Positions 1 to 64,000 of a DNA stretch of 64,000 bases are shown one piece after another (within the stretch, counting starts at the first letter, position 1; each line of letters begins with the position of its first letter). The notes beneath the pieces were generated by a model. It made no database searches. It was not told where the DNA came from and saw only the letters and a program-made list of their open reading frames with translations. The position numbers and the translations under genes are program-made. The stretch comes from Escherichia phage YX22, in the sequence record OR776998; one strand, given 5' to 3'.

Positions 1-2
1 CA

Positions 3-311
3 GGTCAATTTATCACAGGCACCCCAGTTTATCTGACACAGCTGGCGTCAGACAAGAACTTACCATCGGAGCCGCGATTTGTCCCCCTTGGCTTGATGAC
101 AGGCCTGAAAGTTGGTCTGTATGTTGGCGTTGTGACGTTTGATAACGGCATCGAAGCGAAGGTTCTGCCATTCCAATTGAACAGCGAACAAATGCTGAAG
201 GATACGATCAGTGAACACCTGAACGCACAATGTCTGGCTTCTCTGGACAAATTGTTCGGTGTAGTAACTGATGAAGGCGAGGCCACCCCCGCCTATGTGA
301 ATCAAGATTAA
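3..311 (+). CDS. 3' end of a gene entering from upstream of the window; hypothetical protein
   Basis: Frame open from window edge to stop at 309-311; track ORF 93..311 is its tail; converges on uvsW. Confidence 0.35.
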   Translation, partial: GQFITGTPVYLTQLASDKNLPSEPRFVPLGLMTGLKVGLYVGVVTFDNGIEAKVLPFQLNSEQMLKDTISEHLNAQCLASLDKLFGVVTDEGEATPAYVNQD

Positions 312-1816
312 TCGTGATTACCCAGCGCCACCTTCATGAACTCCACAGGGTGGCGCTCTGCCAGGTAAAACTTGTAACGCTCGTGAGAGTGCCTAAGAGC
401 GTGGTTCGTGCTGGCGTTGTACGATGCATCATCCACTAAGTCCCATATCCACGCGACGTCCTTAGAGGAGTGCTGACGCATCAGACGACCCAATGTCTGT
501 ATGACGCGGATATATGACTTGCTCGGGTGTGCCAGTACAAGGTGGTGTAGCTTCTTGATCGACACTCCCTGCTGCATTGTCCCGTATGATGCCAACAGGG
601 TGATGTCCTCTCCATCCTCCATCGCTTTCTGTATGCGGCGGCGGTCTTCGATCTTTACTTCCCCGTTGATGACAAACACGTTGGGCTTGACCGCGCTCAG
701 CATATCATACACGACCATCATGTGACCATCAATACGTTCGAACATGATGGCCACGTTTCCTTTCAGATTCAGTGCCATCTTGGCGATCAGTTCGTTGCGG
801 GACTGGTGTGTGATAAGGTATTCTATTTCCTTGGAATAATCCCCGTCCAGACCAACAGCATCCGCCGGAGTGTGCTTCAGCTGGATCATCTTCACTTTGA
901 TGTCAGTGGCGTACCCGAGATTGATAAGATCGCGAGCCGTGATGATCTTATGGTACGCCCCGAAGTGAGCCACCACCTGAAGCCCGGCAACTTTGGTATT
1001 CGCCAGCGTACCTGTAACCCCCAGGCGCTGGTCGGCATAGATGCAGTTGTTTAGGATGTAAGACAGTTTCTCAGACTTGGAGGTGTGCACTTCATCCACC
1101 ACGATATCACCGAACTGGTGGAACCATTCCTTCGGCTGGTCTTGAATGCCTTGCCATGTACTGATGACGATTGGTTTGCTGATATCCTTTGTCGCGCCCT
1201 CAAAAATCAGCTGGGTGTTAACAACGGGCTTCCAATCACTGCCATGTGCATACTCTTCGAAGTTGTCGTACAGCTGAGTGACTAGGTGGATTGACGGCAC
1301 CACGATAAGCGTCTTCAGAGGACTTTCGAGAGCTTCTCTGCGCCGCCTGTAGTACCGCGCCATGACATACAGAATAAAGGACTTACCGGCACTCGTAGCC
1401 AGTTCACAGACGCATCTGGTTTGACGCATAGCCTTGGCGATGGTGTCGTACTGGTAGTCACGAGTCTCGGCATCGATATATTCGTGATTTTCGGTGCGGA
1501 TCTTTGGATGCAGACTGTCGATGAAGTCACGGATTTCTTCATCTGGGATGTCCTGAATGTACTTCAGTGCCGGATCCAGTTCAATGGTGTATCCGTTGTT
1601 CTTACAGAACTTAAATACCTCAAACAGCAGACCGATATCGATTAGACCAGATGACTTGGTAAATAGGCGGACAACCCCGTCCCATTTAGAAAAGGGGTTG
1701 GGAACGAAGTTCGGGTCTTCGAATTTGAAGTAGTCATTAAGTTCTTCCCTGATAGAAAGATCTGCGATGCAACGCATGCGGACTTCGTTAACCTTAACAA
1801 TCTGAATGTCTGCCAT
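308..1816 (-). CDS. uvsW: UvsW-like SF2 DNA helicase
   Basis: Walker A ATSAGKS, DEVH box, C-terminal KKLHHLVLAH..QTLGRLMRQ..WDLVDD block parallels T4 UvsW as recalled; start moved to ATG 1816 (GGGAGA SD) because track start 1909 is TTG and overlaps the promoter motif. Confidence 0.85.
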   Translation of the reverse strand: MADIQIVKVNEVRMRCIADLSIREELNDYFKFEDPNFVPNPFSKWDGVVRLFTKSSGLIDIGLLFEVFKFCKNNGYTIELDPALKYIQDIPDEEIRDFIDSLHPKIRTENHEYIDAETRDYQYDTIAKAMRQTRCVCELATSAGKSFILYVMARYYRRRREALESPLKTLIVVPSIHLVTQLYDNFEEYAHGSDWKPVVNTQLIFEGATKDISKPIVISTWQGIQDQPKEWFHQFGDIVVDEVHTSKSEKLSYILNNCIYADQRLGVTGTLANTKVAGLQVVAHFGAYHKIITARDLINLGYATDIKVKMIQLKHTPADAVGLDGDYSKEIEYLITHQSRNELIAKMALNLKGNVAIMFERIDGHMMVVYDMLSAVKPNVFVINGEVKIEDRRRIQKAMEDGEDITLLASYGTMQQGVSIKKLHHLVLAHPSKSYIRVIQTLGRLMRQHSSKDVAWIWDLVDDASYNASTNHALRHSHERYKFYLAERHPVEFMKVALGNHD

Positions 1817-1837
1817 ACAAAATCTCCCAAGGATTAT

Positions 1838-1848
1838 GGGGTATTTAG
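1838..1848 (-). promoter_or_regulatory. late-promoter-like motif CTAAATACCCC upstream of uvsW
   Basis: Minus strand GGATCACTAAATACCCC about 25 nt before ATG 1816. Confidence 0.45.
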
Positions 1849-2591
1849 TGATCCGGCCAGACTCCGTTTTGTTCTTTATCCATGCGATGATACAGACGAA
1901 CACGCTCAAACATCTTTGTCAGAATGTCATCACGGTTGAACTCAATGACGGTTGGTAGAGGGGAAGACTCGTTGGCGATCACGTTGATGAGGCGGGTGAT
2001 CTTGACGCCGAACATCTGCTGGAACATGACCGAATATAAGCATAGCTGGATACTGTAATCCTCGATCATGCCCCGCGTCTTCATGGTGTTCGATGTCTTG
2101 AAGTCGATGACAGCAGGTTTACCCTCATAAACCCCGATAAGGTCTACACGACCTGCAAGACCAAGCACCTCGCTATATAATGGGATCTCCTGAGCATAGA
2201 TCTTTGTCATCTTGTTCAGGTAAGGGAACAGCTGCTTGAACATGAACATGTATTCGCCAGCCGCTTCCAACACTTCTTTCATTGGGCGGTTCTTTAGATA
2301 CAGTTCACACGCAAGGTGCAGCTTCTCCCCTCGGTCAGCACAGCGCATGGTCTCAAGGTCAGCGGCCTCTGCGCCCAGCTTCTTCCTCCAAGACTCAAGC
2401 CATTCATGATCTCCAGTGCGTCCCAGCATAGTCGTGACGGATGTCAGTTTTACACCAGACGGTGAAACGTAATGACGACCATTCTCCGTCGTAACACACT
2501 CCAGTTCCTTGTAAGGAAGTTCGTATTGCTGGAATGTGTAATGACGGTTTTCGAAGTCGTTCAGCTTGCGTAGATCTTGGAGGGATGCCAT
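1845..2591 (-). CDS. PD-(D/E)xK nuclease, RecB/Cas4-like
   Basis: 248 aa; D..IDFKTS then QLCLY resembles nuclease motifs II/III and QxxxY; GAGGA SD before ATG 2591. Confidence 0.5.
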   Translation of the reverse strand: MASLQDLRKLNDFENRHYTFQQYELPYKELECVTTENGRHYVSPSGVKLTSVTTMLGRTGDHEWLESWRKKLGAEAADLETMRCADRGEKLHLACELYLKNRPMKEVLEAAGEYMFMFKQLFPYLNKMTKIYAQEIPLYSEVLGLAGRVDLIGVYEGKPAVIDFKTSNTMKTRGMIEDYSIQLCLYSVMFQQMFGVKITRLINVIANESSPLPTVIEFNRDDILTKMFERVRLYHRMDKEQNGVWPDH

Positions 2592-2606
2592 TATGTGTGA
2601 TCCTCG

Positions 2607-3059
2607 TTATACACCATCAATATATTTTCTCCACTCAATAGCATTTTTCACTTCGTATCCCAGTTTGTTCAGGCGATCCAAACAAGTCTCTATGAACTTG
2701 ACTTTTGCTTTTTGTTCTTGTAACAGAACAGACAACTCCACATAGTCATCGTCTGCTTTGACCCATGTATCTAGGTCAGACTTCAGGGGGCGAACCTTCA
2801 GGGGGCGCTCTGCGTAGATGTTAGGGGGTAACTCCCCTGCATAGTAGCGGCGCAGATAGAGATCGATCTGGCGGAAGCGCCCGTTGAGAAATTCAAGATA
2901 ACGCCCCTCGCGCAGATAATGCCGCTGTACAGCCATCCAAGAGCGCCCGATTTTCAGTGAGATCTGGTCAAGGTTCATGTCTTCTGGGTCCACTGTGATC
3001 AGCGGCTCCAGTTCGTTCATGATGTCCTCGGTAGCCATTGTCTGTAGTTGTTCTTTCAT
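2607..3059 (-). CDS. UvsY-like recombination mediator (tentative)
   Basis: 150 aa, adjacent to uvsW as in T4; loose similarity (RRYYAGE, C-terminal amphipathic region) to recalled T4 UvsY. Confidence 0.45.
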   Translation of the reverse strand: MKEQLQTMATEDIMNELEPLITVDPEDMNLDQISLKIGRSWMAVQRHYLREGRYLEFLNGRFRQIDLYLRRYYAGELPPNIYAERPLKVRPLKSDLDTWVKADDDYVELSVLLQEQKAKVKFIETCLDRLNKLGYEVKNAIEWRKYIDGV

Positions 3060-3089
3060 AAAATATCCCAGCTTGTCAATGTCATAGAA

Positions 3090-3602
3090 TTATACCGCAT
3101 TTCGCGGATTAGAATCAATCGCCTTCCCACCAGATAGTGGAACCAGCTGTTGGAACTTGAAGGTCACTGTCGTCACCAGCTGAGGTACAGCTGCGTCTAC
3201 GTCCACCAGTACGTTGTCCAAAGCAGTCGGGCGGGCTTCCTCCAGCACGAGAGTGAGGCCAATCGGTCGGTTGAGGTTATCCAGCAATTCAATGGTAATG
3301 TCCTTGCTGACAGGCAAATCCTTGCCGACGTTGCTGGTAATCCATTGGTGGATCTGTAACCATGATTTCCAGTCCTCGTCTATAACGAAAGTAAATACGA
3401 CGGGATCATAGGTTAAACGCTCTGAAGGTATAGAAACCAACACGTCACCAGGAGACGGACCATCGATGCCTTCGGAGTACACCCCTGGTATACTGAAGTC
3501 GTGGATGTTACGGGTTAGGAGTACAAGGTCTCCGATAGTCAGACGCCACTTATCGGACGCCGCGAAATTAGGGTTTTCGTTCTTAAATTGTACGTTGGAC
3601 AT
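3090..3602 (-). CDS. late protein of unknown function (virion protein candidate)
   Basis: 170 aa from internal ATG 3602 with AAGGTG SD; late-type motif CAAAATATCTCC upstream; track start 3905 would overlap a + strand gene. Confidence 0.45.
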   Translation of the reverse strand: MSNVQFKNENPNFAASDKWRLTIGDLVLLTRNIHDFSIPGVYSEGIDGPSPGDVLVSIPSERLTYDPVVFTFVIDEDWKSWLQIHQWITSNVGKDLPVSKDITIELLDNLNRPIGLTLVLEEARPTALDNVLVDVDAAVPQLVTTVTFKFQQLVPLSGGKAIDSNPRNAV

Positions 3603-3873
3603 AATAGCACCTTTGCTGTGGAGATATTTTGTGACCCTGATGCGCGGGATCAGTAGATTGTTGTTGGCATGCTCGATGCTCTTGTTTACGAGCTGTCGCA
3701 TCTTTGTCACGCCAATAATTTCTGTTTCCGAACTCTGGAACCCAGAAGTGCGCACTGTACCTGTGACGTTGTCGGCCAGCGTTCCCACTTGTAACAAGGG
3801 TATGCTGGACATCATCGTGCAAGAGTTCCAGCCCTTCCAGAAGCTCGTACCTTTAGGTTGCTTTGATGAGAAC

Positions 3874-4281
3874 ATGAGCACCCTCAAGCCATACTGGAAG
3901 ACCACAATTCCTCTCCTGCGGCATGGCGATGAAGGGAAGATTCCATACCTATCAGCAAGTATTTATTACTCTCAGAATAACAGCATCATTATCACTTTTA
4001 ATCCATCATTCCATGCCAAGCTGAAGCAACACATGGTTGGGCGACTGGATACAACATCAGATATAATCGTGACGTTCAAGATCATGAATGACTCAGATAA
4101 ACCAGTACGAATCGCAACTCAGGGTGTGTTCGTTAACAACGACGCGGTTGGAAATGGGATGAGTATCTTTGAAGTTAACCCAGGGGGAACGATCTTGATC
4201 AGACTGAGTAATGTGGGTGTGAACTCCCTGCTGTTGGATGGCATCGAACCAGTGGGAGTTCTTCCGGCGCGGGAGCACTGA
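3874..4281 (+). CDS. hypothetical protein, lone plus-strand gene inside the late block
   Basis: Sub-ORF of track ORF 3466..4281; fills 680 nt with no minus-strand ORF; no convincing SD, start uncertain. Confidence 0.3.
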   Translation: MSTLKPYWKTTIPLLRHGDEGKIPYLSASIYYSQNNSIIITFNPSFHAKLKQHMVGRLDTTSDIIVTFKIMNDSDKPVRIATQGVFVNNDAVGNGMSIFEVNPGGTILIRLSNVGVNSLLLDGIEPVGVLPAREH

Positions 4282-5010
4282 TTACTTCAGCGCGTTCTTC
4301 AGATTATCGGAACCAATGCTGTTGATGACACCTCCGGCGCAGATATCTTTCGCCCACTCTGATATCACGTTGGCAAAAGAGAAGTTAAGACACTTACCAA
4401 CCATGTCTTGGATATGGGCTAACTCTGCTGCAATACCGTTCGTGATGTCTTGAGCAATAGAGGCTACTGATGCGACAGCAGTGTCGATGGCTTGAGTAAC
4501 TTCAGCAGCCAGTGCCCGAATAGCATCAAGACCAGCACTGACACCCTGAGCTACCAACTCAGCCAGCTCATTCATCTTGTTTGTGATAGTTGTGAGAACA
4601 CTTTGCATGGTGTTGATCCACTGTTTGCCGAGGTTCTGAATAACCCCAAATGCATTATTGATCAGATCACAGTTGTTCGGTTCTCGACCTATAGACTTCA
4701 GGGCGGACTTATACGACACAGATGTACCGATGCGGGAATATGCCTCGTTCACTGACTGGTCGCCATAGTTGTTCAAAGTAGTGATGCTGTTGTTGGCTGA
4801 GTTGAACATTGCTGTAGATTCGTTGAGTTTGGCTGTAGTCAACCCACCTGCCGTCAGCGCTTCCTGAATCTGCGCATTTCCGGTGTTAGCCAGTGACGCT
4901 GTAGTCGCCTTACCACTGGTGATTAACCCCTGTGAGGCGCTGCTGAGGGACGGGAGAGGATTGGTAAAGGCGTTGCCCTGTGATAGGGCGTCATAGATCT
5001 GTGCGTTCAT
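4282..5010 (-). CDS. late Ser/Thr/Asn/Ala-rich protein (capsid decoration or tail candidate)
   Basis: 243 aa from ATG 5010; late motif CTAAATACCCCC about 25 nt upstream; track start 5052 lies upstream of that motif. Confidence 0.5.
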   Translation of the reverse strand: MNAQIYDALSQGNAFTNPLPSLSSASQGLITSGKATTASLANTGNAQIQEALTAGGLTTAKLNESTAMFNSANNSITTLNNYGDQSVNEAYSRIGTSVSYKSALKSIGREPNNCDLINNAFGVIQNLGKQWINTMQSVLTTITNKMNELAELVAQGVSAGLDAIRALAAEVTQAIDTAVASVASIAQDITNGIAAELAHIQDMVGKCLNFSFANVISEWAKDICAGGVINSIGSDNLKNALK

Positions 5011-5033
5011 AAGAAAATACCCCCATGGATGAT

Positions 5034-5046
5034 GGGGGTATTTAGG
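5034..5046 (-). promoter_or_regulatory. late-promoter-like motif with following inverted repeat
   Basis: Minus strand GATCCCTAAATACCCCCATCATCCATGGGGGTATTTTCTT then ATG 5010. Confidence 0.45.
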
Positions 5047-5048
5047 GA

Positions 5049-5219
5049 TCATGGTAGTTTGTAAACGAAGTTGGACCAGAACTTACGAACAAACTTCTTG
5101 ACATAAACCATTCGGTTGGCGTATTCCCCATCCTTCAGGTCATTGTAGGTCTCAATCCCTACCGCGCCCAAGAAGTACGCCGTGAAGATGTAACAGAACA
5201 GATTGATGACGACAAACAT
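5049..5219 (-). CDS. small single-pass membrane protein (56 aa), absent from ORF track
   Basis: ATG with GGAGAT SD; MFVVINLFCYIFTAYFLGAVGI hydrophobic helix; read by hand. Confidence 0.4.
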   Translation of the reverse strand: MFVVINLFCYIFTAYFLGAVGIETYNDLKDGEYANRMVYVKKFVRKFWSNFVYKLP

Positions 5220-5260
5220 GATGTATCTCCGCTGTGTATACTCAAATTATTTATGATATG

Positions 5261-5683
5261 TTACAAAAGGCGCTTGGTCTTCGGCTTACCCATTAGAGTG
5301 ATATCCACAGGGAGGCCAGCTTTCTTGCAACGGTTGATCATGTCCAGGGTGCCAGTGGACGAACCATCCCACATCGCAATCGGATACACTTCCAGCTTGG
5401 TCTGCCTGACGAGATCCAATGCCTTGTCTAACATGTCCTGATTGCGTTTGTTGCCCATCCCTTTCCCATACTTTTCATAATAGCTCGGAGGTATTGGCAT
5501 AGGAGTGATATGAACATAATTGATTTCAGCCCAGTCACGGCAAATCTTGTCCACACCAGAGGCTTCACCCTCAATCAGTGTATAGACCTCATGAGGATCG
5601 AGGAGTTCGTCCAGCTTGGCGAATACCTTATCCCGCTCGGTGATTGAGCGGGAACCCGTAATGAGAACGATATACTTCTTCAT
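5261..5683 (-). CDS. SLOG/DUF2493-like (DprA/LOG-fold) protein
   Basis: KKYIVLITGSRS..EGEASGVDK..W pattern recalls phage DUF2493/SLOG proteins; start at internal ATG 5683. Confidence 0.4.
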   Translation of the reverse strand: MKKYIVLITGSRSITERDKVFAKLDELLDPHEVYTLIEGEASGVDKICRDWAEINYVHITPMPIPPSYYEKYGKGMGNKRNQDMLDKALDLVRQTKLEVYPIAMWDGSSTGTLDMINRCKKAGLPVDITLMGKPKTKRLL

Positions 5684-5688
5684 AGAAC

Positions 5689-6033
5689 TCACAGCGCCCC
5701 AAGATTGCCGATTACGTACAGGGAGCACAGAGGAGTGCCTGACGAACGCGGTTCGATCGTCATCCCGCTCAGGCGGATCAGTTCCAGTAAGCCGTCAGTG
5801 GTCTGATACGCGCGTGTCGAACCGTTCGGTCGATATAGCTCCAGCTCAGTTCGCCCTTCCTTTATTGCATTTCGAATGCGAGTGAACACGCTGTGGTCGC
5901 CGAACTTCTGTTTCAGAAGATCCAGCTTGGTGACCAGGCGGCGCGTTTTGCGTGGCTTGCGCTCACTCGGCTTTTCGAATTTGACGATGTGGGGGATCTC
6001 CACGGATTTGTTCAGTTTGGTGTCTGCTGCCAT
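5689..6033 (-). CDS. hypothetical protein with basic N-terminus
   Basis: 114 aa; AGAGGA SD; early-type promoter and hairpin upstream. Confidence 0.5.
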   Translation of the reverse strand: MAADTKLNKSVEIPHIVKFEKPSERKPRKTRRLVTKLDLLKQKFGDHSVFTRIRNAIKEGRTELELYRPNGSTRAYQTTDGLLELIRLSGMTIEPRSSGTPLCSLYVIGNLGAL

Positions 6034-6181
6034 GGTAAAGTCCTCTATTTGTAGGGGATAGGGTATGCGGTTAACATACCCTGTTCAAAGGTTTAGAACA
6101 AATTGCTGCAATGTTACTTTGTAACGAGATTGGTGATAGTCCCTTCATTTCAGAGTCAGTGTTGTGCTGCTTATGGAATGA

Positions 6182-6210
6182 AGTATACGGGGTTTATTGA
6201 AGAATTAAAC
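6182..6210 (-). promoter_or_regulatory. T4-early-like promoter (GTTTAA -35, 17 nt, TATACT -10)
   Basis: Minus strand GTTTAA TTCTTCAATAAACCCCG TATACT; same spacer box. Confidence 0.35.
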
Positions 6211-6235
6211 CCCGTTTATTGAATAAATTTAAAAT

Positions 6236-6472
6236 TTATTTGAAGCGATCAGGAAGGGTGTCGTGAACCTCGGCGCTCAGCACCAGAAACTTACCATCCG
6301 TCGTTGGGAAGCAATAGTCTTTCTTGATGTGACGCAAGTGTTCAGCTACAGCTGCCACGCAGTCATCTGTCACGTCGGTCTTCTCACCAACCCACATGCT
6401 GGTTTTGGTGTTCAACCTGCCCTGGAATATAGTACCAGTGAGAGGACTTGCGCCGATCTTTTTGATAATCAT
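6236..6472 (-). CDS. hypothetical protein
   Basis: 78 aa ORF with GAGGT SD. Confidence 0.5.
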   Translation of the reverse strand: MIIKKIGASPLTGTIFQGRLNTKTSMWVGEKTDVTDDCVAAVAEHLRHIKKDYCFPTTDGKFLVLSAEVHDTLPDRFK

Positions 6473-6480
6473 GTTTAACC

Positions 6481-6924
6481 TCAGTTGTTAATGCGGAACA
6501 GTTGTGGATAACCACCTGGATGCCCTTCTCCGGTCACGAAGACCTCGTACCGGGCACCTTTAACCAAACCGGGCAAATTGCCTGAGTCGAGTAGATATCG
6601 GATTTTATCCATAGTGTCCATCCAGGACTTAGCAGGTTCAGCTTCAGCCTCTCCACGATTGAGGACGAGTTCACCTTCAGAATAATACTTCCCGCTGTCC
6701 TTCATGTAGTACAGCTTGATATGGATATACTGAGGGGATGGAACTTCTGTCCAACCCTCATCGTTCAAATCCTGGCGATCATTGTCGAAACTCTGAAAAT
6801 CAACATCACCACATGCCAGGCGATAATCTTTGAATTTACGGAAACCTTCCACCTTGTCCCCAACGGAGCTACGGAAGAACTGTTTCTTGGCGGGACTAAT
6901 GAAAATGAAATTCTTGTTACACAT
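6481..6924 (-). CDS. hypothetical protein
   Basis: 147 aa from ATG 6924 with AAGGAAGGA SD. Confidence 0.5.
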   Translation of the reverse strand: MCNKNFIFISPAKKQFFRSSVGDKVEGFRKFKDYRLACGDVDFQSFDNDRQDLNDEGWTEVPSPQYIHIKLYYMKDSGKYYSEGELVLNRGEAEAEPAKSWMDTMDKIRYLLDSGNLPGLVKGARYEVFVTGEGHPGGYPQLFRINN

Positions 6925-6941
6925 GATATAGATCCTTCCTT

Positions 6942-7166
6942 TCAAAGAATGTTGTGTTCGTCGATATCGGACTGCGTTGCAATCTCCCAGCGGACGACAT
7001 TTTCGGTTGTGACGAAATCACGGTTCAGGTGAGAGGCTGGCACATACACCATCGTGTCGACCATGAAGTAACACTGCTCATTGTTACAAGAATCAACGTA
7101 AACCTCGATGAGGCGCACCTCGGCAACACCGGCTTTCGGCTTCTTCACGATCTTTTTCAAGTACAT
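6942..7166 (-). CDS. hypothetical small protein
   Basis: 74 aa from ATG 7166, GAGGG SD, box-type promoter P5 upstream. Confidence 0.45.
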   Translation of the reverse strand: MYLKKIVKKPKAGVAEVRLIEVYVDSCNNEQCYFMVDTMVYVPASHLNRDFVTTENVVRWEIATQSDIDEHNIL

Positions 7167-7190
7167 GGTACAACCCTCGGATAGTAGACG

Positions 7191-7222
7191 GGGCAATAAT
7201 ACCTCTCACCCCGTTATTGAAA
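7191..7222 (-). promoter_or_regulatory. box-type promoter P5 (minus strand)
   Basis: Minus strand reads TTCAATAA CGGGGTGAGAGG TATTAT TGCCCCG, upstream of gene 6942..7166. Confidence 0.45.
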
Positions 7223-7226
7223 ACTG

Positions 7227-7427
7227 TTATCCTTCTTGTTCTTCCCAACCCCATTCATCTTCCCAAGACTGGCGAGGTGTCTTGCCCGCTTCGTAGTCAT
7301 CACGCCAGGCGTCGGCGTCGGCGGCTGAACCACCCTGGCTTTTCGCGACTTTACATAATACGTCGTGCCACTCACGGAAGGTGGAGTTGGCGACTGTGGT
7401 GTTTACAGAATCTTCTTTCAGGCTCAT
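7227..7427 (-). CDS. hypothetical small acidic Trp-rich protein
   Basis: 66 aa, GAGGAA SD, box-type promoter P6 upstream. Confidence 0.45.
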   Translation of the reverse strand: MSLKEDSVNTTVANSTFREWHDVLCKVAKSQGGSAADADAWRDDYEAGKTPRQSWEDEWGWEEQEG

Positions 7428-7456
7428 TGCGATTTCCTCGATTAATAGAGAGGGTA

Positions 7457-7482
7457 ATGATACCTTTCGCCCCGTTATTGAA
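7457..7482 (-). promoter_or_regulatory. box-type promoter P6 (minus strand)
   Basis: Minus strand reads TTCAATAA CGGGGCGAAAGG TATCAT, upstream of gene 7227..7427. Confidence 0.45.
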
Positions 7483-7490
7483 ATGTTCTT

Positions 7491-8963
7491 TTAGTTCAAG
7501 ACATATTTGATCAGTCCACAATTCCAAATCCTGACCAACCCGGCTTCGGTTGCTAATTGGCTTTCTGTTTTGCCTTCTACGTCATACCCCATGCGAGCAA
7601 ATGAACCTTTTCTGAAACCGAATTTGTGCTCACGCATAAATGTGCCAGGCTTGTGATATTTGTAGTCTGGCTTCTGTACTTCCTCTTCTACGAATCCGTG
7701 GGATAGGTAAATGTTGGACAACCTGCTTACAACACACCTATCCCCAAAGGAATAGATTTTGGTGCCGGTAAATTTTCTTCTGAAGTGTGAAAGAAGTTTA
7801 CTGAATGCCCCGTGGCAATCATTAGAGGCAAATCTGACTAATTCCAGGCCATCTTTCCTTTTAGTGAATAGCATCACGGCTTGTATGGCCCCACTCTTGT
7901 CAATTAACGACAAATGGTGGGTGGAAGAAACGGAACCTTGTATGTGGTGGTTGTCTAAAAACTCCCTCAAGCCGCTTATATTTCCCCAAACGACTTTGTG
8001 TTGGCGAGCATATGACGCAGGCGTTTTAATTCCAAGTTTAGCTTTCAGAAGAGATTTTACCACTTCCTGTTTCTCAACCCATTCATCTTCCCAGATGTGG
8101 ATCAACTGGATACCCTGAGTTTCACATATTTCAGTCTTTTCCAGGTGATAATGTTTCTCTTTAAAAACTTCTGAATGCCAGTACAGGCCATTAAATTCAA
8201 TCGCCAATTTGTGTTCAGGGCAATAGATATCCAGTTGTTTACCGGATAATATACTGTAATCAGAAACAGTGTTTACAACTCCCATTGATGTGAGAAACTC
8301 GGATATTTCCTTTTCATAAGAAGATTTCTTGTTCCTGATAGAACCATTGCTGAACAACGCACGTTTTAGTATGTTCGAATTTTTCATAGGGTTGTCAACA
8401 CCATAACGTTCTTGTAACGTTGCCAACGCCTTCTCCCTCACACCAGGTAATTGTAGTGTGGAGCAGCTTCCGTATTTGGATATATTCGAAGTCTCTATGG
8501 CTTTCCGACCAATCCCACCTTTACACATAGAAACCTGATAACATTCTTCAGAACAATATGTTCTGTAATCTTTATTATTGATGTAAAAGTTGGTTTCCTT
8601 GGAACACACCGGGCATATTTTCACGGTTCTATTGTACAGCCAAGCTGTGACTTTACAAGCCAAATCTTGTAGGGTGTTGTGGGTATTGGCGAACACTAAA
8701 AGGTCTACATTGATGTGCTTCATAAGCAGTTCAGATTTGCATTTTTGGATATCCAATTTGTTGTTCTTGGTAAACATATATTTGTAGAAAAATTGGCGAT
8801 ATGATTCCTCGTCAGACAATTCATTCACTGCTTCAAGGAAACCTTCCGGGAGGTTCTTTAGGGTGTTCGATGCGAAGGTCTTGCAAGCATCTGAACAAAA
8901 TTTCTTATCTTTCCTGGATGCTTTGAACTGTTCATGGCAGACACTACAGATTACCTGATACAT
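7491..8963 (-). CDS. Zn-ribbon plus endonuclease-like protein (free-standing homing endonuclease candidate)
   Basis: CxxC..CxxC pairs at N-terminus and mid-protein; LAIEFNGLYWH resembles Vsr/DUF559-type PD-(D/E)xK motif; start at ATG 8963 with GGAGGAG SD; sits where T4 has segD/hoc-type inserts. Confidence 0.4.
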   Translation of the reverse strand: MYQVICSVCHEQFKASRKDKKFCSDACKTFASNTLKNLPEGFLEAVNELSDEESYRQFFYKYMFTKNNKLDIQKCKSELLMKHINVDLLVFANTHNTLQDLACKVTAWLYNRTVKICPVCSKETNFYINNKDYRTYCSEECYQVSMCKGGIGRKAIETSNISKYGSCSTLQLPGVREKALATLQERYGVDNPMKNSNILKRALFSNGSIRNKKSSYEKEISEFLTSMGVVNTVSDYSILSGKQLDIYCPEHKLAIEFNGLYWHSEVFKEKHYHLEKTEICETQGIQLIHIWEDEWVEKQEVVKSLLKAKLGIKTPASYARQHKVVWGNISGLREFLDNHHIQGSVSSTHHLSLIDKSGAIQAVMLFTKRKDGLELVRFASNDCHGAFSKLLSHFRRKFTGTKIYSFGDRCVVSRLSNIYLSHGFVEEEVQKPDYKYHKPGTFMREHKFGFRKGSFARMGYDVEGKTESQLATEAGLVRIWNCGLIKYVLN

Positions 8964-9010
8964 AATTATTCTCCTCCATATGGTATCTAGTATAACCTGT
9001 TCGATAATAT

Positions 9011-9041
9011 GAACAAATAAAAACCCCGCCGAAGCGGGGTT
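9011..9041 (-). terminator. intrinsic terminator after major capsid gene
   Basis: Minus strand AACCCCGC-TTCG-GCGGGGTT then TTTTATTTG. Confidence 0.65.
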
Positions 9042-9067
9042 TGTCAGGGTTAAGGACAACTATTCGA

Positions 9068-10390
9068 TTAGAAAAGTCCTTTAATTAACCCTTTGCGGAA
9101 ATACACGTTGGTGTCCTTGGCGATACCATCCGCAGTCACATAGACCTGTGGATCCTGGTTCGCTGGGATCTGAACGAATGGGTTAGCACAAATCCCGTAG
9201 CGGGTCTTGAACGCCATACGTGGTGCGAAGGTGGTTTCACCCTGGGTGCGGTACATTTCCAGCGGTACATACGGTGCGAAGAAGATACCAGCATCCAGCG
9301 CGGTTGCGCCTTTGTATGCCAGGGTGATGTATTCTGCTACTGCATACGGGTCGATGTAGACACGCATACCGTTAGACAGCACACCAGCGAAGGTCTGGCC
9401 AGTCGGATCAATCGCCAGCTTGGTGTTTTCCTGCAGCGCCGGAGCATAATCCAGCATGCCGGACATCGCCAGAGCGGATGCTACGTTCGGGGAGCACAGA
9501 ACACGGTTGCCTTTACCACGACGGGTGTCAACACCGATGCCGTTCGCTTCGACTTCCAGCATGAAAGTCATGTACTTCCATTTTTCCAGCGCCCAACGAC
9601 CGGAGATGTCAGTGGAGATATCTACGATACCGTTGGTGCCGAATTTTTTGAAGCGTACTGCGCTGAAGTTCATGGTGCGGATAAACTCACGGTTCATCTC
9701 TGCCTGAATTTCAGTTACCATCACGTCGGACAGGATGCTGTCAACGTCTTCGCCGTGGATCGCCATCATGTCCTGGCGCAGTTCGTGGCTGTAGTCAGCG
9801 TACAGGCCGCGAGACTTCGCAGTCACGGTTGCTTTCTGAACGGTGATACCAACACGTGCCCATGGGTTGGTGGTGGTGCCCAGCAGTTCAGCGTCGGAGG
9901 TTGACATGCCTTTACCGATGGTGGTGGTAGCAGCGCCGGAACCTTCGATTTCAGTCTGGGAGAAGCCAGATGGGTCGCCAGCCTGTGCAGTATCGTCACC
10001 GGAGTAACCGGAGTTGGCTTCGTTCATGAACAGCTCAGCGCGGGACTGGGCAGTGTTGGAGCCGTCTGCAACGCCCTGGCGAGCACGCAGTGCGAAGATC
10101 TGACCGTCAGGACCAGACAGCGGCTGAACGCCGAAGAAGTCCATCGCGATGTTGACCGGAGCCAGACGTTTGGCCATGTCGATCAGGACTGGCTGCCATT
10201 TGCCCACAGAGGCGTTCACGGAGCCAGGAGCGTCGGATTCGCCCAGGTTTTTGGCGTTCCACTCAGCCTGGTTTTGCAGCAGACGGACGGCAACGTTTTC
10301 GGCAGAAAGCGGCTGGATGCTTTCAGATTCTTTCTGAAGAACTGGCAGCCACTGCTCGCGCATTTGTTCGGTAACAAGTTTCTTAGCCAT
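9068..10390 (-). CDS. gp23: major capsid protein, T4 gp23 family
   Basis: FGVQPLSGPDGQIFALRA, KSRGLYADYSHELRQD, KTRYGICANPF and C-terminal YFRKGLIKG align with recalled T4 gp23; start at second ATG (AAGGA SD). Confidence 0.9.
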   Translation of the reverse strand: MAKKLVTEQMREQWLPVLQKESESIQPLSAENVAVRLLQNQAEWNAKNLGESDAPGSVNASVGKWQPVLIDMAKRLAPVNIAMDFFGVQPLSGPDGQIFALRARQGVADGSNTAQSRAELFMNEANSGYSGDDTAQAGDPSGFSQTEIEGSGAATTTIGKGMSTSDAELLGTTTNPWARVGITVQKATVTAKSRGLYADYSHELRQDMMAIHGEDVDSILSDVMVTEIQAEMNREFIRTMNFSAVRFKKFGTNGIVDISTDISGRWALEKWKYMTFMLEVEANGIGVDTRRGKGNRVLCSPNVASALAMSGMLDYAPALQENTKLAIDPTGQTFAGVLSNGMRVYIDPYAVAEYITLAYKGATALDAGIFFAPYVPLEMYRTQGETTFAPRMAFKTRYGICANPFVQIPANQDPQVYVTADGIAKDTNVYFRKGLIKGLF

Positions 10391-10447
10391 GATGGTCATT
10401 CCTTACATTGATATTCAGTTAAGTTGAAATTACTTAGTAGTTCAAAA

Positions 10448-10472
10448 TCAAGCCCCCTTTCGAGGGCTGTGG
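10448..10472 (-). terminator. weak hairpin/terminator between scaffold and capsid genes
   Basis: Minus strand AGCCCTC-GAAA-GGGGGCT then TGATTTTG. Confidence 0.4.
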
Positions 10473-10481
10473 CTGCTAAAA

Positions 10482-11333
10482 TTAGCCGTTGATGCCGAAG
10501 CGACGATTATAGTCGGCCAACTGACGCTTGATAGATTCTTTCAGCTCTTTGTCTGTTTCATCTTCATCGTCATCTTCATCGCCTTCTTTCTTAGGCTTTT
10601 TGCCTTCGGCTTTAACATCTTTGTTGTCGTCATCGCCGTCTTTTCCGCCGACTTTGTCCTGGAAGTCATCGTCATCGTCATCGCCTTCTTTCTTCACGGA
10701 CTTACCTTCTACCAGGTTGCGGAAGGTGTGTACGCGGGAAGCGAATTCGCTTTCGGTGGTGAACTGCACCGCTTCCAGCAGATTGACAACCGTTGCTTTC
10801 TTGGTATCGACCATACCTTCACAGATACGGGCGATCACAGAGTCACGCAGAGTCGCATTCGCGGCTTCTTTGATTTGACGGTTTTCGCTTTCAGCAGCCG
10901 CAGCGCGTTGTTCTGCTTCGGCCAGGCGGGCAGTCAACGCAGCGATCTGGCCGTTTTCGTCGGTGGCAAAGTTAATACCAGCTTCTTTCAGAACACCAGT
11001 CAGGCCAGTCAGCAGGTTTTCAGCCGCTTCACGTTTGATCTGAGCATCGATTGCAGGAGCGTTCTTGTTAGCCCACTCTTCTACAACAGCATTCAGGAAG
11101 CCATCGACTTTCGTCGCGATTTCCATCAAGTGAGACTCTTTCAGCTGAGCAATCTCAGCCTGATGAGCTTCAACCAGACGCAGGCGCTCAATATTGGCAG
11201 CGTTTTCGGTTTCTTGAATAGCGGTCAGGCGAGCGGCTTCTACTTTAGATTCCAGCAGACCAGACACTTTATCCAAGAAGTCGGTGCTGAGGCCGTTAAC
11301 GCCCTCAAACAGTTTTTGCAATTCAGGTTTCAT
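10482..11333 (-). CDS. gp22: prohead core scaffold protein, gp22-like
   Basis: Coiled-coil-rich with acidic Asp/Glu low-complexity tail; between gp21 and gp23 as in T4. Confidence 0.7.
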   Translation of the reverse strand: MKPELQKLFEGVNGLSTDFLDKVSGLLESKVEAARLTAIQETENAANIERLRLVEAHQAEIAQLKESHLMEIATKVDGFLNAVVEEWANKNAPAIDAQIKREAAENLLTGLTGVLKEAGINFATDENGQIAALTARLAEAEQRAAAAESENRQIKEAANATLRDSVIARICEGMVDTKKATVVNLLEAVQFTTESEFASRVHTFRNLVEGKSVKKEGDDDDDDFQDKVGGKDGDDDNKDVKAEGKKPKKEGDEDDDEDETDKELKESIKRQLADYNRRFGING

Positions 11334-11378
11334 GATTGTTTCCTTCTGAACGATTTTCAGTATTTAGTGAGGCTGAAT

Positions 11379-12047
11379 TCAGCCCAGATGTTTCAATGCG
11401 ATATCGAGGCGGCGCAGGAAGTCGTCTTCTAACTGAATATTGGTTTTCACCAATGAATCGACCACATGCCCCTTAATGTCCTTAGGAACCCAAATTCCTG
11501 AAGATTCATCAAGCTGCCATTCCACAGATTCGCTCACAGCCTTTACATAACAAACTTGTCCAGAAGGACGGTCGACTGCATCAACAGCAGTGAGCATAAA
11601 GCCGGGTTGAACGTCATCATAGCCGTTCACTGACTTGGTCTCACCAAGGCCACGTGTAGACACGGCCAGGTTGAAGTCTGCTTCAGCCAGAGCACGAATG
11701 ATCTGACCTTTCGGTGTATTCAGGATCCGCGCTCGACCGATAGCGTTGGTGCCTTCCCAGCGCAAAGATTCGGTTTTGAGTGCAGCGTGTTCGATATCGG
11801 GGAAAGGATAATCCGGATGCTTGAGTTCACCGATTGCACGACGATCCTGGATATACTCTTTGTCGTATGCTTCGACAGCAGGGATACCCACCTTTTGGAG
11901 ATCGTAGTTGCGACCATTACGGTTCACCTGGTTACACATCACGAATGGACCTTCGATGTACATGGCCTTGCCGCCAGTAGCCGTGGCCGCTTCACCAATC
12001 TGAAGGTCTTTCCCTATCGCAGTGATCTCACGCAACAGTTTCATCAT
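11379..12047 (-). CDS. gp21: prohead core protease, gp21-like
   Basis: AIGELKHPDYP and VSTRGLGE match T4 gp21 ALGELNHP and VSSRGLGS; AAGGAG SD. Confidence 0.85.
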   Translation of the reverse strand: MMKLLREITAIGKDLQIGEAATATGGKAMYIEGPFVMCNQVNRNGRNYDLQKVGIPAVEAYDKEYIQDRRAIGELKHPDYPFPDIEHAALKTESLRWEGTNAIGRARILNTPKGQIIRALAEADFNLAVSTRGLGETKSVNGYDDVQPGFMLTAVDAVDRPSGQVCYVKAVSESVEWQLDESSGIWVPKDIKGHVVDSLVKTNIQLEDDFLRRLDIALKHLG

Positions 12048-12054
12048 TCGCTCC

Positions 12055-12360
12055 TTAACTCAGCCCCATCATACGACGGAACTTCATTGCTTTTTTCTTA
12101 CGACGCTCGATTTTGCGCTGGTATCCCATACCCATGCGTTTCTTGGCTCGGATCGCCTTGCGGTTGCCCAGCTTGCGAGTACGGCGCTCACTGGCGACCA
12201 TCACTTCACAACGGGAACCATCCGCAGACAGTTTGAAACCAGGAGCACACTGCAGACGGCGACGGCGTTTGCCTTTTGCGTTCACCTTGTCAATGACTTT
12301 CTGCTCATCCATGCGGGAAGCCAGGAAATCAGCGAACGTTGCAACTTCTTCGATTTCCAT
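12055..12360 (-). CDS. highly basic small protein (internal/core protein candidate)
   Basis: 101 aa, Arg/Lys-rich; position between portal and protease. Confidence 0.5.
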   Translation of the reverse strand: MEIEEVATFADFLASRMDEQKVIDKVNAKGKRRRRLQCAPGFKLSADGSRCEVMVASERRTRKLGNRKAIRAKKRMGMGYQRKIERRKKKAMKFRRMMGLS

Positions 12361-12372
12361 GATACATTCCTC

Positions 12373-12543
12373 TTACTGGTCGTCGCCGAAAGGACCCATG
12401 TCTTGGCTCAGGGAGTTCAAGACATATTCAGTACCCTGCTGGACCAGTTCTTGGGCGCGAGCGGATAGCTCCATTTCGCATTCAGCAGCAGCGGCATCAG
12501 TATCACCAGCGATGATTGCTTTTACCAGATCGATAGCGGCCAT
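12373..12543 (-). CDS. small prohead-core-like protein (gp67/68 position)
   Basis: 56 aa from ATG 12543 with AGAGGA SD; track start 12594 has anti-SD context. Confidence 0.4.
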   Translation of the reverse strand: MAAIDLVKAIIAGDTDAAAAECEMELSARAQELVQQGTEYVLNSLSQDMGPFGDDQ

Positions 12544-12580
12544 GTTCATATCCTCTAAATGTTTTCTATACTTAGTCGAA

Positions 12581-14275
12581 TTATTCTTCACCACCAGGAG
12601 GGTTAGTCGCTGGGATGACGTTAGGTCTGAATTTCAGTGGACTGACTTCCCCGCTGCCGAAGCCGCCGGACTCATCTGCCTGTACTTCAGGATATTTGCC
12701 TTCTTTCTTCTCTTTCGCGATCTTCTCTTGCTGGTCTTTGATGTCTTCATCAGACATGCGCAGCAGATTGCGTTGAGCAAAATCGATAGAGAAGAGAGTG
12801 CCGATATATGGTTCGATCTGACCGAGAGCCGCCATACGCTGCGACAAGATTTCGTTCTCTTGTTGTTCACGGATGAAGCTGTCAGAAGTGAATTCGAACT
12901 TGACGAACGGCTTGATCTTCTCATTCCAGTCAGCCTGGTCTGTAATGCCTTTTAATATCAGATGGCGACGCAGAAGTTCCAGGAAGATACCAGAAGAATA
13001 ACGACGGCGCAGGCTCGCACAGAACTTGTTGAAGCGCAATTCTTCCTGCGTAATTTCAGCAAGATTGGAACCACCGATGTTGATGGAACCTTCCTCTTGC
13101 AGGCGGCTCTTAGGGATCATCAGAGCCTCGTAGAGTTTCTCGCGGAAGTATACCACATGATCCATTTGACCCAGTTGGTCGCCACCGCCTACGTTGGAGA
13201 TCTCGGTTGCGTTCTGTCCTTCGCGACGTGGTAGCCAGTAGTCCTCAGCGATACCCATCAAATGAGTGTTACCAGCCACCTTACCAGTGGTGCGATCATA
13301 CGCCAGACGGTTCTTGAATTTGCCCATCATGGCTTGCATGTATTCTTCGGCCGACTTCTTACCCAGCGTACCCACGTCGAGATAGAACGCTCGCTTCTCA
13401 GGAGCACGTGTGATCGCATAGATCACCGTTGCATCTTCAGTTGTAACAAGGTTGTTCAGGGGACGGATAGCTGGGTTCAGCAGGCTTGGTACAACCCCAT
13501 TCGCCAGAGGCTCTTCACCACTGTCCAGATACACTATGCTCTCATCATCAAACACCAGCTCTTGCTGTGACGGTTGGAAGTTCTGAGACGTACCGGACTG
13601 GCCAGTGAATTGGTTGCGGTTGTAGTTCGGGTTGTAGTAGTATTGAAGTTTTACGTCATTGATGACTTCGATACCGTCGCGCATCGCTTTTTGAACGATG
13701 TACACTGGGCGGATACAGCGTGAGTCCATCATGATGAGTTTGGCGATACCCGCTTTCTTGTTCTTCGGGTCCACTACAACGTGGAATGCCTGACGGCCTT
13801 CAATATACCATTTGCGGATCTTCTGATACGCCGTGTTGTCAAAGTCAAGGAGATGCATGATCTCTTTGAATGCGTCAGTGATCTTCTCTTTGACTTCGTC
13901 TGTGATGCCATCTACCTTTTCCAGGTTGATGGTTACAGGAGTCTCTTCCTCTTCACAGGTGACGATGTCGTTGACAATGATATCCACAGCTTTACGAATC
14001 TCAGGCTGCTGAGCCATAGACTGGTACTCTTCGACCAGCTGTTTGACGTTGAGCAACTCATTCTCAACACCAACGAAATTGAATGTGTTCGCGCCGCCCT
14101 GGAGGATGATCGAGCCATCCTGAGAATCGTCCAGCGCAACAACAGTCGCTTTTGAAAGCAACTTCTCTTCTTGGTTCGTGACCATCTTGTCGGTATCAAT
14201 CGGCGCTTCTACTTTGCCGCCTCTACCGAACAGGCCGAAGAACCCATTTCCGAATGCACCATTTCCGAATGCCAT
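12581..14275 (-). CDS. gp20: portal protein, gp20-like
   Basis: 564 aa, positioned as T4 gene 20 between tube and core genes; GAGGA SD. Confidence 0.8.
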   Translation of the reverse strand: MAFGNGAFGNGFFGLFGRGGKVEAPIDTDKMVTNQEEKLLSKATVVALDDSQDGSIILQGGANTFNFVGVENELLNVKQLVEEYQSMAQQPEIRKAVDIIVNDIVTCEEEETPVTINLEKVDGITDEVKEKITDAFKEIMHLLDFDNTAYQKIRKWYIEGRQAFHVVVDPKNKKAGIAKLIMMDSRCIRPVYIVQKAMRDGIEVINDVKLQYYYNPNYNRNQFTGQSGTSQNFQPSQQELVFDDESIVYLDSGEEPLANGVVPSLLNPAIRPLNNLVTTEDATVIYAITRAPEKRAFYLDVGTLGKKSAEEYMQAMMGKFKNRLAYDRTTGKVAGNTHLMGIAEDYWLPRREGQNATEISNVGGGDQLGQMDHVVYFREKLYEALMIPKSRLQEEGSINIGGSNLAEITQEELRFNKFCASLRRRYSSGIFLELLRRHLILKGITDQADWNEKIKPFVKFEFTSDSFIREQQENEILSQRMAALGQIEPYIGTLFSIDFAQRNLLRMSDEDIKDQQEKIAKEKKEGKYPEVQADESGGFGSGEVSPLKFRPNVIPATNPPGGEE

Positions 14276-14340
14276 GATTAAGTCCTCAACATTTTCTTGT
14301 AATTAGTGAGGGGGAATAAGATCCCCCAGCACTGAGGACA

Positions 14341-14874
14341 TTAGAGAGACTTGTCTGAGATGGCCTGGAAGTAACGCAGGTCAACAGTGAACTGAGTATA
14401 AGAGTCCATTGCAGACATGTCCAGTTCCAGCTGACCGAGGTTCTGAGGCCAGGTGCCCTGAAGGGTCCAGGTCTTGGTGACGTTGTCATTCGCATCCAGC
14501 AGTTCCATGATTACATCACGGAAATAATCATCTGGGTTAGCAGACGCACGGTTGTTGTTGCTGCCGTTGATGTACTGCTGCCAGACTTCGAATGCGTTGT
14601 ACGGGGCGTTGTCCACGACGTTGATGAACGTCACAGGCAGCGCCTCGAAACGACGGTCACCTGGGAATGGAAGTTCACGACCACCCCATGGGACGAGTAT
14701 TTCTCCGAGCTGGCCTGTTGGGGTATTTGTGGTCACCGCCAACAGCGAAACATCACGGATAGTATCGCTTCCAGCCACGAAGGAAGGGAAGTTAACAGTC
14801 ACACGCCAACGGTGTTGGCGCTGAACGCCACCCCCGCGTGACATAGCTGCTCTGAATTCATTAACTGTAGCCAT
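14341..14874 (-). CDS. gp19: tail tube protein, gp19-like
   Basis: C-terminal LQGTWPQNLGQLELD..TQFTVDLRYF parallels T4 gp19 IKGLWPTNVGELQLD..QTFEVTLALDYWE. Confidence 0.8.
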   Translation of the reverse strand: MATVNEFRAAMSRGGGVQRQHRWRVTVNFPSFVAGSDTIRDVSLLAVTTNTPTGQLGEILVPWGGRELPFPGDRRFEALPVTFINVVDNAPYNAFEVWQQYINGSNNNRASANPDDYFRDVIMELLDANDNVTKTWTLQGTWPQNLGQLELDMSAMDSYTQFTVDLRYFQAISDKSL

Positions 14875-14894
14875 TATAGATTCTCCAGAAAGAG

Positions 14895-15608
14895 TTACAC
14901 AATTCTAATTAGCTGCCAACCCGTCGTGTTCAAACGCTCTGCGGTCGCAGTTTTCCTATGATACACAGACGGTGGTGGAACTGGAATACCCTTGTCGATG
15001 TAATCATAGAGTGCTGAATATTTAAGTCCCAACCTCTCCACATATTCACGACAGTTCCCGTGGATTTCGTGTTCTTCACCGGAAGGAGATACCAATTTGA
15101 ATCGCTTTGCATGACCGTTGTTCTTGCCCTTTCTGATTCCAGTTTCAATGCATTTTCGACTAAATGATAATTTACCTTCTTCTTTCCATTCAACCCCGAT
15201 CCGACAGCTAATGATTTCTCCTGTTTTCCACCGTGGATCATCGCAATCAACTAAACCGAGATGTTCACCAGTAGAAGTCAAAACTGCTCCGTGTTTATTG
15301 GAAAATGTGGACCCGTCTCCACCCCAGGTCTTGTTGTACCCTTTCTGAGTTGACATGTGGGTTCCGTGTTGCTTTATAAGAATGATTTCCAATTCTTTTA
15401 GATCTTCCAGGGATTTGGTCTGGGCTAACACTTGAACAGAAAAGGACTCTTCTCCGTACTTTCTTATTGCTTGGTGAATAAAGTAATCAGATCCCTTCTG
15501 AGCACTATTGCAGTGCTCCCACCACCTTTGCATAGGGTCTCTCGTCGTTATCCCAATATAGGCTTTCTGATTTACTAGATTTGTAATTTTGTAAACACTT
15601 CCGATCAT
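14895..15608 (-). CDS. GIY-YIG homing endonuclease inserted between sheath and tube genes
   Basis: N-terminal VYKITN..KAYIGIT GIY-YIG motif; 237 aa; interrupts conserved gp18-gp19 adjacency. Confidence 0.7.
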   Translation of the reverse strand: MIGSVYKITNLVNQKAYIGITTRDPMQRWWEHCNSAQKGSDYFIHQAIRKYGEESFSVQVLAQTKSLEDLKELEIILIKQHGTHMSTQKGYNKTWGGDGSTFSNKHGAVLTSTGEHLGLVDCDDPRWKTGEIISCRIGVEWKEEGKLSFSRKCIETGIRKGKNNGHAKRFKLVSPSGEEHEIHGNCREYVERLGLKYSALYDYIDKGIPVPPPSVYHRKTATAERLNTTGWQLIRIV

Positions 15609-15690
15609 TTCGATGCTCTCTCAGTAAAATCGTTCCATTTTAACCCGCGAGAGACCATTGAAATGCCCTCCGAAGAGGGCATGGGGTAAA

Positions 15691-17586
15691 TTAAGAAGCG
15701 GCTACGATACCACCACCGGATTCGATCTCACTGAATTCCATGTCTGGACGCACGGAAGCAAAATCAAGATACACCCAATTTATACTGTATTCTGGTTTCA
15801 GCCAGATACCCGCGACCATGGTGTTGGCTGCGATAACATCAGCGGTGTTGTTGTCCTCGTCACACTTCACCATCCCGTCATAGATCGCGCCCATGTTGGC
15901 CAACTGGCGGATATATGGGCGGACAGCGTTGCTGAACAACCCACGAGTGAATGCATCGTTGTTCTCACCAAGGTAGTATTTGGCGATGGCTGCGATGTTC
16001 TGCTCTGCCATAATGAACAGACCACGAACGTTGATGCGGTCGAACGCAGATGGGCGGGTCAGACCAGTCTTGTCGCCGTACAACACGATGCCTTCGTTGG
16101 AGAAGGTGACGATGCTGTTTATCTGGTTGCGATACAGCACAGCACGCTCATCAGAAGACGCAGACCACGCCATTCGATTATAGTTGTTGTATTTACCACG
16201 GTTGTGGAACGCCGGAGATTTGTAGATACCCGCGATTTCAATGCTTCGCGCCCAAACACCTGCGGTGCCACCACAAGCCGGAATCCAACGCATTTTGTCG
16301 TTGTACTTGTCGTACACATACGCCCAGTTGTCATCCATGAAGAAGTAGGAGGAGTCGCGAACAAGGCTTTCACGCCAGGCCACAACATCATCCATCTCAC
16401 GGCCACGGTTTCCGACGACCGTATCGCGAAGAGGAGACACGAAGGACACTGTGTCTTTACGCTCAGTGGACAGGTCGATCAGTGCCTGCTGCTCAATCAG
16501 TTCTTCACAGAAACCGAACACTGGCTTGGCATCATACGCTTCGGCGTTGTTCAGTGCCTGGATAGCCGCAACACGGTTCCCAGTGTAATCGTCTACACCA
16601 CCTTCGAGTTCAATCACACCAGCAGCCAGGGTAGTGGCGAAGGTGTACACCCAATTTGAGTTGCCGTTGATCACGTCTTTGAAGTACGCATTGGATCCAT
16701 CAGATTTCTTAGAACCCTGAGCGGTCTGCACCAGTTCATACTTCTCGATGATCGTACCGGAAGCACCAACAGTGGTGACGGCAGCGGTAGCAGTCAGACC
16801 ATTCGCGTCTGGAACAATCGCAGTCGCAGCCTGAGGACCGATTGCTTTGTGAGTGACGGTGACGGTGTTGGACTTCACGACAACAGAAGAATACACGTCA
16901 GTCAGAGCCGTCAACGCAGTGCCGATTTTGGTCGCCAGGGTGGCCGGGGTGTCAGTGTCAGTGTACGCCACGTCTTCGCCAGCAACAGAGATTGAGCCTG
17001 CACCAGTAGCCGTACCGGATACAGAGATACGATCAACCTGACCAACAGCACCGGAAGAATCTGTGATGCGACCTACTTTGTCAACGATGGCGATATGGTA
17101 CTCGCCATCCTGCGGAGCATATGCGAAGTTGTTACGGAATTCCCAGGTCGGGAACAGCGCAGCGTCACAGATGTTCACAGCAATGTCGTTACCCAGAGAG
17201 CCAGCATAGCGGCCTGTCCAGGTAATAGACGCAGATGGGGACGCAGTTTCGAAGTCTAGTTTGTTGCGGATAAGGATTGCAGTCTGACCTTTGGTTACAG
17301 CGTTGCGTGCCGCCGGACCGACCACACGGGTCACCCATGCAACAGAGCTGTAAGACAGGAAGTCAGCAATCACCAAGAAGTCGGTGGCAGTTGCATCGTT
17401 TGGCTTGAAGAATTTCTTCACCAGACCAGTTTCGCCACCAGTGACCAACACAGGGAGTTCTGCTTCACCCCATTGGAATTTGCCGACAGTCGCACCCTGA
17501 ACAACAACGGATGGAGACGTCTGAAGCGTGGCATCACGCTCAGTCCACTGTACGGACGGCGCAACGCTGAAGCTTTGAGTTGCCAT
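15691..17586 (-). CDS. gp18: tail sheath protein, gp18-like
   Basis: 631 aa from ATG 17586 (AAGGAA SD); size and position match T4 gp18; late motif upstream. Confidence 0.85.
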   Translation of the reverse strand: MATQSFSVAPSVQWTERDATLQTSPSVVVQGATVGKFQWGEAELPVLVTGGETGLVKKFFKPNDATATDFLVIADFLSYSSVAWVTRVVGPAARNAVTKGQTAILIRNKLDFETASPSASITWTGRYAGSLGNDIAVNICDAALFPTWEFRNNFAYAPQDGEYHIAIVDKVGRITDSSGAVGQVDRISVSGTATGAGSISVAGEDVAYTDTDTPATLATKIGTALTALTDVYSSVVVKSNTVTVTHKAIGPQAATAIVPDANGLTATAAVTTVGASGTIIEKYELVQTAQGSKKSDGSNAYFKDVINGNSNWVYTFATTLAAGVIELEGGVDDYTGNRVAAIQALNNAEAYDAKPVFGFCEELIEQQALIDLSTERKDTVSFVSPLRDTVVGNRGREMDDVVAWRESLVRDSSYFFMDDNWAYVYDKYNDKMRWIPACGGTAGVWARSIEIAGIYKSPAFHNRGKYNNYNRMAWSASSDERAVLYRNQINSIVTFSNEGIVLYGDKTGLTRPSAFDRINVRGLFIMAEQNIAAIAKYYLGENNDAFTRGLFSNAVRPYIRQLANMGAIYDGMVKCDEDNNTADVIAANTMVAGIWLKPEYSINWVYLDFASVRPDMEFSEIESGGGIVAAS

Positions 17587-17625
17587 AATCTTATTCCTTC
17601 TCTGTAGAGTTTCGCTCAATTTGAA

Positions 17626-17640
17626 AGATATTTAGTGATC
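17626..17640 (-). promoter_or_regulatory. late-promoter-like motif upstream of tail sheath gene
   Basis: Minus strand GATCACTAAATATC about 45 nt before ATG 17586. Confidence 0.45.
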
Positions 17641-19858
17641 ACCGTCTCAGCCATTCTTCCATAGACATACCAGAGCGTTCATCATAAACCTGAATTCCAC
17701 CGAACCCTGAGATGTTCTCCACAGAGTGAGGATCTGGCGTCGACATCATACCCCCAAATGGTAGCATCTGAGATTCTTCCATCGCAGACAACCGTCCTCT
17801 CATGTCCACAGAGATATTTGAATTGGTGAGATCACTAAACCATTCTTGTTTCACCGCCCATGCATACAACACGAGGGGCATTACACAGTCATCATGACAA
17901 CCATCATCGGCTTCATACCTTGTTCCAGTCCATACGAATGTACTGAGTTCATCTATCGTGTCCTGGTCATCTATCACCAGCATTTCACGTTCAATCAGGG
18001 CTTTCAGGTTGGCACAGCCGTTTGTGCGCACCTTCTTGTTGGTATTGATACCAGGTTCAGGGCGGCGACCACCGATTCTCTTGCCTGTACCCTTGGTATC
18101 TGTTGTGGTGAAGATGATCTCTGGATATTCAATTTCTTGGTATAGAATTGTGATTACCTGACCACCCACGTCGTTGTTGGTCTCGACTAGCATCGGGCAC
18201 GTTCCATACTTCTCACCCATATCGGCGATTGTGTACGCATACATCATTGGAGGTATCGTGTTATTTCGATACTTGGCTGCGATCTTGTGAGGATAGTCTG
18301 TGATGTCGATAATGGTCAGCACAGAATAATCCCCTTCGACACCCTTGCCTGTATCTGCGATACCCATATAGATGCGCTTAGGATCGTAGTCGTGATAAAT
18401 CTTGGTGAACTCGTTCGGCTCCTGATACAGCTTCGAGGTCATCTTGTCCAGACACTTGGCAGGTATCAGTGATCCCACAGAACCACGGAACTTAATGCCA
18501 AATTCTTGATCGAAACGTGCATCACCCAGCTTCGCCCTTTGTTTGGATTCCCAGTCTGGATCTTTGGTGTACGTTGGAACACGATACCATGGGACCTCGG
18601 TGAGTTTGAAGTCGTTGTATTGTGGGTGTTCTGGGTTCGCCTTGGTGACGATGTCGTAGAACAACCCGCGCTGACCTTTCGGCGTACTGGTCAGAATACA
18701 ACGTGAAGTCTCTGCAGATGCAATCGCCGGGAATGTAGACTCCCAGAATTCAAAGTCGTTTTCAATGAACGCCACTTCGTCCACATACAGGAGCGATACA
18801 GATCGACCACGGATGGAGTCGGAAGATGTCGCATAGGCGTAGATCTTTGATCCGTTTTCGAACTCTATCAGCGTGGAACCGAACTTCTCACAACCCTGTT
18901 GGAGGAAGAATGGCAAATCTTGATATGCTTTGCGAATACGATCTAGGATTTCAATCGCCTGCTTCTCTTTGTTCGCCAGTACTGCGATCTCTTTGTCGGA
19001 GTGGAACATCGCATACCAGAGCAGGAACGCTGCCACGACAGTCGTGTTGTGGCTGAGGAAGCCGTTGGTGTAGTAGCGCTGATCACTAGATTTCACCTGT
19101 AGGTCATACATGTGATGCGTCTCACCAGTCTGCCAAACCTCACGGATTTCTTCTGGACCTTCTGACGTCATGATGTATGACCCAGCATTCAGGTCTTTGG
19201 CAAATATCTCCTTCATTTCCGGAGTGAAGAATATATGTTCGTCGGCCACGTTAATTCGCCGCCCAGTAACAGTCACAATAACGAATTCCGCATATTTCTT
19301 CGTCTTATGCGCTGCGATAACCGGAACCCAGCCACTATCGGATTGCACAAAGTAACGTTTGCCGAAGCGGCTGTCCACGAACTTGTCATGGTTGCCAATG
19401 GTATTCAGCGGCACAGCGTGGTTGACGTCCTCGAAGCGGCTGTGAAGCTCCCCTATGGTCAGGAGCAACTGCTCTTGGCTGAGAGTATCGTAAACTGTGA
19501 CAAGCGTGTCACCTTTTACACATTTCCCAGACTGACGAGCCTGGACGACCGCATTGAATCGATAGTCCTGGAAGTCATGGAACAACTGCTTCTGGTAATC
19601 GTGCATGTCAAAGAGGATGAAGCCTTTATCGATGGTCGTGATCTTGTAGTAGTTGGCGGCGAAGTAATGGGCGTCCATCGCACACTCGACGAACTCCGAT
19701 TCTTGTTCGTCGGTTAGCATCAACTCCACACGAGGTGCACGCACAGACGGCTTGCGCATGAACGTTTGGTCCATACGCAGTCTGACGTCTTCTGTCTTAA
19801 ACCCCGTCTTGAGCGGGGCGTATTCTACATCACGCTTCTGATACGCCATTGTCTTCAC
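17639..19858 (-). CDS. gp17: terminase large subunit gp17-like, interrupted by an in-frame mini-intein
   Basis: Walker A reads QARQSGK then 159 aa then T; flanks align with T4 gp17 ATPase and nuclease regions. Confidence 0.9.
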   Translation of the reverse strand: MKTMAYQKRDVEYAPLKTGFKTEDVRLRMDQTFMRKPSVRAPRVELMLTDEQESEFVECAMDAHYFAANYYKITTIDKGFILFDMHDYQKQLFHDFQDYRFNAVVQARQSGKCVKGDTLVTVYDTLSQEQLLLTIGELHSRFEDVNHAVPLNTIGNHDKFVDSRFGKRYFVQSDSGWVPVIAAHKTKKYAEFVIVTVTGRRINVADEHIFFTPEMKEIFAKDLNAGSYIMTSEGPEEIREVWQTGETHHMYDLQVKSSDQRYYTNGFLSHNTTVVAAFLLWYAMFHSDKEIAVLANKEKQAIEILDRIRKAYQDLPFFLQQGCEKFGSTLIEFENGSKIYAYATSSDSIRGRSVSLLYVDEVAFIENDFEFWESTFPAIASAETSRCILTSTPKGQRGLFYDIVTKANPEHPQYNDFKLTEVPWYRVPTYTKDPDWESKQRAKLGDARFDQEFGIKFRGSVGSLIPAKCLDKMTSKLYQEPNEFTKIYHDYDPKRIYMGIADTGKGVEGDYSVLTIIDITDYPHKIAAKYRNNTIPPMMYAYTIADMGEKYGTCPMLVETNNDVGGQVITILYQEIEYPEIIFTTTDTKGTGKRIGGRRPEPGINTNKKVRTNGCANLKALIEREMLVIDDQDTIDELSTFVWTGTRYEADDGCHDDCVMPLVLYAWAVKQEWFSDLTNSNISVDMRGRLSAMEESQMLPFGGMMSTPDPHSVENISGFGGIQVYDERSGMSMEEWLRR
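19046..19522 (-). mobile_element. mini-intein (Hint domain, no endonuclease domain) inside TerL Walker A
   Basis: Starts Cys (CVKGDTLV), ends His-Asn followed by Thr that completes GK-T; 159 codons by arithmetic from ORF start. Confidence 0.75.
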
Positions 19859-20543
19859 CTTCTTCCTTCGGCTGCGGCTCGGCCTGAACGTCGATTACAT
19901 CTTCTTCGGGTTCAGGTCCTTTGGACGCAGCTTTCGCTGCAGCACGTTCTTCAGCACGTTTACGGGCGTCTTCGATGGTCTTCAGTAGATCACGGGAAGA
20001 CCTGGCCTGTTTACCGACGTTGACCGTGGTTGTGCCATCAGGGGACGTGGTGACCTCGACGGTTGTTTCATCTCCAGGAGGTGGCTCTCTGTCGCCCGTG
20101 ACCGCCTTGATAGTTTTCTGGTTCTCCATCAGGTCTTTGTTCAGGCCGCGCATGAGTTCACCCAACTCTTTGAAGACTGTAAAGGCACGGGGTGCTTCAG
20201 TCGTCGTCGCAAGTTTGGCTGCCTGTCCCATCATGAACATCGTGGCTTCCTGCATGGCATAAGTCGTGTCACGGATGCGTTTGTAGTCGGTGGTGGCATC
20301 AGTGTCTTCGAAGTCTGGAACCTTAGACTCCTTGGGCTTCAGCTCTTCTGGGTCCAATGAAGGAGGAAACACCACAGGCTCATACCCCGCAGGCTTTTCA
20401 CCCAACCATTCGCCTGTATCCGGATCGTAATCTTTTCCGGCCATAGGCGAGGTCTTCTCCATGACTTCTTGAGCGACCTCATCCCGCGCTTGGATAGCAC
20501 TGAGGGTGGATAATAGGCGTTCTGACATAGCACTCATAATCAA
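19830..20543 (-). CDS. gp16: terminase small subunit, gp16-like
   Basis: DTDATTDYKRIRDT..MFMMGQAAKLATT..LMENQKTIK resembles recalled T4 gp16 core; overlaps TerL start. Confidence 0.6.
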   Translation of the reverse strand: MIMSAMSERLLSTLSAIQARDEVAQEVMEKTSPMAGKDYDPDTGEWLGEKPAGYEPVVFPPSLDPEELKPKESKVPDFEDTDATTDYKRIRDTTYAMQEATMFMMGQAAKLATTTEAPRAFTVFKELGELMRGLNKDLMENQKTIKAVTGDREPPPGDETTVEVTTSPDGTTTVNVGKQARSSRDLLKTIEDARKRAEERAAAKAASKGPEPEEDVIDVQAEPQPKEEGEDNGVSEA

Positions 20544-21235
20544 TCTCCAGGATGATGTACACCGTCTTTGTCAACACGGAACCACTCCGGCAGTTCCGTC
20601 CACGGTGTTTTCAAATCATTAGACATTTCGATAATTATCTCTTTGATCCCGTTAGGATCCCCGCCTCCCTCGTTGTCCACCCAATAGTCATACCCGTAGA
20701 TGAAGCCGCTCAGCTGGAACATGAAGGAGCAGTCGACGTGTGGTGAATCAGAAGCATCCCCTTCCCAGTTATCGGACATCTGGTGGCTGACCAGTTGGAT
20801 CTTGATCTTCTGGTCTTGCTGTAGTGTATCGTTGTCCTTGATACCACAGTCTAGAGAGGGAGTGAATACCGAATAAACCTGCTCTAGCACCTGTAACATC
20901 TCAACTAATTTCTTGGTTCGGATATTGTACTCAAAATCGATAATCAGGGGGATTCGCTGCTTCGCCCCTGCTGTTGGTGTCGATTGTCGATTGTGGTACG
21001 TCTTCGTCACCTGTTTGTTGATCTCAAACTGACCAAAAGAGAAGGTCGCAAATGGAAGCATGTTGGACGGCACGTTCCTGTTGAGGTCATTGCGTCTCCC
21101 GATGGCCATGTGTAATGGGACTTCCATAAGACCACGCTCTGTGTTCACCTTCAGATCAGACATAATGGTGGCAAACAGATTGATGTATTTCATCAATGAA
21201 TCATGGTAGAAGTAATTTTCAAATGGTCTGGCCAT
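20540..21235 (-). CDS. tail completion/sheath stabiliser, gp15 position
   Basis: 231 aa between gp14 and gp16 homologues; assignment by synteny only. Confidence 0.5.
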   Translation of the reverse strand: MARPFENYFYHDSLMKYINLFATIMSDLKVNTERGLMEVPLHMAIGRRNDLNRNVPSNMLPFATFSFGQFEINKQVTKTYHNRQSTPTAGAKQRIPLIIDFEYNIRTKKLVEMLQVLEQVYSVFTPSLDCGIKDNDTLQQDQKIKIQLVSHQMSDNWEGDASDSPHVDCSFMFQLSGFIYGYDYWVDNEGGGDPNGIKEIIIEMSNDLKTPWTELPEWFRVDKDGVHHPGD

Positions 21236-21237
21236 GA

Positions 21238-21888
21238 TTATTCTCCAAAGTCGATCTTCATATCGTCTGTTGCAAGCCCCTTCTCAAGATCATCTGCTAA
21301 AGCATTGTCAGTCTGTAGAGAAGAATCCTTGTACACGTCCGGTTCGTTCTCTTCGTCCAAGATGGACAGACGTTTGTCGATATCGTCGATCTCCGGAACG
21401 CCCGTATCGAAGTTTTCGTTGCCGTACTGGAACAACGTGCACGGCAGAGAGAACGTATACCATTTGCCAAATTGCATGAAGTCTTCATCGTTGTTCGGGT
21501 TGTTGACCTTGAAGATCTTGTTCGCCAGTGGTAGATAGATCAGGTCACCTTCCTGAGGTTGTTGTTCAATCCCAACACCGTTGCCTATCACCTCGGCAAA
21601 TCGGCGGCGCGAGATAGAGAACGTCACTTCGTCTTGCAATTGGATACCCCCAAACTTCTCCCACATCTGGGTGTTGAAGCCCTGATAATCCTGCATGTAC
21701 GCTTCGATGTCGAACGCCTGGTCGAATCTGTGGTTAGCATCGTTGGTGATAGGAAATTTTTCAACGATGGAACGGGGTATATACTTGATGTCTATCCCGC
21801 GCAACTCAATCATTTCCTGTACCAAATCTTCAATCAGCTTCTGTGTGCCTTGGTGATTGGTGGCGTTGAAATATTTAGAAGTGGCCAT
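21238..21888 (-). CDS. gp14: neck protein, gp14-like
   Basis: EGDLIYLPLANKIFKVN matches T4 gp14 EGDLIYFPMDNSLFEIN; GAGGGTA SD; late motif upstream. Confidence 0.7.
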   Translation of the reverse strand: MATSKYFNATNHQGTQKLIEDLVQEMIELRGIDIKYIPRSIVEKFPITNDANHRFDQAFDIEAYMQDYQGFNTQMWEKFGGIQLQDEVTFSISRRRFAEVIGNGVGIEQQPQEGDLIYLPLANKIFKVNNPNNDEDFMQFGKWYTFSLPCTLFQYGNENFDTGVPEIDDIDKRLSILDEENEPDVYKDSSLQTDNALADDLEKGLATDDMKIDFGE

Positions 21889-21904
21889 ATCGATACCCTC
21901 AATT

Positions 21905-21917
21905 TTGAAGGTATTTA
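21905..21917 (-). promoter_or_regulatory. late-promoter-like motif upstream of gp14
   Basis: Minus strand CGACTAAATACC then GAGGGTA SD and ATG 21888. Confidence 0.4.
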
Positions 21918-21947
21918 GTCGAAGTTTATTCTTTTGAGGAATAGCTC

Positions 21948-22160
21948 ATGCAAGTGGAAGACATCAAAGAAGTTCGCAGCGGTCGTCGCGTCCGAATCAT
22001 CTGTGTGGACGCCAAGATTGGAGGTGGTGATTACGACATCGTCGGTCTGGTGAAAGAAGTAGATGGCACAGACTTCATTGAGTGGTGGAACTCCAAAGAT
22101 AAGACAGAAGACGGTCTGCTGCGTGGTAGTGGCGACGGAAACCTGGATTTGAAAATCTAA
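21948..22160 (+). CDS. small hypothetical protein on opposite strand between neck genes (moron-like)
   Basis: 70 aa, GAGGAA SD, followed by bidirectional terminator. Confidence 0.4.
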   Translation: MQVEDIKEVRSGRRVRIICVDAKIGGGDYDIVGLVKEVDGTDFIEWWNSKDKTEDGLLRGSGDGNLDLKI

Positions 22161-22162
22161 AA

Positions 22163-22190
22163 GAAGGGCGGGTAATCCCGCCTTTCCTTA
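22163..22190. terminator. bidirectional terminator between small + ORF and gp13
   Basis: GGGCGGG-TAAT-CCCGCC with T-runs on both strands. Confidence 0.55.
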
Positions 22191-22946
22191 TCCCATGTAG
22201 AAGTCGATAGGGTACTGCTGACCAGTACGCAATTCTTCCTCTAAACGCTCGATCTCCGCTTCAGCCTCACTGAACATACTATCGCCATCCAGCTCGATAC
22301 CGCCAGGGAGACGGATGCCTCTTGCCTTCTTGAGCACTTCTGCCCAGCGGCGCTTGACCAACGCAGTTGCATATGCCTTCAGCCACATATCATTCCATGC
22401 TTCTTCATTACCCTCAACCTCTGGGTCGATGTTCTGGAAGCATTTGAACGCCAACACCTCGTCCTTTGTCAGGGCGAATTGTGGGTAGAGTTTGCGCTGG
22501 AATTTCTTGTAAACGAAGGTGCGCTTCACGTTCAGCACACTGGTGATGTCAGACAAACGCTGTTGCATTGAAACATAGTCGACCAAGCGGATGGAAACGA
22601 GGGCGGCCTTTGGTACCAACATGGCTTGGGCCATCTGCCATTGAGGGGTTGCCCAGTTACCGATCGATTCAATCGGAGGGCCAACGATGACTTCAACCAC
22701 GTCGTCGATGTCTTTGGGGAATTCGATGTAACCGTTGGTGATAGTTTCTTCAGTCACCTGGTGAACAAAGAATGCGTCCTGACTGCCATCACGATGATAC
22801 TCCCAAAACTTCTGTAGAGCATCGTCTACAGCATCCGAAACTTGCGTTGGGTCAAGGTTGATCTGAATTACAGGTGCCCCCAATTTCTTGAGAATGTAAT
22901 TCATAAATCCTTTACGATCAACAATAGAATTAACGGCCATTGCCAT
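22188..22946 (-). CDS. gp13: neck protein, gp13-like
   Basis: ILKKLGAPVIQINLDPTQV..FWEYHRDG matches T4 gp13 ILRRLGAPIINVELTPDQI..YGEYHFDG. Confidence 0.75.
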   Translation of the reverse strand: MAMAVNSIVDRKGFMNYILKKLGAPVIQINLDPTQVSDAVDDALQKFWEYHRDGSQDAFFVHQVTEETITNGYIEFPKDIDDVVEVIVGPPIESIGNWATPQWQMAQAMLVPKAALVSIRLVDYVSMQQRLSDITSVLNVKRTFVYKKFQRKLYPQFALTKDEVLAFKCFQNIDPEVEGNEEAWNDMWLKAYATALVKRRWAEVLKKARGIRLPGGIELDGDSMFSEAEAEIERLEEELRTGQQYPIDFYMG

Positions 22947-23268
22947 TCCCCTTGTTGCTCTGGATATCAGCGACGGTGATACGTAAAGTGCGAACGTCGT
23001 CGGATAGACTGTTGCTATTGAGTTTCAACTCAGCAACGTTCTGCTTGACGTAGTTAACGTCTGTGTTTAACACAGCAATCTTCTCATTCATATCGTTCAC
23101 CTTGGTGAGGATTAGGTCGACCTTGTTGGAGTCACGCTCAACCACATCAAGGCGATTCTCAAATTTACCCATCATCCAAACAACCGAGCCAACAGAGACT
23201 ATCGTCGCCGTCAGCACCCCGGTGAGGATCGCTTTCACATCGATCATAGTGTCAGTTTGGGTTGCCAT
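22930..23268 (-). CDS. membrane-anchored coiled-coil protein
   Basis: 112 aa from ATG 23268 (AGGAGG SD); one TM helix then heptad-like C-terminus. Confidence 0.45.
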   Translation of the reverse strand: MATQTDTMIDVKAILTGVLTATIVSVGSVVWMMGKFENRLDVVERDSNKVDLILTKVNDMNEKIAVLNTDVNYVKQNVAELKLNSNSLSDDVRTLRITVADIQSNKGNGNGR

Positions 23269-23500
23269 CTTGGCCTCCTGACGGGAGTTCAATCCCGAGG
23301 TGTTCCGCCATGAGTTGTACCATCGCTGTTAGTTGATCTATTTGCGCTGCCTGCGCTGCAATAGTTCTGTCCTTTTCTTCCTGATTTCGACGAGCGTTCA
23401 GTGCTGCCAAACCGGCAGCATTGTCTGTGCAGATGATAGCCCCAGGGCAAGAGCTACTTCTCATCATCGATGCATGCCCTTGTACTTTTACACCACGCAT
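23252..23500 (-). CDS. hypothetical small protein
   Basis: 82 aa, AGAGGA SD. Confidence 0.45.
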   Translation of the reverse strand: MRGVKVQGHASMMRSSSCPGAIICTDNAAGLAALNARRNQEEKDRTIAAQAAQIDQLTAMVQLMAEHLGIELPSGGQDGNPN

Positions 23501-23549
23501 GATAATATCCTCTGTTAATGGCGGGGTTGCCCCGCCTTGTTAATACTAC

Positions 23550-26500
23550 TTATGCCAGAGCAATCAAACGGAAATCTTTGAATGACGGCGGTGCTATACG
23601 GTTGCCTCTGACCAGCAGGCGGATCTTCAGGCCAACGAAAGGATTGGTGCTGTCTACAGTCTTGTCATACTCATATTCGAAGAATGCAGAACCGTCATTG
23701 ACCAGAGGGGATGTCGGTGTCACAGTTTCCCATGCCACATTATCCATCTCCTGACCTGCGCGCAGCAGTTTAACCTGCACAGTCATTGAAGACTGAGAAG
23801 GTAGCATCGCGCCGAAGTATTGCTTCAGAGTGGTGCAAGGGTTATCGAATCCGATATCCTTGGTCACATAGCTGAACACATCTTCAAACGGATCCACACC
23901 GTAGGTGTTGAAGATGATAGTGAAATCATCACCGTCGATCATTGGAGCCGTGTAGACATTACTCTCGTTGCGAGTCATGGTTGCACGAACCTGGAAGTCG
24001 CCCACCTGACGATAGATACCTTCCGTCGGCAGAGACACGTCCGTATCGGATTCGAACTCAACCCAATCAGAGAATGAGTTGGAGGTCGCATCGCGATAGC
24101 GGTATTCCAGTTTCAACACAGATCCTTCCAGGGCTGAATTGGTGACGCTTGCGTAGAACATGTCTACCAAGTAGTTGCCTAGGAAAGAAGCCGCTTCACC
24201 ACCAATCTGACCGTCGGAGTCGGCGTTGGAACTCAGAACGAATTTGAACGTCGTGAACGTCGCATCAGTCACAGTGTGTTGAGCGTTCAGTTGCTCAGGA
24301 GTGAAACCGCAACCACCCGTCAGACCAGACAGAGTAACACTTTCGCCCGCAGTCAGGCCATGCCCCGGAGCGTACACAGTAACAGTTGAAGAACCATTGA
24401 CACATTTCACGGTGTTCAGACCCAGAGGGCGGATCTTCGGACCGACTTTAGCATCGAAGGTCACGATGTTTGAACCAGCGGAGAAGTTACAGCGATACAC
24501 ACGGAACTTCATATCGGCAGTCTGGTTTGGAGTCCAGGTCGTACCATTTGAAGATGTGAAGAACACGCCAGTGTACGGCTGTTTGGCAATGAACTCGTTG
24601 GTCAGCAAGTTCTTCTTGCCCATCTCTGCGATGTATGCGTTGTAGTCCTGAGTGTTGGCCAAGAGAACAATCGCGAACTCAGTCTGCGCCTGCAGATACA
24701 CAGGATAATCAAACTTGAACATCGTCGGCACAGAAGAGTCTGTGGAGACGGAAACTTCTGATGGATTCAAAGTCTTACGAGTGACGACAGTCGTCGCTGG
24801 CAGACCATTGCTCATCTCACGGATTTCCAAAGTGATTGGAATATCGCGAGACTTGGTAGAGAAGAACACTTCGATGCCTTCGATGTATTCGCCGCCGATA
24901 TTGGTGGCAACCATAAAGGACTGGGCGATAGGATCTTTCCACTTCGCGACTTCAACCGTCTCTGTTTTGTTTTCCGTAGACTTGGTCGCAGTGTATCCCA
25001 GGACGCGGGTGTTGACATAAGTCTTCTGGATGCCCTGTTTCTTACCGAAGGACTTATGAACAGCCTCAGCATTGGTCAGGGTATCATCAGCAGACTTGCT
25101 GTCCACAGGACTGTCAGTCAGACGGAAGACATTGTCACCCGTGTTAAACTTGATAGTCTCGTTCTGAGGAACCGCAAACACGCCTTTGATGTTGCCGTTG
25201 GCGTCAGTATTCAACGCACCACCCAGAGCGCCACCGTTTGGGGTACAGTACGCGCTCACATCACGCCCAGAGAAGAACGGATACACACGAGTGAACGGAC
25301 GCAGGCCTGTGGCTTCGAAGTTGATGTTCGTTTTGCGCATGTATGGGATTACCTGCGTTTCAACGATCTGCTCGCCAGTCAGGGTAGTGGTCGTCTTGTC
25401 GGTGTACGTGTACGTGGTGACGTCACGGGTAGACACAGTCGTGCGGTAGCGATAGCCCCACCATACACCACCTGCACCATGCGGTTCCCACACACGCTCA
25501 GACACGGACACAGTACGCCATGTGCCATACACAGAACCTTCTTTGATCGCACCACGGGTGTTGATCGTTTCGTTGATCACACGTGGAGTAACATAGTAGT
25601 TCTCAAACCAGTAATCAGTAGTTGGGTTCAGTTTCAGGAATCCTTCCCAGTTGAACACCGCATACGGGTTCACGTTGATGGTCGTGGTTGCATAGTCCTG
25701 GCGGACAGAGATCTCACGGGTGTAGTTGCATACAACCATGCCATCCTGAACGTTGTTCCAACCGACTGGCGTCAGGTCAATCGCGTTCTGCTGAACAAAC
25801 GGACGCAGACGACCATTATCAGTGTCGATTGAACCCACCCAGTCTGCAGACAAATCGTCGATCAGGCGGAAGTCTTTGAACGGGTCTGCTGCGATACCGT
25901 TCTTGAAGCGCGGGTTGCCAGTAATTGGATCGAACACCTGTTGTGACATCGCCGAGGATTCCAGCTGAGACAGTGAGGTGTAATATTCGACATTGGAGAT
26001 ACGGGTCTCCAGTTTACCGATATCGCGCATCGTGTAGCGGCGGTTGTCGATAGTACGAATCTGGATGTCGTCAATGTTGGCCGTGTAAGGCGGGATCATC
26101 AATTCATACAGGCGCATGCCGTTGTCTGGGATCGCAGGGGAAGCCAGGTTGTTGGAACTCACACCACGAGCAACGTTGAACACACCGTTGTCTGCCAGAT
26201 ACACAGCATCAATACGAGGCAGATAGTACTCTGCATCTAGGATGATCGCGGTGTTCGGGCGAACCATGTCCGTGTCAGACGCTCCGCTGGTGATCTTGGG
26301 ACGGAAGTCCAGACTGTCGGCCAACCCATACACAGTACCAGAACTGGATGAAACATAGTTCGGGATGTCTGGATAGTTGATGGACGAATAGGAGTCCGCT
26401 GTGAAGAAATCACCAGAGCTGTGAGCGAAATACTGATACACCACCGTGAACGTCCCTGAAATGGCTCCAGTGGACGATATGAGGTTAGAAAGGTAGTATG

Positions 26501-28388
26501 CCGCATCGCGTTGACCACCGTCCAGAGTGAAGTTAGAGGTGACGTCAGCGCCATTTGCGTTCTTCACGCTGATCAGCTTGTAACCATCATGGTTCCCAAG
26601 TTGTGCGCTGGCTGTCGCAGTAAACGTCACAGTCTCGGTGGCTTCGGTAACAGTCTTGGTCTTGATCGTCGCTGTGGTGCGGACCATCAATGCCAACAGG
26701 TTGATAGACTGGTTGGCGTACCCCGCGCCCAGGGAAATCTGCAGTGCTGAACCAACCGGAGTACCAGCCAGAGACAGTCCCGAAGAGATATCAAACTGAG
26801 CTGCAGTGCCATCTGCTTTCGCTGCGGAGTACAGTGAAAACTCAGGGCTGAAGCTGTAACCCAGAGGAGCAGAAATTGAGCCTGCACCAGCAGCGTTCAA
26901 CGTGATCTTGTTTGACCGCAGGACAGTGTAGTTGATGTCGATGGTGCCTGTAGGTGCTAGAGTCTTCACACCAAATACAGGCAGAGGGAAGATCAGGTCA
27001 ATTGCTGAACTCTGACTGAACTGATTGGACTCCAGTTCGCAGGAGAACATCGTTGTACCGCTTTCTTCATAAGCGACTTTGGTAACAGTACCCATGTCCC
27101 CAGTCACAACCAGGTCGCGCATATACAGACGGAATTCAGTACCAGAGCGCTCTGCCGAAATCAGCAGGGCGGTGGCCTGCACATCGCTGGATGCGTTCAG
27201 GAACTTGTAGCGGATTGTGCGGGAGACAACCGGAACCCCTTTGGAGTTCTTGGACACCAGATAGTTGCCAGTCGAAACAGCCACAGGGTTGTTGTTCAGG
27301 ATATCAGTGTCACGGGCTTTGTCAATTATGACCAGCTCTTCGCCGAGGTTTTCGATACGACGACCACGAACGTAGGAAATGCCTGGCTTCATAACCGCCA
27401 CGAATTTGCTTTCATCACCACCTTCAGCCGGAGTGTAAACGCCGCCGTTGTTGTTCTGTTTCAGATGTTCGCGCAGGTCGATCTGGTGAGTAGAGACGTT
27501 GTAGTCACCATTGGTCTCATAGGTACGCTGAGCCATGGCGTCTTCGAGGATGTTGTACGTTGACTGGGTGACCATGGACTGAACACGACCGTCTTTCACC
27601 TTCGCCAGTTCAACGAAGTCGGCCACTTCTTCATCATAACCGTAGCGAGACAACACGAGGTCGACGCGCAGGCGATGCGCACCAGGGGCTTTAGAGTTCG
27701 GAGTACCCTGAGCATTGGAGAACAGACTTTCATCTTCTGCTTCGGTCACGATTGTTTCTGTAACTTTGAAGCCAATGCGGTGAGATGTAGAGTTCGATGC
27801 GTTGTCTACGATCAGAGTGGCTGGTTCAACATCCAGGAACATACCACGAACGAAATAAACACCCTTTGTCATGCGAGCGACAATCGAACCGCCAACAGTA
27901 TCGGCCACACCATAGCCGACACGGATGAAGTTATCGTTCACGTCATAGGTGTTGAAATATAGATTGTCGCCAGCTTCGAAACCGTCTGAACTACCACTCT
28001 CAGTCATCTCTAAGATGGCATACATTGTATCTGGCTCAGCCGGATAACGTTCCAAGGACAGGACGCGTGCTTTCGCATTGTTGTCCTTGCCCAGAACATA
28101 GAGTTCGGAGATACCTTCCAGATCAGTGAACTCACTACCACCAGCCAGAGTGAACTTCATGGACACAGCAGTGTTGGTGATCGTTAGGCCGCCGGGGATA
28201 ACCATTGAACCGTCTTTGAACAGATGGTTGCCAAGTTTCTCCAGTTGATCCTGGAAGATGGTCTGCATCTGGTTCAGTTCACGCGTCTGAACTTTGATAG
28301 GTGCCGGACGGAATAGGATGCGCGAAAAACGCTTCTCTGGATTCCAGTCATCCCAATATGGGCGGCGGTTGAGGTTCATTTCTTGCAT
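23550..28388 (-). CDS. very large virion protein (1612 aa), baseplate/tail component candidate
   Basis: Single uninterrupted ORF; start at ATG 28388 with GGAGCA SD; late motif ACTAAATATC upstream; no recognisable motifs. Confidence 0.65.
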   Translation of the reverse strand: MQEMNLNRRPYWDDWNPEKRFSRILFRPAPIKVQTRELNQMQTIFQDQLEKLGNHLFKDGSMVIPGGLTITNTAVSMKFTLAGGSEFTDLEGISELYVLGKDNNAKARVLSLERYPAEPDTMYAILEMTESGSSDGFEAGDNLYFNTYDVNDNFIRVGYGVADTVGGSIVARMTKGVYFVRGMFLDVEPATLIVDNASNSTSHRIGFKVTETIVTEAEDESLFSNAQGTPNSKAPGAHRLRVDLVLSRYGYDEEVADFVELAKVKDGRVQSMVTQSTYNILEDAMAQRTYETNGDYNVSTHQIDLREHLKQNNNGGVYTPAEGGDESKFVAVMKPGISYVRGRRIENLGEELVIIDKARDTDILNNNPVAVSTGNYLVSKNSKGVPVVSRTIRYKFLNASSDVQATALLISAERSGTEFRLYMRDLVVTGDMGTVTKVAYEESGTTMFSCELESNQFSQSSAIDLIFPLPVFGVKTLAPTGTIDINYTVLRSNKITLNAAGAGSISAPLGYSFSPEFSLYSAAKADGTAAQFDISSGLSLAGTPVGSALQISLGAGYANQSINLLALMVRTTATIKTKTVTEATETVTFTATASAQLGNHDGYKLISVKNANGADVTSNFTLDGGQRDAAYYLSNLISSTGAISGTFTVVYQYFAHSSGDFFTADSYSSINYPDIPNYVSSSSGTVYGLADSLDFRPKITSGASDTDMVRPNTAIILDAEYYLPRIDAVYLADNGVFNVARGVSSNNLASPAIPDNGMRLYELMIPPYTANIDDIQIRTIDNRRYTMRDIGKLETRISNVEYYTSLSQLESSAMSQQVFDPITGNPRFKNGIAADPFKDFRLIDDLSADWVGSIDTDNGRLRPFVQQNAIDLTPVGWNNVQDGMVVCNYTREISVRQDYATTTINVNPYAVFNWEGFLKLNPTTDYWFENYYVTPRVINETINTRGAIKEGSVYGTWRTVSVSERVWEPHGAGGVWWGYRYRTTVSTRDVTTYTYTDKTTTTLTGEQIVETQVIPYMRKTNINFEATGLRPFTRVYPFFSGRDVSAYCTPNGGALGGALNTDANGNIKGVFAVPQNETIKFNTGDNVFRLTDSPVDSKSADDTLTNAEAVHKSFGKKQGIQKTYVNTRVLGYTATKSTENKTETVEVAKWKDPIAQSFMVATNIGGEYIEGIEVFFSTKSRDIPITLEIREMSNGLPATTVVTRKTLNPSEVSVSTDSSVPTMFKFDYPVYLQAQTEFAIVLLANTQDYNAYIAEMGKKNLLTNEFIAKQPYTGVFFTSSNGTTWTPNQTADMKFRVYRCNFSAGSNIVTFDAKVGPKIRPLGLNTVKCVNGSSTVTVYAPGHGLTAGESVTLSGLTGGCGFTPEQLNAQHTVTDATFTTFKFVLSSNADSDGQIGGEAASFLGNYLVDMFYASVTNSALEGSVLKLEYRYRDATSNSFSDWVEFESDTDVSLPTEGIYRQVGDFQVRATMTRNESNVYTAPMIDGDDFTIIFNTYGVDPFEDVFSYVTKDIGFDNPCTTLKQYFGAMLPSQSSMTVQVKLLRAGQEMDNVAWETVTPTSPLVNDGSAFFEYEYDKTVDSTNPFVGLKIRLLVRGNRIAPPSFKDFRLIALA

Positions 28389-28420
28389 TTTGATGCTCCA
28401 TCGATAGGTGCCATTATAGA

Positions 28421-28436
28421 GATATTTAGTATACAA
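28421..28436 (-). promoter_or_regulatory. late-promoter-like motif upstream of 1612-aa protein gene
   Basis: Minus strand TATACTAAATATCTC about 35 nt before ATG 28388. Confidence 0.45.
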
Positions 28437-28457
28437 CCAACCGAGGAATAGAAAGAA

Positions 28458-28482
28458 ATAAGCCCGAAGGGGCTTTGATTAT
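28458..28482 (-). terminator. hairpin terminator upstream of late promoter of the 1612-aa gene
   Basis: Minus strand AAGCCCC-TTCG-GGGCTT then ATTTCTTTCT. Confidence 0.5.
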
Positions 28483-28524
28483 CTTTCTGTGGTTATGGTC
28501 ATGGATTCGAGACCTCTGCCATTC

Positions 28525-28626
28525 ATGGTAGATGGTATTCAATTAGGTATGTTTAATATATCAGGTCAGACTATTACCTTAACTGCTGTATCGATTAGGG
28601 TAATGCAAACAGTAAACTCTATATAA
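28525..28626 (+). CDS. micro-ORF copy A (33 aa), antisense between tailspike 1 and the large virion protein
   Basis: MVDGIQLGMFNISGQTITLTAVSIRVMQTVNSI; differs from copy B almost only at third codon positions; no SD seen. Confidence 0.3.
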   Translation: MVDGIQLGMFNISGQTITLTAVSIRVMQTVNSI

Positions 28627-28650
28627 AAAGTATTATTAATAAGTAAAAAC
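28525..28650. repeat. ~126-nt direct repeat, copy 1 (about 94% identical to 33523..33648)
   Basis: Aligned by eye; 8 substitutions, 7 at codon position 3 of the plus-strand frame. Confidence 0.7.
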
Positions 28651-28680
28651 AACCCCATAGAAGTGGGGTTGTTTTTAAGT
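28651..28680. terminator. bidirectional terminator after tailspike 1
   Basis: AACAACCCCA-TAGAAG-TGGGGTTGTT with TTTTT (plus) and TTTAC (minus). Confidence 0.6.
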
Positions 28681-28689
28681 GATTATTAC

Positions 28690-30603
28690 TTACATAACAA
28701 CTGCGGCAGATATGTATCCTGAATCTTGATACGATCCAGAAAGGTCAAAAACTTCTAAGTTAAAAGAGTCAGGGGATGTACTTACGGCATTAATTACTAA
28801 TTTCCCTCCGCTAGTGGTATTGCCAACACTGCATAAAACAGCATAAGCAGAGGAGGGCATAGTATTAGATAGGTTGACGGTATATTTACCGGTCCCGGTT
28901 TTAGTTACAGTTGCTCCATCCGCATACACTAACGACCCCGAAATTCCATTAAAATTGATCATTGCCCGTGTACATGCACTCGACCTTTTTGCGACGGTAG
29001 ACCCAATAAATGCGTATTCTTGGGCCTTGTTAATATAAATCTTATTAACAGAAGTGTCAGGTACTTGTAAGACGTTGTCTATAACAACATTACAGGCTGT
29101 TGCTCCAGATACGGTAGAGCATCTATCTATCTCATAATTGTCGATATTAATAGCCCTTACAAAACCTATACCCCCAAATGCTGACCAGTTTTGTTTAACA
29201 AGAACACCGGAAATACCGGACAGGAAAATAAGATCGCCTGTCGTATCTTTGCTAAACGTGTTGTTGGTTATTGAAACAGAAGAAGAACGCGGTGAGTGAC
29301 TATCATCTGCAACATATACCCTGGCTAAAGAAGAAGCAGTATTCTCTTCAAAGTAGTTACCATCTACCAGTAACTGCTGTGCACCCCCGGCGACAACACC
29401 TACGTCATAGCCCGTGTTTGCTTCAAATAGAGAGTCTCTGACTATGAAATTTCGTACACTACTTGCAGTACCTGAGTCTCCGATAAGAACACCGTTAACA
29501 CCATCAAAGAAAGTACAATTATCAACTTTAACTACGTTGATATCTACCTTTGACGTTTTTACACCATTTGCACATTTAGCGAAATAGCATGAAGTTAGTT
29601 CAGCTACTCCGGAAAAATAGTCTGGGCTATCGTAATGTAAATAGACCCCATATCGAGCGTTTCTGACAACGCAATCTTGAAGTTTTAAATACCAAGCCCC
29701 ACCGAAATCAAAGCCATCAGATGATGAATCCTGGATATCCAGAAAAAGTCCAGAAATCTTAGCTCCTATCGCACCACCTTGAACCCGAATGGCGGGTGAC
29801 GCTAACCCGGTAAACTTAATTACTGAACCTGTTGTTTGGTCATTAACATGTCCAAAACTATTACCAACAATACATAGACTATCAGTGGCAGTTATGATTA
29901 AAGTAGAGCTTATAAGATAAATACCATCCGGTATGTATAAACTCTTTTTCGAATCTATTGCTGCCTGAAACGCGGCGGTATCATCGGTCACACCGTCGCC
30001 AACAGCCCCGAAGTCCTTGACTGACACCAGGTCTTTATTTTTATCATATAGTGTTCGCTTAATGGAGTTGGCCAGAGGTGACTTAAATCCGACCAGACCA
30101 GCGCCATCATCAGATGCAAGATTGATTCTCAAGGCTGCATCACCAACACTAACCCATTTGCCTAACCCAGTACCACCAGCACTTTCAGGAGTTGAGCCAG
30201 AAGAAACGGTTTTAGGTAACTCGCCATCCCAGCGATACTTACCTGTTGTATGGGTAAGCAATTCATTTTTAACATTAAGTGTAGCACCAGTGTCAAACGA
30301 CCCAGGCAATGTAACGTATTCTTCACGGGATACGGCTAATTCCCCAAGATCTATGGAACCAGCTGAATGTACAAGTACAGCATTAGTACCAAGACTTACA
30401 GCAGTAGTTCCTGCCGGAAGTACAGGTAATGAGTAAGCTCGTTGAGTAGTCTTATCGTAAATGACCTTGTAACCACCTAAGTCTACACCTACAGCAAAGT
30501 AGACTACTTCATTCTGCTTAACACCAAACTTACGGGCAATGGCTTGCTTATTGGTAAGAATACCAGTGGAGCCTTTACCACCTTGGGAGAACATCTCGTT
30601 CAT
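28690..30603 (-). CDS. tailspike 1 (637 aa)
   Basis: N-terminal module VVYF..GYKVIYD..TQRAYSLP..LGELAVSREEYVTLPGSFDTGATLNVKNELLTH shared with tailspikes 3 and 4; beta-helix-like C-terminus. Confidence 0.8.
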   Translation of the reverse strand: MNEMFSQGGKGSTGILTNKQAIARKFGVKQNEVVYFAVGVDLGGYKVIYDKTTQRAYSLPVLPAGTTAVSLGTNAVLVHSAGSIDLGELAVSREEYVTLPGSFDTGATLNVKNELLTHTTGKYRWDGELPKTVSSGSTPESAGGTGLGKWVSVGDAALRINLASDDGAGLVGFKSPLANSIKRTLYDKNKDLVSVKDFGAVGDGVTDDTAAFQAAIDSKKSLYIPDGIYLISSTLIITATDSLCIVGNSFGHVNDQTTGSVIKFTGLASPAIRVQGGAIGAKISGLFLDIQDSSSDGFDFGGAWYLKLQDCVVRNARYGVYLHYDSPDYFSGVAELTSCYFAKCANGVKTSKVDINVVKVDNCTFFDGVNGVLIGDSGTASSVRNFIVRDSLFEANTGYDVGVVAGGAQQLLVDGNYFEENTASSLARVYVADDSHSPRSSSVSITNNTFSKDTTGDLIFLSGISGVLVKQNWSAFGGIGFVRAINIDNYEIDRCSTVSGATACNVVIDNVLQVPDTSVNKIYINKAQEYAFIGSTVAKRSSACTRAMINFNGISGSLVYADGATVTKTGTGKYTVNLSNTMPSSAYAVLCSVGNTTSGGKLVINAVSTSPDSFNLEVFDLSGSYQDSGYISAAVVM

Positions 30604-30621
30604 AACAACCTCTTTGTTTTT

Positions 30622-30648
30622 CTAGTAAACCACCCCTTATGGGGGTGG
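30622..30648 (-). terminator. terminator after tailspike 2
   Basis: Minus strand CCACCCC-CATAA-GGGGTGG then TTT. Confidence 0.45.
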
Positions 30649-30660
30649 GGGAGTAGTTGA

Positions 30661-33324
30661 TTAGCTTAATGGTTTTACTTCCCATCGCTTGTCATAGTAA
30701 TGTGCAAAACCACAGTAGGATACAGACAGATGAACGATTGCATTTACTAGGCTTGCTGTAGGTAATGCAATTCTGACAAATGTTTTACCGTCACGTACCA
30801 GTTTAGTTACTGTTACCCCGGAAAGAGATTTATCACCAGCAATCATATTAGACCAGACTGCACCAGAGGCTACATTTTCCTGTGTGCTACCGGATAGCCC
30901 AAACAGAATACTGCCCCCTGATTCAGTACCAGCCAAACCATTTTTGTTAACTGGAATGATATCTGCACGCCCAGCAACGAAGCAACCATCTGGGATTTTA
31001 GTCTCTTCCCCTACAGCACAGAGAAATATATCCAAAGCCCTGTTCCATGGAACCAGTACAGTAGCTTCCTTGTGGTCAACACTCCGGAAGAACGAACTGC
31101 TATTAGAGTGAATTGCCGACAAAGTAGTGCCTGTATATGAGTTACGACCCTGTACAATATCTTCTCCATATACCCTGCCCCGGTAAAGGTTACCACGGTT
31201 ATATGTAGATATTGTGTAGGAACCATCGCTAACTTTTAAAAATTCAAAATTACTATTTAATGTAACACTACGCCCAATATACTGGTTACTTGGAGAAGTG
31301 GTATTCTCCATCAATTTGATAGCATAGTCAGAGTTAACGTAACCACTGTCAAAGATAATCCTACCAGCCTGGTACTCATTAGTAGGTAACTCAATAAAAT
31401 GAGTTACACCAGTATTCATTTTAGACTGAATCCAACAAGAAACATCTCTGAATACGATTGTTGTTTGTGCAGCAGGGGAAGCTAACTGTGAGAAGTCTAA
31501 TGCCACTGGCCCATTTATCCCTTCAATACCGAAGCCAGAGAATGAGAGGCTACGAATATCTCCATAAAATTTATGAGGTAAAATGCAACCATCTGCTGCA
31601 ATGTTGCTAGTAGCAACATACATGACAGGCAATCCATTACTGACTGGCTCATATGTAGTACGGTTAATGGCAGCTCCCCATAAAAAACCAATGTCACAAT
31701 GGTGTGCCCAAATAGATGACATATCCGTACTAGTGCTTCCATTGATACCAAAACCATAGGTACAGTCATATGCATACAAATTGGTCATAACACTAACAAA
31801 GCAAGCCATAGGCAAAGCGAACTTATAGTGGTAAAAGTCCACATCATGCACATTAAATGTCTTACCGCCACCACCTATGCCATTGCTTAAATCGAATGAA
31901 CTAATAACAAGAGGACTACCTACGTAATCAGAATCAGCATTTCGGAAAGAGAGGCGACCAATAGTAATATTGTGTCCCCATCTGGTAGAGATGAATCCAC
32001 CCTTACCTGATGTATAAATAATACTTTGTCTCTGACCAAGACCCGTAATGGATAGAGATCTGCCAGTCCAACGCTGATTGCTAATATCAATCTGTGTATC
32101 ACCAATATACATTGGTTGGGTAATTTTGATATTCAACCCATTAGCTACAGCATATGAATAGGTTGCTAACAAAGCATCCCCATCATTGTGCACACCAGTC
32201 AGGTCAGCAGCCCCCATACTTGGTGCTTTAGGATACGGACCGCCCTGAATGGTGCTGCCGTCGATATATGGGGCGTCCATCCACGCACCAAACATAGATG
32301 GGGTAACTTCGGTGCTACCACGTAAATCACGTACCCAACGTTTGCCGGATGCAGTAACAATAGTCATACCATTATCATCTGCTGATGTAACAGATGGTTT
32401 ATATACAAAATACCCGCCACCTAAATCACCGGCATTGGTTGCAATCATACCGTCAGTATGGGCTTCTACGTAAATACGTTGTTCAGCATAGGTAGGCTCA
32501 ATTGTTCGCAGTACTGCAATATTGGGGCATGTACCAATCAGCTTACTACCATCAGGCTTGCTCAGGTCTTCTCTGAGACTAGCACCAGAATTTGGGACTT
32601 CCATCAAATCTACGGTAATGTTACCTGGACTGTAGGTTAACTGACCATTAGACACAGAACTAATATAGACATTGGTCGGTAATGAAGGCAGGCCATAAAT
32701 TTTCTGAGCAGCTGCATCGAAGATAACTTTCTTGTTATCGAGTACTTGAGATGTATCCGTATTAAGAATTACCTCAGAATCTTTTACATTAGCTGAACGA
32801 GCGATTTCTTGAATACTTCGGTCAAACAACGGACTGATATTCGGTTGTTTAACAGACATTTCAGCGACTACCCAAACGCCTGCAGTCAGCGCAGTTTGTA
32901 AAGACACTTTCCCTGTCGTGCTGTCATAGGAATATTCAATTTCTGGTGTTTTGTACTCACCACCGATATAAAGAGATTGGACTCCATAAGATGTGTAATC
33001 AGGAGTGAACTCGGTTTCACCTCCTATAGCCTGAAACTTATAGATTCGAATCCCGGTTTTATAATCTTCTGGAGACAGAATCTTATCAAACAGACAGAAC
33101 ACAACGTCACCTTTGGATAATGCACACCCGAGATTCAACGTATTTCCATCGATTTCAAAGTTGTCTAACGGAACTTGCATACCACCGTTGATTGTGACTA
33201 TACCCGTGACAGGGTAGAAAGGGAGGGAGATAAACTTCTCTCCGCCCGTTGCTGTGTAAGTGTATGGAATCTGGTGCGGAGCTGTTACGACCGCTCCAAA
33301 GATGCTCTCGACGTTTCTGGTCAT
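30661..33324 (-). CDS. tailspike 2 (887 aa)
   Basis: Start at second ATG with GGGG SD; own late motif and terminator; long N-terminal region then repetitive beta-rich domain. Confidence 0.75.
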   Translation of the reverse strand: MTRNVESIFGAVVTAPHQIPYTYTATGGEKFISLPFYPVTGIVTINGGMQVPLDNFEIDGNTLNLGCALSKGDVVFCLFDKILSPEDYKTGIRIYKFQAIGGETEFTPDYTSYGVQSLYIGGEYKTPEIEYSYDSTTGKVSLQTALTAGVWVVAEMSVKQPNISPLFDRSIQEIARSANVKDSEVILNTDTSQVLDNKKVIFDAAAQKIYGLPSLPTNVYISSVSNGQLTYSPGNITVDLMEVPNSGASLREDLSKPDGSKLIGTCPNIAVLRTIEPTYAEQRIYVEAHTDGMIATNAGDLGGGYFVYKPSVTSADDNGMTIVTASGKRWVRDLRGSTEVTPSMFGAWMDAPYIDGSTIQGGPYPKAPSMGAADLTGVHNDGDALLATYSYAVANGLNIKITQPMYIGDTQIDISNQRWTGRSLSITGLGQRQSIIYTSGKGGFISTRWGHNITIGRLSFRNADSDYVGSPLVISSFDLSNGIGGGGKTFNVHDVDFYHYKFALPMACFVSVMTNLYAYDCTYGFGINGSTSTDMSSIWAHHCDIGFLWGAAINRTTYEPVSNGLPVMYVATSNIAADGCILPHKFYGDIRSLSFSGFGIEGINGPVALDFSQLASPAAQTTIVFRDVSCWIQSKMNTGVTHFIELPTNEYQAGRIIFDSGYVNSDYAIKLMENTTSPSNQYIGRSVTLNSNFEFLKVSDGSYTISTYNRGNLYRGRVYGEDIVQGRNSYTGTTLSAIHSNSSSFFRSVDHKEATVLVPWNRALDIFLCAVGEETKIPDGCFVAGRADIIPVNKNGLAGTESGGSILFGLSGSTQENVASGAVWSNMIAGDKSLSGVTVTKLVRDGKTFVRIALPTASLVNAIVHLSVSYCGFAHYYDKRWEVKPLS

Positions 33325-33339
33325 TTGAAGATACCCCAT

Positions 33340-33400
33340 AGAGGATTTGCCAATATGGGGTATTTAGTCTGAACTAATAAATTTATGAACAAAGGTATAA
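33340..33400. repeat. conserved tailspike promoter/leader cassette, copy 1 (matches 36710..36780)
   Basis: CTTGTTATACCTTTGTTCATAAATTTATTAGTTCAG..CTAAATACCCCATATTGG..TATGGGGTAT shared. Confidence 0.6.
33352..33367 (-). promoter_or_regulatory. late-promoter-like motif upstream of tailspike 2
   Basis: Minus strand GACTAAATACCCCATATTGG then TATGGGGTAT SD region. Confidence 0.5.
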
Positions 33401-33522
33401 CAAGGAGAACCAATGGAACTACAATAGTAGGTTCAGATGCCAGTACCAAAGTTCAGGGTGTAGATATAGCCAACAGGGATAACGTTTTAGCTACTTACAC
33501 ACTAGGTTCAGCAGACCCTTTC

Positions 33523-33624
33523 ATGGTGGATGGTATACAGTTAGGTATGTTCAACATATCAGGTCAGACTATTACCTTAACTGCTGTATCAGTAAGGGTA
33601 ATGCAAACAGTAAACTCTATATAA
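33523..33624 (+). CDS. micro-ORF copy B (C-terminal 33 codons of track ORF 33385..33624)
   Basis: Same peptide with I to V change; 6 of 7 differing codons synonymous. Confidence 0.3.
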   Translation: MVDGIQLGMFNISGQTITLTAVSVRVMQTVNSI

Positions 33625-33648
33625 AAAGTATTATTAATAAGTAAAAAC
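33523..33648. repeat. ~126-nt direct repeat, copy 2
   Basis: See copy 1. Confidence 0.7.
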
Positions 33649-33672
33649 TAACCCCGCCGAAGCGGGGTTTTG
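33640..33672 (-). terminator. terminator after tailspike 3
   Basis: Minus strand AACCCCGC-TTCG-GCGGGGTT then AGTTTTTACTT. Confidence 0.55.
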
Positions 33673-33676
33673 TTTA

Positions 33677-36600
33677 TTACTTCTGTTCAAGAGCAGAAAG
33701 TCTGGCTTCGATTCTTTCCAGTTTTCTTCGCTGATAAGCAGCTTCAGCAAAGAAAATTCCGTCAGGCCGCACGCCCCACTCCTCACCCTCTTCGTGAATA
33801 ACCACCTCAGTGAATACAGGCTCTTCCGTGGTGGTGACATTACCCTCCTCGTCAGTGTGTTCAACGATTTCATTGTGCGAAAATACCATATCGGTCATCC
33901 GTGGATACTTGTCATAGCACAGAACGGCATAACGACAATCCGTACTGTTTTCGTCCATCAGACCATGTGCAATGAATACATCACGAATTTGCTGAGCAAT
34001 AACCCCGAAGTGAATACGAGCTTCATTGCCTTTCAGTTGAACAGCATCTAACCACTGGTACATGATGTAGTGAACGTCACCCCAGGCATCCAGGAAAGCA
34101 TCATCAAAAACTACCGGCTCCGTTTTCTTCTCTCCGTTAGAAGTAACAATAGGGTTGCTTCCGAGGTATGCAGTGGTGAAACGGTTGCTGGGCCCACCAA
34201 GAGCAATAGCGTTATCGTTATAAGGCTTAACATCAGCAGTCTGGAACAGGTGCTCAGCTCCGTTGTAAACTATCCTGCGAGAAGCTGTGTTATTCGCACC
34301 GTAAAGCGTAATCTGTGCACCAGTAGAAGAACTGGTTCCTTCTCCACCGCAAAATATGGTGCGCTGTCCTGCTGGGTTATTAGTAGGTACAGATTTCCCA
34401 ATAAACCCATACTCGCCTTCCAGTAGCATTTCAGAGCGAATGTTATTACTGGTGCTGGCCCTAAGGGTCACATGACCTAAACCCAAATCTCCTGTAAATT
34501 CCATTGGCGCAGGGACAGTGCGAACCCCATTCGTATCAAAAAACACGGGAACAGCTCTGTCAGGTACAGCACCATATCTGAAATCCCTGGAAACACGATT
34601 GTCTGGGCCAATCTTCATTTTGTAGCAATACAAATCTGAGGGATGACCATCTGATTTGAATGGGTCTTTCGCTGAGTTATCTCCATATGTCCAGGGGTTC
34701 AGATGGTCTTCCCCACCGAACATGTAATAGATATAACTATCCTTAACAACCACTGAGCCAACACCGACTCCAGAGTTGACAATACCGCCCTGATAAATCT
34801 GGTCAGTGATATTCACCCACTGAGTATTATCCAGGTTCCAGGTGTCTAGGTTCACTCGCGTGTAGAACGTTCGTGGATAAGAAGTAAAGTATCGTTGATC
34901 AGGTACATTGGCTTCCCATTCGTTATCAGCACGCTCTGTGGCGAAAATGATTAGTTCATTACCGACTTTAGCGAACGGCAACGTAGAGTGGTGAACATTA
35001 TTAGGAAATCTGAGTGATTCCCAAGTCATGCCCAAATCATGACTACGATGCAACGAACTCCCCAAACGATCTGAACGAGTACCACGAGTTAAGACATAAA
35101 GAACGCCATCAAAATATTTAACGCAAGGCTCTGCCGCATCAGGTTCATAATCAGCAGGAATACGACGTTTTTGGTATAAACCCGGGTTATTAAACGCATC
35201 CGGGAAATACAACATGCCAACTTCACGAGGAGCAACATCACCTTGGTGATACCCCATCATGAATGAATCATTATTGATGGCGGTAAAACTATGAACTTCA
35301 GTCACCATTGGGATTAACCCAAGGCTGGTTTTACGCCACGGCGACTCATGGAACGATGTACCCATATGCCAACGGCTGGTAGAATTATTTTGGTCAAACG
35401 CCTGTTGATTTGGCGTGGTAACTGTGAAAGTGTTGCGGTCAATAACTGAAGTTACAGTCATATTCCCTGAAACTCCAGTCACCCCAGAGTTTGAGAAGTT
35501 AACAAAATCCCCAGCAAAAAGACCGTGTTCAGGGATAGTAATTACAGCCACAGGCTGGTTGGCGGCTTTAGTGATACCGCCTGTCGGATGGTAGTTACGG
35601 GACATGGGGCGATCCCACAACTCACAGGTTACCAGTGCGTTAGATGCCAATGTACGGGTCTCAATCATCGCAAAGAGACGATTACGCATCACCCCCATAC
35701 TCATGCAGTGGTAGTTAACTGTCGGATAGTCAGGATGTAGGTCGGTTAACCACTCCGGGGTTGTCCAGGTCTGTCCGTCATCCCCTGAACGAACCCAGGA
35801 TACATGCAGCCTGCTAACCCCATGTCTATCACTAGCCATGAACGGACAGTAAATAACATCGTCGTAAACGAACGCTTTATCTTGTGGCCACGCATTGTAA
35901 TAAGGGGTGTCCGTTATTTTGAACAGCTCGCCCTGAACAAATTCTTCAGAGGCATAATAAAGCGGCTGACCAGGAATACGCTCATAAACAAAACGAGTGT
36001 TGACGAATCGACTAATGTCAGGCAAGGATGTGACCTTATATGTCTTCCCATTGCCATTAATTTTCTGACCAACTGGTGCGGCGTTTAATACGCCATTAAG
36101 CGCTGAGGTGTCATCGGTGACCCCATCACCTTTTGCATTCCACCCGCGCGGGTCGAATGTGTCTCTCCATCTTGCGATCTGCAAATCTGGATATTTTGTT
36201 GCGCCATCAGGGTCAGAAAGCTGGCTTCTTAATGAAGCATCACCAACACTAACCCATGCACCAGTTCCAGTGCCACCAGTACTCCCAGGAGTTGAACCAG
36301 CTGGAACTGTTTTAGGGAATTCACCCTCCCAACGATACTTACCCGCTACATGAGTAAGGAGTTCATTTTTAACATTAAGTGTAGCACCAGTATCAAACGA
36401 CCCAGGTAAAGTCACATATTCTTCGCGACTTACGGCTAACTCCCCAAGGTCTACAGAACCAGCCGAATGAGCGAGGATTGCCTGTTCGTTCAGACTAACA
36501 GCAGTCGTTCCTGAAACAATACCTGAAGGAAGAGAATAAGCCCGTTGGGTAGACTCATCATAAATTACTTTAAATCCACTGAGATCAATACCAGCAGTGA

Positions 36601-36703
36601 AATAAACGACTTCGTCTTCTTTGACACCGAAATTTCGAGCGATAGATTGTTTGTTAACTTCTATGGAAGTGGAGCCGCGTGGTTGATTGAATTGAGAAAT
36701 CAT
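33677..36703 (-). CDS. tailspike 3 (1008 aa)
   Basis: Shares the ~150-aa N-terminal module with tailspike 1 at near identity; own late motif. Confidence 0.8.
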   Translation of the reverse strand: MISQFNQPRGSTSIEVNKQSIARNFGVKEDEVVYFTAGIDLSGFKVIYDESTQRAYSLPSGIVSGTTAVSLNEQAILAHSAGSVDLGELAVSREEYVTLPGSFDTGATLNVKNELLTHVAGKYRWEGEFPKTVPAGSTPGSTGGTGTGAWVSVGDASLRSQLSDPDGATKYPDLQIARWRDTFDPRGWNAKGDGVTDDTSALNGVLNAAPVGQKINGNGKTYKVTSLPDISRFVNTRFVYERIPGQPLYYASEEFVQGELFKITDTPYYNAWPQDKAFVYDDVIYCPFMASDRHGVSRLHVSWVRSGDDGQTWTTPEWLTDLHPDYPTVNYHCMSMGVMRNRLFAMIETRTLASNALVTCELWDRPMSRNYHPTGGITKAANQPVAVITIPEHGLFAGDFVNFSNSGVTGVSGNMTVTSVIDRNTFTVTTPNQQAFDQNNSTSRWHMGTSFHESPWRKTSLGLIPMVTEVHSFTAINNDSFMMGYHQGDVAPREVGMLYFPDAFNNPGLYQKRRIPADYEPDAAEPCVKYFDGVLYVLTRGTRSDRLGSSLHRSHDLGMTWESLRFPNNVHHSTLPFAKVGNELIIFATERADNEWEANVPDQRYFTSYPRTFYTRVNLDTWNLDNTQWVNITDQIYQGGIVNSGVGVGSVVVKDSYIYYMFGGEDHLNPWTYGDNSAKDPFKSDGHPSDLYCYKMKIGPDNRVSRDFRYGAVPDRAVPVFFDTNGVRTVPAPMEFTGDLGLGHVTLRASTSNNIRSEMLLEGEYGFIGKSVPTNNPAGQRTIFCGGEGTSSSTGAQITLYGANNTASRRIVYNGAEHLFQTADVKPYNDNAIALGGPSNRFTTAYLGSNPIVTSNGEKKTEPVVFDDAFLDAWGDVHYIMYQWLDAVQLKGNEARIHFGVIAQQIRDVFIAHGLMDENSTDCRYAVLCYDKYPRMTDMVFSHNEIVEHTDEEGNVTTTEEPVFTEVVIHEEGEEWGVRPDGIFFAEAAYQRRKLERIEARLSALEQK

Positions 36704-36709
36704 GATAAT

Positions 36710-36780
36710 ACCCCATAAAGGATGACCAATATGGGGTATTTAGGCTGAACTAATAAATTTATGAACAAAGGTATAACAAG
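36710..36780. repeat. conserved tailspike promoter/leader cassette, copy 2
   Basis: See copy 1. Confidence 0.6.
36734..36748 (-). promoter_or_regulatory. late-promoter-like motif upstream of tailspike 3
   Basis: Minus strand AGCCTAAATACCCCATATTGG..TATGGGGTATTATC ATG. Confidence 0.5.
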
Positions 36781-36805
36781 AACCCTGCCGAAGAGGGGGT
36801 TAGTT

Positions 36806-39787
36806 TTACGGGTAAGCACTCTCGAACTTACAGAACCAAGTCGTTCCTCCATCAGTTGTTGACAACCTAAAAACTTGTGTTCCAGCTGCTGTCAAAGATG
36901 GGGTACTACTTGCTAATATAACATTTGCACCAAATGTTATTGTTTTAGATGTTGTTGAATAGACAGCCAAAAGAACCTCAACATAACCAATTAGTGTATT
37001 TGTTAATACTGCTGGAGTTATTGTTACATCTCCTGTAACTGTAGCTGCGATGTAAGATGCGTCTGAAAAGTCAGGCGCATAACTTGCTGTTGGCGTCTCG
37101 AACTTTGGATTTCTTACCAATACAGGAACTCCAACATTTTTCCTGAAAATTGTACTATTGCAAACCATATCATACTCTATACCAACAAAATTCTTAGCTG
37201 CGAGTATGTTAGTAAATGTCTGGTCCGCAGAGTAAATATGAGTTATCAGCCTTGCCACCCATGCTGGTGAGTTTGAGTTTTCACACTCAATGAATGAGCA
37301 GTTGGTACTACCAACAGCGAATGGCATTAATGATGCCGTATATGAAGATAGCCCTGCGTCATTGAATGCATTCATATTCACAAAAGTCTGGCATTGAGAG
37401 AACGTATTACCGGTGGCTCCACCATCAATAAAAAAGCCAATCCCGCCGTTAATATAACCATCTACAGGATCTAAATTAGCTTTCGTGTAGTCCCATTTTG
37501 ATGGAGAATCTGCAAAACATTGATTGAAGGAATTGTTTATTGAGTTCTGTACAACAAAGCAGCATTTCATCCTTGAGTTCTGGTCAGTGACTGTATCGTC
37601 ATACATGCCCCAGTTGTGCACCTTACCAATTCTGTTATTACCACCACCACGAACCCAGGTACCAAATCGGAAATAACGACCTTCACCCATGCTAACCTGA
37701 TGATCGCTACCTTCAACAATGTGGGCTGTGCTGAGCGGATTAGTTGGTTTTAATACACCAACAGCATAAAACTTCAATAGGTGCACACCCATACCGCCAG
37801 CAATATGGATGCCATGACCATCAACGTTGGCTACGTAAATGCCTTCTAACTTGTTAGCATAGCCATCGGATATCTTAAACCCATTAACAGTTTTTGCACG
37901 GGCATCAATTAATAAGTTGCTGATATGCCCAGCGTATTGATTACCCGTCCCTTTATCGCATTTAACAGCATAGCCAGAGGAGTCTGCAACGAAGTCATCG
38001 GTGAGGTACACCCCACCGAAACCAGCATCAATGCTAACATCTCCGTGAATGTGTAGTGTCGTACTGATAGGATATTTCTTCCCATTCAGCCTGATAACTT
38101 TGCTTACAGTGTTAGGTTGTAGCCAGTCAGGATGGTTAGCAGCACTACTTGGTGCATGTTCTAAACCTGTTAAAGCTGCCGCAGCATCAATCGCATCCTG
38201 TAATGATGGATACATATCCGGGTTGACATTTATAATTTTCTTAAGCGCATTGCCAACAGTACCAGTTTCGTAATCAATTGACTTATCAAAACCTGAAAAA
38301 CCTGCTCCTGTAGGTTTAGCCAATTCTGACTTCAATGAAGCATCACCAACACTAATCCATGCGCCAACACCAACGCCGCCTGTTGTCATAAGAGTTGAGC
38401 CAGGAGCAACGGTTTTAGGAAGTGTACCATCCCAACGATACTTTCCATCAGTATGGGTGAGTAATTCATTTTTAACATTGATGACAGCACCAGAATCAAA
38501 TGTCCCAGACAATGTAACATATTCTTCACGAGATACAGCCAATTCCCCGAGATCTACAGAACCCGCTGAATGCACAAGTACAGCGGAAGAACTAAGACTG
38601 ACAGCAGTAGTACCAGGGACAATATCAGCAGGCAAGGGATAAGCCCTTTGCGTCTCCTTGTCATAAATAACTTTATACCCACTTAACGCAGCACCAACAC
38701 TAAAATAAACGACCTCTGTATCTTTAACATTGGTTACACGAGCAACTTCCCGCAAAGTATAATCAATTTGATTATAGATGTTTGGTGTTCCATTGATAAT
38801 TACAACAACTTCATCCTCTGGTTCCAGTTCTTGCGCAAGAGTGATTTTACTGGTTAATGGATCGAATGTGAATCCCAGATTTTTATACTGGCGACTTCCG
38901 TTTATATCAATGGCCGGAACATCATCAACAACGACGTCCAACGTGATTTCGGTTTCACCGCCAATCGCTGAACCCCCATTATAGACCCAGGTAATCGTAG
39001 AAGAACTAGAACCACCGCCATTACCCAATTGAATAGGAGTATATTCAATCACCTGAAGTTCTGTGTTGGCTGGCAAAGAAGGGCTGAAAGTGATTACATT
39101 CCCATCTAGTGAATATTTGGATTCCGCAAGACGTTTTCCGTCAGCATACACGTCCACGATTGTTGGTGGGGTATTGAGAGCGACAGTACTTGTTTCAGAC
39201 GCCAAAATTTTTGTAAAGATTTCACGACTGTAGACGCGACCTTGGCCAAGACCGACGCCGGATGTAATAATCCAACCTTGTTCAGGTCCAGACCAAGTGA
39301 ACGTTGCTGATACGTTATCAGTTGTTATAGCCATGTCTTCAGTGGAGCCATACAAATTATTTCCAGAAGGAGACACAGTCAATGGGTAAGTGGCAAATTT
39401 CCCATAAGCATCACAAATAGTAACGGAATCCCCAATACGCGTAGGGGAAGGGAGAACCACTGTAGATGCCCCTGTGGTATTATTAATGAGATAGCCTCGC
39501 CCTTCAGTGAGCGTTGCCGTAGAGGCATGCGGAAGGACTTCCCAGCGGATACCACCGCCACCCAGCGGCAACCATCCACCATTTTCATAGAAGCCCTCAA
39601 ATTCGTCGGAGTCGGCATTGTAGCGAACGGAAGACGGGAGTCCTGCGCTGGCATTACCCTCGGGTAAAGTCAGGACAGCATCTGGTCCATGCTCAATCGT
39701 ACCCGTGTTGAGGAGACCAGCCAAAGTAGACTGCTCTTCAGCCGCCAGACCGAGAGGGAAAACAGGCTGTGTTGGTTTATTAGCCAT
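36806..39787 (-). CDS. tailspike 4 (993 aa) with ~340-aa N-terminal extension
   Basis: Conserved module is internal (after residue ~350); start at ATG 39787; own late motif. Confidence 0.8.
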   Translation of the reverse strand: MANKPTQPVFPLGLAAEEQSTLAGLLNTGTIEHGPDAVLTLPEGNASAGLPSSVRYNADSDEFEGFYENGGWLPLGGGGIRWEVLPHASTATLTEGRGYLINNTTGASTVVLPSPTRIGDSVTICDAYGKFATYPLTVSPSGNNLYGSTEDMAITTDNVSATFTWSGPEQGWIITSGVGLGQGRVYSREIFTKILASETSTVALNTPPTIVDVYADGKRLAESKYSLDGNVITFSPSLPANTELQVIEYTPIQLGNGGGSSSSTITWVYNGGSAIGGETEITLDVVVDDVPAIDINGSRQYKNLGFTFDPLTSKITLAQELEPEDEVVVIINGTPNIYNQIDYTLREVARVTNVKDTEVVYFSVGAALSGYKVIYDKETQRAYPLPADIVPGTTAVSLSSSAVLVHSAGSVDLGELAVSREEYVTLSGTFDSGAVINVKNELLTHTDGKYRWDGTLPKTVAPGSTLMTTGGVGVGAWISVGDASLKSELAKPTGAGFSGFDKSIDYETGTVGNALKKIINVNPDMYPSLQDAIDAAAALTGLEHAPSSAANHPDWLQPNTVSKVIRLNGKKYPISTTLHIHGDVSIDAGFGGVYLTDDFVADSSGYAVKCDKGTGNQYAGHISNLLIDARAKTVNGFKISDGYANKLEGIYVANVDGHGIHIAGGMGVHLLKFYAVGVLKPTNPLSTAHIVEGSDHQVSMGEGRYFRFGTWVRGGGNNRIGKVHNWGMYDDTVTDQNSRMKCCFVVQNSINNSFNQCFADSPSKWDYTKANLDPVDGYINGGIGFFIDGGATGNTFSQCQTFVNMNAFNDAGLSSYTASLMPFAVGSTNCSFIECENSNSPAWVARLITHIYSADQTFTNILAAKNFVGIEYDMVCNSTIFRKNVGVPVLVRNPKFETPTASYAPDFSDASYIAATVTGDVTITPAVLTNTLIGYVEVLLAVYSTTSKTITFGANVILASSTPSLTAAGTQVFRLSTTDGGTTWFCKFESAYP

Positions 39788-39820
39788 TTCAAATACCCCT
39801 AAATGTGTTCGTTTCATCTA

Positions 39821-39835
39821 GGGGTATTTAGTTTT
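39821..39835 (-). promoter_or_regulatory. late-promoter-like motif upstream of tailspike 4
   Basis: Minus strand AACTAAATACCCCTAGATG..TAGGGGTATTTGAA ATG. Confidence 0.5.
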
Positions 39836-39839
39836 CACT

Positions 39840-41030
39840 TTAGAAAGAAGCTACAATAGAATAATCGACCGAACAAGCAGTTGTTGTATTCGCATTAACA
39901 ACGGAAATTCTCAATTTACCGCCCACCACAGCCCCTGTGAACGTCACTGTACCGCTCGTACTTTTCTGAACCAACAACTCCGATTTGATCGTTCCGTCGC
40001 GAGTTATAGTTACTCGATATGTATCAACAACGTCACCTGTTCCCCATTGCGCGGTCACCAGTATTTGACAAAGGTTCACCAAATCAAAATCTGGAAGAGC
40101 CGTCGTCCCAGAAGCCGAAACCGTGTAAGAAGACAAATTCGTTTTGGTACGATAAACGGCGTTCCCTAAACTATTGTCGACAGAGGTCATCTTGGCATTA
40201 TACGTTGATACATTAACTTTATCACTGGAAAGAGAACTGATGCTGTTATCCAGAGATGTCATCTTCGTGTTGTACGTGCTGACCTCGACTTTATTACCCA
40301 GAGACGTATTGATATTGGAGATACTCAAATCCAACGATGCCATCTTAGTGTTGTAAGTCGATGTGTTGACTTTCCCGTTCAACGACGTGTTGATGCCATT
40401 AATCTGGGACTCTAGACTCAGCATATCTGCGTCATACGCTGTCGTTGTCACATATCCACCAAATCGGTTATCTGCAAACAACGCATCAAAAAATGCAGTC
40501 ATTGTCCAATAACGCGCTCCAGAATCTGTTTGTACTGGAATTGAAGTCGGCAGTGTTGATCCGGTATACGCAGACAATCTGGTGAAGTCCAAATTGAATT
40601 TGTAATATCCGGATGCCAACAACTCCCCAGCCAAACCAGAACCAGGTGGGGTAGTGTCTTCACTGACACCATGCTTTCTCAGCATGCTCAGGTTAACACC
40701 ATCTGTCGCTACCACAGGCTCATCCACGATAGACAGTTTCTTTCCAGCCGGAACAGTCAGGCCGCCGTTGGCTGTCAACAACGCAGCAAAAGTCTTGTTC
40801 CCGTTGATCGTTTGTTCACCACCGTCGGTGCGGATCACTTTGTTTTCCAGTGTGTCGTAGATATTATCCACAGAACGCTTCAGCTCGTATGTCAAATGAG
40901 CTGAAGGAGGGAACAACGGATCATCAACAGCGAAATCGTTGACAACATCAGTCTTGCTTATTTTATCGTCAACAGAAGAAAGGATTGCATCAATCTGCTG
41001 ACCTGTGTATCGACTCAGAAAATCGGCCAT
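39840..41030 (-). CDS. tail fibre protein with tandem peptide repeats
   Basis: 396 aa; repeats of about 25 aa (SLDxSISNINTSLGNKVxVSTYNTKMT); AAGGAG SD. Confidence 0.65.
   Translation of the reverse strand: MADFLSRYTGQQIDAILSSVDDKISKTDVVNDFAVDDPLFPPSAHLTYELKRSVDNIYDTLENKVIRTDGGEQTINGNKTFAALLTANGGLTVPAGKKLSIVDEPVVATDGVNLSMLRKHGVSEDTTPPGSGLAGELLASGYYKFNLDFTRLSAYTGSTLPTSIPVQTDSGARYWTMTAFFDALFADNRFGGYVTTTAYDADMLSLESQINGINTSLNGKVNTSTYNTKMASLDLSISNINTSLGNKVEVSTYNTKMTSLDNSISSLSSDKVNVSTYNAKMTSVDNSLGNAVYRTKTNLSSYTVSASGTTALPDFDLVNLCQILVTAQWGTGDVVDTYRVTITRDGTIKSELLVQKSTSGTVTFTGAVVGGKLRISVVNANTTTACSVDYSIVASF
40170..40440. repeat. in-frame tandem repeats (about 75 nt unit, 3-4 copies) inside tail fibre gene
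   Basis: catcttNgtgttgta(a/c)gt..gacNt.. units giving repeated STYNTKMTSLDNSIS peptide. Confidence 0.5.
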
Positions 41031-41032
41031 TT

Positions 41033-41887
41033 TTAACTCCTTGAACTTTCTAGGAATACAGTAAACCCAGCAGGATGGAAATGCTGACGGAAGACGCGGT
41101 CAAACACACCTTCAAAATCAGATACGTTGCCAGGAACTCTTATCACATACGTGAATTCATCATAGTAGTAATCGTCACGCATTCCTGTCGCGCCGTCACA
41201 TTCAAAGTTGTCATCCAGGCCACCAATTGCTTCCTTGGGATAATACACACTCACTGGGCAACCAAAGTAAATCCAGAAGAACAATTCAATCGCTTTCTTC
41301 GTCCCGCGAATGCGATAAATGTGTTTAAGTAACTTCAACCAGCGTACATGGTCCAGTGTCCGGCGTTCAGTTCCCTCGACATACACAGAGAGTGTGTCTC
41401 CGTCTGAAGTCACCAAACTGTCCGAACCAACTGGCACAAACTTCCCGAACTCCAGGAAGGACTTATCAACCGTTCTCTGGAATCCAAAATCAGCATACCA
41501 ATCGTCGATGCGTTCGTTCTTGTCTTCCATTGAGATTAATGGTCGACCGTCCACGTCCAGCAAATCTTCGAAGTCTAGCGCCATCATGTTCTCAAACGTG
41601 CGCGTCAGGAACTTGTCTTCCAAGAAGTCTTTGGCCTCAGTACCTGGCGTCTTGCGCTTCTTGATGTCAATCAACTGCTCAATAGGAGACTGATCCGTAT
41701 TTGGGTTCACCCAACCACCAGTGTCTGCCAGATACGCCAAGATCTCCTCTTCGGTGAATCCCTGCTGGCGATACAACCAGTTGAAGAACGTATCCATAAA
41801 CTCGATGAATACTGGGAATTCATTCTGGTAAAACAATGGGGTTTCATATTTCACCCCATTGTGTCCGTTATTAAGATCTTTGGACAT
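41033..41887 (-). CDS. baseplate-associated protein (by position)
   Basis: 284 aa between gp6 homologue and tail fibre; GGAGGTG SD. Confidence 0.45.
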   Translation of the reverse strand: MSKDLNNGHNGVKYETPLFYQNEFPVFIEFMDTFFNWLYRQQGFTEEEILAYLADTGGWVNPNTDQSPIEQLIDIKKRKTPGTEAKDFLEDKFLTRTFENMMALDFEDLLDVDGRPLISMEDKNERIDDWYADFGFQRTVDKSFLEFGKFVPVGSDSLVTSDGDTLSVYVEGTERRTLDHVRWLKLLKHIYRIRGTKKAIELFFWIYFGCPVSVYYPKEAIGGLDDNFECDGATGMRDDYYYDEFTYVIRVPGNVSDFEGVFDRVFRQHFHPAGFTVFLESSRS

Positions 41888-43649
41888 AACGCACCTCCGG
41901 CTCCACAGTTACAGCACCGATGCGGAGCACCTGATTCTGTGTGGCCTGAATGTTCTGGTCAAGACCGTCTGGAGACACAATTATTGTCACACCCTCAGTG
42001 TTGTAGTTGGATACTATGATACGCTGGAGTTCAACAACGCCAGTCGCATAATCAACCTTTCCAACAGCTTGTACCAGATATTCCTTGGTCGTGTCTGTTG
42101 TACTCACCTTGTACATATTCAGGACACCACTGACGTCGCGTATGTAGTAAGTGAATTCGACCTCGGCCGGAAGCGGCTTAAACCCACTGATACGCACAGA
42201 ACCAGACGCAATCGAGCGCCCATAATCGAACGTGAAGCTGTCCAGTACCCCATAGTCTGGCTTGAAATGGCGCTTATACTTCACAGAAGTGATGTTTGAC
42301 ACTATCGATCTGTCCATGTCGGTGATTGCCGACTGTAACTGCTCTTTATCGAACAGTTCGTCGAATCCTTCTAGATTCCCCAAGCCCCAGTTGACAACAC
42401 CGTTCTTCACGACTGTCTTCAACTGCTCTTCGGTATAGGACGTGGAAGTCGGATCCCAGAACACGCGGGTGATGACATCAACATAAGTCAGTTCAGCGTC
42501 GACAATCTTGGGTGTGATCGTGCCCACATTGTACTTGTCTAACGTCGCCACGATATCTGCCTTCTCAGCGTCCGAGAGCGCCTCACCAACAGAAGGTATC
42601 ACAGCAATGTAAACGTATCCGGAGTCGGGCGGAGAGAGCGTGTCGCCGCCATATGCTTTGGCGCGGGAGACGTTAGAGAACAGACGCTCGGTCAACACAG
42701 CATAATCGACTTCGGCCACTGCCGCACCCTCAGCCTGATAAGCCAGCGGAGCAAGACGCTTGATGTCCTCAATGCTCTCTGGGTCCTTACCACCGGAAGA
42801 ACGTTCTGACACCAGCTCAACATCTACAAGGTTGAATCCCCCGATGGAAGACGCGGAGGACAAGGCAGTGATGTCATTGCCGTCTGCACCAGCTGTCTCC
42901 AGATACTGGAGGTACACGATGTTCCCGTCTTCTACTCGCTTACAGATATACCCATCACCGAATTCGAACGTGTACATCCCGTCCAACCCCAGCTCAACGA
43001 AGTAGAGTTGCGCATACTGGCTCAAATCGAACGGGCTGACATATCGTGAGAAGGTAGACCGCACGTCAGATGTCTCAGATTCCTGCACCTGCACCACCAT
43101 ATGGTCGATGTCCACGGAAGAAGATGGGATCACATAGGTAGAGATCGCGCTGCCTTCCACATCATAGGACTTGTACAGCCAGTTACCCTGTATGAGTTTG
43201 ATGTTCTCGAACTTGTAAGAGCCGTCTACAAGAGAGGCACTCACAGGTTGGTCAACCGTGAAGTTATAGGATTTTCCATCCTTCACCCCAATGAACATCG
43301 CGCGGCGATCCATCACAATCGTGTCTGGAGCCGTGCTGGCGTCATATGGAGTGACTGTGACGTTTGCGTACAGGTACGCTGCCTGGTAGTTGTGAGGGGT
43401 GTAAGATAAGAACCCCGCCGCCAGACCGACATTAGAACGCTGTTGAGCAGAGTGAAGATGGCTTTCGCCATTCAACATGTTCTGCATGAACCCGATAGAG
43501 TTGGCATCCGAGGCCAAGATACGCACGATTGCACTGAGACCAGAACCTTCAAAGTCATAATCCTTGAAAGTTGGATCAGCTTTCATGCGCTTCTTGATAA
43601 GATACTCGAAAGCCCTGACATCGAGTGAAGGGACTGTTTGCGTGGCCAT
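41871..43649 (-). CDS. gp6: baseplate wedge protein, gp6-like
   Basis: FKDYDFEGSGLSAIVRILA and GGKDPESIEDIKRLAP match T4 gp6 FLDYDFEGSRLNVLCDLLA and GGGDPEDIERIRELG; start at ATG 43649. Confidence 0.75.
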   Translation of the reverse strand: MATQTVPSLDVRAFEYLIKKRMKADPTFKDYDFEGSGLSAIVRILASDANSIGFMQNMLNGESHLHSAQQRSNVGLAAGFLSYTPHNYQAAYLYANVTVTPYDASTAPDTIVMDRRAMFIGVKDGKSYNFTVDQPVSASLVDGSYKFENIKLIQGNWLYKSYDVEGSAISTYVIPSSSVDIDHMVVQVQESETSDVRSTFSRYVSPFDLSQYAQLYFVELGLDGMYTFEFGDGYICKRVEDGNIVYLQYLETAGADGNDITALSSASSIGGFNLVDVELVSERSSGGKDPESIEDIKRLAPLAYQAEGAAVAEVDYAVLTERLFSNVSRAKAYGGDTLSPPDSGYVYIAVIPSVGEALSDAEKADIVATLDKYNVGTITPKIVDAELTYVDVITRVFWDPTSTSYTEEQLKTVVKNGVVNWGLGNLEGFDELFDKEQLQSAITDMDRSIVSNITSVKYKRHFKPDYGVLDSFTFDYGRSIASGSVRISGFKPLPAEVEFTYYIRDVSGVLNMYKVSTTDTTKEYLVQAVGKVDYATGVVELQRIIVSNYNTEGVTIIVSPDGLDQNIQATQNQVLRIGAVTVEPEVRYVQRS

Positions 43650-43686
43650 GATAATCTCCATCACCTGAGTTTGAATATGGTGTTGA

Positions 43687-43698
43687 AGATATTTAGCC
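43687..43698 (-). promoter_or_regulatory. late-promoter-like motif upstream of gp6
   Basis: Minus strand TGGCTAAATATC about 40 nt before ATG 43649. Confidence 0.4.
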
Positions 43699-43952
43699 AA
43701 CGGGAATCAAAACGCTCGCGCGCGTTTAATTTATTCGAATATAACTCGCAAGGGGGCTGACGCCCTCGCTCGTAACACCGCCCTATGCGGGCAGCACCAT
43801 TCCACAGCCATGGAGGCTGCTTCTCGTTGTTCGTTAACACTCACAACTCGAAGGGCACTGCGTTAGGATACAGTTTCTTGATGTTGTAGAAAAGTAGTTT
43901 TTGCCTATTAATAATCACTGTCATTGTTTTATTGGCCATTCCTGTGTTTATA

Positions 43953-43978
43953 TTCAATAAACATACTCCCAATATAAT
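43953..43978 (+). promoter_or_regulatory. box-type promoter P1: TTCAATAA-N12-TATAAT
   Basis: Box about 43953-43960, TATAAT about 43973-43978, upstream of gene 44015. Confidence 0.45.
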
Positions 43979-44014
43979 AACGGAGACATTTAATCAATCC
44001 AGTGAGGCTCCGGA

Positions 44015-44584
44015 ATGCACATTAACACAGCAATCATGAAACACATTATTCCTTTGTTAGCAAAATACGAAGGGGAACGCGCCACGAAAATCCCTTTTGG
44101 AACAATCACCGATGAAGTGAAACGCCTGACAGGTAAAAGTATCAATTTCCGTCGCGTTATTGAATCTGCGTTAGAGTTGGCCCGTTCTGATTTACGAAAT
44201 CCAACATTTTCATTTAATATTGACATAACTTCTTCACTTCGACAAGAAATGGAAGAATCATCACAAGCGCGGCGCAATCGTTTCCGTCATTTATATGTTC
44301 GTAACGAATTCTCTGAAGGTCGTGTTGGTATGAAACTGGAGTCTATTCGTTCTGACATTTGCTTCACTGTCAACTATGTTTTAGAGCCAGAAAGCGGGCG
44401 CATTTATTTTGGTGCGATTATCGGTTTCTATGGGAACTCTATTAATGGTTGGGCAGAACGTGTTGGATTAAAAGAAACCCAGAACACTCATTCCACACCT
44501 TCTACCCATTATATGACGCATGAAGCTGCTGGCGAATATGTTTACCTTCTGCGTCGTATTGTGAAGTTAGAAGTGTTAAAATAA
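44015..44584 (+). CDS. hypothetical protein, first gene of plus-strand block
   Basis: 189 aa, GAGG SD, box-type promoter P1 upstream. Confidence 0.55.
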   Translation: MHINTAIMKHIIPLLAKYEGERATKIPFGTITDEVKRLTGKSINFRRVIESALELARSDLRNPTFSFNIDITSSLRQEMEESSQARRNRFRHLYVRNEFSEGRVGMKLESIRSDICFTVNYVLEPESGRIYFGAIIGFYGNSINGWAERVGLKETQNTHSTPSTHYMTHEAAGEYVYLLRRIVKLEVLK

Positions 44585-44641
44585 CGCTTTATTCAATAAA
44601 GAATTGCAGTAAAGTTAGTTGCATGGAAGGGAGGGAACACT

Positions 44642-44788
44642 ATGTTTTACATGATGTTACTCCTCATCCTCCTGATCGGGATTACCTTTACTCTCCTGGG
44701 TCTACCCGATCAGTCTGGTAAACAGACGCCCACTTCGGCGCATCCGGTTTTGAGTGAAGGTTCGTCCGCACTGCTGTGGGCAGTGTAG
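44642..44788 (+). CDS. small hydrophobic peptide (48 aa), absent from ORF track
   Basis: Strong SD GGAAGGGAGGG 7 nt before ATG; MFYMMLLLILLIGITFTLLGL helix. Confidence 0.4.
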   Translation: MFYMMLLLILLIGITFTLLGLPDQSGKQTPTSAHPVLSEGSSALLWAV

Positions 44789-45765
44789 CTCAAAGAGGAG
44801 AGGATTTTTCAAATTAGCTGGGCTGTAGTAAAGTATTAAACACGAGGCGAATAGCGCGGTGGTAGTAGGGCTGGAACCCGAAACCAGGAAAGCCCAGTCT
44901 CAGGGCACCGTGACGAATAGAGGCGTAATATCAACCTCGCTGGTGTCGGTGGACGCACTGACCGTCGGAGAACGAAACCCCCTGTTGTAGCGTGATTAGC
45001 TCAGATGCTTGAGAGCGCCCCGTTGGCGAGTCGACACCAACATATAGGGGAGGACGGATCTGCCAGGTTCCATCACGCCGACAACATTATGAGTCTTCGT
45101 AGAGGGTTCATAATGTTGCGTCAAAGGGCAACACAGGCTCCTGTTGGTAGAATTAACTTGATTCATAGTTCCTGCTGATCTTCCCGGATTCGAAGGAGCA
45201 CCAACAGGCGAGGCCGGATGCGTAAGTTCCGGCAAAACGATGGTGGCACCCTCGCCAACAAAATAAAAGGTTTTATCAATAACGGGTTACAAAGTATAGT
45301 TAACCCACTGAACGGCAAGCTGTTTGAGTCCTGGTCACTCATAGCGTTGTGAACTAAGACAGGTACGTTTAGGACTCAAACAGGTTTTCGTTGTGCGTGA
45401 CTTTGCGGGTTTTTAGAAACTGACCAAGCAAATAAATGCTAATGATTCCGAAGTTCTGATGGCGGCGTAATAGCCTATAAGTCAGCGGGGTATTCCAGTT
45501 CCCTGTAACAGAATCTGGCGCATCGCGGCCCTGAGATGTGATTAATAAGTCAGGGCATACAATGACAATTCATTCACATGATAACTTGTCAGCAATCTGT
45601 GAAATTGTTTGTAGGCATACGAACAAGAGGTAATTCGAGGGAGAATCGGCTCCTACCGTGTAACAGACCAAGTGACGTACCACTAAACCGTCCCGGGCGG
45701 TCGAAATGTGGGGAGATGAGAGTGGTCCCCTGAAGTTATCAGTTGAATGAATTGTTAAATAAAAT

Positions 45766-45891
45766 GCCGTTACATCTGACTGTCCAAAGGGGATAATCTC
45801 CTGAGTAAGCAGAGGTGGGTTGCCTAAGTCAGATGGGATGTAAGGTCAACGCTGGCCGAACATTTGGGTTCGACTCCCTAAAACGGCACCA
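45766..45891 (+). ncRNA. tRNA-like small RNA candidate (T-arm, 3' acceptor strand and encoded CCA, about 125 nt)
   Basis: TTGGG-TTCGACT-CCCTA T-arm followed by AAACGGC-A-CCA; 5' partner GCCGTTA about 120 nt upstream; internal 9-bp stem CATCTGACT/AGTCAGATG; too long for a canonical tRNA. Confidence 0.25.
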
Positions 45892-46772
45892 CATCTTTGA
45901 GGATATTCTCACGAGTATCTTGAAAGATGTGAGCGAAGTCTTGCCATCAGCCCTGATCCCTGGCAGGTGAAGGGCACACAAATCGAAGTGCCTTGACAAT
46001 TTATCTTAAACCCAAAGGTTGATCTACAAATTGGGCGGCCAATCCGGTGGACGATAACAGCATATTGGGCCATACTGTTGAGTCAGGGCACTTCGATTTG
46101 TGAACTTGAGAGAGCATTGGGTGAAATAGACCATGCCTTGCAGATTGCGATGCCTACACATTCCGGACACTGGTGGGCACCAAGAAGAACTCAGTAGCAG
46201 ACGAGCCATCAGGGTTAGCTACCCGGCGCGGCGAGGACTGGGAGGCCGAACTAAGGGGAAACCCGAGACAGGCGTAGTATTCTCAAGTTCACAAAATGAA
46301 GAGCATTTAAAGAGTTCGATTCTCTTTCAGGCCATTCGTGGTGTGATGTGAGTCATGAATGTTCTTCATCTTTGGGTGATTTTATGTTGCCGGGCTATCA
46401 ACCCATGCTTGCTGGAGCAACCAGCGGCTCTGAATCAACCAGCCAGCCTCGTTTGGTCCGAGCGTTAGAGGACAAGTTGCTTCTACATAGAAGCTGCGAG
46501 TTTTAACATTTGGTTGCAACTTTGATGGCTCTGGATTTTATAAACCATGTCTATGGGTGACGCGGGATCTTTAGTACCAGAGCTATCAAAGTTGTGTCCA
46601 ACCCGATCTTGCAAGCCCGTATCCCTGTATGGTTAAGACTTGCAAGTGGAAAGCCCTGGAAAAATAAACGCCTGTGGCGAGGCTATGGTGCAAGCCAAAG
46701 ACCCACAGAAGCGCATGCCGTGAGGCGCACAAACAGGCATGCATGAACTGATCATGCACAAACGGGATAAAG

Positions 46773-46801
46773 GGTTGACAGTCCTTGGTTGGTCACAATA
46801 A
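46773..46801 (+). promoter_or_regulatory. sigma70-like promoter for tRNA operon
   Basis: TTGACA, 16-nt spacer, AATAAT, ending a few nt before tRNA-Met. Confidence 0.45.
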
Positions 46802-46804
46802 TTT

Positions 46805-46878
46805 GGTCCTGTAGCTCAGTCGGTTAGAGCAGTGAACTCATAATTCATTGGTCGTTGGTTCAAATCCAACCAGGATCA
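46805..46878 (+). tRNA. tRNA-Met (anticodon CAU; initiator, elongator or Ile2-type not resolved)
   Basis: Cloverleaf read by hand: acceptor GGTCCTG/CAGGATC, D-arm GCTC..GAGC, anticodon loop CTCATAA, T-arm GTTGG-TTCAAAT-CCAAC, CCA encoded. Confidence 0.8.
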
Positions 46879-47134
46879 CCATGTTAAGGGGTGTGAAACA
46901 TAACACTCCGACAAACACAGTAAGCGTTGCAGCCAGCTGTGTATAAAATGGGGATGACTCCGCATCGGAAACGATGCCCCAACTTCCAGAAATGGTCGGG
47001 CGCAAAGCCTGTAAAGTTCCAGGAGATCGAACCAGAAGGCACTGGTCGCCAGTTAACCAATCGGCGCTGAGAAGCGCGGGGAGTTGGGCTACGGCAGATC
47101 AAATGCTCAATCGGGTGTGAAGCCCGTCCAAATT

Positions 47135-47220
47135 GGAAGGTTGCCCGAGAGGTTTAAGGGACTCGACTGCTAATCGAGTGGGGCTTTTAGCCCCCGAAGG
47201 TTCGAATCCTTCACCTTCCG
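47135..47220 (+). tRNA. tRNA-Ser (anticodon GCU)
   Basis: Acceptor GGAAGGT/ACCTTCC, anticodon stem CTCGA/TCGAG with loop CTGCTAA, long variable arm, T-arm GAAGG-TTCGAAT-CCTTC, CCA encoded. Confidence 0.8.
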
Positions 47221-47443
47221 CCAAATTACGGGCGTGACTTCCTGAAGAGTTAGAAGATGTGCATGTCGACTCTCTCTCGTAATCGGGGTGTTTAGGAAGT
47301 TAAGAAAATCGCGGCGAGGATAGTGAAATGCAAATAGCTTTCTCTACGTCGACGACTTCAGGTTCGACTCCTGACGCGCTCTCCCATAGGGTAGTACCAG
47401 TGCAAGCGTGTAGTCTTTCAACCCATCCCATCGATGTGGTGTA

Positions 47444-47476
47444 GCCGGATATCCTATCCGGCTTTCTTTTTATCCC
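47444..47476 (+). terminator. terminator closing the tRNA/RNA operon
   Basis: GCCGGATA..TATCCGGC stem then TTTCTTTTTAT. Confidence 0.6.
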
Positions 47477-47596
47477 TGTCTTATTATCTTCTTATCGACC
47501 CAAGCATGTTCTCCTTTATCGTAGTTTGTTCAATGATACAAAGGGGGTTTAAAATTTAACCGTTAACCCCCCTATCATAGATTTGAGGATACACTA

Positions 47597-48259
47597 ATGC
47601 GTAATGTTTCTATCTGGGAATTGAACGAAGTGATTTCCCATGACACCCCTCCAATTGTCAGACTCTTCCAATACAAGGGTGTCAAGCGCACTCTGAATGA
47701 GTTCCTGTCGCCTGTTTACGTCTACCGTGATGGCGGGTTCTTCCGCCGCGATAAAAACATCCCGAACCTTGGTATGACGTTTGATTTGAGTATCAAAGGC
47801 CAGGTTGTATTGATGGGTTATGGTAGCCTAGAACAATCTGAGAAAGGCCAGGGCGCTCCACTTATGGTCTTCGGTTCGTTTGAACAAGCCGTGCACTGGC
47901 TGATCAGAAACGGATATGATTTCTATGGCGAAGAAAGCGCCAATTGGCGTCGTCGCAAGGTCAAGTCTGTTAATCTGGTGGATTTGAATCTGATGTACCA
48001 GGCCATGGCTCGCGAGTACGAAAAGAATCTCGTCAAGCCTGTCGCCCAGGAGAACAATAACAATGTTGTTAACGACGCAACTGAGTCTTCTCATCATGAC
48101 GTGAACATCGTTCCAGCCTGTGAAACGAAAGCGCCGACACCGCCCACTCCTCCGGCCAGTCGTGTTCTGAATGATCAGGGCGCTCCGGTAAAACAAAAGG
48201 TCAAGAAGCCGACTTTCATGGAAAACATGATGAAGTTCCTTCGTCTGTTCAAGAAATAA
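47597..48259 (+). CDS. hypothetical protein
   Basis: 220 aa, GAGGA SD; follows tRNA operon terminator. Confidence 0.6.
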   Translation: MRNVSIWELNEVISHDTPPIVRLFQYKGVKRTLNEFLSPVYVYRDGGFFRRDKNIPNLGMTFDLSIKGQVVLMGYGSLEQSEKGQGAPLMVFGSFEQAVHWLIRNGYDFYGEESANWRRRKVKSVNLVDLNLMYQAMAREYEKNLVKPVAQENNNNVVNDATESSHHDVNIVPACETKAPTPPTPPASRVLNDQGAPVKQKVKKPTFMENMMKFLRLFKK

Positions 48260-48328
48260 GCCGAGATTCTCCTTTTCTATATTCCTGTAGATACGCTATG
48301 ATAAGCCAATGTCTACAGGAGAAATAGA

Positions 48329-49522
48329 ATGAACAAGACCATCTTCGATATCCTTTCCCTCGACCGCAACCTGGTCCATTGGGAAGATTATCTCTACAAG
48401 CACACCCCGTGCGAACTTGTCGTCAACCCAGAAACCAACCAGCAGGTCTGGTTCAAGCGTGAAGATTATTTTGCGCCGCTGTCTAACTATGCCAACGCCA
48501 AGCAGGGCATCAATGGCAGCAAACTCCGCCAGGCCATCTGGTTGATGGTTGAGCACCTCAAGGCCGGAGGCTCCCCTGACATCATCCATGGTACTGTCGT
48601 TGGTAGTCCGCAGTCCCCTATGGCGACGGCAGTCTCTCGGCACTTCGGCGGCAAGACAACCACTGTACTCGGAGCGACCAAACCCACCACCTGTATGAAC
48701 CACGACATGGTGGCAATGTCAGCCTGGTTTGGTAGTGAGTTCAACTTCGTCGGCTCGGGTTACAACAGCACGATCCAGCCGCGCTGTAAGAAGTTGATCG
48801 AACAACAGAATCCAAAGGCGTATTATCTGGAATATGGTATCACCCTCGACCATACAGCGCATTCTCCTGAGCGCATCGCTGGCTTCCATATGCTGGGTGG
48901 CGAGCAGGTTGCCAACATCCCTGACCATATTACCGATCTGATTATCCCAGCCGGATCGTGCAACTCTTGCACAAGTATCCTGACCGGGCTGGCAATGCAT
49001 CCGAAGCCTAATCTGAAGCGTGTGTATCTGATTGGCATCGGTCCGAACCGCCTGGACTTTATCGAGAGCCGTCTGCGCATCATCGGCAAACATGCCAATC
49101 TGCCGCACATTGTCGACTTCACCCGTCGCTATCACGACAACCCAGACTATGTACACGGCAAGAAGGAGCTTCAGCATGCCTCTAAGAGCGTTTCGCTGGC
49201 TGGCCTCCTGAGTGGTATCAGACATAAGGAAGAGCCAGAGGTCGTGCTTCCTCGCTTTGAGGTACACCATTGGGATCTTCATACCACTAATTGGGTTCGT
49301 TACAATGACCTGATGGAATATCAGTGGGGTGATATTGAGTTGCACCCTCGCTATGAAGGCAAGGTCATGACCTGGATCCAGCAGAACAAGCCAGAGGTGC
49401 TCAATGAGAACACTCTGTTCTGGATTGTGGGTAGCAAGCCATACATCGATCCGATGAAGGCAGCATGCCCTGAGCTGGCTATCCCTGAAACAGTTCCTGT
49501 AAACGAATTCACCCCTTCCTGA
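48329..49522 (+). CDS. PLP-dependent fold-type II enzyme (ACC deaminase/D-cysteine desulfhydrase-like); DNA-modification candidate
   Basis: HTP, KREDY and GSKLRQ resemble AcdS-family KRED..GGNKTRKLE lysine motif. Confidence 0.55.
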   Translation: MNKTIFDILSLDRNLVHWEDYLYKHTPCELVVNPETNQQVWFKREDYFAPLSNYANAKQGINGSKLRQAIWLMVEHLKAGGSPDIIHGTVVGSPQSPMATAVSRHFGGKTTTVLGATKPTTCMNHDMVAMSAWFGSEFNFVGSGYNSTIQPRCKKLIEQQNPKAYYLEYGITLDHTAHSPERIAGFHMLGGEQVANIPDHITDLIIPAGSCNSCTSILTGLAMHPKPNLKRVYLIGIGPNRLDFIESRLRIIGKHANLPHIVDFTRRYHDNPDYVHGKKELQHASKSVSLAGLLSGIRHKEEPEVVLPRFEVHHWDLHTTNWVRYNDLMEYQWGDIELHPRYEGKVMTWIQQNKPEVLNENTLFWIVGSKPYIDPMKAACPELAIPETVPVNEFTPS

Positions 49523-49657
49523 CCCTCCTGAACACCCCATACAATCCGTGTGGGGTATCTATGAAAACCTTCCTCCAATATTTCCGAGAGGCGTCCTGTA
49601 CAAACCAGACCTGGCACCTAAATACCCCCATATGGCTAACCCACTGAGGAACCCAAC

Positions 49658-50116
49658 ATGCCAACCTCCAAATTGTTTGAATCAGAATACACCAATGACA
49701 TCCCTGTATGGACTGGTGTTCAAGACGGTATCACGATTGAGCTGTTTGATCGTGAAGAGACAGGCGCGGAAGAGATCTATGCAGGCGTTGAAGGCACTGA
49801 TGTTGTCCGCGCCGCCGTAGCACTTGCCACCTTCCTGGAAGATGCACCGATTGATGGCGTGCCGTTCGAGGCGCACGTAGATCCTAAGGATCCGACCTCT
49901 ATCATCATTACAGTGAATGGGGTGCCATACACTTCGTACAGCATCGAGACGGACGAAGAGGGCAGCGGAGCGCTGTATATTGCCACCGACCTGCAGCTGG
50001 AAGACGATGAGATGGATTATCTGATTCAGAACGGGGTGCTGCCACCGTTTACCGATGAAGAACTGGACACGGAACTGGCTGCTGTCGGGGACGACGAAGA
50101 CTTCTGGGAAGAATAA
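49658..50116 (+). CDS. highly acidic protein (about 39 Asp/Glu vs 5 Lys/Arg/His); DNA-mimic or inhibitor candidate
   Basis: 152 aa, GAGGAA SD, acidic C-terminal tail DDEDFWEE. Confidence 0.6.
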   Translation: MPTSKLFESEYTNDIPVWTGVQDGITIELFDREETGAEEIYAGVEGTDVVRAAVALATFLEDAPIDGVPFEAHVDPKDPTSIIITVNGVPYTSYSIETDEEGSGALYIATDLQLEDDEMDYLIQNGVLPPFTDEELDTELAAVGDDEDFWEE

Positions 50117-50141
50117 GAAAAGGGGCGTTAAGCCCCTTTCT

Positions 50142-50693
50142 TCATTTCACCTTGCGAGTTGGATATTGGTTAAAGAGTTTGCCCAGCTTAGACACGTTGA
50201 TGATCGTCTGGGTCTTCCAGCGCTGGATCCCTTCCGGGGTAGTCACGGTCAGGATTGAATGCCCCCAAATGTGAGAACCGTCCAGCACAGCCGCGCTGTG
50301 GCTACCAATCTTGTCTTCCAGTTTGCAAATGAAAGATTCATACTGATGGGCAGCGTTGCAACGGGCTTCTTTGATGAACAGACGCTGGCGCTCTGGATCA
50401 GACTTGACGATGTTAGGCGCACCCACTTGATAAGAGCGGTTCGGCGGGTTATTGTCGGCGGTCAGGCTCATATACAAAGACTGCTTTGCCTTCATGTGTT
50501 GGTAATCGTGGTGATCCATTCTGATGCCAACAGTTGATGGCCAAGGAGCGCACTTCTGAATATCCCAGCCGTTGGCGGCTAGATCGTCCATCACGTTCTT
50601 GATGATTTTGTTCGCGTACTGCTCGGCAGCTTCTTCGGCTTGCGACAACAGAGGCTCAACAGCGATACGGACAGCAGTTTTTGGTATTGTCAT
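50142..50693 (-). CDS. hypothetical protein
   Basis: 184 aa from ATG 50693 with GAAGGG SD; hairpin upstream. Confidence 0.5.
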   Translation of the reverse strand: MTIPKTAVRIAVEPLLSQAEEAAEQYANKIIKNVMDDLAANGWDIQKCAPWPSTVGIRMDHHDYQHMKAKQSLYMSLTADNNPPNRSYQVGAPNIVKSDPERQRLFIKEARCNAAHQYESFICKLEDKIGSHSAAVLDGSHIWGHSILTVTTPEGIQRWKTQTIINVSKLGKLFNQYPTRKVK

Positions 50694-50739
50694 GATATAG
50701 CCCTTCAGTTCAAAGTAAGCCCCCGGAGGGGCTTTGTAA

Positions 50740-51048
50740 TTAGACAAAGATGAATTTAGAATCTTTGAATGTCAAGCGGGAGCAAACTTCTTCAACCGCG
50801 TCAACCACCATAAAATCGTTGAATGCTTTGTGTAGGGCTTTCAGGAAGGAAGCCGGAACCAGCCCACACGCTGGGTTGTCAAACAAAGCCGAAGAGACGA
50901 CAGAGTTGAAAGTTGAGTCTGGAGTACAAGACTGGGCAATCATAAGCGCTTCTGCGTTTCTCACTGCGTGGAACTTAAAGGTAGCAACAACGGTTTCTTT
51001 GTTATATTTAGCCAGTTGTGCTTCAAATTGTTCTTTTGTGATTGCCAT
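50740..51048 (-). CDS. hypothetical protein
   Basis: 102 aa from ATG 51048 with AGAAGGAAA SD; early-type promoter upstream. Confidence 0.5.
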   Translation of the reverse strand: MAITKEQFEAQLAKYNKETVVATFKFHAVRNAEALMIAQSCTPDSTFNSVVSSALFDNPACGLVPASFLKALHKAFNDFMVVDAVEEVCSRLTFKDSKFIFV

Positions 51049-51097
51049 GATGTATTTCCTTCTCTTCAGATTGTTGTTTGTTCGTACTACAATTAGA

Positions 51098-51126
51098 AGT
51101 ATACGCCAGTTATTGAAGAAGTAAAC
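51098..51126 (-). promoter_or_regulatory. T4-early-like promoter (GTTTAC -35, 17 nt, TATACT -10)
   Basis: Minus strand GTTTAC TTCTTCAATAACTGGCG TATACT; spacer contains the TTCAATAA box. Confidence 0.4.
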
Positions 51127-51143
51127 TTTATTCAATAAATATT

Positions 51144-51356
51144 TTAATAAATTTTGAACTCTGCTCCTTTATACACAGCCGACCCTCGTTCTATGAGACC
51201 GTCAGGGACAATTACCTTTGTTGGCCAACCACCATCTGGAGCCTTAACAGTCAGGCGCGTCTTATGATCGCCCAGCTGTGTTTGTTCATATATCCTTCCG
51301 CGCACTATCGTCGCCCCGCCTTGGGTGACGAGCAATCTCTTGTTTACCACATTCAT
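51144..51356 (-). CDS. hypothetical small protein
   Basis: 70 aa, TAGGGA SD, follows terminator. Confidence 0.5.
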   Translation of the reverse strand: MNVVNKRLLVTQGGATIVRGRIYEQTQLGDHKTRLTVKAPDGGWPTKVIVPDGLIERGSAVYKGAEFKIY

Positions 51357-51370
51357 TCCCTAAACACCAA

Positions 51371-51396
51371 AAGAAAGGGGAGTTTCCTCCCCTTGA
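51371..51396 (-). terminator. terminator after membrane protein gene
   Basis: Minus strand GGGGAG-GAAA-CTCCCC then TTTCTTTTGG. Confidence 0.6.
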
Positions 51397-51398
51397 AC

Positions 51399-51971
51399 TT
51401 ATTTCTTCAGATCAGGCCACGCACCAGAGGTCGCAGTAGACCCAGCTGGGGGAGCAGACTCAAGATCGGGAGAACCCGACTGAGTAACAACAGTGGGATC
51501 TTTCTGTACGACCCGAACCCCAAATTGCTTGAGAGCATCCATAGCTTGGGCTTTTCGCCTGTTGCTTTTGTAGTGGTTGTAGCCTTTGATACCGAATGAT
51601 GCACTAATTGCTGTCAATAACGAATAGGTATACCATTCAGGTGCGGTATCTAGTGCCTGAAGGCCACCGATTACTGCTTTGATGAAATCCCCTTTATGAT
51701 ACTCACCAGGGAACAGAATCAGTTCCACAACCGGAGCAGTCATGACGAGGATGGCGGGTATGGCCAACACGATAGTCCAGAATTCGTCTTTCCAAGACCC
51801 GCCGACTTCGGTAATCTTAGACAGCTCCCAATCTGAGGAGGACTTGATGGCCTCCAGCTTGACGTCGTGTTTGGCCTGTACAACTTCCCGCTTATATTGG
51901 ATCAAATCAGTCCCGAGGTTCCAGAGTTGCTTGAGCACCCCTGGGATCATACCAACGAGGGGGATTGCCAT
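51399..51971 (-). CDS. membrane protein
   Basis: 190 aa from ATG 51971 (AAGGAG SD); two hydrophobic segments. Confidence 0.5.
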   Translation of the reverse strand: MAIPLVGMIPGVLKQLWNLGTDLIQYKREVVQAKHDVKLEAIKSSSDWELSKITEVGGSWKDEFWTIVLAIPAILVMTAPVVELILFPGEYHKGDFIKAVIGGLQALDTAPEWYTYSLLTAISASFGIKGYNHYKSNRRKAQAMDALKQFGVRVVQKDPTVVTQSGSPDLESAPPAGSTATSGAWPDLKK

Positions 51972-52050
51972 AATAAACTCCTTGGTCAATGAATGGCTCT
52001 ATGGTTAAATATGCCCACGTGCTAACGGCACGGATAACCTGGAGAATTAC

Positions 52051-55050
52051 ATGACCGTTTTCTATACGAACGTTGCCCGCAGGGGCAATGACCTGTTGAT
52101 TCGAATTGCAGATGACATGGGTAATCGCCGTCTGTTGAAAAAGAAATTCGAACCCACTCTCTATTTACCCACGGCTGACTATTCAAATGTTGAAAAGGTC
52201 GGCCTTCTCAATGAACCCCTGGTAGCCAAGCAGTTCCCTTCCATGCGTGACGCTGATAACTATCTTGAAGAGTACAAGGAAGTCCAGGGTGCTGCCATTT
52301 ACGGGCAGACCGATTATGCATACCAGTTCATTGCCCATAGCTTTCCTGGAAAGATTGAGCCGGATTATTCCAACATCCATATTGCTAACCTCGATATCGA
52401 AGTGTTCTCCGCCGGGTGGAAAGATGGAAAGATGACCAAAGGTCCATTCCCTCACCCAACCATTGAGCAGCAGACGTTCAAAGGAAATGAGGCGCGCATT
52501 CGCCGCTTCCATAAACAAGTGCTGGCCAACCATGACTTCATCCGTGAGCACTTCCCTGGTTCTTTCATCAGCAACAACGTCACTGATCAGTTCCCTATCA
52601 TTGACAGCAACGGCAAGATCACCCAAGACATGAATGCGGCGTTCCCTATCACGCTTATCCAGCTTCAGGACATGGCGACCAATAAGTTCATGGTGTGGGG
52701 TATGCCGTGCGCGAAGGATCGTGCGAAGTTCAGATACGATCCAGAAGACGCGGAGATCGGTGGACTTGAGGTTGTCTATCAGGAGTTCACTACTGAACAA
52801 GATCTGCTGCGCTCTTTCCTGGACTTCTGGTCGGAGCGTCAGTTTGATGGCTGGACAGGCTGGAACATTGAAACGTTCGATAGCCCGTATCTTGTTGAGC
52901 GCATGAATCAGGTTCTGGGTGAGGCTGAAACGTCGCGCCTCAGTCCTTGGGGTATCATTAAGAAGCGTATCATTCGCGATAAGAAGGGCGATATCACGAC
53001 GTATCAGTTCGTGGGTTGCCCTATGCTCGATTATATGCAGATCTACAAGAAACACACGTACACCACCCGTGAACGCTACTCTCTTGACTGGATTGCGTAT
53101 TGTGAGCTGGGTGAGAAGAAGATGGACTACAGTGAGAGCAAGTCACTCTTTGATCTGTACTTCAACGACTACTGCAAACACACCCGATATGGTATCAAAG
53201 ACGTTAAGCTGGTATGGCGACTTGAACAGAAGCTGCGCCTGCTCCAGCTGATGTTCGTCCTGGCCTACCGCACCAAGTCCAACTATGAAGACGGTCTGGG
53301 CACTGTGGCTCCGTGGCTGGCCATGTGCTACTATCGTCTGTATGAGAAGGGGATAGTGCCTAAGATCCAGCGTGTATACGATGGTCCGACCGACTTTGAG
53401 GGTGCATACGTCATGGATGTGACACCAGGAATCTACTTCTGGGTCTTCTCGGAAGATTTGAACTCCCTGTATCCTCACATCATTCAGCAGTACAACCTCG
53501 GTCCAGAGACTATCGTTGGCGACAAACACCAGCGCCGTGAGATTATTGAGGCTATGTGTGAAGAGCTGGCTGCTCAGATGAATAACATGGCAACGCCGAT
53601 GCACAAACGTCGGTTGATGAAAGCCCTTCACGACAAGCTGTTGCGTGCGGTTGACGAACGCCTGCAGGTTGTTGATGAGTTGGTTGCCCTGGGTGAGTTC
53701 CACTTTGAAACCCTGCGCCGTTACAACGTGTCGTTCACGCCGAACGTTCAATTCTTCAGCAACGAGAAGATGTCGTTCCTGTCTGAAATCATGCGCGGTA
53801 TCTACAGCGACCGTAAAGTAGAGAAGGCCAAGGGTCTGAAGTATGAGCAGTGGGCTGGCTGGTGTAAAGAGATGTCGAAGGGTGACTTCCATCTTGAGTC
53901 TGCCATGAAGTCTCGCTACTATGACCCAGAGTGGTATGAAGAGCACAAGAACATTGATCTTGATGCCCTGACCGAAGTGATGAAGAAGTGGGAAGACCTG
54001 GGCGTCGCTCAAGATACCCTACAGCAAGGTCTGAAGATCTTGATGAACGCAGGTTATGGCGCTATCTCGAACGTCTGGTTCAAAGAGTACTTCAACCTCA
54101 ACATTGCCGAAGCCATCACCACATCCGGTCAGCTGATCAACAAGTGGAATAAGCGTTACACTGATGACTATCTGAACAAGCTGTGTGGTACAACAGGCCA
54201 GGACTTCGTCATCGCAGGGGATACCGACTCCAACTACATCTGCATTGAGCGTCTTGTCAAGCAGTTGTGGCCTGATGTTACTGACCATCATGCTATGGTT
54301 GATAATATCGACCAATGGATCAAAGACAACTACCAGCCGAAGACCAATGAGTGGGCACAGCTTCTGTGTAACACCATGAACGGATTTGAACAGCGCATGG
54401 TGTGGGAGCGTGAGGTCATTGCGTCAGCCGCTGTCTGGCGAGCCAAGAAGATGTATGCCATGGCCGTGTACGACAGTGAGGGTATCAAGTACGAGAAGCC
54501 GAAGATCAAGTTCAAAGGTCTGGAAGCCCGCAAGTCCACCACGCCGGAATGGTGTCGTGAACGCCTTGTCAAGTGCTATGAGAAGATCCTACTCGGCACC
54601 GAAGAGGAAGTACAGACGCTCATCTCCCAGTACAAAGAGGAGTACATGAAACTCTCTGTAGACGATATCGCCAAGGCTTCCGGCGTGTCCGACATAGAGA
54701 AGTGTGTGGCTGCTGACGGATCGTTCATCTCTGGTGCTCATTTTGCTGCAAAGGCTTGTGTGGGTTACAACCGTCTGGTTGAGAAGAACGAAGATCTGGG
54801 TCTACCGATGATCGAGTCGGGTGATAAGGTACAGATGGTGTTGTTGAAGCCAGGCAACCCATTCGGCCAGAATTACTTTGCATATCCTGAGTTCTTCCCC
54901 GAGGAGCTTGGTCTGGGTAAATGGGTGGATTATCAGGCGGCCTTTGAGAAGTCCTTCATTGATCCGATTCAGTCTATCCTCGACGTGGTCGGCTGGTCAC
55001 ACAAGCGCCGTGTGAACCTTCTTGCCATGATGCAAAAGAAGAAAGGTTGA
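52051..55050 (+). CDS. gp43: family B DNA polymerase, T4 gp43-like
   Basis: N-terminus MTVFYTNVARRGNDLL.. matches T4 MKEFYISIETVGNNIV..; SYSLDWIAYCELGEKK, VAGDTDS and KKMYA motifs; GGAGAA SD. Confidence 0.9.
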   Translation: MTVFYTNVARRGNDLLIRIADDMGNRRLLKKKFEPTLYLPTADYSNVEKVGLLNEPLVAKQFPSMRDADNYLEEYKEVQGAAIYGQTDYAYQFIAHSFPGKIEPDYSNIHIANLDIEVFSAGWKDGKMTKGPFPHPTIEQQTFKGNEARIRRFHKQVLANHDFIREHFPGSFISNNVTDQFPIIDSNGKITQDMNAAFPITLIQLQDMATNKFMVWGMPCAKDRAKFRYDPEDAEIGGLEVVYQEFTTEQDLLRSFLDFWSERQFDGWTGWNIETFDSPYLVERMNQVLGEAETSRLSPWGIIKKRIIRDKKGDITTYQFVGCPMLDYMQIYKKHTYTTRERYSLDWIAYCELGEKKMDYSESKSLFDLYFNDYCKHTRYGIKDVKLVWRLEQKLRLLQLMFVLAYRTKSNYEDGLGTVAPWLAMCYYRLYEKGIVPKIQRVYDGPTDFEGAYVMDVTPGIYFWVFSEDLNSLYPHIIQQYNLGPETIVGDKHQRREIIEAMCEELAAQMNNMATPMHKRRLMKALHDKLLRAVDERLQVVDELVALGEFHFETLRRYNVSFTPNVQFFSNEKMSFLSEIMRGIYSDRKVEKAKGLKYEQWAGWCKEMSKGDFHLESAMKSRYYDPEWYEEHKNIDLDALTEVMKKWEDLGVAQDTLQQGLKILMNAGYGAISNVWFKEYFNLNIAEAITTSGQLINKWNKRYTDDYLNKLCGTTGQDFVIAGDTDSNYICIERLVKQLWPDVTDHHAMVDNIDQWIKDNYQPKTNEWAQLLCNTMNGFEQRMVWEREVIASAAVWRAKKMYAMAVYDSEGIKYEKPKIKFKGLEARKSTTPEWCRERLVKCYEKILLGTEEEVQTLISQYKEEYMKLSVDDIAKASGVSDIEKCVAADGSFISGAHFAAKACVGYNRLVEKNEDLGLPMIESGDKVQMVLLKPGNPFGQNYFAYPEFFPEELGLGKWVDYQAAFEKSFIDPIQSILDVVGWSHKRRVNLLAMMQKKKG

Positions 55051-55082
55051 TTCAATAAACCAAAGGGGGATATAATTCCCCC
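55051..55082 (+). promoter_or_regulatory. box-type promoter P2 with -10 hexamer in hairpin loop
   Basis: TTCAATAA ACCAAAGGGGGA TATAAT TCCCCC directly after polymerase stop. Confidence 0.45.
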
Positions 55083-55112
55083 TGTTAACCCTTTGACAAA
55101 CAGGTGATTGAA

Positions 55113-55454
55113 ATGAAACTCAATAAGATTCTTCTGGTGTGCGCTCTGGCTTTCTCTACCACTGCGTGCTCCACCCTTCTGGACGTTGCGTCTACTGTAG
55201 ACCTTGACGCGCCGACGTTCACCAATGAGCAGGCTGTGTCCAAGATGGAAGACACCATCAAGGCGCATGCGGCGTTGGATAACGCCACCCCAGGTCCGCT
55301 CCAAACTGTCTGCAACTATGACGATTCCATCCAGGAAGACGAAACTTACCACTGCATCACCTACGTGAAGCAGGCCTCCGTCGTTCTGTATGCAGATTGT
55401 ACCGAAGAACAGTGTGTTGCTACAGGCTACGATAAAGTTGAGGAAGACAAATGA
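55113..55454 (+). CDS. small secreted or lipoprotein
   Basis: Signal peptide MKLNKILLVCALAFSTTAC; start at ATG 55113 with AGGTGA SD (track start 55104 is GTG). Confidence 0.5.
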   Translation: MKLNKILLVCALAFSTTACSTLLDVASTVDLDAPTFTNEQAVSKMEDTIKAHAALDNATPGPLQTVCNYDDSIQEDETYHCITYVKQASVVLYADCTEEQCVATGYDKVEEDK

Positions 55455-56230
55455 ACAACCTGGTTTGTATCTATGATATGAAATCAAAGGTCGGTGGTCT
55501 GTATCGCGTCCTCGTGGATGTTGACCTGACGTTGGTCGACAGCCTCTCCCCTTGGGTGCAGTGGTTCAATGAAGAGAACATCGCCGCCGCTGCTATCGCT
55601 ACGGGGGAACATAAGTCATACCAGTTCCAGCCGATTACTAAAGAGTGTTATATGTCCCATGCTGGCGACCTGGCTATTCTGATGCGTGAACGTGCGCATC
55701 CGGCGTGGCTATACCATGAAGTCCAATTGGGGATGCACAAACAACGTGTGCCAAGCGGTAACGATCCTATGGACTGGTGGCGTCGCCCTGACTTGTACGC
55801 CAAGATGAACCCGCTCCCCGGCGCTTACGAGTTCCTGGTAAATCTGAAGGATATCTTGCTTGAAGATTTCGACAATGTTGAATTCATCGCGGTGTCGAAG
55901 TGCGAGCCGGAACACGAGCGCAGCAAGCGCCAGTTTGTCTATGACAAGTTCCCTGGTATCTTCAACGGGTTTGTCAGCACCGACGAAAAGCATCTGCTGG
56001 CTGGCGATGTCCTGATTGATGACAATCCGAAGTATGTCGAGCCATGCGGCCTGAACAACATCTTTGTCATCTTTGTTCCTCAGGGCAATTATGAAAAACT
56101 GGATCTTTCGAACTCGGAAGATATGCTTTATATTAAACCAGTAGAAGGCCAGAACCACTTCGACTTCCTGAATCACAATATTATTGAAGTGGTCAATCGC
56201 CTGATTAGTCATTATCAATACGTCCGATAG
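55451..56230 (+). CDS. HAD-superfamily phosphatase (nucleotidase candidate)
   Basis: Motif I VDVDLTLVD (DxDxT), later FIAVSK and GDVLIDDNPK. Confidence 0.5.
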   Translation: MNNLVCIYDMKSKVGGLYRVLVDVDLTLVDSLSPWVQWFNEENIAAAAIATGEHKSYQFQPITKECYMSHAGDLAILMRERAHPAWLYHEVQLGMHKQRVPSGNDPMDWWRRPDLYAKMNPLPGAYEFLVNLKDILLEDFDNVEFIAVSKCEPEHERSKRQFVYDKFPGIFNGFVSTDEKHLLAGDVLIDDNPKYVEPCGLNNIFVIFVPQGNYEKLDLSNSEDMLYIKPVEGQNHFDFLNHNIIEVVNRLISHYQYVR

Positions 56231-56239
56231 GAGGACATC

Positions 56240-56545
56240 GTGCAAGAACAATCCAAGTTTGGGGAAACCCCAGACAAGCGTTCCGGTGATAGCGACATGG
56301 ATAGCGTGATTAACCATGTGAACAACTTCATTCGTCAGCAGGAGACTCCAACTCCTATCGGTGCAGCCAAGGCTCTTCATGATGTACTGGTGAAGATCGG
56401 CCAGCGCTCTGAAGCGGATGAAATCTTCTATAACTTTGAAGACCAGTATAAAGTGAAGTTTGAAGAAAACGGTCGTCCGCAGGTTGCTGTGTTCTGGGCA
56501 CCTTGGCTGGGCGGCGTGAGCTGGCGTATTGAGGATGCTGTGTGA
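56240..56545 (+). CDS. hypothetical protein
   Basis: 101 aa ORF, overlaps next gene start. Confidence 0.5.
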   Translation: MQEQSKFGETPDKRSGDSDMDSVINHVNNFIRQQETPTPIGAAKALHDVLVKIGQRSEADEIFYNFEDQYKVKFEENGRPQVAVFWAPWLGGVSWRIEDAV

Positions 56546-58143
56546 TGTCTCGCTACCATTACACATATAGGATAACCCATGTCCCAACTGGTAGATTCTA
56601 CGTCGGGATTCGGTCTTGTTCATGCACCCCCGAACAAGATCCCTATATGGGTTCTGGTGTGATCATCAAAAGGTTGTTGGAATCTCACCCCGCTTCTGAA
56701 TTCTTAAAGACGATAATAGAAAAGTTTGAAACCAGGTTGGAAGCATCCGACCTGGAGTCTATTATTGTTACGGAAGAGTTACTGTTGGACCCATTATGCC
56801 TGAACCTGAAATTGGGAGGAGACAATTCTATCATCCCAAACCAATTTAAGGCGGCGTTGGCTAGGACTGGCAAGAAATACAAATCTGGTATAAATCCTTG
56901 GGATGATCCAGAATACCGGGAACGTGTAATAAAATCAATAAAGGAGAACAGGGGTAATTCTCCCTACCCATTCATGGTTTCAAATGGTTATTGGTGGGTT
57001 TGGAAGGACGCCTGTAGGATCTATGATAGATGGGTGAACAACGGTGGTACTGTGAATCCTACCTGTATGCCAAAACGAGGATGTGGTTACAAATCTATCG
57101 GATTGTGGTATTCTAAACTACTGGACACAGAGTATCGTAATCTAAAGGGCGATGAGAGCGTCTTTCGTAATATGATCGCCATGTTTAAAGATGGTTGGAT
57201 TCCCAAAGAGGACAAACGTTTTATGACTATGATAAATTCTAGCGTGACGCCGGGTATTGTCGTTATTCGCGGGACAAGTGGAACGGGAAAGGGGACTCGT
57301 GTCGTTCAATTCCTTGAGTGGTTGAGAACCAAATATGAGCCAGAACTCATAGAATACGAATTCGACAAGAAGATGATCCAGGTTGGGTTTTGGTTCAAGG
57401 AAATCAATCTGGTGTTCATCGGCAAGTATACAGTGTCCAACAAATCAGGTCTAGCATCATGGACTTCCATGGATTTCATACACTCCACTCTCAAGTCTTC
57501 TGAGATGGCCAATTCGTTGTTGAAGTATCTCAAAATAAAGTTCAAAGATGCAACTATCATCTTGGAGGGGGAACCTATGATGCAGAGCCATCGTTGGCGT
57601 CCCGAGTTCGTACACCAGGACTTGGGGTTCAACAACATGGCATTCATCTCCTTTATTTACCAAGCGCGGGAAGATTACGACAAACGTATCATCGGTCGTT
57701 CTGGTAAGGCGGCGAAGGACACTGGCTGGGGAAGAAATGAACAATACACCAAGGATCACGTCAAGATCATGGGTGAGTACGCTTCCATCGGATACGAACT
57801 TGAACCAGACTCTCAGAATGAGTTGTTCATTGCAAAGGCAGCGAATGAAAATGGTGTAAAGGCAGTTGGTTGGAATATACTGAAATTCTTCGATGCCCCT
57901 CTCCACTTTATTGGTAGTTTTATTATAGATTTTGTTGGATTGAGAGGGTTGTCCAAAGAAGAGTTTCAAAAATATTGCGACACCACACCAATGTTGCGCA
58001 AGATTAAGGGTAGCAACCCTTTGGCGCACAGAGTCCCTGAGAAGCCGCAGAAGGCATCCAAAACTAAAACCAAGGCGAGCGCCCAGCCAGAAGCAACGAA
58101 GGCAGCGTCGCGCTCTCTCCTTGACCTGATGAAGAAGGGGTGA
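56542..58143 (+). CDS. GIY-YIG endonuclease domain in frame with a P-loop NMP-kinase-like domain (fusion, or two genes with kinase start near 57223)
   Basis: N-terminus YHYTYRITHVPTGRFYVGI..YMGSG; downstream GTSGTGKGT Walker A; internal ATG 57223 preceded by AGAGGA. Confidence 0.55.
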   Translation: MMSRYHYTYRITHVPTGRFYVGIRSCSCTPEQDPYMGSGVIIKRLLESHPASEFLKTIIEKFETRLEASDLESIIVTEELLLDPLCLNLKLGGDNSIIPNQFKAALARTGKKYKSGINPWDDPEYRERVIKSIKENRGNSPYPFMVSNGYWWVWKDACRIYDRWVNNGGTVNPTCMPKRGCGYKSIGLWYSKLLDTEYRNLKGDESVFRNMIAMFKDGWIPKEDKRFMTMINSSVTPGIVVIRGTSGTGKGTRVVQFLEWLRTKYEPELIEYEFDKKMIQVGFWFKEINLVFIGKYTVSNKSGLASWTSMDFIHSTLKSSEMANSLLKYLKIKFKDATIILEGEPMMQSHRWRPEFVHQDLGFNNMAFISFIYQAREDYDKRIIGRSGKAAKDTGWGRNEQYTKDHVKIMGEYASIGYELEPDSQNELFIAKAANENGVKAVGWNILKFFDAPLHFIGSFIIDFVGLRGLSKEEFQKYCDTTPMLRKIKGSNPLAHRVPEKPQKASKTKTKASAQPEATKAASRSLLDLMKKG

Positions 58144-58343
58144 TCATGAAACGGTTGTCTAATTATCTGTTGTTCATTGGTCTGGTTATGGCAGCCGTTT
58201 CAATGTGTACTGCCCTAGCCTATCATTTCACCCCTCTGGACTTAACAACCTCAGAGAAGTTGAACGTGACTGTGATGTACTGTATTGGCGCGGTGATGTC
58301 TATCGGCGCTGCTGGTTACAAAATATTCAAGGAACCAAAATGA
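58140..58343 (+). CDS. small two-helix membrane protein
   Basis: 67 aa, GAAGGGG SD, overlaps neighbours. Confidence 0.45.
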   Translation: MIMKRLSNYLLFIGLVMAAVSMCTALAYHFTPLDLTTSEKLNVTVMYCIGAVMSIGAAGYKIFKEPK

Positions 58344-58717
58344 AAATTCAAATCCCTCGCGATGCTGTGGCTGTTGCGATTGACTACACCGGAAACGCCA
58401 AGCACATTACTGCCGTGCGCCTGATTCCTGAAAAGAACTGCGTCATCCCTCAGTTCCAGCTGAATGCTAATCCGTCGTCCAAAGACTTCGGCAAGTGGTT
58501 GCAGGCTGCTCCGTTCCGTACCCAGACGAATGCTCAGATGTTCATCTCGGGTAAGACCCAAACTGCAGCCCGTCTGTGGTTCGTGACCGCTGACCGTCGC
58601 TTTGTCGATATGTGGGAACGTCCGATGGGGTTCGTGAAGCCGGAAGATATTCAGCTGGATCCTGAGCCTGAAGCTGTGGCTCCTGAAGAGGAAGCGAAAG
58701 ATGCATCATTTATCTAA
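58340..58717 (+). CDS. hypothetical protein
   Basis: 125 aa from ATG 58340 with AAGGAACC SD. Confidence 0.5.
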   Translation: MKIQIPRDAVAVAIDYTGNAKHITAVRLIPEKNCVIPQFQLNANPSSKDFGKWLQAAPFRTQTNAQMFISGKTQTAARLWFVTADRRFVDMWERPMGFVKPEDIQLDPEPEAVAPEEEAKDASFI

Positions 58718-59936
58718 AATGCCGACGGGCTATACGCCTCCGGCTGAATGGAAGTACCCGATTGACCTGGCTGTTGATTATCGCAAGCCTGAGAATCGCA
58801 TGTACCTGCTCAAGGCTTGGGTGGAGGCGCTGTCCTACACAGAAGAGCACAACCAGCAGATGCGTCTGATGGACTATGCGATCGAAGTCACTGAAGGCAT
58901 CAGCCTCGAACAGAAAGTCGAGCGCAAGATCTGGATGGCATTCCTGTGGGGTTGTTGCTATAACGCTGTCGGACCGTGGACAATCTACAGTGAGTTCCCT
59001 GTACCACCCCAGTCCAAAGAAGAGATGCAGCGCTTCTCAGACTGGTACAACCTGAACTTTGAACGCATGCGATTCGATACCGACTGTCGCTACCGCAAGT
59101 CCAAGATGATTCCGTGTGTTCAGTCCTATATTGACTGGCTGGCTGGCCGTACTCAATATGACGCTTTCCGTGGGATGTTGGTGTGCATCGATAAGACAGA
59201 ACAATTCACCCAGCTGTGGGACACGGCGATGTCCTGGAAATACTTCGGTCGCCTGAGCGCCTGGAACTTCCTGGAAGCCCTGAACATGGTCTTCGGGAAC
59301 GAATACACCATTGACGTCCCTGGGTTCATGTTGCGTGACCGTGATGGAAGCGAGTCCAACCGTAATGGCGCGGCGTTCTTGTCCAACCGTGACGATTGGG
59401 TGACTAAACACGGGAAGAAAAAGATCAACGGTTGTCCTATCACGGATGAAGAGTGTGACATCCTTGAGGCCGACCTTGAGCAGGCGTTCCAGGATTGTGT
59501 GGCTGAGTTCGGGCACCTGACGTTCATCAACCGCCTGAACTTTGAAACCTCCGGTGCTTGTTGGCTGAAGAAATTCTTCCGACTGAAGAATACCCGTTAC
59601 ATCGGGTGGGACGCAGAGCGTACCTGGGATGAGATAGACTACATGGAACGCGTCTGGCCTGAATACTCCTGCGCAGCGCTCTGGGAAGCCCGTTCTCTCT
59701 GGCTGCCAGATACCCTGTTGTGTGAAAAGGCTCCTGCAGGGCACGTTCCAGGCGTCCAGAAGTGGAAGATGCCTGTGTTCTTTGAGACTGGTGTTCCTCT
59801 GCATATCTGGCACCTGCAAAGGGGTACGCGCTGGGAACCGTCCGAGGTATGTACGAACCTGAAGATGCCTGTGCGCAAGGTTGAGGACAAGCCGAAGTCC
59901 AGCAGCGTCAACCTCATGACACTCTTGAAACGCTGA
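58701..59936 (+). CDS. hypothetical 411-aa protein (DNA-modification enzyme candidate by context only)
   Basis: Long ORF overlapping upstream gene; Trp/Cys-rich; no motif recognised. Confidence 0.5.
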   Translation: MHHLSKMPTGYTPPAEWKYPIDLAVDYRKPENRMYLLKAWVEALSYTEEHNQQMRLMDYAIEVTEGISLEQKVERKIWMAFLWGCCYNAVGPWTIYSEFPVPPQSKEEMQRFSDWYNLNFERMRFDTDCRYRKSKMIPCVQSYIDWLAGRTQYDAFRGMLVCIDKTEQFTQLWDTAMSWKYFGRLSAWNFLEALNMVFGNEYTIDVPGFMLRDRDGSESNRNGAAFLSNRDDWVTKHGKKKINGCPITDEECDILEADLEQAFQDCVAEFGHLTFINRLNFETSGACWLKKFFRLKNTRYIGWDAERTWDEIDYMERVWPEYSCAALWEARSLWLPDTLLCEKAPAGHVPGVQKWKMPVFFETGVPLHIWHLQRGTRWEPSEVCTNLKMPVRKVEDKPKSSSVNLMTLLKR

Positions 59937-59972
59937 TATAAATATCCTCGCCTATAAAGCGAGGATATTATC

Positions 59973-60140
59973 ATGTTACAAGATCTGCTGGTTTATGCGC
60001 TTCCTGGCGCGGTTGTCGGCTTCATCGCTGGTGCTCTGGTCTTCCGTAAACACGCGCAAGATGGTGAAGTGATTGTTCAGAAAGGCAAAGAGATTCTGGA
60101 CCAGATCGAAGCCAAACTGGAAGAGCTGAAGAAAAAGTAA
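59973..60140 (+). CDS. small single-pass membrane protein (55 aa), absent from ORF track
   Basis: GAGGA SD lies inside the 3' arm of a 10-bp hairpin; LLVYALPGAVVGFIAGALVF helix. Confidence 0.4.
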   Translation: MLQDLLVYALPGAVVGFIAGALVFRKHAQDGEVIVQKGKEILDQIEAKLEELKKK

Positions 60141-60159
60141 TCTGACTGGGGTTGCTTCC

Positions 60160-60207
60160 TTCAATAAAGGGGAATGGGTTATTATTAGCCCGTTCCCCTT
60201 TCTTTTT
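60160..60207 (+). promoter_or_regulatory. box-type promoter P3 overlapping an intrinsic terminator
   Basis: TTCAATAA AGGGGAATGGGT TATTAT TAGCCCGTTCCCC TTTCTTTTT. Confidence 0.5.
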
Positions 60208-60308
60208 GCAAGAATATACATCATGGCAATGCAACGAATTGAAGATATGTCTCTACTCAACATGGAAGCGACTTTTGGCGCTTCCGTTATCGTCATGGGA
60301 GAATCCAA

Positions 60309-60527
60309 ATGATCAAGAATACCCGAACAATGAAGCGCGCAATCGCTCACTGTGTCCATTCAGTGGCAACTATTATGTTCCGCCACCACATCACATTTGA
60401 TGAAGCACTGGACCCACAGTACCATGAAGAGCGTTGGGATTTGTTGTTAAAGAACGGTGCCAATCCTGAGCATAAAGATCAACTCCTTGGGATGACCAAG
60501 GCGCAGCTCGTCGGTGAATCCAAATGA
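60309..60527 (+). CDS. hypothetical small protein
   Basis: 72 aa, GGGAGAA SD. Confidence 0.45.
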   Translation: MIKNTRTMKRAIAHCVHSVATIMFRHHITFDEALDPQYHEERWDLLLKNGANPEHKDQLLGMTKAQLVGESK

Positions 60528-61636
60528 TCTACCTCCTGTTTGGTGTGCCATTGGTACTGGCTATCCTGTTTGTGATCTACCACCGCAAGACCCATGAGCC
60601 GAAAGAGACTCTGATAGCGACCGCGATTGTAGTGGTGCTATCCTGTCTGATTCAGGCGGGGACTTATGCTGCGTTCTCCCTTGGCAGTTCAGGGGATGTT
60701 GAGATCCTGAACGGGTACGTCACTGCAAAGGAGCGGAATGAGGTGAGCTGTGAGCATTCATATGAATGCAACTGTTACTACACCACATCGTGCTCCGGCT
60801 CCGGCAGCAGCAAGTCCTGTACCCGCACTCGCCATTGCAGTACATGTTATGAGCATTCATATGACGTGGACTGGGATGTGTTGACGACTGTCGGTAATCT
60901 GACGATTGACCGCATTGATCGTCGCGGCCTTGGTCAGCCCCCGCGCTGGGCGCAGGTTCAGATCGGCGAACCCGCAGCCCGTGAGCATTCCTACATGAAC
61001 TATGTGCTGGGTAACAAGGACTCTCTGTTCTCTCGTTCAGACCAGCAGTTTGCTGAGCGCTTCAAAGACAAGATTCCGAAGTATCCCGAAGTCTATGACT
61101 ACTATCGCGTCACTCGTGTACTGAATGTGTCTGGTCTGGCGTTACCGACCACATACTGGAACGATTATCTGAACAATACTCTGAAAACATTAGGTGCTTC
61201 ACGTCAGGTCAATATCGTCTGGGTTGTGACATCCGGTCAGCCAGTTGAATACTTCCAGGGCTTGGTCTATGCTTGGGATGGTGGTAAAAAGAACGACGTT
61301 ATCGTCGTGACCGACATCAGCAAAGATCTGAAGATCAACTGGGGTAAGAGCACTTCGTTCGCTGATGGTATGCATAACCGTGAACTCCATTCTCGTAATG
61401 GCATGGCTCTCACAGGTCACGACATGGGCGTCGGTGTCATGGCTGATGTTGTCGCTAACATCACCAAAGGCTACAACCGCGTTGAGATGAAGGAAATGGA
61501 GTACCTGAAGTGGCGGGAACTCAAGACCTGGGAAGTTGTGGTTGTTGTTCTGCTGGGCTGCTTACCATTCACCGCAATTTTCATATTGCAGCGAATGGAG
61601 TACAATGGTGGTCGTCGTTATCCGTTTAATTTTTAA
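60524..61636 (+). CDS. Cys-rich membrane protein
   Basis: 370 aa; N-terminal and C-terminal hydrophobic helices; CEHSYECNCYY..CSTCYEHSYD cluster. Confidence 0.55.
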   Translation: MIYLLFGVPLVLAILFVIYHRKTHEPKETLIATAIVVVLSCLIQAGTYAAFSLGSSGDVEILNGYVTAKERNEVSCEHSYECNCYYTTSCSGSGSSKSCTRTRHCSTCYEHSYDVDWDVLTTVGNLTIDRIDRRGLGQPPRWAQVQIGEPAAREHSYMNYVLGNKDSLFSRSDQQFAERFKDKIPKYPEVYDYYRVTRVLNVSGLALPTTYWNDYLNNTLKTLGASRQVNIVWVVTSGQPVEYFQGLVYAWDGGKKNDVIVVTDISKDLKINWGKSTSFADGMHNRELHSRNGMALTGHDMGVGVMADVVANITKGYNRVEMKEMEYLKWRELKTWEVVVVVLLGCLPFTAIFILQRMEYNGGRRYPFNF

Positions 61637-61654
61637 TCAAAAGAGGAAGTAAGA

Positions 61655-62224
61655 ATGTCTCAATCTAAGGGTATTGCAACAGGTTGGATAGTTGGTTTGG
61701 CTTTGCTGGGTGTAGTGATTCTCGGCATCGGTACAGTCATCAGCTACTTCAACGACTTCAACCGCACTGAGCAGCAGGTCAAGAAGTTCAACAAAGACTC
61801 CGAGAACTACCTGAGCAACTACACGCTCAAAGTTCAAGAGACGGCGCAGATTCCTGACATGTATAAAGACGGCCTGAAGGAAGTGATCAAAGGCACGTTC
61901 GAAGGACGTTATGGCGCTGATGGTTCCAAGGCCGTCATGCAGTGGATCCAAGAGCAGAATATTCAGTTCGATTCCAGCCTGTACAAAGAGATCCAGGTGG
62001 TGATCAGTTCTGGGCGTGATGAATTCCGCATCAGCCAGACCAAGAAGCTGGATATCTGCACAATATACGAAACCAAGCTGGCTCAGTTCCCTGGTTCGTT
62101 GATTGCTGGCATGTTCGGCTACCCGCGTATCGACCTTGACAAGACCTGTCAGGTGGTGAGTGATACCCGTACCCAGGCCGCGTTCGACGCTGGTATTCAG
62201 AAACCGATTAACTTCAAAGGCTGA
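61655..62224 (+). CDS. membrane-anchored protein
   Basis: 189 aa with N-terminal TM helix. Confidence 0.5.
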   Translation: MSQSKGIATGWIVGLALLGVVILGIGTVISYFNDFNRTEQQVKKFNKDSENYLSNYTLKVQETAQIPDMYKDGLKEVIKGTFEGRYGADGSKAVMQWIQEQNIQFDSSLYKEIQVVISSGRDEFRISQTKKLDICTIYETKLAQFPGSLIAGMFGYPRIDLDKTCQVVSDTRTQAAFDAGIQKPINFKG

Positions 62225-62228
62225 TGTC

Positions 62229-62642
62229 ATGAGCGTGAAACTCACTGAATCCCTGACACTGGACCAACAGCAGGCTCTGTTGGATGAAGTAGTGATCTCT
62301 GCTATCAAGCAAGGGATTATCAAAGACGACTTGTTGATTGACCGCCCCGAGATGATCCATCATCTGGTGGTGTGCCTGGGTGAGGCCAGCAACCCTCGCA
62401 AGAAGATCGTGCTGTTTACTGATGGTGTGATCCTTCCGAGCGGGAAATGTGCGTTCTTGGATGTGGTTGAACATCCGAACACGAAAGGCAAAGAGGTCAA
62501 GACTTCTGTTCCGGTGACTCCATACACCGAGGGTGTTGACCAGCTGTCTTGGTTTGAGACAATCAACACCATTTATGTGATGACACCGGACGGTAAACCA
62601 GTTCGGGATCTACGAGGCGGCAAAGTAGAATCTGAAGACTAA
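62229..62642 (+). CDS. hypothetical protein
   Basis: 137 aa from ATG 62229 with AAAGG SD. Confidence 0.5.
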   Translation: MSVKLTESLTLDQQQALLDEVVISAIKQGIIKDDLLIDRPEMIHHLVVCLGEASNPRKKIVLFTDGVILPSGKCAFLDVVEHPNTKGKEVKTSVPVTPYTEGVDQLSWFETINTIYVMTPDGKPVRDLRGGKVESED

Positions 62643-62648
62643 TCGTTC

Positions 62649-62690
62649 TTCAATAAAAGGGGATAGGGTATTATTGCTCTATCCCCTTTT
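62649..62690 (+). promoter_or_regulatory. box-type promoter P4 overlapping an intrinsic terminator
   Basis: TTCAATAA AAGGGGATAGGG TATTAT TGCTCTATCCCC TTTT. Confidence 0.5.
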
Positions 62691-62753
62691 CATGGACAGG
62701 AACATGACAGACAAGCCAAGAAAGATGAAGAACAAACGCCGGAGCAAACGCTG

Positions 62754-63209
62754 ATGACTACCAAACCAACTTATGAAGAACTGGCACAGACCGTTCTGAC
62801 CTTTGACAGCACCCTGAAGAATCTTTACAAGGTGCTGGGAAATAACCCGACTTCAGAGTCAGGAGAAACAGTTAATCTTCTGTTACTGATGAACCCTCTG
62901 TGGGATATTGATGCCACTGTTGCTGCCCTGAAAGATCCTGAGGCACAGGAGCCGGAGCCAACCCCTGTATCCACTGGGATTCAGAAATACCTGGAGAACT
63001 TTGACGAGTACTCCTTCACCGATCTGCTCCTGCGTGATATGATCAACGCAGAACGCCGTCGCCAGGGGAAGAACTGTCCTGTGGTCCAGTCTGATGAAGA
63101 AATCGAGCAGAGTGTTCGAGAAGATCTGAACAACACCTACTCGCCGATCGATCTGGCTGTAATGATTGTTCAGGCGCTGTCCTATGCTGCCAAGGGGGAA
63201 ACGAAATGA
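62754..63209 (+). CDS. hypothetical protein
   Basis: 151 aa, GGAGCA SD, box-type promoter P4 upstream. Confidence 0.5.
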   Translation: MTTKPTYEELAQTVLTFDSTLKNLYKVLGNNPTSESGETVNLLLLMNPLWDIDATVAALKDPEAQEPEPTPVSTGIQKYLENFDEYSFTDLLLRDMINAERRRQGKNCPVVQSDEEIEQSVREDLNNTYSPIDLAVMIVQALSYAAKGETK

Positions 63210-63406
63210 AGAAATCATCTGCGGCTGTTGCTGCTATGCTAGCGCTGTCAGAAATGGAAATCGTCGCCGCGCATCGTGGTGATGACATGTGGGGGCGTCG
63301 TTACACTCAGGGTGGCACACCCGGCGAACCGGGACATGGTCGCCCGTCTGTAACCCGCAAGAAGAAGGCGAAGACCAATGGAAAGAACAAGCGCAAACGT
63401 AAGTGA
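63206..63406 (+). CDS. hypothetical small protein with Lys/Arg-rich tail
   Basis: 66 aa, overlapping start. Confidence 0.45.
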   Translation: MKKSSAAVAAMLALSEMEIVAAHRGDDMWGRRYTQGGTPGEPGHGRPSVTRKKKAKTNGKNKRKRK

Positions 63407-63465
63407 GGAGTGCCTGAAGGATCTTTCTGCAGGCACTCCAAAGTTGGCCAGATCATGGGTGATGT

Positions 63466-63894
63466 TTGATGACCGACGAGATAATCTTCCTTCGAGCAGA
63501 GGTCGCTCGATTAAGTAAAACCGAACCCAAAAGTAGAGGATATGTTATGAGTTCTATTGAACAGCTGATCACCCCACAGTATGTGTACTCCAACATTGTT
63601 GAGCACCTGCGCTCACAGTTGAACGTGGGAACCCTGAGCAGCACTGACCTGAAAGATCTACAAATCGTTGAAGTCGAAGTGGCGGCCTTTGGTTCTCGCT
63701 ATCACTTCAATGTGGAATACACGCGTGTAGAAGAGCAGCAGTCCTCTATCATCGCGCTGGCTACTCCAGTCAACCCACGCAAAGAGCCTGTGTCGGTCAC
63801 TCGCACCATCATCGGCTATCTGGAAGAGAAGTTGGAACCTGGTGCCCAGCGCCCAACATTCGACTTCCAGGCGCGATTTGCCACCGAAGATTGA
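63466..63894 (+). CDS. hypothetical protein
   Basis: 142 aa ORF followed by strong terminator; start may be ATG near 63547. Confidence 0.45.
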   Translation: MMTDEIIFLRAEVARLSKTEPKSRGYVMSSIEQLITPQYVYSNIVEHLRSQLNVGTLSSTDLKDLQIVEVEVAAFGSRYHFNVEYTRVEEQQSSIIALATPVNPRKEPVSVTRTIIGYLEEKLEPGAQRPTFDFQARFATED

Positions 63895-63902
63895 TCTGAA
63901 CA

Positions 63903-63926
63903 AAGCCCTCAGTCGAGGGCTTTTTC
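63903..63926 (+). terminator. terminator after gene 63466..63894
   Basis: GCCCTC-AGTC-GAGGGC then TTTTT. Confidence 0.65.
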
Positions 63927-64000
63927 AATTGAAGACACCCACCGTATTATACCCACTCAACCAATATGTTTCCCTTTGACATTGATAGGATTTCTATACT

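What the first reader, a model, noticed from the sequence alone, without database searches (positions are those of the whole stretch)
28437..39835. Four-tailspike cassette array with shared N-terminal adaptor module and per-gene promoter/terminator units
Tailspikes 1, 3 and 4 share a ~150-aa module (VVYF..GYKVIYD..LGELAVSREEYVTL..NVKNELLTH..GKYRW) at near identity while the downstream domains differ. In tailspike 4 the module is internal, after a ~340-aa N-terminal extension, consistent with the branched tailspike complexes described for CBA120-like phages. Tailspikes 2, 3 and 4 each have their own late motif and terminator; tailspike 1 has none. This layout suits horizontal swapping of receptor-binding domains.
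Basis: partly seen in the sequence, partly recalled or inferred. Interest (0 to 1): 0.5.

Follow-up and report, generated by a model that had tools for sequence, protein, structure and literature searches.

The report
Four-tailspike cluster of an Ackermannviridae phage
This is the well-known four-gene tailspike cluster of a CBA120/Agtrevirus-type phage, whose spikes dock onto each other through conserved N-terminal domains and swap their sugar-cutting ends with other phages; the unusual detail is that one spike carries a K1-capsule endosialidase.

Summary
The four minus-strand genes are real and syntenic with CBA120 orf210-213, on an Agtrevirus-like backbone (about 97% nt to PC3, RPN242, CECAV_050). 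The shared module is the published "head" (D1-D2, also called TD1-TD2). It starts TSP1 and TSP3, and follows AD-XD1-XD2-XD3 in TSP4. Copies are 69-75% identical, not near-identical. The late motif CTAAATACCCC precedes TSP2, TSP3 and TSP4 but not TSP1; this holds in four genera. The terminator claim is partly wrong: TSP1 has the strongest hairpin and TSP4's is degenerate. Modular mosaicism is directly shown. Each receptor-binding domain has a different closest relative, and all four breakpoints fall inside or at the 3' end of the head module. TSP3 is a K1F-type endosialidase with its C-terminal chaperone. Its closest relatives (94.6% aa) are in N4-like Gamaleyavirus phages. I found no Ackermannviridae record with this fusion. 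A remnant of a Gamaleyavirus gene lies behind TSP3 and TSP1 as a recombination scar. The kind is known; this is a new combination. Side observation: each late motif is the 5' arm of a conserved hairpin whose 3' arm lies over the likely ribosome-binding site.

The parts
28437..28689 (-). 3' flank of TSP1. It holds a terminator-like hairpin plus T-run (28644-28677) and a 138-nt copy (28519-28656) of the remnant of Gamaleyavirus gene phrog_17779.
   Evidence: -19.2 kcal/mol. Repeat D2 is 92% identical to 33517-33654. It is 86-89% identical to UE-S5a and LHE287.
28690..30603 (-). TSP1 (637 aa). Head D1-D2 plus neck lie at ~30100-30546. The beta-helix receptor-binding domain lies at 28693-30099. 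It has no late motif of its own; its SD GAGG is at 30609-30612.
   Evidence: PDB 4oj5 E 5e-87 over aa 1-216. Pfam PF18668 and PF12708. The receptor-binding domain is 93.6% aa identical to a spike of Phapecoctavirus dw-ec. The nucleotide breakpoint lies at 30224-30231.
30630..30648 (-). Hairpin CCACCCC/GGGGTGG between TSP2 and TSP1, followed by a poor U-tract (TTTACTAG). It is probably a leaky terminator, so tsp1 would be read from the tsp2 transcript.
   Evidence: The same layout (hairpin, then tagaaaaacaaNgaggt, then ATG, with no late motif) is seen in CBA120, ps4, RPN242, LHE287, fGh-Ecl02 and CECAV_050.
30661..33324 (-). TSP2 (887 aa from Met6 of the ORF). XD2-XD3 lie at ~32848-33324. The diverged D1 lies at ~32518-32847. 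The beta-helix receptor-binding domain lies at 30664-32517.
   Evidence: PDB 6w4q E 5e-143 over aa 6-354. D1 is 33-35% identical to the TSP1 and TSP3 heads. The AF2 model has pLDDT 80.7, and Foldseek matches phage tailspike depolymerases at E 5e-14. The receptor-binding domain is 98% aa identical to fGh-Ecl02. It is 95% identical to a gp66-position spike of an N4-like contig.
33331..33367 (-). Late motif CTAAATACCCC (33357-33367). It forms the 5' arm of a hairpin whose 3' arm GGGGTAT lies 6 nt before the TSP2 ATG.
   Evidence: Conserved in four genera.
33385..33624 (+). A 79-codon chimeric ORF. Codons 6-79 are a 3' remnant (aa 135-208, 91% identity) of a 208-aa Gamaleyavirus gene (phrog_17779). 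Codons 1-5 come from the conserved intergenic repeat. I read it as a recombination scar and probably not a gene.
   Evidence: Repeat D4 33350-33404 / 36726-36780.
33650..33669 (-). Intrinsic-terminator-like hairpin after TSP3 (AACCCCGC-TTCG-GCGGGGTT followed by AGTTTTTAC).
   Evidence: -16.1 kcal/mol.
33677..36703 (-). TSP3 (1008 aa). Head D1-D2 plus neck lie at ~36200-36664. The endosialidase (N-terminal extension, beta-propeller with inserted beta-barrel, stalk) lies at ~34142-36136. The C-terminal intramolecular chaperone lies at 33680-34141, with the predicted cleavage serine at S855.
   Evidence: Pfam End_beta_propel E 1e-204, End_tail_spike 1e-76, End_beta_barrel, End_N_terminal, Peptidase_S74 and Tail_spike_N. 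It is 94.6% aa identical to the endosialidase of Gamaleyavirus UE-S5a and 85.9% to K1F gp17. The head is 97.6% nt identical to CECAV_050 TSP3 down to 36228.
36707..36743 (-). Late motif (36733-36743) plus hairpin. The 3' arm GGGGTAT lies 4 nt before the TSP3 ATG.
36781..36801 (-). Degenerate terminator-like hairpin after TSP4 (AACCC..GGGTT with internal mismatches).
   Evidence: Intact versions occur in CBA120 and RPN242.
36806..39787 (-). TSP4 (993 aa from Met11 of the ORF). Baseplate anchor AD plus XD1-XD2-XD3 lie at ~38774-39787. Head D1-D2 plus neck lie at ~38303-38767. The receptor-binding domain lies at 36809-38302.
   Evidence: PDB 7rej E 2e-196 (aa 11-348) and 5w6h E 2e-75 (aa 354-517). 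The receptor-binding domain is 98.6% aa identical to CECAV_050. It is 95% identical to gp63.1-position spikes of N4-like contigs. The AF2 model has pLDDT 65, and beta-helix matches are weak. The breakpoint against RPN242 and LHE287 lies at 38334-38341.
39790..39831 (-). Late motif (39821-39831) plus a 16-bp hairpin. The 3' arm GGGGTATTT ends just before the TSP4 ATG at 39787.
   Evidence: (-24.5 kcal/mol).

Best explanation
The region is the tsp1-tsp4 receptor-binding gene cluster of an Agtrevirus-like Ackermannviridae phage. Its products are inferred to assemble into the branched tailspike complex described for CBA120. In that model, TSP4 anchors to the baseplate through its N-terminal anchor domain. 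TSP4's XD2 binds the XD2 of TSP2, and its XD3 binds the D1-D2 head of TSP1. The XD3 of TSP2 binds the head of TSP3. The ~150-aa shared module is this head plus the alpha-helical neck. Each spike ends in a different polysaccharide-degrading domain: beta-helices in TSP1 and TSP2, probably also in TSP4, and a K1F-type endosialidase with a releasable chaperone in TSP3. The phage should therefore recognise up to four surface glycans, one of them the polysialic-acid K1 capsule. tsp4, tsp3 and tsp2 each carry a T4-type late-promoter motif. tsp1 has none and is probably read through from tsp2. The conserved head and neck DNA, together with the conserved intergenic promoter and terminator blocks, give the homology by which receptor-binding domains or whole genes are exchanged. 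Partners include other Ackermannviridae and, notably, G7C-like N4 podophages that use the same docking system. Shown here: gene content, domain homology, motif positions, mosaic breakpoints. Inferred: physical assembly, enzymatic specificities, promoter activity.
For: Synteny with CBA120 orf209-217, on a backbone 97% nt identical to Agtrevirus-type phages. Sequence matches to solved CBA120 parts: 7rej E 2e-196, 6w4q E 5e-143, 4oj5 E 5e-87, plus 5w6f and 5w6h. Pfam finds Tail_spike_N in TSP1, TSP3 and TSP4, and the full endosialidase domain set in TSP3. TSP2 has only a diverged D1, exactly as published (PMC8825819, PMC8432352). The TSP2 C-terminal model (pLDDT 80.7) matches tailspike depolymerases. 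The mosaic is direct. Against CECAV_050, identity is 97.6% from 36228 to 42000. Against RPN242 and LHE287 it is 97% only from 38334 onward. Against fGh-Ecl02 it is 93% over 30224-33368. Against dw-ec it is 90.7% over 28678-30231. Against UE-S5a it is 91% over 33666-36092. No phage record covers 80% or more of the cluster. Late motifs are enriched: 8 matches (6 exact) against 0.55 expected. Their positions are conserved in Kuttervirus, Agtrevirus, Limestonevirus and Taipeivirus. G+C drops to 42-46% across the cluster against 48-52% in the flanks.
Against: No protein-protein contact, enzymatic activity or transcript start was measured here. The TSP4 C-terminal fold prediction is of low confidence (pLDDT 65). 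Published models differ on whether TSP1 needs a preformed TSP2:TSP4 complex (PMC8825819). The function of the internal head in TSP4 and of D1 in TSP2 is not established. Homology of the head to non-branched spikes (K1F gp17, Shuimuvirus) shows that at least D2 and the neck are not exclusively docking elements.
Confidence: 0.93

Rival explanations
1. The shared module is mainly a glycan-binding or catalytic accessory domain of the spikes, not an assembly adaptor. Its conservation would then reflect receptor chemistry rather than docking.
For: Pfam names PF18668 a 'receptor binding N-terminal domain'. The D2-plus-neck half also occurs in spikes of phages with no XD partner: K1F-like gp17, ~47-kb Shuimuvirus-type contigs and prophages. 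The TSP4 copy is internal and has no known docking partner.
Against: Published ultracentrifugation shows that CBA120 TSP1 and TSP3 bind TSP4 and TSP2:TSP4 through their head domains (PMC8825819). The module stays constant while the downstream specificity domains change completely. Each copy is far closer to its positional orthologue in other genera (84-98% nt) than to its paralogues (72-74% nt), as expected for partner-specific docking.
Confidence: 0.08
2. The array arose by recent tandem duplication within this genome, and the differing C-termini reflect rapid divergence rather than horizontal acquisition.
For: Three direct repeats of 283 nt lie in the same orientation. Two further intergenic repeats are present, D2 and D4.
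Against: Paralogous heads are only 69-75% aa identical, while each matches its orthologue in CBA120, ps4 and CECAV_050 much better. The C-terminal domains have 91-98% relatives in unrelated phage families: Phapecoctavirus, Gamaleyavirus and siphophages. A foreign gene remnant flanks two of the cassettes.
Confidence: 0.03
3. The cluster is one late operon driven from upstream of tsp4. The internal CTAAATACCCC-hairpin elements would be RNA structures, such as processing or stability sites or attenuators, rather than independent promoters.
For: The terminators after TSP4 and TSP2 are weak. Every internal motif is part of a stable inverted repeat of -17 to -24 kcal/mol. No transcript data exist for this phage.
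Against: The same 11-mer occurs in front of unrelated late-type genes elsewhere in the window, two of them without any hairpin (1838 and 49618). It contains TAAATA, the core of the T4 late promoter TATAAATA, and the family encodes gp55, gp33 and gp45 homologues (PMC3184105). TSP3 is followed by a good terminator immediately before the tsp2 motif.
Confidence: 0.12

Closest known systems
CBA120 (Kuttervirus) TSP1-TSP4 branched receptor-binding complex (Plattner et al. 2019, cited from memory; Chao et al. 2022, PMC8825819)
   Same: Same gene order and flanking genes. Same domain plan: AD-XD1-XD2-XD3-D1-D2 in TSP4, XD2-XD3-D1 in TSP2, and D1-D2 in TSP1 and TSP3. Same late motif and hairpin positions, and tsp1 likewise lacks a motif.
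   Different: All four receptor-binding domains differ. The backbone is only ~75-88% nt identical. CBA120 TSP3 is a beta-helix O77 hydrolase, whereas TSP3 here is an endosialidase beta-propeller.
Agtrevirus phages AV101, RPN242, PC3/PH4, CECAV_050 and fGh-Ecl02 (PMC10791037)
   Same: Backbone 96-98% nt identical. TSP4 and the TSP3 head are shared with CECAV_050, and TSP2 with fGh-Ecl02. The paper already notes a region of nucleotide identity just upstream of the beta-helix in tsp1, tsp3 and tsp4 as a likely recombination site.
   Different: No listed relative has the same four receptor-binding domains. None has an endosialidase.
G7C-like N4 podophages (Gamaleyavirus): gp66/gp63.1 two-branched complex (Prokhorov et al. 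2017, as cited in PMC8825819)
   Same: Same docking logic: a gp63.1 head binds the XD3 of gp66. PDB 4qnl (gp63.1) matches the TSP1 head at E 3e-60. Relatives of the TSP2, TSP3 and TSP4 receptor-binding domains at 94-95% aa sit at the gp66 or gp63.1 positions of such phages. A remnant of their downstream gene lies in this cluster.
   Different: They are podoviruses with two spikes and a different particle anchor. In UE-S5a the endosialidase sits on the XD-bearing gp66-type protein, whereas here it sits on a head-only TSP3.
Endosialidase endoNF of phage K1F (gp17) and its C-terminal intramolecular chaperone
   Same: 85.9% aa identity over the catalytic part and chaperone. The Pfam domain set is the same. 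The D2 end and neck junction are shared. The residues aligned with K1F E581, R596, R647 and cleavage Ser911 are conserved as E525, R540, R591 and S855; the alignment is and the K1F residue numbers are from memory.
   Different: The N-terminal adaptor is a T7 gp17-type domain in K1F and an Ackermannviridae TSP3 head here.
Phage T4 baseplate protein gp10
   Same: The XD1-XD3 domains of TSP4 and TSP2 have the gp10 fold and the same role of binding trimeric partners (PMC8825819).
   Different: gp10 binds gp11 and gp12, not enzymatic tailspikes. This comparison was not tested structurally here.

Membership tests
Ackermannviridae TSP1-4 branched receptor-binding cluster (CBA120 type) | Consecutive tsp genes lie between the VriC-like gene and the orf215/baseplate-wedge genes, all on one strand. 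| tested here: met
   VriC homologue 23550-28436, four tsp genes, orf215 homologue 39840-41030, then wedge genes. The order is the same as CBA120 orf209-217.
Ackermannviridae TSP1-4 branched receptor-binding cluster (CBA120 type) | TSP4 has an N-terminal anchor domain plus XD1-XD2-XD3 ahead of the head. | tested here: met
   7rej (TSP4-N335) aligns to ORF aa 11-348 with E 2e-196. 5w6h aligns to aa 354-517.
Ackermannviridae TSP1-4 branched receptor-binding cluster (CBA120 type) | TSP2 has XD2-XD3 followed by D1 only, with no D2. | tested here: met
   6w4q aligns to aa 6-354 with E 5e-143; only the first half of the module aligns, at 33-35% identity. Pfam PF18668 (D2) is absent from TSP2.
Ackermannviridae TSP1-4 branched receptor-binding cluster (CBA120 type) | TSP1 and TSP3 begin directly with the D1-D2 head, including the GTTAVSL motif at the end of TD1. 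| tested here: met
   GTTAVSL is present in TSP1, TSP3 and TSP4 (sequences). The motif is described in PMC8432352.
Ackermannviridae TSP1-4 branched receptor-binding cluster (CBA120 type) | Each spike has a C-terminal polysaccharide-degrading receptor-binding domain. | tested here: inconclusive
   Met for TSP1 (PF12708, Sf6/HK620-type hits). Met for TSP2 (model pLDDT 80.7, tailspike depolymerase matches). Met for TSP3 (endosialidase). For TSP4 the model is weak (pLDDT 65) and beta-helix matches reach only E ~3e-4.
Ackermannviridae TSP1-4 branched receptor-binding cluster (CBA120 type) | The four trimers physically assemble into one branched complex on the baseplate. | not testable with these tools
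   Needs electron microscopy, ultracentrifugation or pull-downs. It is inferred from homology to the parts studied in PMC8825819.
Phage endosialidases (endoN, K1F gp17 type) | Domain set: N-terminal extension, six-bladed beta-propeller with inserted beta-barrel, stalk domain, and C-terminal intramolecular chaperone (Peptidase_S74). | tested here: met
   PF12218, PF12217 (E 1e-204), PF12195, PF12219 and PF13884 all score above their curated cut-offs.
Phage endosialidases (endoN, K1F gp17 type) | Catalytic residues and the chaperone cleavage serine are conserved. | tested here: met
   The alignment puts E525, R540, R591 and S855 opposite K1F-numbered E581, R596, R647 and S911. The identities of these K1F residues are recalled from the endoNF literature and were not retrieved here.
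Phage endosialidases (endoN, K1F gp17 type) | The protein cleaves alpha-2,8-polysialic acid, and infection depends on the K1 capsule. | not testable with these tools
   Requires enzyme and host-range assays.
T4-type late transcription units | A late-promoter box with a TAAATA core lies immediately upstream of late genes. | tested here: met
   PMC3184105 reports gp55, gp33 and gp45 homologues in the family, and states that the family's late sequence had not yet been defined in 2011.
T4-type late transcription units | Transcription initiates at these sites late in infection. | not testable with these tools
   No transcript data are available.

The most novel reading that the evidence does not exclude
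Each tsp late promoter may be built into a translational gate of the T4 lysozyme (gene e) type. The motif ATACCCC is the 5' arm of a conserved hairpin whose 3' arm GGGGTAT covers the likely Shine-Dalgarno region, 4-6 nt before the ATG. Transcripts that start at the late promoter would begin inside or just after the 5' arm and so leave the ribosome site open. Read-through RNA from the upstream gene would fold and be silent. Each promoter-leader-gene-terminator cassette would then be a self-contained, portable expression unit. This would fit the swapping of whole tsp genes across phage families, and would explain why tsp1, which has neither motif nor hairpin, depends on read-through from tsp2. 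Separately, this may be the first Ackermannviridae phage armed with a K1 endosialidase.
Probability: 0.3. Interest if true: 0.45.

Novelty: new member of a known kind. Interest (0 to 1): 0.25.

Why it matters
The architecture is textbook for this family, so the finding adds no new principle. Three points have practical or evolutionary value. First, an Agtrevirus carrying a K1F-type endosialidase on a TSP3 head would extend Ackermannviridae host recognition to K1-encapsulated E. coli, the strains associated with neonatal meningitis, urinary infection and avian disease. It is also a natural proof that a non-beta-helix, chaperone-dependent enzyme can be mounted on the branched complex, which is useful for the ongoing engineering of these phages (PMC11414711, PMC9965104). 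Second, three of the four specificity domains have 94-95% relatives in G7C-like N4 podophages, and a remnant of one of their genes sits in the cluster. This documents recent traffic between two phage families that share one docking system. Third, the breakpoints give natural junction coordinates for chimeric spike design.

Tried and rejected
1. I considered the 79-codon plus-strand ORF (33385-33624) as a real small gene between TSP2 and TSP3. I rejected this. Codons 6-79 are the last 74 residues of a 208-aa Gamaleyavirus protein. The first five codons come from the conserved intergenic repeat and do not match that protein's N-terminus.

2. I looked for the same TSP3 fusion elsewhere:
- No phage record covers 80% or more of the cluster.
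- None of the listed propeller-bearing phage records is an Ackermannviridae. Only 60 of the 138 were listed; the ~150-kb ones among those are phi92-like at 57%.
- The 5.8-billion-protein search gave no full-length hit at 90% or more.
- An exact 62-nt junction search of IMG/VR found nothing.
- The IMG/VR protein search split cleanly into head-only and endosialidase-only loci.
Metagenome and genome contig collections were not scanned.

3. I recalled that the motif CTAAATAcCcc was published as the late promoter of 'Viunalikevirus' (Adriaenssens et al. 2012). I could not retrieve that paper. Kutter et al. 2011 state that the late sequence was then unknown. The attribution therefore rests on memory.

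4. The sigma-70 scan found fewer promoter-like sites than in shuffled sequence (19 against 30.8), so host-type promoters are not an explanation.

5. IME392 (116 kb, 93.9% aa endosialidase) was checked as a possible Ackermannviridae. It is an unrelated, unclassified myovirus.

6. Structure-server failures were retried successfully. The TSP4 C-terminal model remained weak.

Full report
**What is there**

The interval holds four long minus-strand ORFs: 28690-30603 (637 aa), 30661-33339 (892 aa), 33677-36703 (1008 aa) and 36806-39817 (1003 aa). They lie between a 1628-aa VriC-like gene (23550-28436; DUF4815) and a 396-aa gene (39840-41030) that is followed by baseplate-wedge genes.

The flanking backbone is 96-98% nt identical to Agtrevirus-type Ackermannviridae: PC3/PH4, A221, RPN242, CECAV_050 and fGh-Ecl02. 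It is about 75-88% identical to Kuttervirus phages. G+C falls to 42-46% across the cluster, against 48-52% in the flanks.

The mechanical ORF starts of TSP2 and TSP4 are probably too early. PDB 6w4q and 7rej align from residues 6 and 11. Relatives are mostly annotated at the corresponding ATGs. That gives starts at 33324 and 39787.

**The shared module**

- BLASTP between the window's own proteins gives E 4e-69 (TSP1/TSP3), 2e-63 (TSP1/TSP4) and 5e-60 (TSP3/TSP4).
- Over the ~149-residue module the copies are 75%, 70% and 69% identical. Identical runs reach 34 residues (DLGELAVSREEYVTLPGSFDTGATLNVKNELLTH).
- At the DNA level identity is 72-74%, and the longest exact matches are 17-30 nt.
- "Near identity" is therefore an overstatement.
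- Pfam PF18668 (Tail_spike_N) hits all three.
- The region aligns to the N-terminal parts of solved CBA120 TSP1 (4oj5), TSP3 (5w6f, 6nw9) and TSP4 (5w6h), and to G7C gp63.1 (4qnl).

[quoted passage not shown] It is also called TD1-TD2 (PMC8432352). Those papers state that TSP1, TSP3 and TSP4 carry D1-D2 and that TSP2 carries only D1. I find the same here. TSP2 ORF aa 165-274 align to the first half of the module at 33-35% identity, and PF18668 is absent from TSP2. The GTTAVSL motif, proposed as a recombination site at the end of TD1 (PMC8432352), is present in TSP1, TSP3 and TSP4.

**The N-terminal extensions**

TSP4 ORF aa 11-348 match CBA120 TSP4-N335 (7rej) at E 2e-196. That fragment comprises the baseplate anchor domain and XD1-XD2-XD3. 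TSP2 aa 6-354 match full-length CBA120 TSP2 (6w4q) at E 5e-143.

According to PMC8825819:
- TSP4 anchors the complex to the baseplate.
- TSP2 binds TSP4 through XD2.
- TSP1 binds the XD3 of TSP4 through its head.
- TSP3 binds the preformed TSP2:TSP4 complex through its head.

"Adaptor" is therefore correct for the module in TSP1 and TSP3. In TSP4 and TSP2 the XD domains do the docking, and the role of the internal head is not established. Assembly in this phage is inferred from homology; it was not shown here.

**The C-terminal domains**

- TSP3 is an endosialidase. End_N_terminal, End_beta_propel (E 1e-204), End_beta_barrel, End_tail_spike and the Peptidase_S74 chaperone all score far above their cut-offs. 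It is 94.6% aa identical over 817 residues to the endosialidase of Gamaleyavirus phages UE-S5a and PBM-3, and 85.9% to K1F gp17. In the alignment to a K1F-like protein, E525, R540 and R591 align with E581, R596 and R647, and S855 aligns with the chaperone cleavage serine S911. The K1F residue roles are recalled from the endoNF literature.
- TSP1 has a pectate-lyase-type beta-helix signature (PF12708) and matches Sf6/HK620-type spikes.
- The TSP2 C-terminal model (pLDDT 80.7) matches phage tailspike depolymerases, including CBA120 TSP2. The best hits have Foldseek probability 1.00 and E down to 5e-14.
- The TSP4 C-terminal model is weak (pLDDT 65) and gives only weak beta-helix matches (E ~3e-4). 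Its fold is probable but not shown.

**Mosaicism**

No phage record covers 80% or more of the cluster. Each receptor-binding domain has a different closest relative:

| Domain | Closest relative | Identity |
|---|---|---|
| TSP1 | a spike of Phapecoctavirus dw-ec, with a different N-terminus | 93.6% aa |
| TSP2 | fGh-Ecl02; next best are siphophages at 57% | 98% aa |
| TSP3 | Gamaleyavirus | 94.6% aa |
| TSP4 | CECAV_050, then ps4 and BME3 | 98.6%, 96.9%, 96.5% aa |

In the large protein collection, the TSP2 and TSP4 domains occur behind at least three adaptor types: the head domain (PF18668), the P22 head-binding domain (PF09008) and the T7 fibre N-terminus (PF03906). The 95% relatives of the TSP2 and TSP4 domains sit at the gp66 and gp63.1 positions of ~72-kb N4-like contigs.

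Nucleotide breakpoints against relatives are:

| Window interval | Relative | Identity |
|---|---|---|
| up to ~28524 | Agtrevirus backbone | 98% |
| 28678-30231 | dw-ec | 90.7% |
| 30224-33368 | fGh-Ecl02 | 93% |
| ~32609/32623-33404 | the other Agtrevirus relatives (CECAV_050, RPN242, LHE287) | 91-92% |
| 33666-36092 | UE-S5a | 91% |
| 36228-42000 | CECAV_050 | 97.6% |
| 38334 onward | RPN242 and LHE287 | 97% |

In protein terms the junctions fall at TSP1 aa ~125 (within D2), TSP2 aa ~239 (end of D1), TSP3 aa ~159 (start of the neck, GAWVSVGDA) and TSP4 ORF aa ~493 (end of D2). All four lie inside or at the 3' end of the head module. The neck motif Y.W.G..PK.V..GSTP...GG.G.GAWVSVGDA.LR is shared with K1F-type gp17 and the dw-ec spike. 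That explains how such foreign domains can be joined.

Each head copy is much closer to its positional orthologue in other genera than to its paralogues. The paralogy is therefore old, and recent in-situ duplication is excluded.

**A recombination scar**

Between TSP3 and TSP2, on the plus strand, lies a 79-codon ORF (33385-33624). Its codons 6-79 are 91% identical to residues 135-208 of a 208-aa protein (phrog_17779). In Gamaleyavirus UE-S5a that gene lies convergent to, and just downstream of, the tailspike pair. The first five codons come from a 55-nt intergenic repeat shared with the region upstream of TSP3 (D4), and they do not match that protein's N-terminus. A second, shorter copy lies behind TSP1 (28519-28656, 92% identical). 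Other Agtrevirus phages carry the same remnant behind TSP1. I read these as hitch-hiked flanks of cassettes exchanged with G7C-like phages, not as genes.

**Expression signals**

CTAAATACCCC occurs 8 times in the window with up to one mismatch (6 of them exact), against 0.55 expected. Exact copies lie 20-45 nt upstream of the TSP2, TSP3 and TSP4 starts, and none lies before TSP1. The same pattern holds in CBA120, ps4, RPN242, LHE287, fGh-Ecl02 and CECAV_050. It also holds for the TSP2- and TSP4-type genes of Limestonevirus XF4 and Taipeivirus Menlow.

The motif contains TAAATA, the core of the T4 late promoter, and the family has gp55, gp33 and gp45 homologues (PMC3184105). The promoter function is inferred. 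My attribution of the motif to Adriaenssens et al. 2012 is from memory.

TSP1 is preceded by a 7-bp G+C hairpin with a poor U-tract and a good GAGG ribosome site. It is therefore probably co-transcribed with TSP2. The terminator-like hairpins are:

| After | Hairpin |
|---|---|
| TSP1 | -19.2 kcal/mol with a T-run; the strongest |
| TSP3 | -16.1 kcal/mol; good |
| TSP2 | 7-bp G+C stem with a poor U-tract, so probably leaky (whole-flank fold -15.3 kcal/mol) |
| TSP4 | degenerate here and in CECAV_050; intact in CBA120 and RPN242 |

The terminator statement is partly wrong.

**Side observation: a hairpin built on the late motif**

In 22 of 25 exact motif sites examined (window plus six loci), GGGGTAT follows within 11-21 nt. 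The chance expectation is 0.012 per site. GGGGTAT ends 4-6 nt before the start codon. It pairs with the ATACCCC of the motif to form hairpins of -17 to -24 kcal/mol. The loops and stem extensions differ between TSP2/3-type, TSP4-type and other genes, while pairing is kept.

By analogy with T4 gene e (from memory: McPheeters et al. 1986), transcripts started at the late promoter would lack the 5' arm and be translatable. Read-through RNA would have the ribosome site sequestered. This is untested.

**Novelty**

The architecture, the head module, its absence or divergence in TSP2, the recombination-site idea and experimental swapping are all published (PMC8825819, PMC8432352, PMC10791037, PMC11414711, PMC9965104, PMC11721090).

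What appears new is the specific combination, above all an endosialidase on a TSP3 head:
- The 2024 review does not mention endosialidases.
- None of the listed propeller-bearing phage records is an Ackermannviridae (60 of 138 listed).
- IMG/VR hits split into head-only (~157 kb) and endosialidase-only (37-58 kb) contigs.
- No full-length hit at 90% or more exists among 5.8 billion proteins.

These are database-limited negatives.

**Verdict**

This is an ordinary, correctly recognised system and a new member of a known kind. It offers a modestly interesting host-range implication and a testable side observation on the promoter hairpins.

Noticed in passing
window 39790-39831, 36707-36743, 33331-33367 and ~5004-5045 (all minus strand); also L006, L005, L007, L008, L001, L002, L029, L030: The late motif CTAAATACCCC is the 5' arm of a conserved hairpin whose 3' arm GGGGTAT lies 4-6 nt before the start codon. 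This holds at 22 of 25 sites, against a chance of 0.012 per site. It is conserved in four Ackermannviridae genera, with varying loops. It could be a T4 gene-e-type translational gate.
   Followed up: partly
window 33385-33624 (+), 28519-28656, 36726-36780: A 79-codon ORF is a 3' remnant of a 208-aa Gamaleyavirus gene (phrog_17779) fused to five codons of a conserved intergenic repeat. A second, truncated copy lies behind TSP1. These look like recombination scars from cassette exchange with N4-like phages.
   Followed up: yes
L031 6001-9072, L032 6001-8049, L004 5366-9013: Three of the four receptor-binding domains (TSP2, TSP3, TSP4) have 94-95% aa relatives at the gp66 or gp63.1 positions of ~72-kb N4-like (Gamaleyavirus-type) genomes. 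This suggests recent and repeated traffic between the two families.
   Followed up: partly
window 33325-33339 and 39788-39817; L001 TSP2 and TSP4 annotations: The longest-ORF starts of TSP2 and TSP4 lie inside the promoter hairpin. They are probably wrong by 5 and 10 codons. The CECAV_050 record annotates these upstream starts.
   Followed up: partly
window 28001-40000: G+C is 42-46% across the tailspike cluster against 48-52% in both flanks. This fits a pool of horizontally exchanged genes.
   Followed up: no
window 23550-28436 (-): The VriC-like 1628-aa ORF (DUF4815, weak Phage_spike_2 hit) starts mechanically at a TTG. The real start is probably a few codons downstream. Its function in the family is unknown.
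   Followed up: no
window 39168-39178 (-) and 47285-47295 (-): One-mismatch copies of the late motif. The first lies inside the TSP4 coding sequence (XD region) and is probably a chance match.
   Followed up: no

What the first reader, a model, noticed from the sequence alone, without database searches (positions are those of the whole stretch)
44790..47480. 2.7-kb ORF-poor RNA region with only two canonical tRNAs plus orphan tRNA-like elements
Only tRNA-Met(CAU) and tRNA-Ser(GCU) fold cleanly. The rest is densely structured: an 11-bp stem CAACATTATGA/TCATAATGTTG near 45081-45118, an 11-bp stem GTTTGAGTCCT/AGGACTCAAAC near 45322-45381, and a GNRA-capped GCATCG-GAAA-CGATGC. There are also T-arm-like motifs without a proper acceptor partner (near 45864-45891 with encoded CCA, near 46310-46334, near 47358-47374). 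T4 encodes stable tRNA-like RNAs of unknown function in its tRNA cluster, so these may be similar, or may be degenerate tRNAs or tRNAs I could not fold by hand. The region has its own sigma70-like promoter (about 46773) and terminator (about 47444).
Basis: partly seen in the sequence, partly recalled or inferred. Interest (0 to 1): 0.55.

Follow-up and report, generated by a model that had tools for sequence, protein, structure and literature searches.

The report
Phage RNA island with tmRNA-like tag module
This gene-free 2.7 kb stretch of a large enterobacterial phage is a conserved array of folded RNAs: two normal tRNAs, several tRNA-like relics, and, unnoticed until now, a piece that looks like the message half of the bacterial ribosome-rescue RNA (tmRNA) and still encodes a protein-degradation tag but has no tRNA half.

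Summary
The window has only two tRNAs, Met-CAU and Ser-GCU. No ORF between 44790 and 47480 exceeds 79 aa.

The window is an Ackermannviridae phage, and the region is a conserved, plus-strand, covariation-supported array of RNA modules.

The main result is new. Positions 45384-45562 form a tmRNA-like module: a resume-codon context, a 10-codon SsrA-like tag (ANDSEVLMAA), a stop codon in a hairpin loop, and two H-type pseudoknots.
- It matches 517 phage records from several families and 137 of 5426 E. coli genomes, where it sits between Q and holin in the two prophages inspected. It is almost never annotated as an RNA.
- It is below threshold in Rfam and invisible to ARAGORN.
- Ninety distinct copies have no indel in the tag, no in-frame stop, variation mainly at third codon positions, and compensatory pairs in the pseudoknots.
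- It shares its resume context with two-piece phage tmRNAs but has no alanine-type tRNA-like domain.

Two of the three "orphan" T-arms belong to long tRNA-like RNAs (45766-45891, ending in CCA; 47230-47386). How the tag is decoded is unresolved. My best guess is a split tmRNA system.

The parts
44789..45262 (+). 5' structured domain specific to Ackermannviridae.
   Evidence: Conserved at 72-94% identity in 19 relatives. Indels that are not multiples of three rule out coding. In Kuttervirus the last hairpin carries an inserted T-arm. The fold z-score is only -1.3, so the support is comparative rather than energetic.
44990..45078 (+). tRNA-like cloverleaf without a CCA end. Acceptor GCGTGAT/ATCACGC, D-arm TAGCTCAGA..GAGAGC, and enlarged anticodon and T loops.
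   Evidence: The minimum-energy fold is a cloverleaf. The acceptor and D-arm columns are invariant in 16 relatives, and one relative has a 40-nt insertion in the D-loop. The Rfam tRNA model does not call it.
45273..45300 (+). Conserved sigma-70-like promoter (TTATCA-16-TATAGT here; TTGTCA in several relatives). It would start transcription near 45307.
   Evidence: 9 of 12 consensus matches. Nearly invariant across all aligned relatives. Function is inferred.
45311..45392 (+).
   Evidence: 22-nt arms, 86% complementary. The inner stem differs in Agtrevirus/Taipeivirus (GGGCA/TGCTC) but pairing is kept. The Rfam tmRNA_permuted model aligns it to that family's long helix.
45384..45562 (+). tmRNA-like tag-coding module without a tRNA-like domain.
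- Putative PK1: 45384-45432.
- Resume context ATAAAT: 45432-45437.
- Tag ANDSEVLMAA: 45438-45467.
- Stops TAA TAG: 45468-45473.
- Hairpin H5: 45456-45487.
- Pseudoknot PK2: 45486-45518.
- Pseudoknot PK3: 45519-45556, with the invariant loop TGTGATTAATAA.
   Evidence: - Single copy in the window (nhmmer E = 1e-40).
- 90 distinct homologues aligned.
- 91% of cells paired against 37-46% when the partner is slid; 0 of 500 shuffles reach the covariation score.
- Tag columns: 0 gaps, 0 in-frame stops, codon-position entropy 0.58/0.50/1.09.
- Sub-threshold Rfam hits to tmRNA_permuted, alpha_tmRNA and beta_tmRNA at the tag in every locus tested.
- Coordinates.
45563..45765 (+). Variable insertion closed by a 23-bp stem (45565-45587/45733-45755). 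It separates the tag module from TLE-1.
   Evidence: Present in the window's closest relatives PC3/PH4 (100% coverage), in Klebsiella phage KZag1 and partly in fGh-Ecl02. In Agtrevirus L001 the tag module and TLE-1 are only about 6 nt apart.
45766..45891 (+). TLE-1, a 126-nt tRNA-like RNA. Acceptor GCCGTT/AACGGC, no D-arm, a 9-bp long arm (45773-45781/45827-45835), a second arm, T-arm with loop TTCGACT, discriminator A, and an encoded CCA.
   Evidence: Four-way fold with z = -2.4. The module boundary falls exactly at G1 in six different upstream contexts, and the 3' end is NCCA in all copies with the discriminator A or T. The 3:70 pair is C-G, not G-U. Absent from Det7, EspM4VN and SKML-39.
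45890..46375 (+). Series of long hairpin cassettes: 45890-45931, 45977-46102, 46088-46304, and 46296-46369. The last is a lambda-type A/A' stem (ATGAAGAGCATT / AATGTTCTTCAT) carrying the orphan T-arm at 46310.
   Evidence: Inverted repeats. RNAalifold finds 17 of 72 pairs with compensatory changes. The stem and cargo types are shared with lambdoid late leaders.
46375..46790 (+). Conserved structured block, including the 25-bp stem at 46510-46534/46577-46601. It is retained even in the Dickeya phage LIMEstone1.
   Evidence: The parent stretch 45890-46790 folds with z = -7.9. 18 of 94 pairs show compensatory changes across 12 relatives.
46775..46802 (+). Strong sigma-70-type promoter for the tRNA unit.
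   Evidence: TTGACA-16-AATAAT, 11 of 12 matches.
46805..46881 (+). tRNA-Met(CAU); it could also be Ile2.
   Evidence: ARAGORN and Rfam at 73.4 bits.
46882..47134 (+). Conserved structured spacer with the GNRA hairpin at 46962-46977. Positions 46890-46911 replace the Trp-Asn-Tyr tRNA block of relatives.
   Evidence: Collinear with L001 and L003 at 96-98% identity, except for a 417-nt block missing here.
47135..47223 (+). tRNA-Ser(GCU).
   Evidence: ARAGORN and Rfam at 56 bits.
47230..47386 (+). TLE-2, a 157-nt tRNA-like RNA with the same layout as TLE-1. Acceptor GGGCGTG/CGCGCTC, two long arms, T-arm at 47358-47374, then T-CCCA.
   Evidence: The fold is a four-way junction (started 2 nt late). 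PhaxI has GAGTGTG/CGCACTC and T-stem TCGGG/CCCGA, which are compensatory changes at 2:71, 4:69 and in the T-stem.
47443..47463 (+). Intrinsic terminator that ends the RNA island.
   Evidence: 9-bp stem followed by a T-run.

Best explanation
**What it is (shown)**

The region is an RNA-gene island of an Ackermannviridae phage. It is transcribed left to right and consists of self-folding modules exchanged by recombination among enterobacterial phages. The modules are:
- two working tRNAs;
- three tRNA-derived RNAs;
- many long hairpin cassettes of the type found in lambdoid late leaders;
- one 180-nt module (45384-45562) derived from the coding piece of a two-piece tmRNA.

The tmRNA-like module keeps the resume-codon context, a 10-codon SsrA-type degradation tag ending in Ala-Ala, a stop codon presented in a hairpin loop, and two H-type pseudoknots. 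It has lost the alanine-accepting tRNA-like domain.

**How it most likely works (inferred)**

The tag frame shows the signature of selection as a coding sequence, so ribosomes very probably read it. It has no start codon or Shine-Dalgarno sequence, so reading must begin as in trans-translation, on a stalled ribosome. The acceptor function would then come from another molecule. In this phage that could be the CCA-ended tRNA-like RNA TLE-1 just downstream. More generally it could be the host tmRNA-SmpB machinery. The result would be nascent chains carrying a phage-specified tag.

The surrounding hairpins and tRNA-like elements probably serve as processing signals (RNase P or RNase III) and stabilisers that release the individual RNAs.
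For: **Identity and context**
- The window matches Ackermannviridae phages. The region is conserved and unannotated, or spuriously annotated, in all of them.
- RNA-level selection is seen in + strand fold bias, z = -7.9 and compensatory pairs.

**Tag module**
- 18 tag variants, all exactly 10 codons plus a stop.
- 0 gaps in 33 columns across 90 sequences. Codons 1-3 and 10 vary only at the third position. Frame 0 has no internal stops, against 86 and 72 sequences with stops in the other two frames. The stop is TAA, TAG or TGA.
- H5, PK2 and PK3 are supported by covariation.
- Rfam tmRNA_permuted, alpha_tmRNA and beta_tmRNA give weak hits at the same place in the window and all eight other loci tested.
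- The 16-nt resume context TAAATGCAAACGAYGA, carried by most homologues of the module, occurs in 44 ARAGORN-verified two-piece tmRNAs on IMG/VR contigs. These are followed by the same layout of H5 plus an A-rich-loop pseudoknot. The window's own copy differs from this motif at two wobble positions.

**Self-contained unit**
- The module often starts right after a promoter or terminator.

**Spread**
- 517 phage records and 137 E. coli genomes, between Q and holin in the two prophages inspected.

**TLE-1**
- It is a discrete CCA-ended module placed immediately after the tag module in Agtrevirus.
Against: **No tRNA-like domain found**
- ARAGORN finds no tmRNA in 127 loci.
- No G3-U70 acceptor was found near the module.
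- TLE-1 has C3-G70 and a variable discriminator. It is missing in Det7, EspM4VN and SKML-39, which keep intact tag modules.
- Only 41 of 97 contexts have any TLE-type domain within 800 nt downstream.

**No other link to trans-translation**
- No SmpB gene in the window.
- No special complementarity to E. coli ssrA.
- Profiles built from canonical two-piece phage tmRNAs do not hit the window, so homology rests on short motifs, weak covariance-model hits and shared architecture.
- No known mechanism lets a message-only RNA enter a stalled ribosome.

**Weaker parts of the structure**
- PK1 is poorly supported.
- No expression data were available.
Confidence: 0.6

Rival explanations
1. Decoy or sponge. 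The module mimics the body of tmRNA (message region plus pseudoknots) in order to bind host factors that recognise it, such as ribosomal protein S1, RNase R or SmpB-ribosome complexes. This would dampen or redirect host ribosome rescue, or protect phage transcripts. The tag is never translated.
For: - No tRNA-like domain and no SmpB gene.
- The invariant PK3 loop TGTGATTAATAA and other invariant single-stranded runs look like protein-binding sites.
- The module is self-contained.
- A mirror-image precedent exists: the DS6A mycobacteriophage tmRNA fragment, which has only the tRNA-like domain, was proposed to titrate SmpB (PMC4131195).
Against: A decoy does not need an open frame. The data show strict absence of indels and stops, third-position-only variation, and Ala-Ala (or Val-Ala, Ser-Ala) termini across 18 tag variants. 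These point to translation.
Confidence: 0.17
2. Structural or processing leader. The whole array, including the tag module, serves only to make a long untranslated transcript stable and resistant to Rho and RNases, and to punctuate it for tRNA release. The tag module is an exapted fossil of a phage tmRNA.
For: - The same hairpin cassettes fill lambdoid late leaders between Q and holin.
- Stable Hfq-bound sRNAs are known from that neighbourhood (Pas sRNA preprint; P22E).
- Cargo is exchangeable.
- The module is absent from LIMEstone1.
Against: A fossil would lose its reading frame. Instead the frame persists in 90 distinct copies spread over at least five phage lineages. The module is retained as an intact unit while its flanks are reshuffled.
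Confidence: 0.13
3. tRNA graveyard. The region is decaying debris of tRNA and tmRNA genes, left by recombination and homing-endonuclease traffic in the tRNA cluster, and has no present function.
For: - Relatives gain and lose whole tRNAs and carry HNH endonuclease genes here.
- Truncated tRNA 3' halves occur at module junctions in other phages (L110).
- T-arm fragments are frequent.
Against: - 72-94% conservation across genera, with compensatory changes.
- Strand-specific folding.
- Coding constraint on the tag.
- Module boundaries fall precisely at structural ends.
Confidence: 0.05
4. Small proteins. The short ORFs that some relatives annotate in this region (up to 79 aa here) are the real genes.
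For: Some records annotate 2-10 hypothetical proteins here, on either strand.
Against: The annotations disagree between genomes. 1-nt indels break the ORFs. Nothing longer than 79 aa is present. The structure signal is on the + strand, whereas many of the annotated ORFs are on the - strand.
Confidence: 0.03

Closest known systems
Coding piece of two-piece (circularly permuted) tmRNA. Rfam RF04321 tmRNA_permuted, RF01850 beta_tmRNA, RF01849 alpha_tmRNA. Phage examples include the marine myophage Melnitz and the IMG/VR contigs L264-L352.
   Same: - The same resume context (UAAAU-GCA AAC GAY GA).
- A 10-codon ANDxxxxxAA tag with the stop in a hairpin loop, followed by an H-type pseudoknot with an A-rich third loop.
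- A long helix immediately upstream.
- Weak but reproducible covariance-model hits.
   Different: - No 5' acceptor strand (GGGGCUG) and no upstream acceptor piece (GGAC, T-arm, CAGCUCC-ACCA).
- An extra pseudoknot (PK3) with an invariant loop.
- Found in enterobacterial rather than marine or aquatic phages.
Canonical one-piece tmRNA (SsrA, Rfam RF00023) acting with SmpB.
   Same: The order PK1, message, H5, then pseudoknots. The tag resembles E. coli ANDENYALAA. AUA lies at -6 to -4 before the resume codon (the E. coli comparison is from memory; the sequence itself is).
   Different: No tRNA-like domain, no G3-U70, no helix 2 closing the ring, and two rather than three downstream pseudoknots. 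There is no RF00023 hit in the window and no sequence similarity to host ssrA.
Mycobacteriophage DS6A tmRNA fragment that has only the tRNA-like domain (PMC4131195).
   Same: A phage carries only one half of a tmRNA.
   Different: It is the opposite half. DS6A keeps the tRNA-like domain and lacks the message. Here the message and pseudoknots are kept and the tRNA-like domain is missing.
T4 stable RNAs species 1 and 2 in the T4 tRNA cluster (from my own knowledge; no sequences were compared).
   Same: tRNA-like, CCA-ended RNAs of 120-140 nt and unknown function, encoded among phage tRNAs. TLE-1 and TLE-2 fit that description.
   Different: No homology was tested. TLE-1 and TLE-2 lack a D-arm and carry two long extra arms. 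The T4 RNAs are not linked to a tag-coding module.
Large ornate phage-associated ncRNAs found next to tRNAs (GOLLD RF01998, ROOL RF03087).
   Same: Long ORF-free, highly structured RNA beside phage tRNA genes.
   Different: No Rfam match even at E = 10. The region is a chain of independent, exchangeable hairpin modules rather than one large fold.
Lambdoid late-leader RNAs, namely the region between Q/tR' and holin, including the Pas sRNAs (bioRxiv 10.64898/2026.05.13.724894) and P22E (PMC13397905).
   Same: The same hairpin-cassette family and the same tag module occur there. Stable sRNAs are known from that neighbourhood.
   Different: Those papers do not mention a tmRNA-like element, tag or pseudoknots. 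In the window the array lies in a tRNA cluster of a virulent myophage.

Membership tests
tRNA (RF00005) | Cloverleaf scoring above the Rfam gathering threshold, with an anticodon. | tested here: met
   Met for 46805-46881 (73.4 bits) and 47135-47223 (56 bits) only. No other tRNA hit even at E = 10.
tmRNA (one-piece, RF00023) | tRNA-like domain: acceptor stem with G3-U70, T-arm, and a 3' ACCA. | tested here: not met
   No RF00023 hit in the window. ARAGORN is negative. TLE-1 has C3-G70 and TLE-2 has G2-U71.
tmRNA (one-piece, RF00023) | Message region: a resume codon without a start codon or Shine-Dalgarno sequence, a short tag ending in hydrophobic Ala-Ala, and a stop in the helix-5 loop. | tested here: met
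   ANDSEVLMAA followed by TAA TAG at 45438-45473. Coding constraint across 90 copies. H5 covaries.
tmRNA (one-piece, RF00023) | Pseudoknots flanking the message (PK1 upstream, PK2-4 downstream). | tested here: inconclusive
   Two downstream H-type pseudoknots are strongly supported. PK1 is only weakly supported: stem 1 is 68% paired and stem 2 is 89% paired with one compensatory pair.
tmRNA (one-piece, RF00023) | Works with SmpB and is charged by AlaRS. | not testable with these tools
   No SmpB homologue in the window. Charging and binding need experiments.
Two-piece tmRNA (RF04321, RF01850, RF01849) | Score above the gathering threshold. | tested here: not met
   24 bits against 47 for RF04321, and 19.3 against 50 for RF01849, in the window. 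Results are similar in relatives.
Two-piece tmRNA (RF04321, RF01850, RF01849) | An acceptor piece (T-arm, acceptor 3' strand, CCA) upstream, and a coding piece that begins with the acceptor 5' strand. | tested here: not met
   Verified phage examples have GGAC, a T-arm and CAGCTCCACCA, plus GGGGCTGA..TTCGAC. Neither is present in the window nor next to the cores.
Two-piece tmRNA (RF04321, RF01850, RF01849) | Resume-codon context and tag of the family. | tested here: met
   TAAATGCAAACGAYGA is shared between most cores and 44 ARAGORN-called permuted tmRNAs. The window copy reads TAAATGCTAATGATTC: its first three codons differ from the motif only at synonymous third positions, and its fourth codon (TCC) departs from the motif's GA.
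T4-type stable tRNA-like RNAs | Discrete RNA in a phage tRNA cluster with an acceptor stem, a T-arm and a CCA end, and no anticodon function. | tested here: inconclusive
   TLE-1 fits on sequence and structure. TLE-2 ends in T-CCCA. Stability, processing and homology to the T4 RNAs were not tested.
GOLLD / ROOL and other Rfam ncRNAs | A covariance-model match. | tested here: not met
   No hit at E up to 10 in 44500-47600.

The most novel reading that the evidence does not exclude
Enterobacterial phages and prophages carry a stand-alone message half of tmRNA. It is loaded onto stalled ribosomes without being covalently joined to an alanine-accepting tRNA-like domain. Loading could occur through a phage tRNA-like RNA such as TLE-1, or by piggy-backing on the host SmpB-tmRNA. 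In either case the phage would rewrite the tag that the host's ribosome-rescue system adds to proteins. This would be a split, or trans-acting, form of trans-translation not described before.
Probability: 0.3. Interest if true: 0.92.

Novelty: new variant of a known kind. Interest (0 to 1): 0.8.

Why it matters
**A widespread, unrecognised RNA family**
- tmRNA is regarded as a single RNA, or two base-paired pieces, whose tRNA half and message half must act together.
- This family keeps only the message half, yet still evolves like a translated sequence.
- It matches about 1% of sequenced phage records and 2.5% of complete E. coli genomes.
- Neither ARAGORN nor Rfam detects it, and genome pipelines do not annotate it as an RNA.

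**If it is translated**
- Phages can choose the degradation tag placed on proteins from stalled ribosomes.
- That bears on abortive-infection toxins that cut mRNAs, on lysis timing in lambdoid phages (the module sits in the late leader), and on Ackermannviridae phages that are characterised for biocontrol and therapy.

**If it is a decoy**
- It would be a new anti-rescue strategy.

**In either case**
- It gives a function-bearing landmark for the long "empty" leaders of lambdoid late operons and for phage tRNA islands.
- It is directly testable with tag-variant mass spectrometry.

Tried and rejected
1. **ARAGORN**, including tmRNA mode, on the window and 127 loci found no tmRNA.
2. **Rfam** at gathering threshold and at E = 10 gave only two tRNAs plus sub-threshold permuted-tmRNA hits. 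GOLLD, ROOL and similar families did not match.
3. **A linked tRNA-like domain** was sought by scanning ±900 nt around every core for a T-arm followed by 7 nt and NCCA. This found only ordinary tRNAs and TLE-1. TLE-type domains occur in 41 of 97 contexts.
4. **TLE-1 as an obligatory partner** is rejected, because Det7, EspM4VN and SKML-39 lack it.
5. **Strand swap between TLE-1's CUGACU/AGUCAG arm and the core's CUGACC...GUCAG** is rejected. Phages that have TLE-1 but the CCAG-type H5 lack the required complementarity.
6. **A long-range helix between AACGGC (45312) and GCCGTT (45766)** is not conserved in Agtrevirus.
7. **A pseudoknotted acceptor in the style of plant-virus tRNA-like structures**, with PK3 followed by CCA, is rejected. 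The bases after PK3 vary (ACACA, ACCCA, GACAA and others) and the PK3 stem length varies.
8. **Nested pairing of the repeated A/A' stems to recreate a tmRNA ring** is rejected. The T-arm cargo has no consistent position, and cores often lack an upstream hairpin altogether.
9. **Base-pairing with host tmRNA** gave RNAduplex z-scores near 0. The first attempt timed out.
10. **An SmpB gene in the window** was not found.
11. **nhmmer profiles of canonical two-piece phage tmRNA parts** against the window gave nothing significant. My by-eye similarities between TLE-1, or the core's 5' end, and tmRNA tRNA-like-domain or helix-2 sequences therefore remain unproven leads.
12. **An alternative small ORF from the overlapping ATG** is rejected. 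The ATG is not conserved and the peptides differ in length.
Only one true hit was seen.
14. **Literature searches** for a phage message-only tmRNA, for the tag sequences, or for Ackermannviridae tmRNA found nothing relevant. One search was wasted on terms that were too broad.

Full report
**1. Observation**

ARAGORN and Rfam find exactly two tRNAs in the 64 kb window: Met(CAT) at 46805-46881 and Ser(GCT) at 47135-47223. Between 44790 and 47480 no ORF exceeds 79 aa.
- The 11-bp stem lies at 45082-45092/45108-45118.
- The second stem lies inside the arm pair 45311-45332/45371-45392.
- The GNRA hairpin is at 46962-46977.
- T-arm-like hairpins on the + strand cluster at 45864, 46310 and 47358, alongside the two real tRNAs.
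- The promoter TTGACA-16-AATAAT is at 46775-46802 and the terminator at 47443-47463.

The structure is more than chance. The stretch 45890-46790 folds with z = -7.9. Every module is more stable on the + strand than on the - strand, by 72 kcal/mol over 2 kb.

**2. Context**

The window belongs to an Ackermannviridae phage; the best matches are Escherichia phages PC3 and PH4 at 95.6% identity. In every relative inspected, the same 2 kb or so between a 48-aa ORF and tRNA-Met is unannotated or carries inconsistent short "hypothetical proteins".
- The extra tRNAs of relatives (Trp, Asn, Tyr, Ile) lie between Met and Ser. The window simply lacks a 417-nt block there, and the remaining spacer is conserved.
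- A block map shows three regions. Positions 44600-45500 are conserved throughout the family. Positions 45500-45750 are a variable insertion. The rest is conserved but module swaps occur.
- Alignments of three sub-regions show indels that are not multiples of three.
- They also show many compensatory pairs: 18 of 94 and 17 of 72.

The region is therefore structured RNA under selection. It is neither coding sequence nor junk.

**3. The unexpected element**

A permissive Rfam scan gave weak hits to permuted tmRNA families at 45327-45522. The sequence there reads GCT AAT GAT TCC GAA GTT CTG ATG GCG GCG TAA TAG, which translates to ANDSEVLMAA followed by two stops. This is an SsrA-like tag.

*Distribution.* BLAST showed that this 180-nt piece, alone out of the region, is shared with unrelated phages, always in intergenic gaps.
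- Examples are Deseoctovirus DS8, Schitoviridae (Pollock, FSL SP-076) and Chaseviridae (phiEcoM-GJ1).
- A lambdoid copy used as query matches 517 of 50,697 phage records.
- The window copy matches 137 of 5426 complete E. coli genomes, never annotated.
- In the two prophages inspected it lies between the Q antiterminator and the holin gene.

*Coding signature.* A pattern scan of IMG/VR supplied more copies, and I aligned 90 distinct sequences.
- All have exactly ten codons plus a stop, in 18 variants of AN[DE]xxx[LR]x[AVS]A.
- The 33 tag columns contain no gap.
- Codons 1, 2, 3 and 10 vary only at the third position.
- Mean entropy by codon position is 0.58, 0.50 and 1.09.
- The tag frame never contains a stop, whereas the other two frames do in 86 and 72 sequences.
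- The terminator codon is TAA (87), TAG (2) or TGA (1).

*Structure.* Downstream, a hairpin presents the stop codon in its loop and two H-type pseudoknots follow.
- On the 37 pairs tested, 91% of cells pair, against 37-46% when partners are slid.
- The covariation score is 0.237 against 0.115 in shuffles, with 0 of 500 shuffles reaching it.
- Several pairs show three or four pair types.
- PK1, upstream of the tag, is only weakly supported.

The module occurs once in the window (nhmmer E = 1e-40).

**4. Relation to real tmRNAs**

Scanning IMG/VR for the resume context TAAATGCAAACGAYGA, which most homologues carry (the window copy differs at two wobble positions), returned 98 new loci. Of these, 44 are ARAGORN-called permuted (two-piece) tmRNAs with tags such as ANDEQFALAA and ANDERFALAA.
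- Their anatomy is an acceptor piece (GGAC, T-arm, CAGCTCC-ACCA), a spacer, then a coding piece. The coding piece runs GGGGCTGA..TTCGAC, helix, resume context, tag, hairpin, A-rich-loop pseudoknot, terminator.
- The enterobacterial module matches the tag-proximal part of that coding piece in motif and layout.
- It lacks both acceptor strands and the T-arm. ARAGORN finds nothing in 127 loci.
- Profiles of the canonical parts do not hit the window.
- The module frequently begins directly after a sigma-70 promoter (DS8-like phages) or a tR' terminator, so it is a self-contained unit.

A survey of 18,146 phage genomes with ARAGORN found 402 tmRNA-bearing phages. Fifty-three of these had two-piece tmRNAs, and 50 of those were marine or aquatic (PMC9004378). 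An earlier exhaustive search listed phage ssrA only in mycobacteriophages and Bacillus phage G (PMC4131195). I found no paper describing this family.

**5. tRNA-like elements**

*TLE-1 (45766-45891)* folds as a four-way junction: acceptor GCCGTT/AACGGC, a 9-bp arm, a second arm, a T-arm, then A-CCA.
- In 14 relatives it is nearly invariant.
- It starts exactly at G1 although six different sequences precede it.
- It always ends in NCCA.
- In Agtrevirus it follows the tag module after about 6 nt.
- It has C3-G70, so it is not an alanine-type acceptor.
- It is absent from Det7, EspM4VN and SKML-39, which keep intact tag modules.

*TLE-2 (47230-47386)* has the same layout, and its acceptor and T-stem covary with PhaxI.

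*A CCA-less cloverleaf* lies at 44990-45078.

*The third orphan T-arm (46310)* is the cargo of a hairpin whose stem (ATGAAGAGCATT / AATGTTCTTCAT) belongs to the family CACAACAGGTAAGAGCATT...AGTGCTCTTTCCGTTGTG. That family is repeated in lambdoid late leaders and DS8-like phages, where it flanks exchangeable cargo.

**6. How it most likely works**

*Shown:*
- a conserved, + strand, modular RNA array;
- a tag frame under coding-type constraint;
- pseudoknots under structural constraint;
- no linked alanine-type tRNA-like domain, and no SmpB gene in the window.

*Inferred:* ribosomes read the tag by a trans-translation-like entry, with the acceptor function supplied in trans. TLE-1 is the local candidate, and the host SmpB-tmRNA machinery is the general one. 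The hairpins and tRNA-like elements act as processing and stability signals.

*Against:*
- there is no universal partner;
- there is no complementarity to host ssrA;
- there is no precedent for a message-only template.

The rivals are a decoy for tmRNA-binding factors, a purely structural leader, or debris. They explain the missing tRNA-like domain but not the preserved reading frame.

**7. Verdict**

It is a new variant of a known kind: a tmRNA-derived, tag-coding RNA without a tRNA-like domain, embedded in a phage RNA-gene island together with novel long tRNA-like RNAs. The identity of the parts is well supported. The mechanism is open and directly testable.

Noticed in passing
L128 3400-3860; L011-L014 and other IMG/VR prophage loci; window 46296-46369: Lambdoid late leaders (between tR' and holin) are built from repeated long hairpins with conserved stems, CACAACAGGTAAGAGCATT...AGTGCTCTTTCCGTTGTG, and exchangeable cargo that is often a T-arm-like hairpin. 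From memory, phage lambda itself has one such hairpin. The same stem and cargo types occur in DS8-like siphoviruses and in this Ackermannviridae window.
   Followed up: partly
L261, L263, L280, L281, L321, L328, L330, L337, L340, L353, L354, L356: A sister family of the tag module (tag ANDDLMMVAA). Its pseudoknot sequences and PK3 loop (TGTATTAGGGA) differ. It sits directly after a tR'-like terminator in prophage contigs, and ARAGORN does not call it either.
   Followed up: no
L268, L350, L355 (IMG/VR contig, about 50 kb): A tRNA-type 3' end (TATAGGTTCGAGTCCTATACGGAGTGCCA) is followed about 55 nt later by a tag frame ANDDSFEVARLAA. This arrangement resembles an acceptor piece followed by a coding piece, but ARAGORN does not call it a tmRNA.
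   Followed up: no
L128 3723-3854; L103, L098, L040: A 136-nt tRNA-like domain with acceptor TGTGGTG/CGCCACA, a normal D-arm, a 55-nt arm in place of the anticodon arm, a variable arm, and the T-arm GCCGGTTCGATTCCGGC. Its 3' part resembles the tmRNA 3' domain (RF00023, 20 bits). It ends in ACCC, or ACCA in L040, and lies about 80-230 nt downstream of the tag module in some lambdoid and DS8-like phages. By my recollection, lambda has a T-loop-less version closed by GTTGTGCTG...CAGCACAAC.
   Followed up: partly
L103, L108 (DS8-like siphoviruses): A compact transcription unit of about 700 nt: sigma-70 promoter, tag module, hairpin cassette, tRNA-like domain, another hairpin, tRNA-Met(CAT), terminator. 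In Ackermannviridae the first tRNA after the array is also Met(CAT).
   Followed up: partly
window 46890-46911 compared with L001 3508-3924: There is a clean 417-nt presence/absence difference. The Agtrevirus relative carries tRNA-Trp, tRNA-Asn and tRNA-Tyr where the window has 22 nt.
   Followed up: yes
L002, L021, L034, L063, L080, L121, L132, L134, L137, compared with window 45212-45257: Many relatives (mostly Kuttervirus; also the Agtrevirus SKML-39) carry a 55-nt insertion ending in a T-arm (GTGTGGTTCGATTCCGCAC) inside the GGCGAGG...CCCTCGCC hairpin of the 5' domain. The T-arm sits immediately 5' of the 3' stem strand, with tRNA-like polarity.
   Followed up: no
L133 3070-3483 (CBA120 orf221); L002 3924-4565 (PhaxI): HNH/homing endonuclease genes are inserted immediately upstream of, and overlapping, tRNA-Met in some relatives. 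The window has none there. This probably drives the module turnover.
   Followed up: no
window 44642-44788: A 48-aa hydrophobic ORF (MFYMMLLLILLIGITFTLLGL...) ends right where the RNA island begins. It is annotated as hypothetical in relatives, and it and the 189-aa ORF upstream are on the same strand as the array.
   Followed up: no
L002 5966-6051 (PhaxI 'tRNA-OTHER'): Between tRNA-Ser and TLE-2, PhaxI carries another tRNA-like gene with a normal acceptor, D-arm and T-arm. Its anticodon region is enlarged and it ends in ATCA. The window has no counterpart.
   Followed up: no
L006, L074 (phiEcoM-GJ1-like Chaseviridae): This is the most divergent tag module (tag ANDSEMRVAA). Its upstream part is about 30 nt longer and it is preceded by a perfect 10-bp hairpin in L074. 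It would be useful as an outgroup for defining PK1.
   Followed up: no

What the first reader, a model, noticed from the sequence alone, without database searches (positions are those of the whole stretch)
48329..59936. Candidate DNA hypermodification gene set around the DNA polymerase
Within ~12 kb flanking gp43 are a PLP-dependent fold-II enzyme (KRED..GSKLRQ), a HAD phosphatase (DVDLT motif), a P-loop NMP-kinase-like domain and a 411-aa protein of unknown function. Ackermannviridae-type phages are known to replace thymidine with hydroxymethyl-dU derivatives made by a DNA kinase, a PLP enzyme and transferases. If this phage belongs to that group, these genes are good candidates; the exact base cannot be inferred.
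Basis: inference. Interest (0 to 1): 0.55.

Follow-up and report, generated by a model that had tools for sequence, protein, structure and literature searches.

The report
Known phage thymidine hypermodification genes

Summary
The window is an Aglimvirinae (Ackermannviridae) phage, about 97% identical in DNA to Escherichia phages ZQ1, PC3 and PH4.

- **PLP enzyme:** ORF 48329-49522 is 91.6% identical to Salmonella phage ViI gp226, the PLP-dependent O-serinyl-thymidine decarboxylase. The Schiff-base lysine is kept.
- **Transferase:** ORF 58701-59936 is 89.8% identical to ViI gp247, the serine:DNA transferase (Pfam ADDT, E 4.5e-60). The catalytic Glu/Cys motif is identical.
- **Kinase:** The C-terminal 296 residues of ORF 56545-58143 match the Pfam 5-hmdU DNA kinase 2 family over its full length (E 3.8e-156).

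The base can therefore be predicted by orthology as 5-(2-aminoethoxy)methyl-dU (5-NeOmdU). Relatives only about 50-56% identical make the same base.

The HAD protein is an NT5C-type deoxyribonucleotidase. It is co-transcribed and syntenic with the kinase, but its role is unproven. The dUMP hydroxymethylase, kinase 1 and aGPT-Pplase1 are not found in the window.

One less ordinary point: the kinase is a divergent allele, 47-50% identical to the standard one. It is fused in frame to a complete Seg-like GIY-YIG homing endonuclease. This cassette is patchy among relatives and has been transferred horizontally.

The parts
48329..49522 (+). PLP-dependent decarboxylase, orthologue of ViI gp226. It is predicted to convert O-serinyl-thymidine in DNA to 5-NeOmdU.
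   Evidence: It is 91.6% identical to ViI gp226 and 95.9% to RPN242 gp169. K65 aligns with ViI K92 and M6 gp52 K36, the predicted Schiff-base lysines. The Pfam PALP hit is E 4.4e-07, below the curated cut-off. An in-frame absence of 27 codons after codon 2 relative to ViI is shared with ZQ1, and the N-terminus aligns from residue 1 with the shorter (382-aa) enzyme of the 5-NeOmdU-containing Vibrio phage 1.255.O.
48275..48328 (+). Conserved 5'-UTR hairpin that pairs the Shine-Dalgarno sequence of the PLP gene. It is a possible translational control element and its function was not tested.
   Evidence: The predicted fold has a free energy of -23.1 kcal/mol and a z-score of -4.67 against shuffles. 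The intergenic stretch 48254-48334 is 96% identical to ViI, while the flanking coding DNA is 68-83% identical.
52051..55050 (+). Family-B DNA polymerase (gp43-like). It is context only and not part of the modification pathway.
   Evidence: Pfam DNA_pol_B_exo1 and DNA_pol_B domains are present. It is 86.6% identical to the ViI polymerase. It is uninterrupted here, whereas ZQ1 and RPN242 carry an insertion of about 1.18 kb at window position 53469.
55047..55076 (+). Sigma-70-like promoter match just after the polymerase stop codon. It is the possible start of the transcription unit that contains the kinase and transferase.
   Evidence: The site reads TTGATT-18-TATAAT, matching 10 of 12 consensus positions, the best site in 47-61 kb. 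This is a consensus match only.
55104..55454 (+). DUF7292 protein of unknown role, co-oriented with the kinase and with a start/stop overlap to the next gene.
   Evidence: Pfam DUF7292 matches at E 6e-53. The same position is occupied in ViI, LIMEstone1, KpS110 and contig L013.
55451..56230 (+). HAD-superfamily NT5C-like 5'(3')-deoxyribonucleotidase. It may trim the dTMP/dUMP pool. Its role in hypermodification is inferred, not shown.
   Evidence: Pfam NT5C scores 35.8 bits against a 24.8-bit cut-off. The DVDLT and LIDDNP motifs align with the catalytic motifs of solved deoxyribonucleotidases 3bwv and 4mwo. It is 76% identical to Vi01_194. An NT5C/HAD gene sits just upstream of the kinase in Vibrio phage 1.255.O and in the distant contigs L012 and L015.
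56240..56545 (+). DUF7254 protein of unknown role. Its stop codon overlaps the start codon of the next ORF.
   Evidence: Pfam DUF7254 matches at E 1.4e-51. It is conserved immediately upstream of the kinase across Ackermannviridae.
56545..57249 (+). Seg-like GIY-YIG homing endonuclease (catalytic domain plus a middle region). It is the N-terminal part of the fusion ORF, which is the F-LimXI type described in phage LIMEstone1.
   Evidence: PHROG 314 'homing endonuclease' matches at E 2.6e-24 over aa 1-228. tblastn finds T4 and RB33 SegB at 35% identity. A profile search gives thousands of free-standing GIY-YIG proteins on positions 2-150, and two free-standing endonucleases on positions 3-230. 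R64, E71 and N87 are invariant across fusion homologues down to 38% identity.
57250..58143 (+). 5-hmdU DNA kinase (HMUD2 family) domain in the same reading frame as the endonuclease. It is predicted to phosphorylate 5-hmdU in DNA to 5-PmdU.
   Evidence: Pfam HMUD2 matches at E 3.8e-156 over the full profile. It is 47% identical to ViI gp243 and 50% to RPN242 gp183. The Walker A motif and all family-invariant blocks are conserved. There is no stop codon between the domains in any homologue.
58140..58717 (+). Two small overlapping ORFs (67 aa, annotated as a membrane protein in relatives, and about 125 aa) between the kinase and the transferase. Their role is unknown.
   Evidence: They are conserved in enterobacterial Ackermannviridae. 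They are absent in 1.255.O, L012 and L015, where the transferase directly follows the kinase. No Pfam family matches.
58701..59936 (+). Amino acid:DNA transferase (aGPT-Pplase clade 2, Pfam ADDT), orthologue of the ViI gp247 serine:DNA transferase. It is predicted to convert 5-PmdU to O-serinyl-thymidine.
   Evidence: Pfam ADDT matches at E 4.5e-60. It is 89.8% identical to ViI gp247. The motif ETSGAC at aa 282-287 lies in a block identical to ViI gp247. By motif it corresponds to PaMx11 gp46 E243/T244/C247 and to M6 gp51 ETVLC.
60166..60201 (+). Strong intrinsic-terminator-like hairpin downstream of the transferase gene.
   Evidence: It has a 16-pair stem with 7 G-C pairs followed by a T-run. 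This is a consensus match only.

Best explanation
The region holds the post-replicative half of the ViI-type thymidine hypermodification pathway of Ackermannviridae.

1. 5-hydroxymethyl-dU is first incorporated into phage DNA from 5-hm-dUTP. That nucleotide is made by a thymidylate-synthase-like dUMP hydroxymethylase, which is not found in this window.
2. The kinase domain of ORF 56545-58143 phosphorylates the 5-hydroxymethyl group in DNA, giving 5-PmdU.
3. The transferase (58701-59936) attacks C6 with its cysteine, expels the phosphate, and adds the side-chain hydroxyl of free L-serine. This gives O-serinyl-thymidine.
4. The PLP enzyme (48329-49522) decarboxylates that adduct to 5-(2-aminoethoxy)methyl-dU (5-NeOmdU).

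5-NeOmdU replaces a fraction of the thymidines and blocks many restriction enzymes.

Shown here are the orthology, the domain membership and the conservation of catalytic residues. The chemistry itself is inferred from published work on ViI. In this phage the kinase is a divergent allele fused in frame to a Seg-like GIY-YIG homing endonuclease, and the two have spread together as a mobile cassette.
For: - **Family membership:** Pfam HMUD2 E 3.8e-156 and ADDT E 4.5e-60.
- **Orthology to ViI:** 91.6% identity to gp226, 89.8% to gp247 and 47% to gp243, with identical gene order: PLP, polymerase, DUF7292, NT5C, DUF7254, kinase, two small ORFs, transferase.
- **Catalytic residues:** the Schiff-base lysine is conserved, and the catalytic Glu/Cys block is identical to gp247.
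- **Published biochemistry:** ViI gp243 phosphorylates 5-hmdU DNA, purified gp247 transfers serine, and gp226 decarboxylates the adduct (PMC8989533). 5-NeOmdU replaces about 40% of T in ViI, CBA120, CBA6 and Vibrio phage 1.255.O (PMC5889632). It replaces about 16% of T in a Taipeivirus (bioRxiv 10.64898/2026.05.19.726188).
- **Tolerance to divergence:** the 1.255.O orthologues are only 50.6% (PLP) and 55.9% (ADDT) identical to the window proteins.
- **Prior literature on this subfamily:** Lee et al. list LIMEstone, SKML-39 and AG3 (all Aglimvirinae) among the phages predicted to contain 5-NeOmdU. The PP35 paper states that the genes are conserved in all Ackermannviridae.
- **Rest of the pathway:** the close relative RPN242 encodes the remaining genes elsewhere in its genome. 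These are a thymidylate-synthase-like protein, an HMUD1 kinase and HMUDK_hel (aGPT-Pplase1).
Against: - No nucleoside analysis exists for this phage, and I found none for any Aglimvirinae member. The PP35 paper says the structure is yet to be determined.
- The dUMP hydroxymethylase, kinase 1 and aGPT-Pplase1 are not in the window. Their presence is assumed from relatives.
- The kinase allele is only 47-50% identical to the tested ViI gp243. It is embedded in a fusion protein whose activity has never been assayed.
- The Pfam PALP hit of the PLP enzyme is below the curated cut-off.
- The correspondence of ETSGAC to the catalytic Glu/Cys of PaMx11 gp46 rests on motif matching. phmmer and MAFFT could not align the window protein with M6 gp51.
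Confidence: 0.88

Rival explanations
1. The same enzyme set is present, but the final base in this phage differs from 5-NeOmdU. Possible causes are a different amino acid being transferred, or the adduct remaining as O-serinyl-thymidine because the PLP enzyme with its shorter N-terminus is inactive.
For: No Aglimvirinae DNA has been analysed chemically. The PLP ORF lacks 27 codons present in ViI and RPN242. Clade-2 transferases of other phages use glycine or putrescine.
Against: The transferase is 89.8% and the PLP enzyme 91.6% identical to the ViI enzymes. The far more divergent 1.255.O enzymes (51-56% identity) still give the 301-Da base. The window's PLP enzyme aligns from residue 1 with the shorter (382-aa) 1.255.O enzyme, so the 27 extra residues in ViI are dispensable. 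The catalytic lysine is conserved.
Confidence: 0.06
2. ORF 56545-58143 is only a selfish homing endonuclease, as it is annotated in several records. Its kinase-like part would be inactive or serve merely as a DNA-binding module, and phosphorylation of 5-hmdU would be done by the paralogous HMUD1 kinase encoded elsewhere.
For: It is annotated as 'endonuclease' or 'homing endonuclease F-LimXI'. ViI has two active kinases, gp67 and gp243, so one could be redundant. The kinase part is only 47-50% identical to the standard allele.
Against: The HMUD2 match is full-length at E 3.8e-156. The Walker A motif and every block invariant between the fused and standard kinases are retained. The kinase part is the best-conserved portion across fusion homologues down to 38% identity. 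In contigs L012 and L015 the fused protein is the only HMUD2 kinase within the fetched 13-18 kb locus, next to ADDT and HMUDK_hel.
Confidence: 0.05
3. The genes are ordinary small-molecule metabolic enzymes (threonine dehydratase or ammonia-lyase, guanylate or thymidylate kinase) that are unrelated to DNA modification, as annotated in some GenBank and RefSeq records.
For: Record annotations include 'threonine dehydratase', 'putative threonine ammonia lyase' and 'guanylate kinase'.
Against: The ViI orthologues act on DNA substrates in vitro. NCBIfam gives no match to any curated metabolic family. The Pfam assignments are to DNA-modification families.
Confidence: 0.01

Closest known systems
Salmonella phage ViI (Kuttervirus) 5-NeOmdU pathway: gp243/gp67 5-hmdU DNA kinases, gp247 serine:DNA transferase, gp226 PLP decarboxylase (Lee et al. 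2018 PNAS; Lee et al. 2021/22 NAR)
   Same: Gene content and gene order around the DNA polymerase are the same. The transferase is 89.8% and the decarboxylase 91.6% identical, with catalytic residues conserved.
   Different: The kinase 2 allele is only 47% identical and is fused to a GIY-YIG endonuclease, whereas ViI gp243 is a free-standing 304-aa protein. The PLP enzyme lacks 27 N-terminal residues. The ART-PolyVal gene between the PLP gene and the next gene (Vi01_183 in ViI, gp170 in RPN242) is absent.
Dickeya phage LIMEstone1 ORF186 'F-LimXI' and Dickeya phage PP35 ORF183 (Limestonevirus, Aglimvirinae)
   Same: It is the same fused endonuclease-kinase ORF at the same locus, with about 91-93% nucleotide identity over the cassette. 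The PP35 paper lists ORF183 as a hypermodification kinase.
   Different: The LIMEstone1 paper describes F-LimXI only as a free-standing SegB-like GIY-YIG endonuclease and does not mention the kinase domain.
T4 Seg endonucleases and intronless homing (for example SegF next to gene 56; Belle et al. 2002, from my own knowledge)
   Same: A free-standing-type GIY-YIG endonuclease sits next to a nucleotide-metabolism gene. The neighbouring gene is a divergent allele that travels with the endonuclease. The distribution among close relatives is patchy, and there are co-conversion-like tracts of altered identity.
   Different: Here the endonuclease and the neighbouring gene form one continuous reading frame, conserved down to 38% identity. 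No cleavage or homing has been demonstrated.
Pseudomonas phages M6 and PaMx11 (gp54/gp49 kinase, gp51/gp46 glycine:DNA transferase, gp52 PLP decarboxylase)
   Same: The logic is the same: kinase, then clade-2 transferase, then PLP decarboxylase. The Schiff-base lysine aligns with M6 gp52 K36, and the E-T-x-x(-x)-C motif is present.
   Different: The amino acid is glycine and the final bases are 5-NedU or 5-AcNmdU. Sequence identity is about 26-27% or undetectable.

Membership tests
ViI-type 5-NeOmdU thymidine hypermodification pathway | A 5-hmdU DNA kinase (HMUD1 or HMUD2 family) with an intact P-loop | tested here: met
   Pfam PF18747 matches at E 3.8e-156 over profile positions 2-298 of 298. 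GTSGTGKGT lies at aa 243-251, and the invariant blocks shared with ViI gp243 are kept.
ViI-type 5-NeOmdU thymidine hypermodification pathway | A clade-2 aGPT-Pplase (amino acid:DNA transferase) with the essential Glu and Cys | tested here: met
   Pfam PF18724 matches at E 4.5e-60, with 89.8% identity to ViI gp247. The ETSGAC block is identical to gp247. Mapping this motif to the mutated residues is by motif only.
ViI-type 5-NeOmdU thymidine hypermodification pathway | A PLP-dependent decarboxylase homologous to gp226 with the Schiff-base lysine | tested here: met
   The protein is 91.6% identical to gp226. K65 aligns with ViI K92 and M6 gp52 K36.
ViI-type 5-NeOmdU thymidine hypermodification pathway | A dUMP hydroxymethylase (thymidylate synthase homologue) that supplies 5-hm-dUTP | tested here: inconclusive
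   None is found in the 64-kb window (tblastn). The relative RPN242 encodes it, together with HMUD1 and HMUDK_hel, in genome regions that lie outside the window's homologous span.
ViI-type 5-NeOmdU thymidine hypermodification pathway | Virion DNA contains 5-NeOmdU (301-Da nucleoside) and resists many type II restriction enzymes | not testable with these tools
   This needs LC-MS and restriction digests. It has been shown for ViI, CBA120, CBA6, 1.255.O and phiHS2 only.
Fold-type II PLP enzymes (Pfam PALP) | A score above the curated Pfam threshold, plus the lysine in the S-K motif | tested here: inconclusive
   The PALP score is 30 bits against a 35-bit cut-off, E 4.4e-07, and the lysine is conserved. 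There is no PDB sequence hit. The ViI orthologue was modelled on a tryptophan-synthase-beta-like fold by the authors.
NT5C 5'(3')-deoxyribonucleotidases (HAD superfamily) | HAD motif I (DxDxT/V), the acidic motif IV (DD), and a Pfam score above threshold | tested here: met
   PF06941 scores 35.8 bits against a 24.8-bit cut-off. DVDLT and LIDDNP align with the motifs of 3bwv and of the mitochondrial deoxyribonucleotidase.
NT5C protein as a component of the hypermodification pathway | The protein is required for, or specific to, hypermodifying phages | not tested
   It is not in the list of genes unique to hypermodifying phages and was not needed for reconstitution. The only support is conserved linkage to the kinase in three lineages. 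Its best PHROG match, phrog_420, carries no assigned function.
Seg-like GIY-YIG homing endonucleases | A GIY-YIG catalytic domain with conserved Arg, Glu and Asn | tested here: met
   PHROG 314 matches at E 2.6e-24. Similarity to SegB is 35%. A profile search hits thousands of free-standing GIY-YIG proteins at E 1e-24 to 1e-34. R64, E71 and N87 are invariant. Pfam's own models are below threshold, with SegE_GIY-YIG at E 0.075.
Seg-like GIY-YIG homing endonucleases | Sporadic distribution among close relatives and evidence of lateral transfer with flanking sequence | tested here: met
   Twenty-eight records carry the endonuclease part at 60% identity or more, and 28 of 349 records matching the kinase part carry the divergent kinase allele at 80% identity or more. 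The cassette is present in LIMEstone1 but absent in Coodle, which belongs to the same species. It is 91-94% identical to Kuttervirus UTK0004, against 75-82% for the flanks.
Seg-like GIY-YIG homing endonucleases | Site-specific cleavage of the endonuclease-less allele | not testable with these tools
   This needs an in vitro cleavage assay or mixed-infection crosses.

The most novel reading that the evidence does not exclude
The 532-aa ORF 56545-58143 may be a true bifunctional protein: a complete Seg-like GIY-YIG homing endonuclease permanently fused to a 5-hmdU DNA kinase. On this reading it forms a self-propagating cassette that replaces the resident kinase gene of co-infecting Ackermannviridae. 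An essential DNA-hypermodification enzyme would then be carried and spread by its own homing endonuclease.

In a library of 1.84 billion representatives, the architecture occurs in only two clusters at 50% identity. It is conserved down to 38% identity with no intervening stop codon. The papers I could read do not describe it.
Probability: 0.45. Interest if true: 0.45.

Novelty: already known. Interest (0 to 1): 0.2.

Why it matters
For this window, the result mainly gives a firm annotation. The phage DNA is expected to carry 5-NeOmdU in place of part of its thymidine. That matters for restriction mapping, for nanopore or PCR-based work, for engineering, and for predicting which host defences the phage escapes.

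It adds nothing new to the pathway itself, which has been reconstituted in vitro for ViI.

The endonuclease-kinase fusion is a modest lead. It shows that a hypermodification gene can be part of a mobile homing cassette. It also offers a natural test of whether a DNA-base kinase tolerates, or benefits from, covalent linkage to a nuclease.

Tried and rejected
- **PDB sequence searches:** searches with the transferase and the PLP enzyme found nothing.
- **NCBIfam:** no match for any of the eight proteins, apart from one chance-level hit.
- **Alignment with M6 proteins:** phmmer did not align the window transferase with M6 gp51, and its only alignment of the fusion protein with the M6 gp54 kinase was a non-significant P-loop match. 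The four-sequence MAFFT alignment that included M6 gp51 misplaced the catalytic motif. The Glu/Cys correspondence therefore rests on motif inspection and on identity to ViI gp247.
- **Structure prediction:** an AlphaFold model of the fusion protein built from a 7-sequence alignment was mediocre (mean pLDDT 62; residues 88-218 below 50). The Foldseek search of the PDB gave no match at E <= 0.001, only weak P-loop GTPase similarities. It added nothing.
- **Pfam on the N-terminal 235 residues:** only a sub-threshold SegE_GIY-YIG hit. The profile search settled the membership instead.
- **PLP truncation:** I first suspected a C-terminal truncation of the PLP enzyme because it is 397 aa against 424 aa. 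The difference is instead an in-frame stretch of 27 codons near the N-terminus, and the window protein aligns from residue 1 with the shorter (382-aa) enzyme of the 5-NeOmdU phage 1.255.O.
- **Hairpin pattern search:** my pattern used the RPN242 sequence variant and so found nothing in the window. This is not informative.
- **Iyer et al. 2013:** the paper is not in the held library. I could not check whether it already mentions the GIY-YIG fusion.
- **Other ORFs in the region:** 47597-48259, 49658-50116, 50142-50747 (-), 51399-51989 (-), 58140-58717 and 60524-61636 match only PHROGs or DUFs of unknown function. I found no evidence linking them to the pathway.

Full report
**What is there.**

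The interval 48329-59936 contains, on the + strand:

- a 397-aa ORF (48329-49522),
- a 999-aa family-B DNA polymerase (52051-55050),
- a run of seven tightly packed or overlapping ORFs from 55104 to 59936.

Pfam assigns these ORFs as follows:

- The 397-aa protein hits PALP weakly (E 4.4e-07, below the curated cut-off).
- The 116-aa protein is DUF7292.
- The 259-aa protein is NT5C (above the cut-off).
- The 101-aa protein is DUF7254.
- Residues 237-532 of the 533-aa ORF are HMUD2, '5-hmdU DNA kinase 2' (E 3.8e-156, full profile).
- The 411-aa protein is ADDT, 'amino acid:DNA transferase' (E 4.5e-60).

**Which phage.**

The 11.6-kb interval is 97% identical to Escherichia phages vB_EcoM-ZQ1, PC3 and PH4. 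It is about 90% identical to the Dickeya Limestoneviruses. All of these belong to Ackermannviridae, subfamily Aglimvirinae.

The gene order is the same as in Salmonella phage ViI. That order is PLP, several small genes, polymerase, DUF7292, NT5C, DUF7254, kinase, two small ORFs, transferase.

**Orthology to characterised enzymes.**

Identities to the ViI proteins are as follows:

| Window protein | ViI protein | Identity |
|---|---|---|
| PLP enzyme | gp226 | 91.6% |
| Transferase | gp247 | 89.8% |
| Kinase domain | gp243 | 47% |
| NT5C protein | Vi01_194 | 76% |

The published work establishes these activities:

- ViI gp243 and gp67 phosphorylate 5-hmdU in DNA.
- Purified gp247 transfers L-serine through its hydroxyl onto 5-PmdU, giving O-serinyl-thymidine. 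A conserved Cys and Glu are essential for this.
- gp226 decarboxylates the adduct to 5-NeOmdU (PMC8989533).

The predicted Schiff-base lysine (ViI K92, M6 gp52 K36) aligns with K65 here.

The block FINRLNFETSGACWLKKFF, which contains the E-T-x-x-x-C motif, is identical in the window protein and in gp247. It resembles ETVLC of M6 gp51, and E243/T244/C247 of the crystallised PaMx11 gp46. The same motif recurs as ETSLCC in 1.255.O and ETSIFC in contig L012.

**Predicting the base.**

In fact 5-NeOmdU was found in ViI, CBA120, CBA6 and Vibrio phage 1.255.O, and in a Taipeivirus.

The 1.255.O enzymes are only 50.6% (PLP) and 55.9% (transferase) identical to those of the window. The window proteins therefore lie well inside the sequence range known to give this base.

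The PLP ORF lacks 27 codons that ViI has. However, it aligns from residue 1 with the shorter (382-aa) enzyme of 1.255.O, so this difference is not a defect.

Lee et al. already list LIMEstone, SKML-39 and AG3 among the phages expected to contain 5-NeOmdU. The PP35 paper names the corresponding Limestonevirus ORFs, while noting that the chemistry has not been determined there. The system is therefore already known, and only direct chemistry on this subfamily is missing.

**What is not in the window.**

tblastn with the RPN242 thymidylate-synthase-like protein, HMUD1 kinase, HMUDK_hel (aGPT-Pplase1), dUTPase and dCMP deaminase finds nothing in the window. In RPN242 these genes lie outside the region homologous to the window.

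The window therefore holds the post-replicative steps, apart from the paralogous kinase 1 and aGPT-Pplase1. It does not hold the precursor step.

**The HAD protein.**

This protein is a genuine though distant NT5C-type deoxyribonucleotidase. The nucleophile motif DVDLT and the LIDDNP motif align with solved enzymes.

It is not among the genes unique to hypermodifying phages, and it was not needed for reconstitution. It is not mentioned in the two pathway papers. Its best PHROG match, phrog_420, has no assigned function.

Some evidence favours a link:

- It is probably co-transcribed with the kinase and transferase. A promoter-like site lies at 55047-55076, the genes have overlapping start and stop codons, and a terminator lies at 60166-60201.
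- An NT5C or HAD gene lies just upstream of the kinase in 1.255.O.
- The same holds in two distant metagenomic phage contigs.

A role in lowering dTMP or dUMP so that 5-hm-dUTP competes better is plausible, but it is only inference.

**The kinase is part of a homing-endonuclease fusion.**

The kinase domain is only 47-50% identical to the standard Ackermannviridae kinase 2, although the flanking genes are 90-97% identical to those of RPN242.

Its N-terminal 230 residues are a Seg-like GIY-YIG endonuclease:

- PHROG 314 matches at E 2.6e-24.
- Similarity to SegB is 35%.
- The profile hits thousands of free-standing GIY-YIG proteins.
- Two free-standing endonucleases cover profile positions 3-230.

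Relative to RPN242, homology stops at 56554 and resumes at 58018, inside the 3' end of the kinase gene.

In the phage collection, 28 records carry the endonuclease part at 60% identity or more. Of the 349 records matching the kinase part, 28 carry the divergent kinase allele at 80% identity or more. The carriers include members of Limestonevirus, unclassified Aglimvirinae, one Kuttervirus (UTK0004) and one Taipeivirus (KpS110). In every carrier examined the gene is one ORF of about 530 codons.

LIMEstone1 has the cassette. Coodle, of the same species, instead has a different 228-aa GIY-YIG endonuclease followed by the standard kinase.

Against UTK0004 the cassette is 91-94% identical in DNA, while the flanks are 75-82% identical. 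UTK0004 itself is 98% identical to ViI up to the cassette. It is only 72% identical for about 650 bp after the cassette. This is the pattern of lateral transfer with co-conversion.

The fusion is not a recent accident, for these reasons:

- Homologues of 64-80% identity, and two of 38% identity, keep the same architecture.
- The putative catalytic R64, E71 and N87 of the nuclease are invariant.
- The segment just before the P-loop is strongly conserved.
- In the contigs carrying the 38%-identity forms, the fused gene is followed directly by ADDT and HMUDK_hel.

At 50% clustering, only two representatives out of 1.84 billion have the full-length architecture.

An invariant Met (residue 229) lies downstream of a GAGG-like sequence in all lineages examined. 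This leaves open separate translation of the kinase from an internal start.

The LIMEstone1 paper lists this ORF (F-LimXI) only as a free-standing endonuclease. I found no paper that describes the fusion, but I could not read Iyer et al. 2013.

**Verdict.**

It concerns a well-characterised pathway in a family where its conservation is already published.

- Novelty: already known.
- Interest: low.

The only element with some freshness is the mobile endonuclease-kinase fusion. I report it as the novel case and under 'noticed in passing'.

Noticed in passing
window 56545-58143: The 5-hmdU DNA kinase is a divergent allele, 47-50% identical to the standard one. It is fused in frame to a complete Seg-like GIY-YIG homing endonuclease. 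The cassette (about 56555-58017) is patchy among Ackermannviridae and more similar across subfamilies than its flanks. The architecture is conserved down to 38% identity, but it is confined to two 50%-identity clusters in a library of 1.84 billion representatives.
   Followed up: yes
window 48254-48334: The 5'-UTR of the PLP decarboxylase gene is 96% identical to ViI, while neighbouring coding DNA is 68-83% identical. It folds into a stable hairpin (-23.1 kcal/mol, z-score -4.67) that pairs the Shine-Dalgarno sequence. It may be a translational control element.
   Followed up: partly
window 53468-53470 (inside the DNA polymerase gene 52051-55050): The polymerase gene is uninterrupted here, as in ViI. 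The closest relatives ZQ1 and RPN242 carry an insertion of about 1.18 kb, encoding a 292-aa ORF, at exactly this point, and the Dickeya phages carry introns or homing endonucleases.
   Followed up: partly
window 49592-49595: About 390 bp present in RPN242 and ViI are missing here and in ZQ1. The missing gene (RPN242 gp170, ViI Vi01_183) matches Pfam ART-PolyVal, an ADP-ribosyltransferase family (E 4.9e-10).
   Followed up: partly
L001 15758-16444 (RPN242 gp182) and L011 1813-2499 (Coodle): A second, unrelated 228-aa GIY-YIG endonuclease occupies the same slot upstream of the standard kinase in other Aglimvirinae. The kinase 5' junction is therefore a hot spot used by at least two different homing endonucleases.
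   Followed up: partly
L012 3052-12670 and L015 6831-12771: These metagenomic T4-like phage contigs carry a compact cluster: NT5C, an Alc-like gene, the fused GIY-YIG-HMUD2 kinase, ADDT, a protein of unknown function (182-196 aa), and HMUDK_hel. In L012, ten small ORFs lie between the Alc-like gene and the kinase. There is no PLP enzyme within the fetched 13-18 kb, so the final base in these phages may differ from 5-NeOmdU.
   Followed up: no
window 46805-46881 and 47135-47223: tRNA-Met (CAT) and tRNA-Ser (GCT) genes lie in the ORF-poor stretch upstream of the cluster, as in RPN242.
   Followed up: no
window 28000-42000: G+C content drops to 0.42-0.46, against about 0.49-0.52 elsewhere. This region corresponds to the tail spike and tail fibre genes of relatives, consistent with exchanged receptor-binding modules.
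   Followed up: no
window 50119-50139 and 51375-51394: Two bidirectional terminator-like hairpins bracket the three minus-strand genes (50142-51989) that lie between the PLP block and the polymerase.
   Followed up: no
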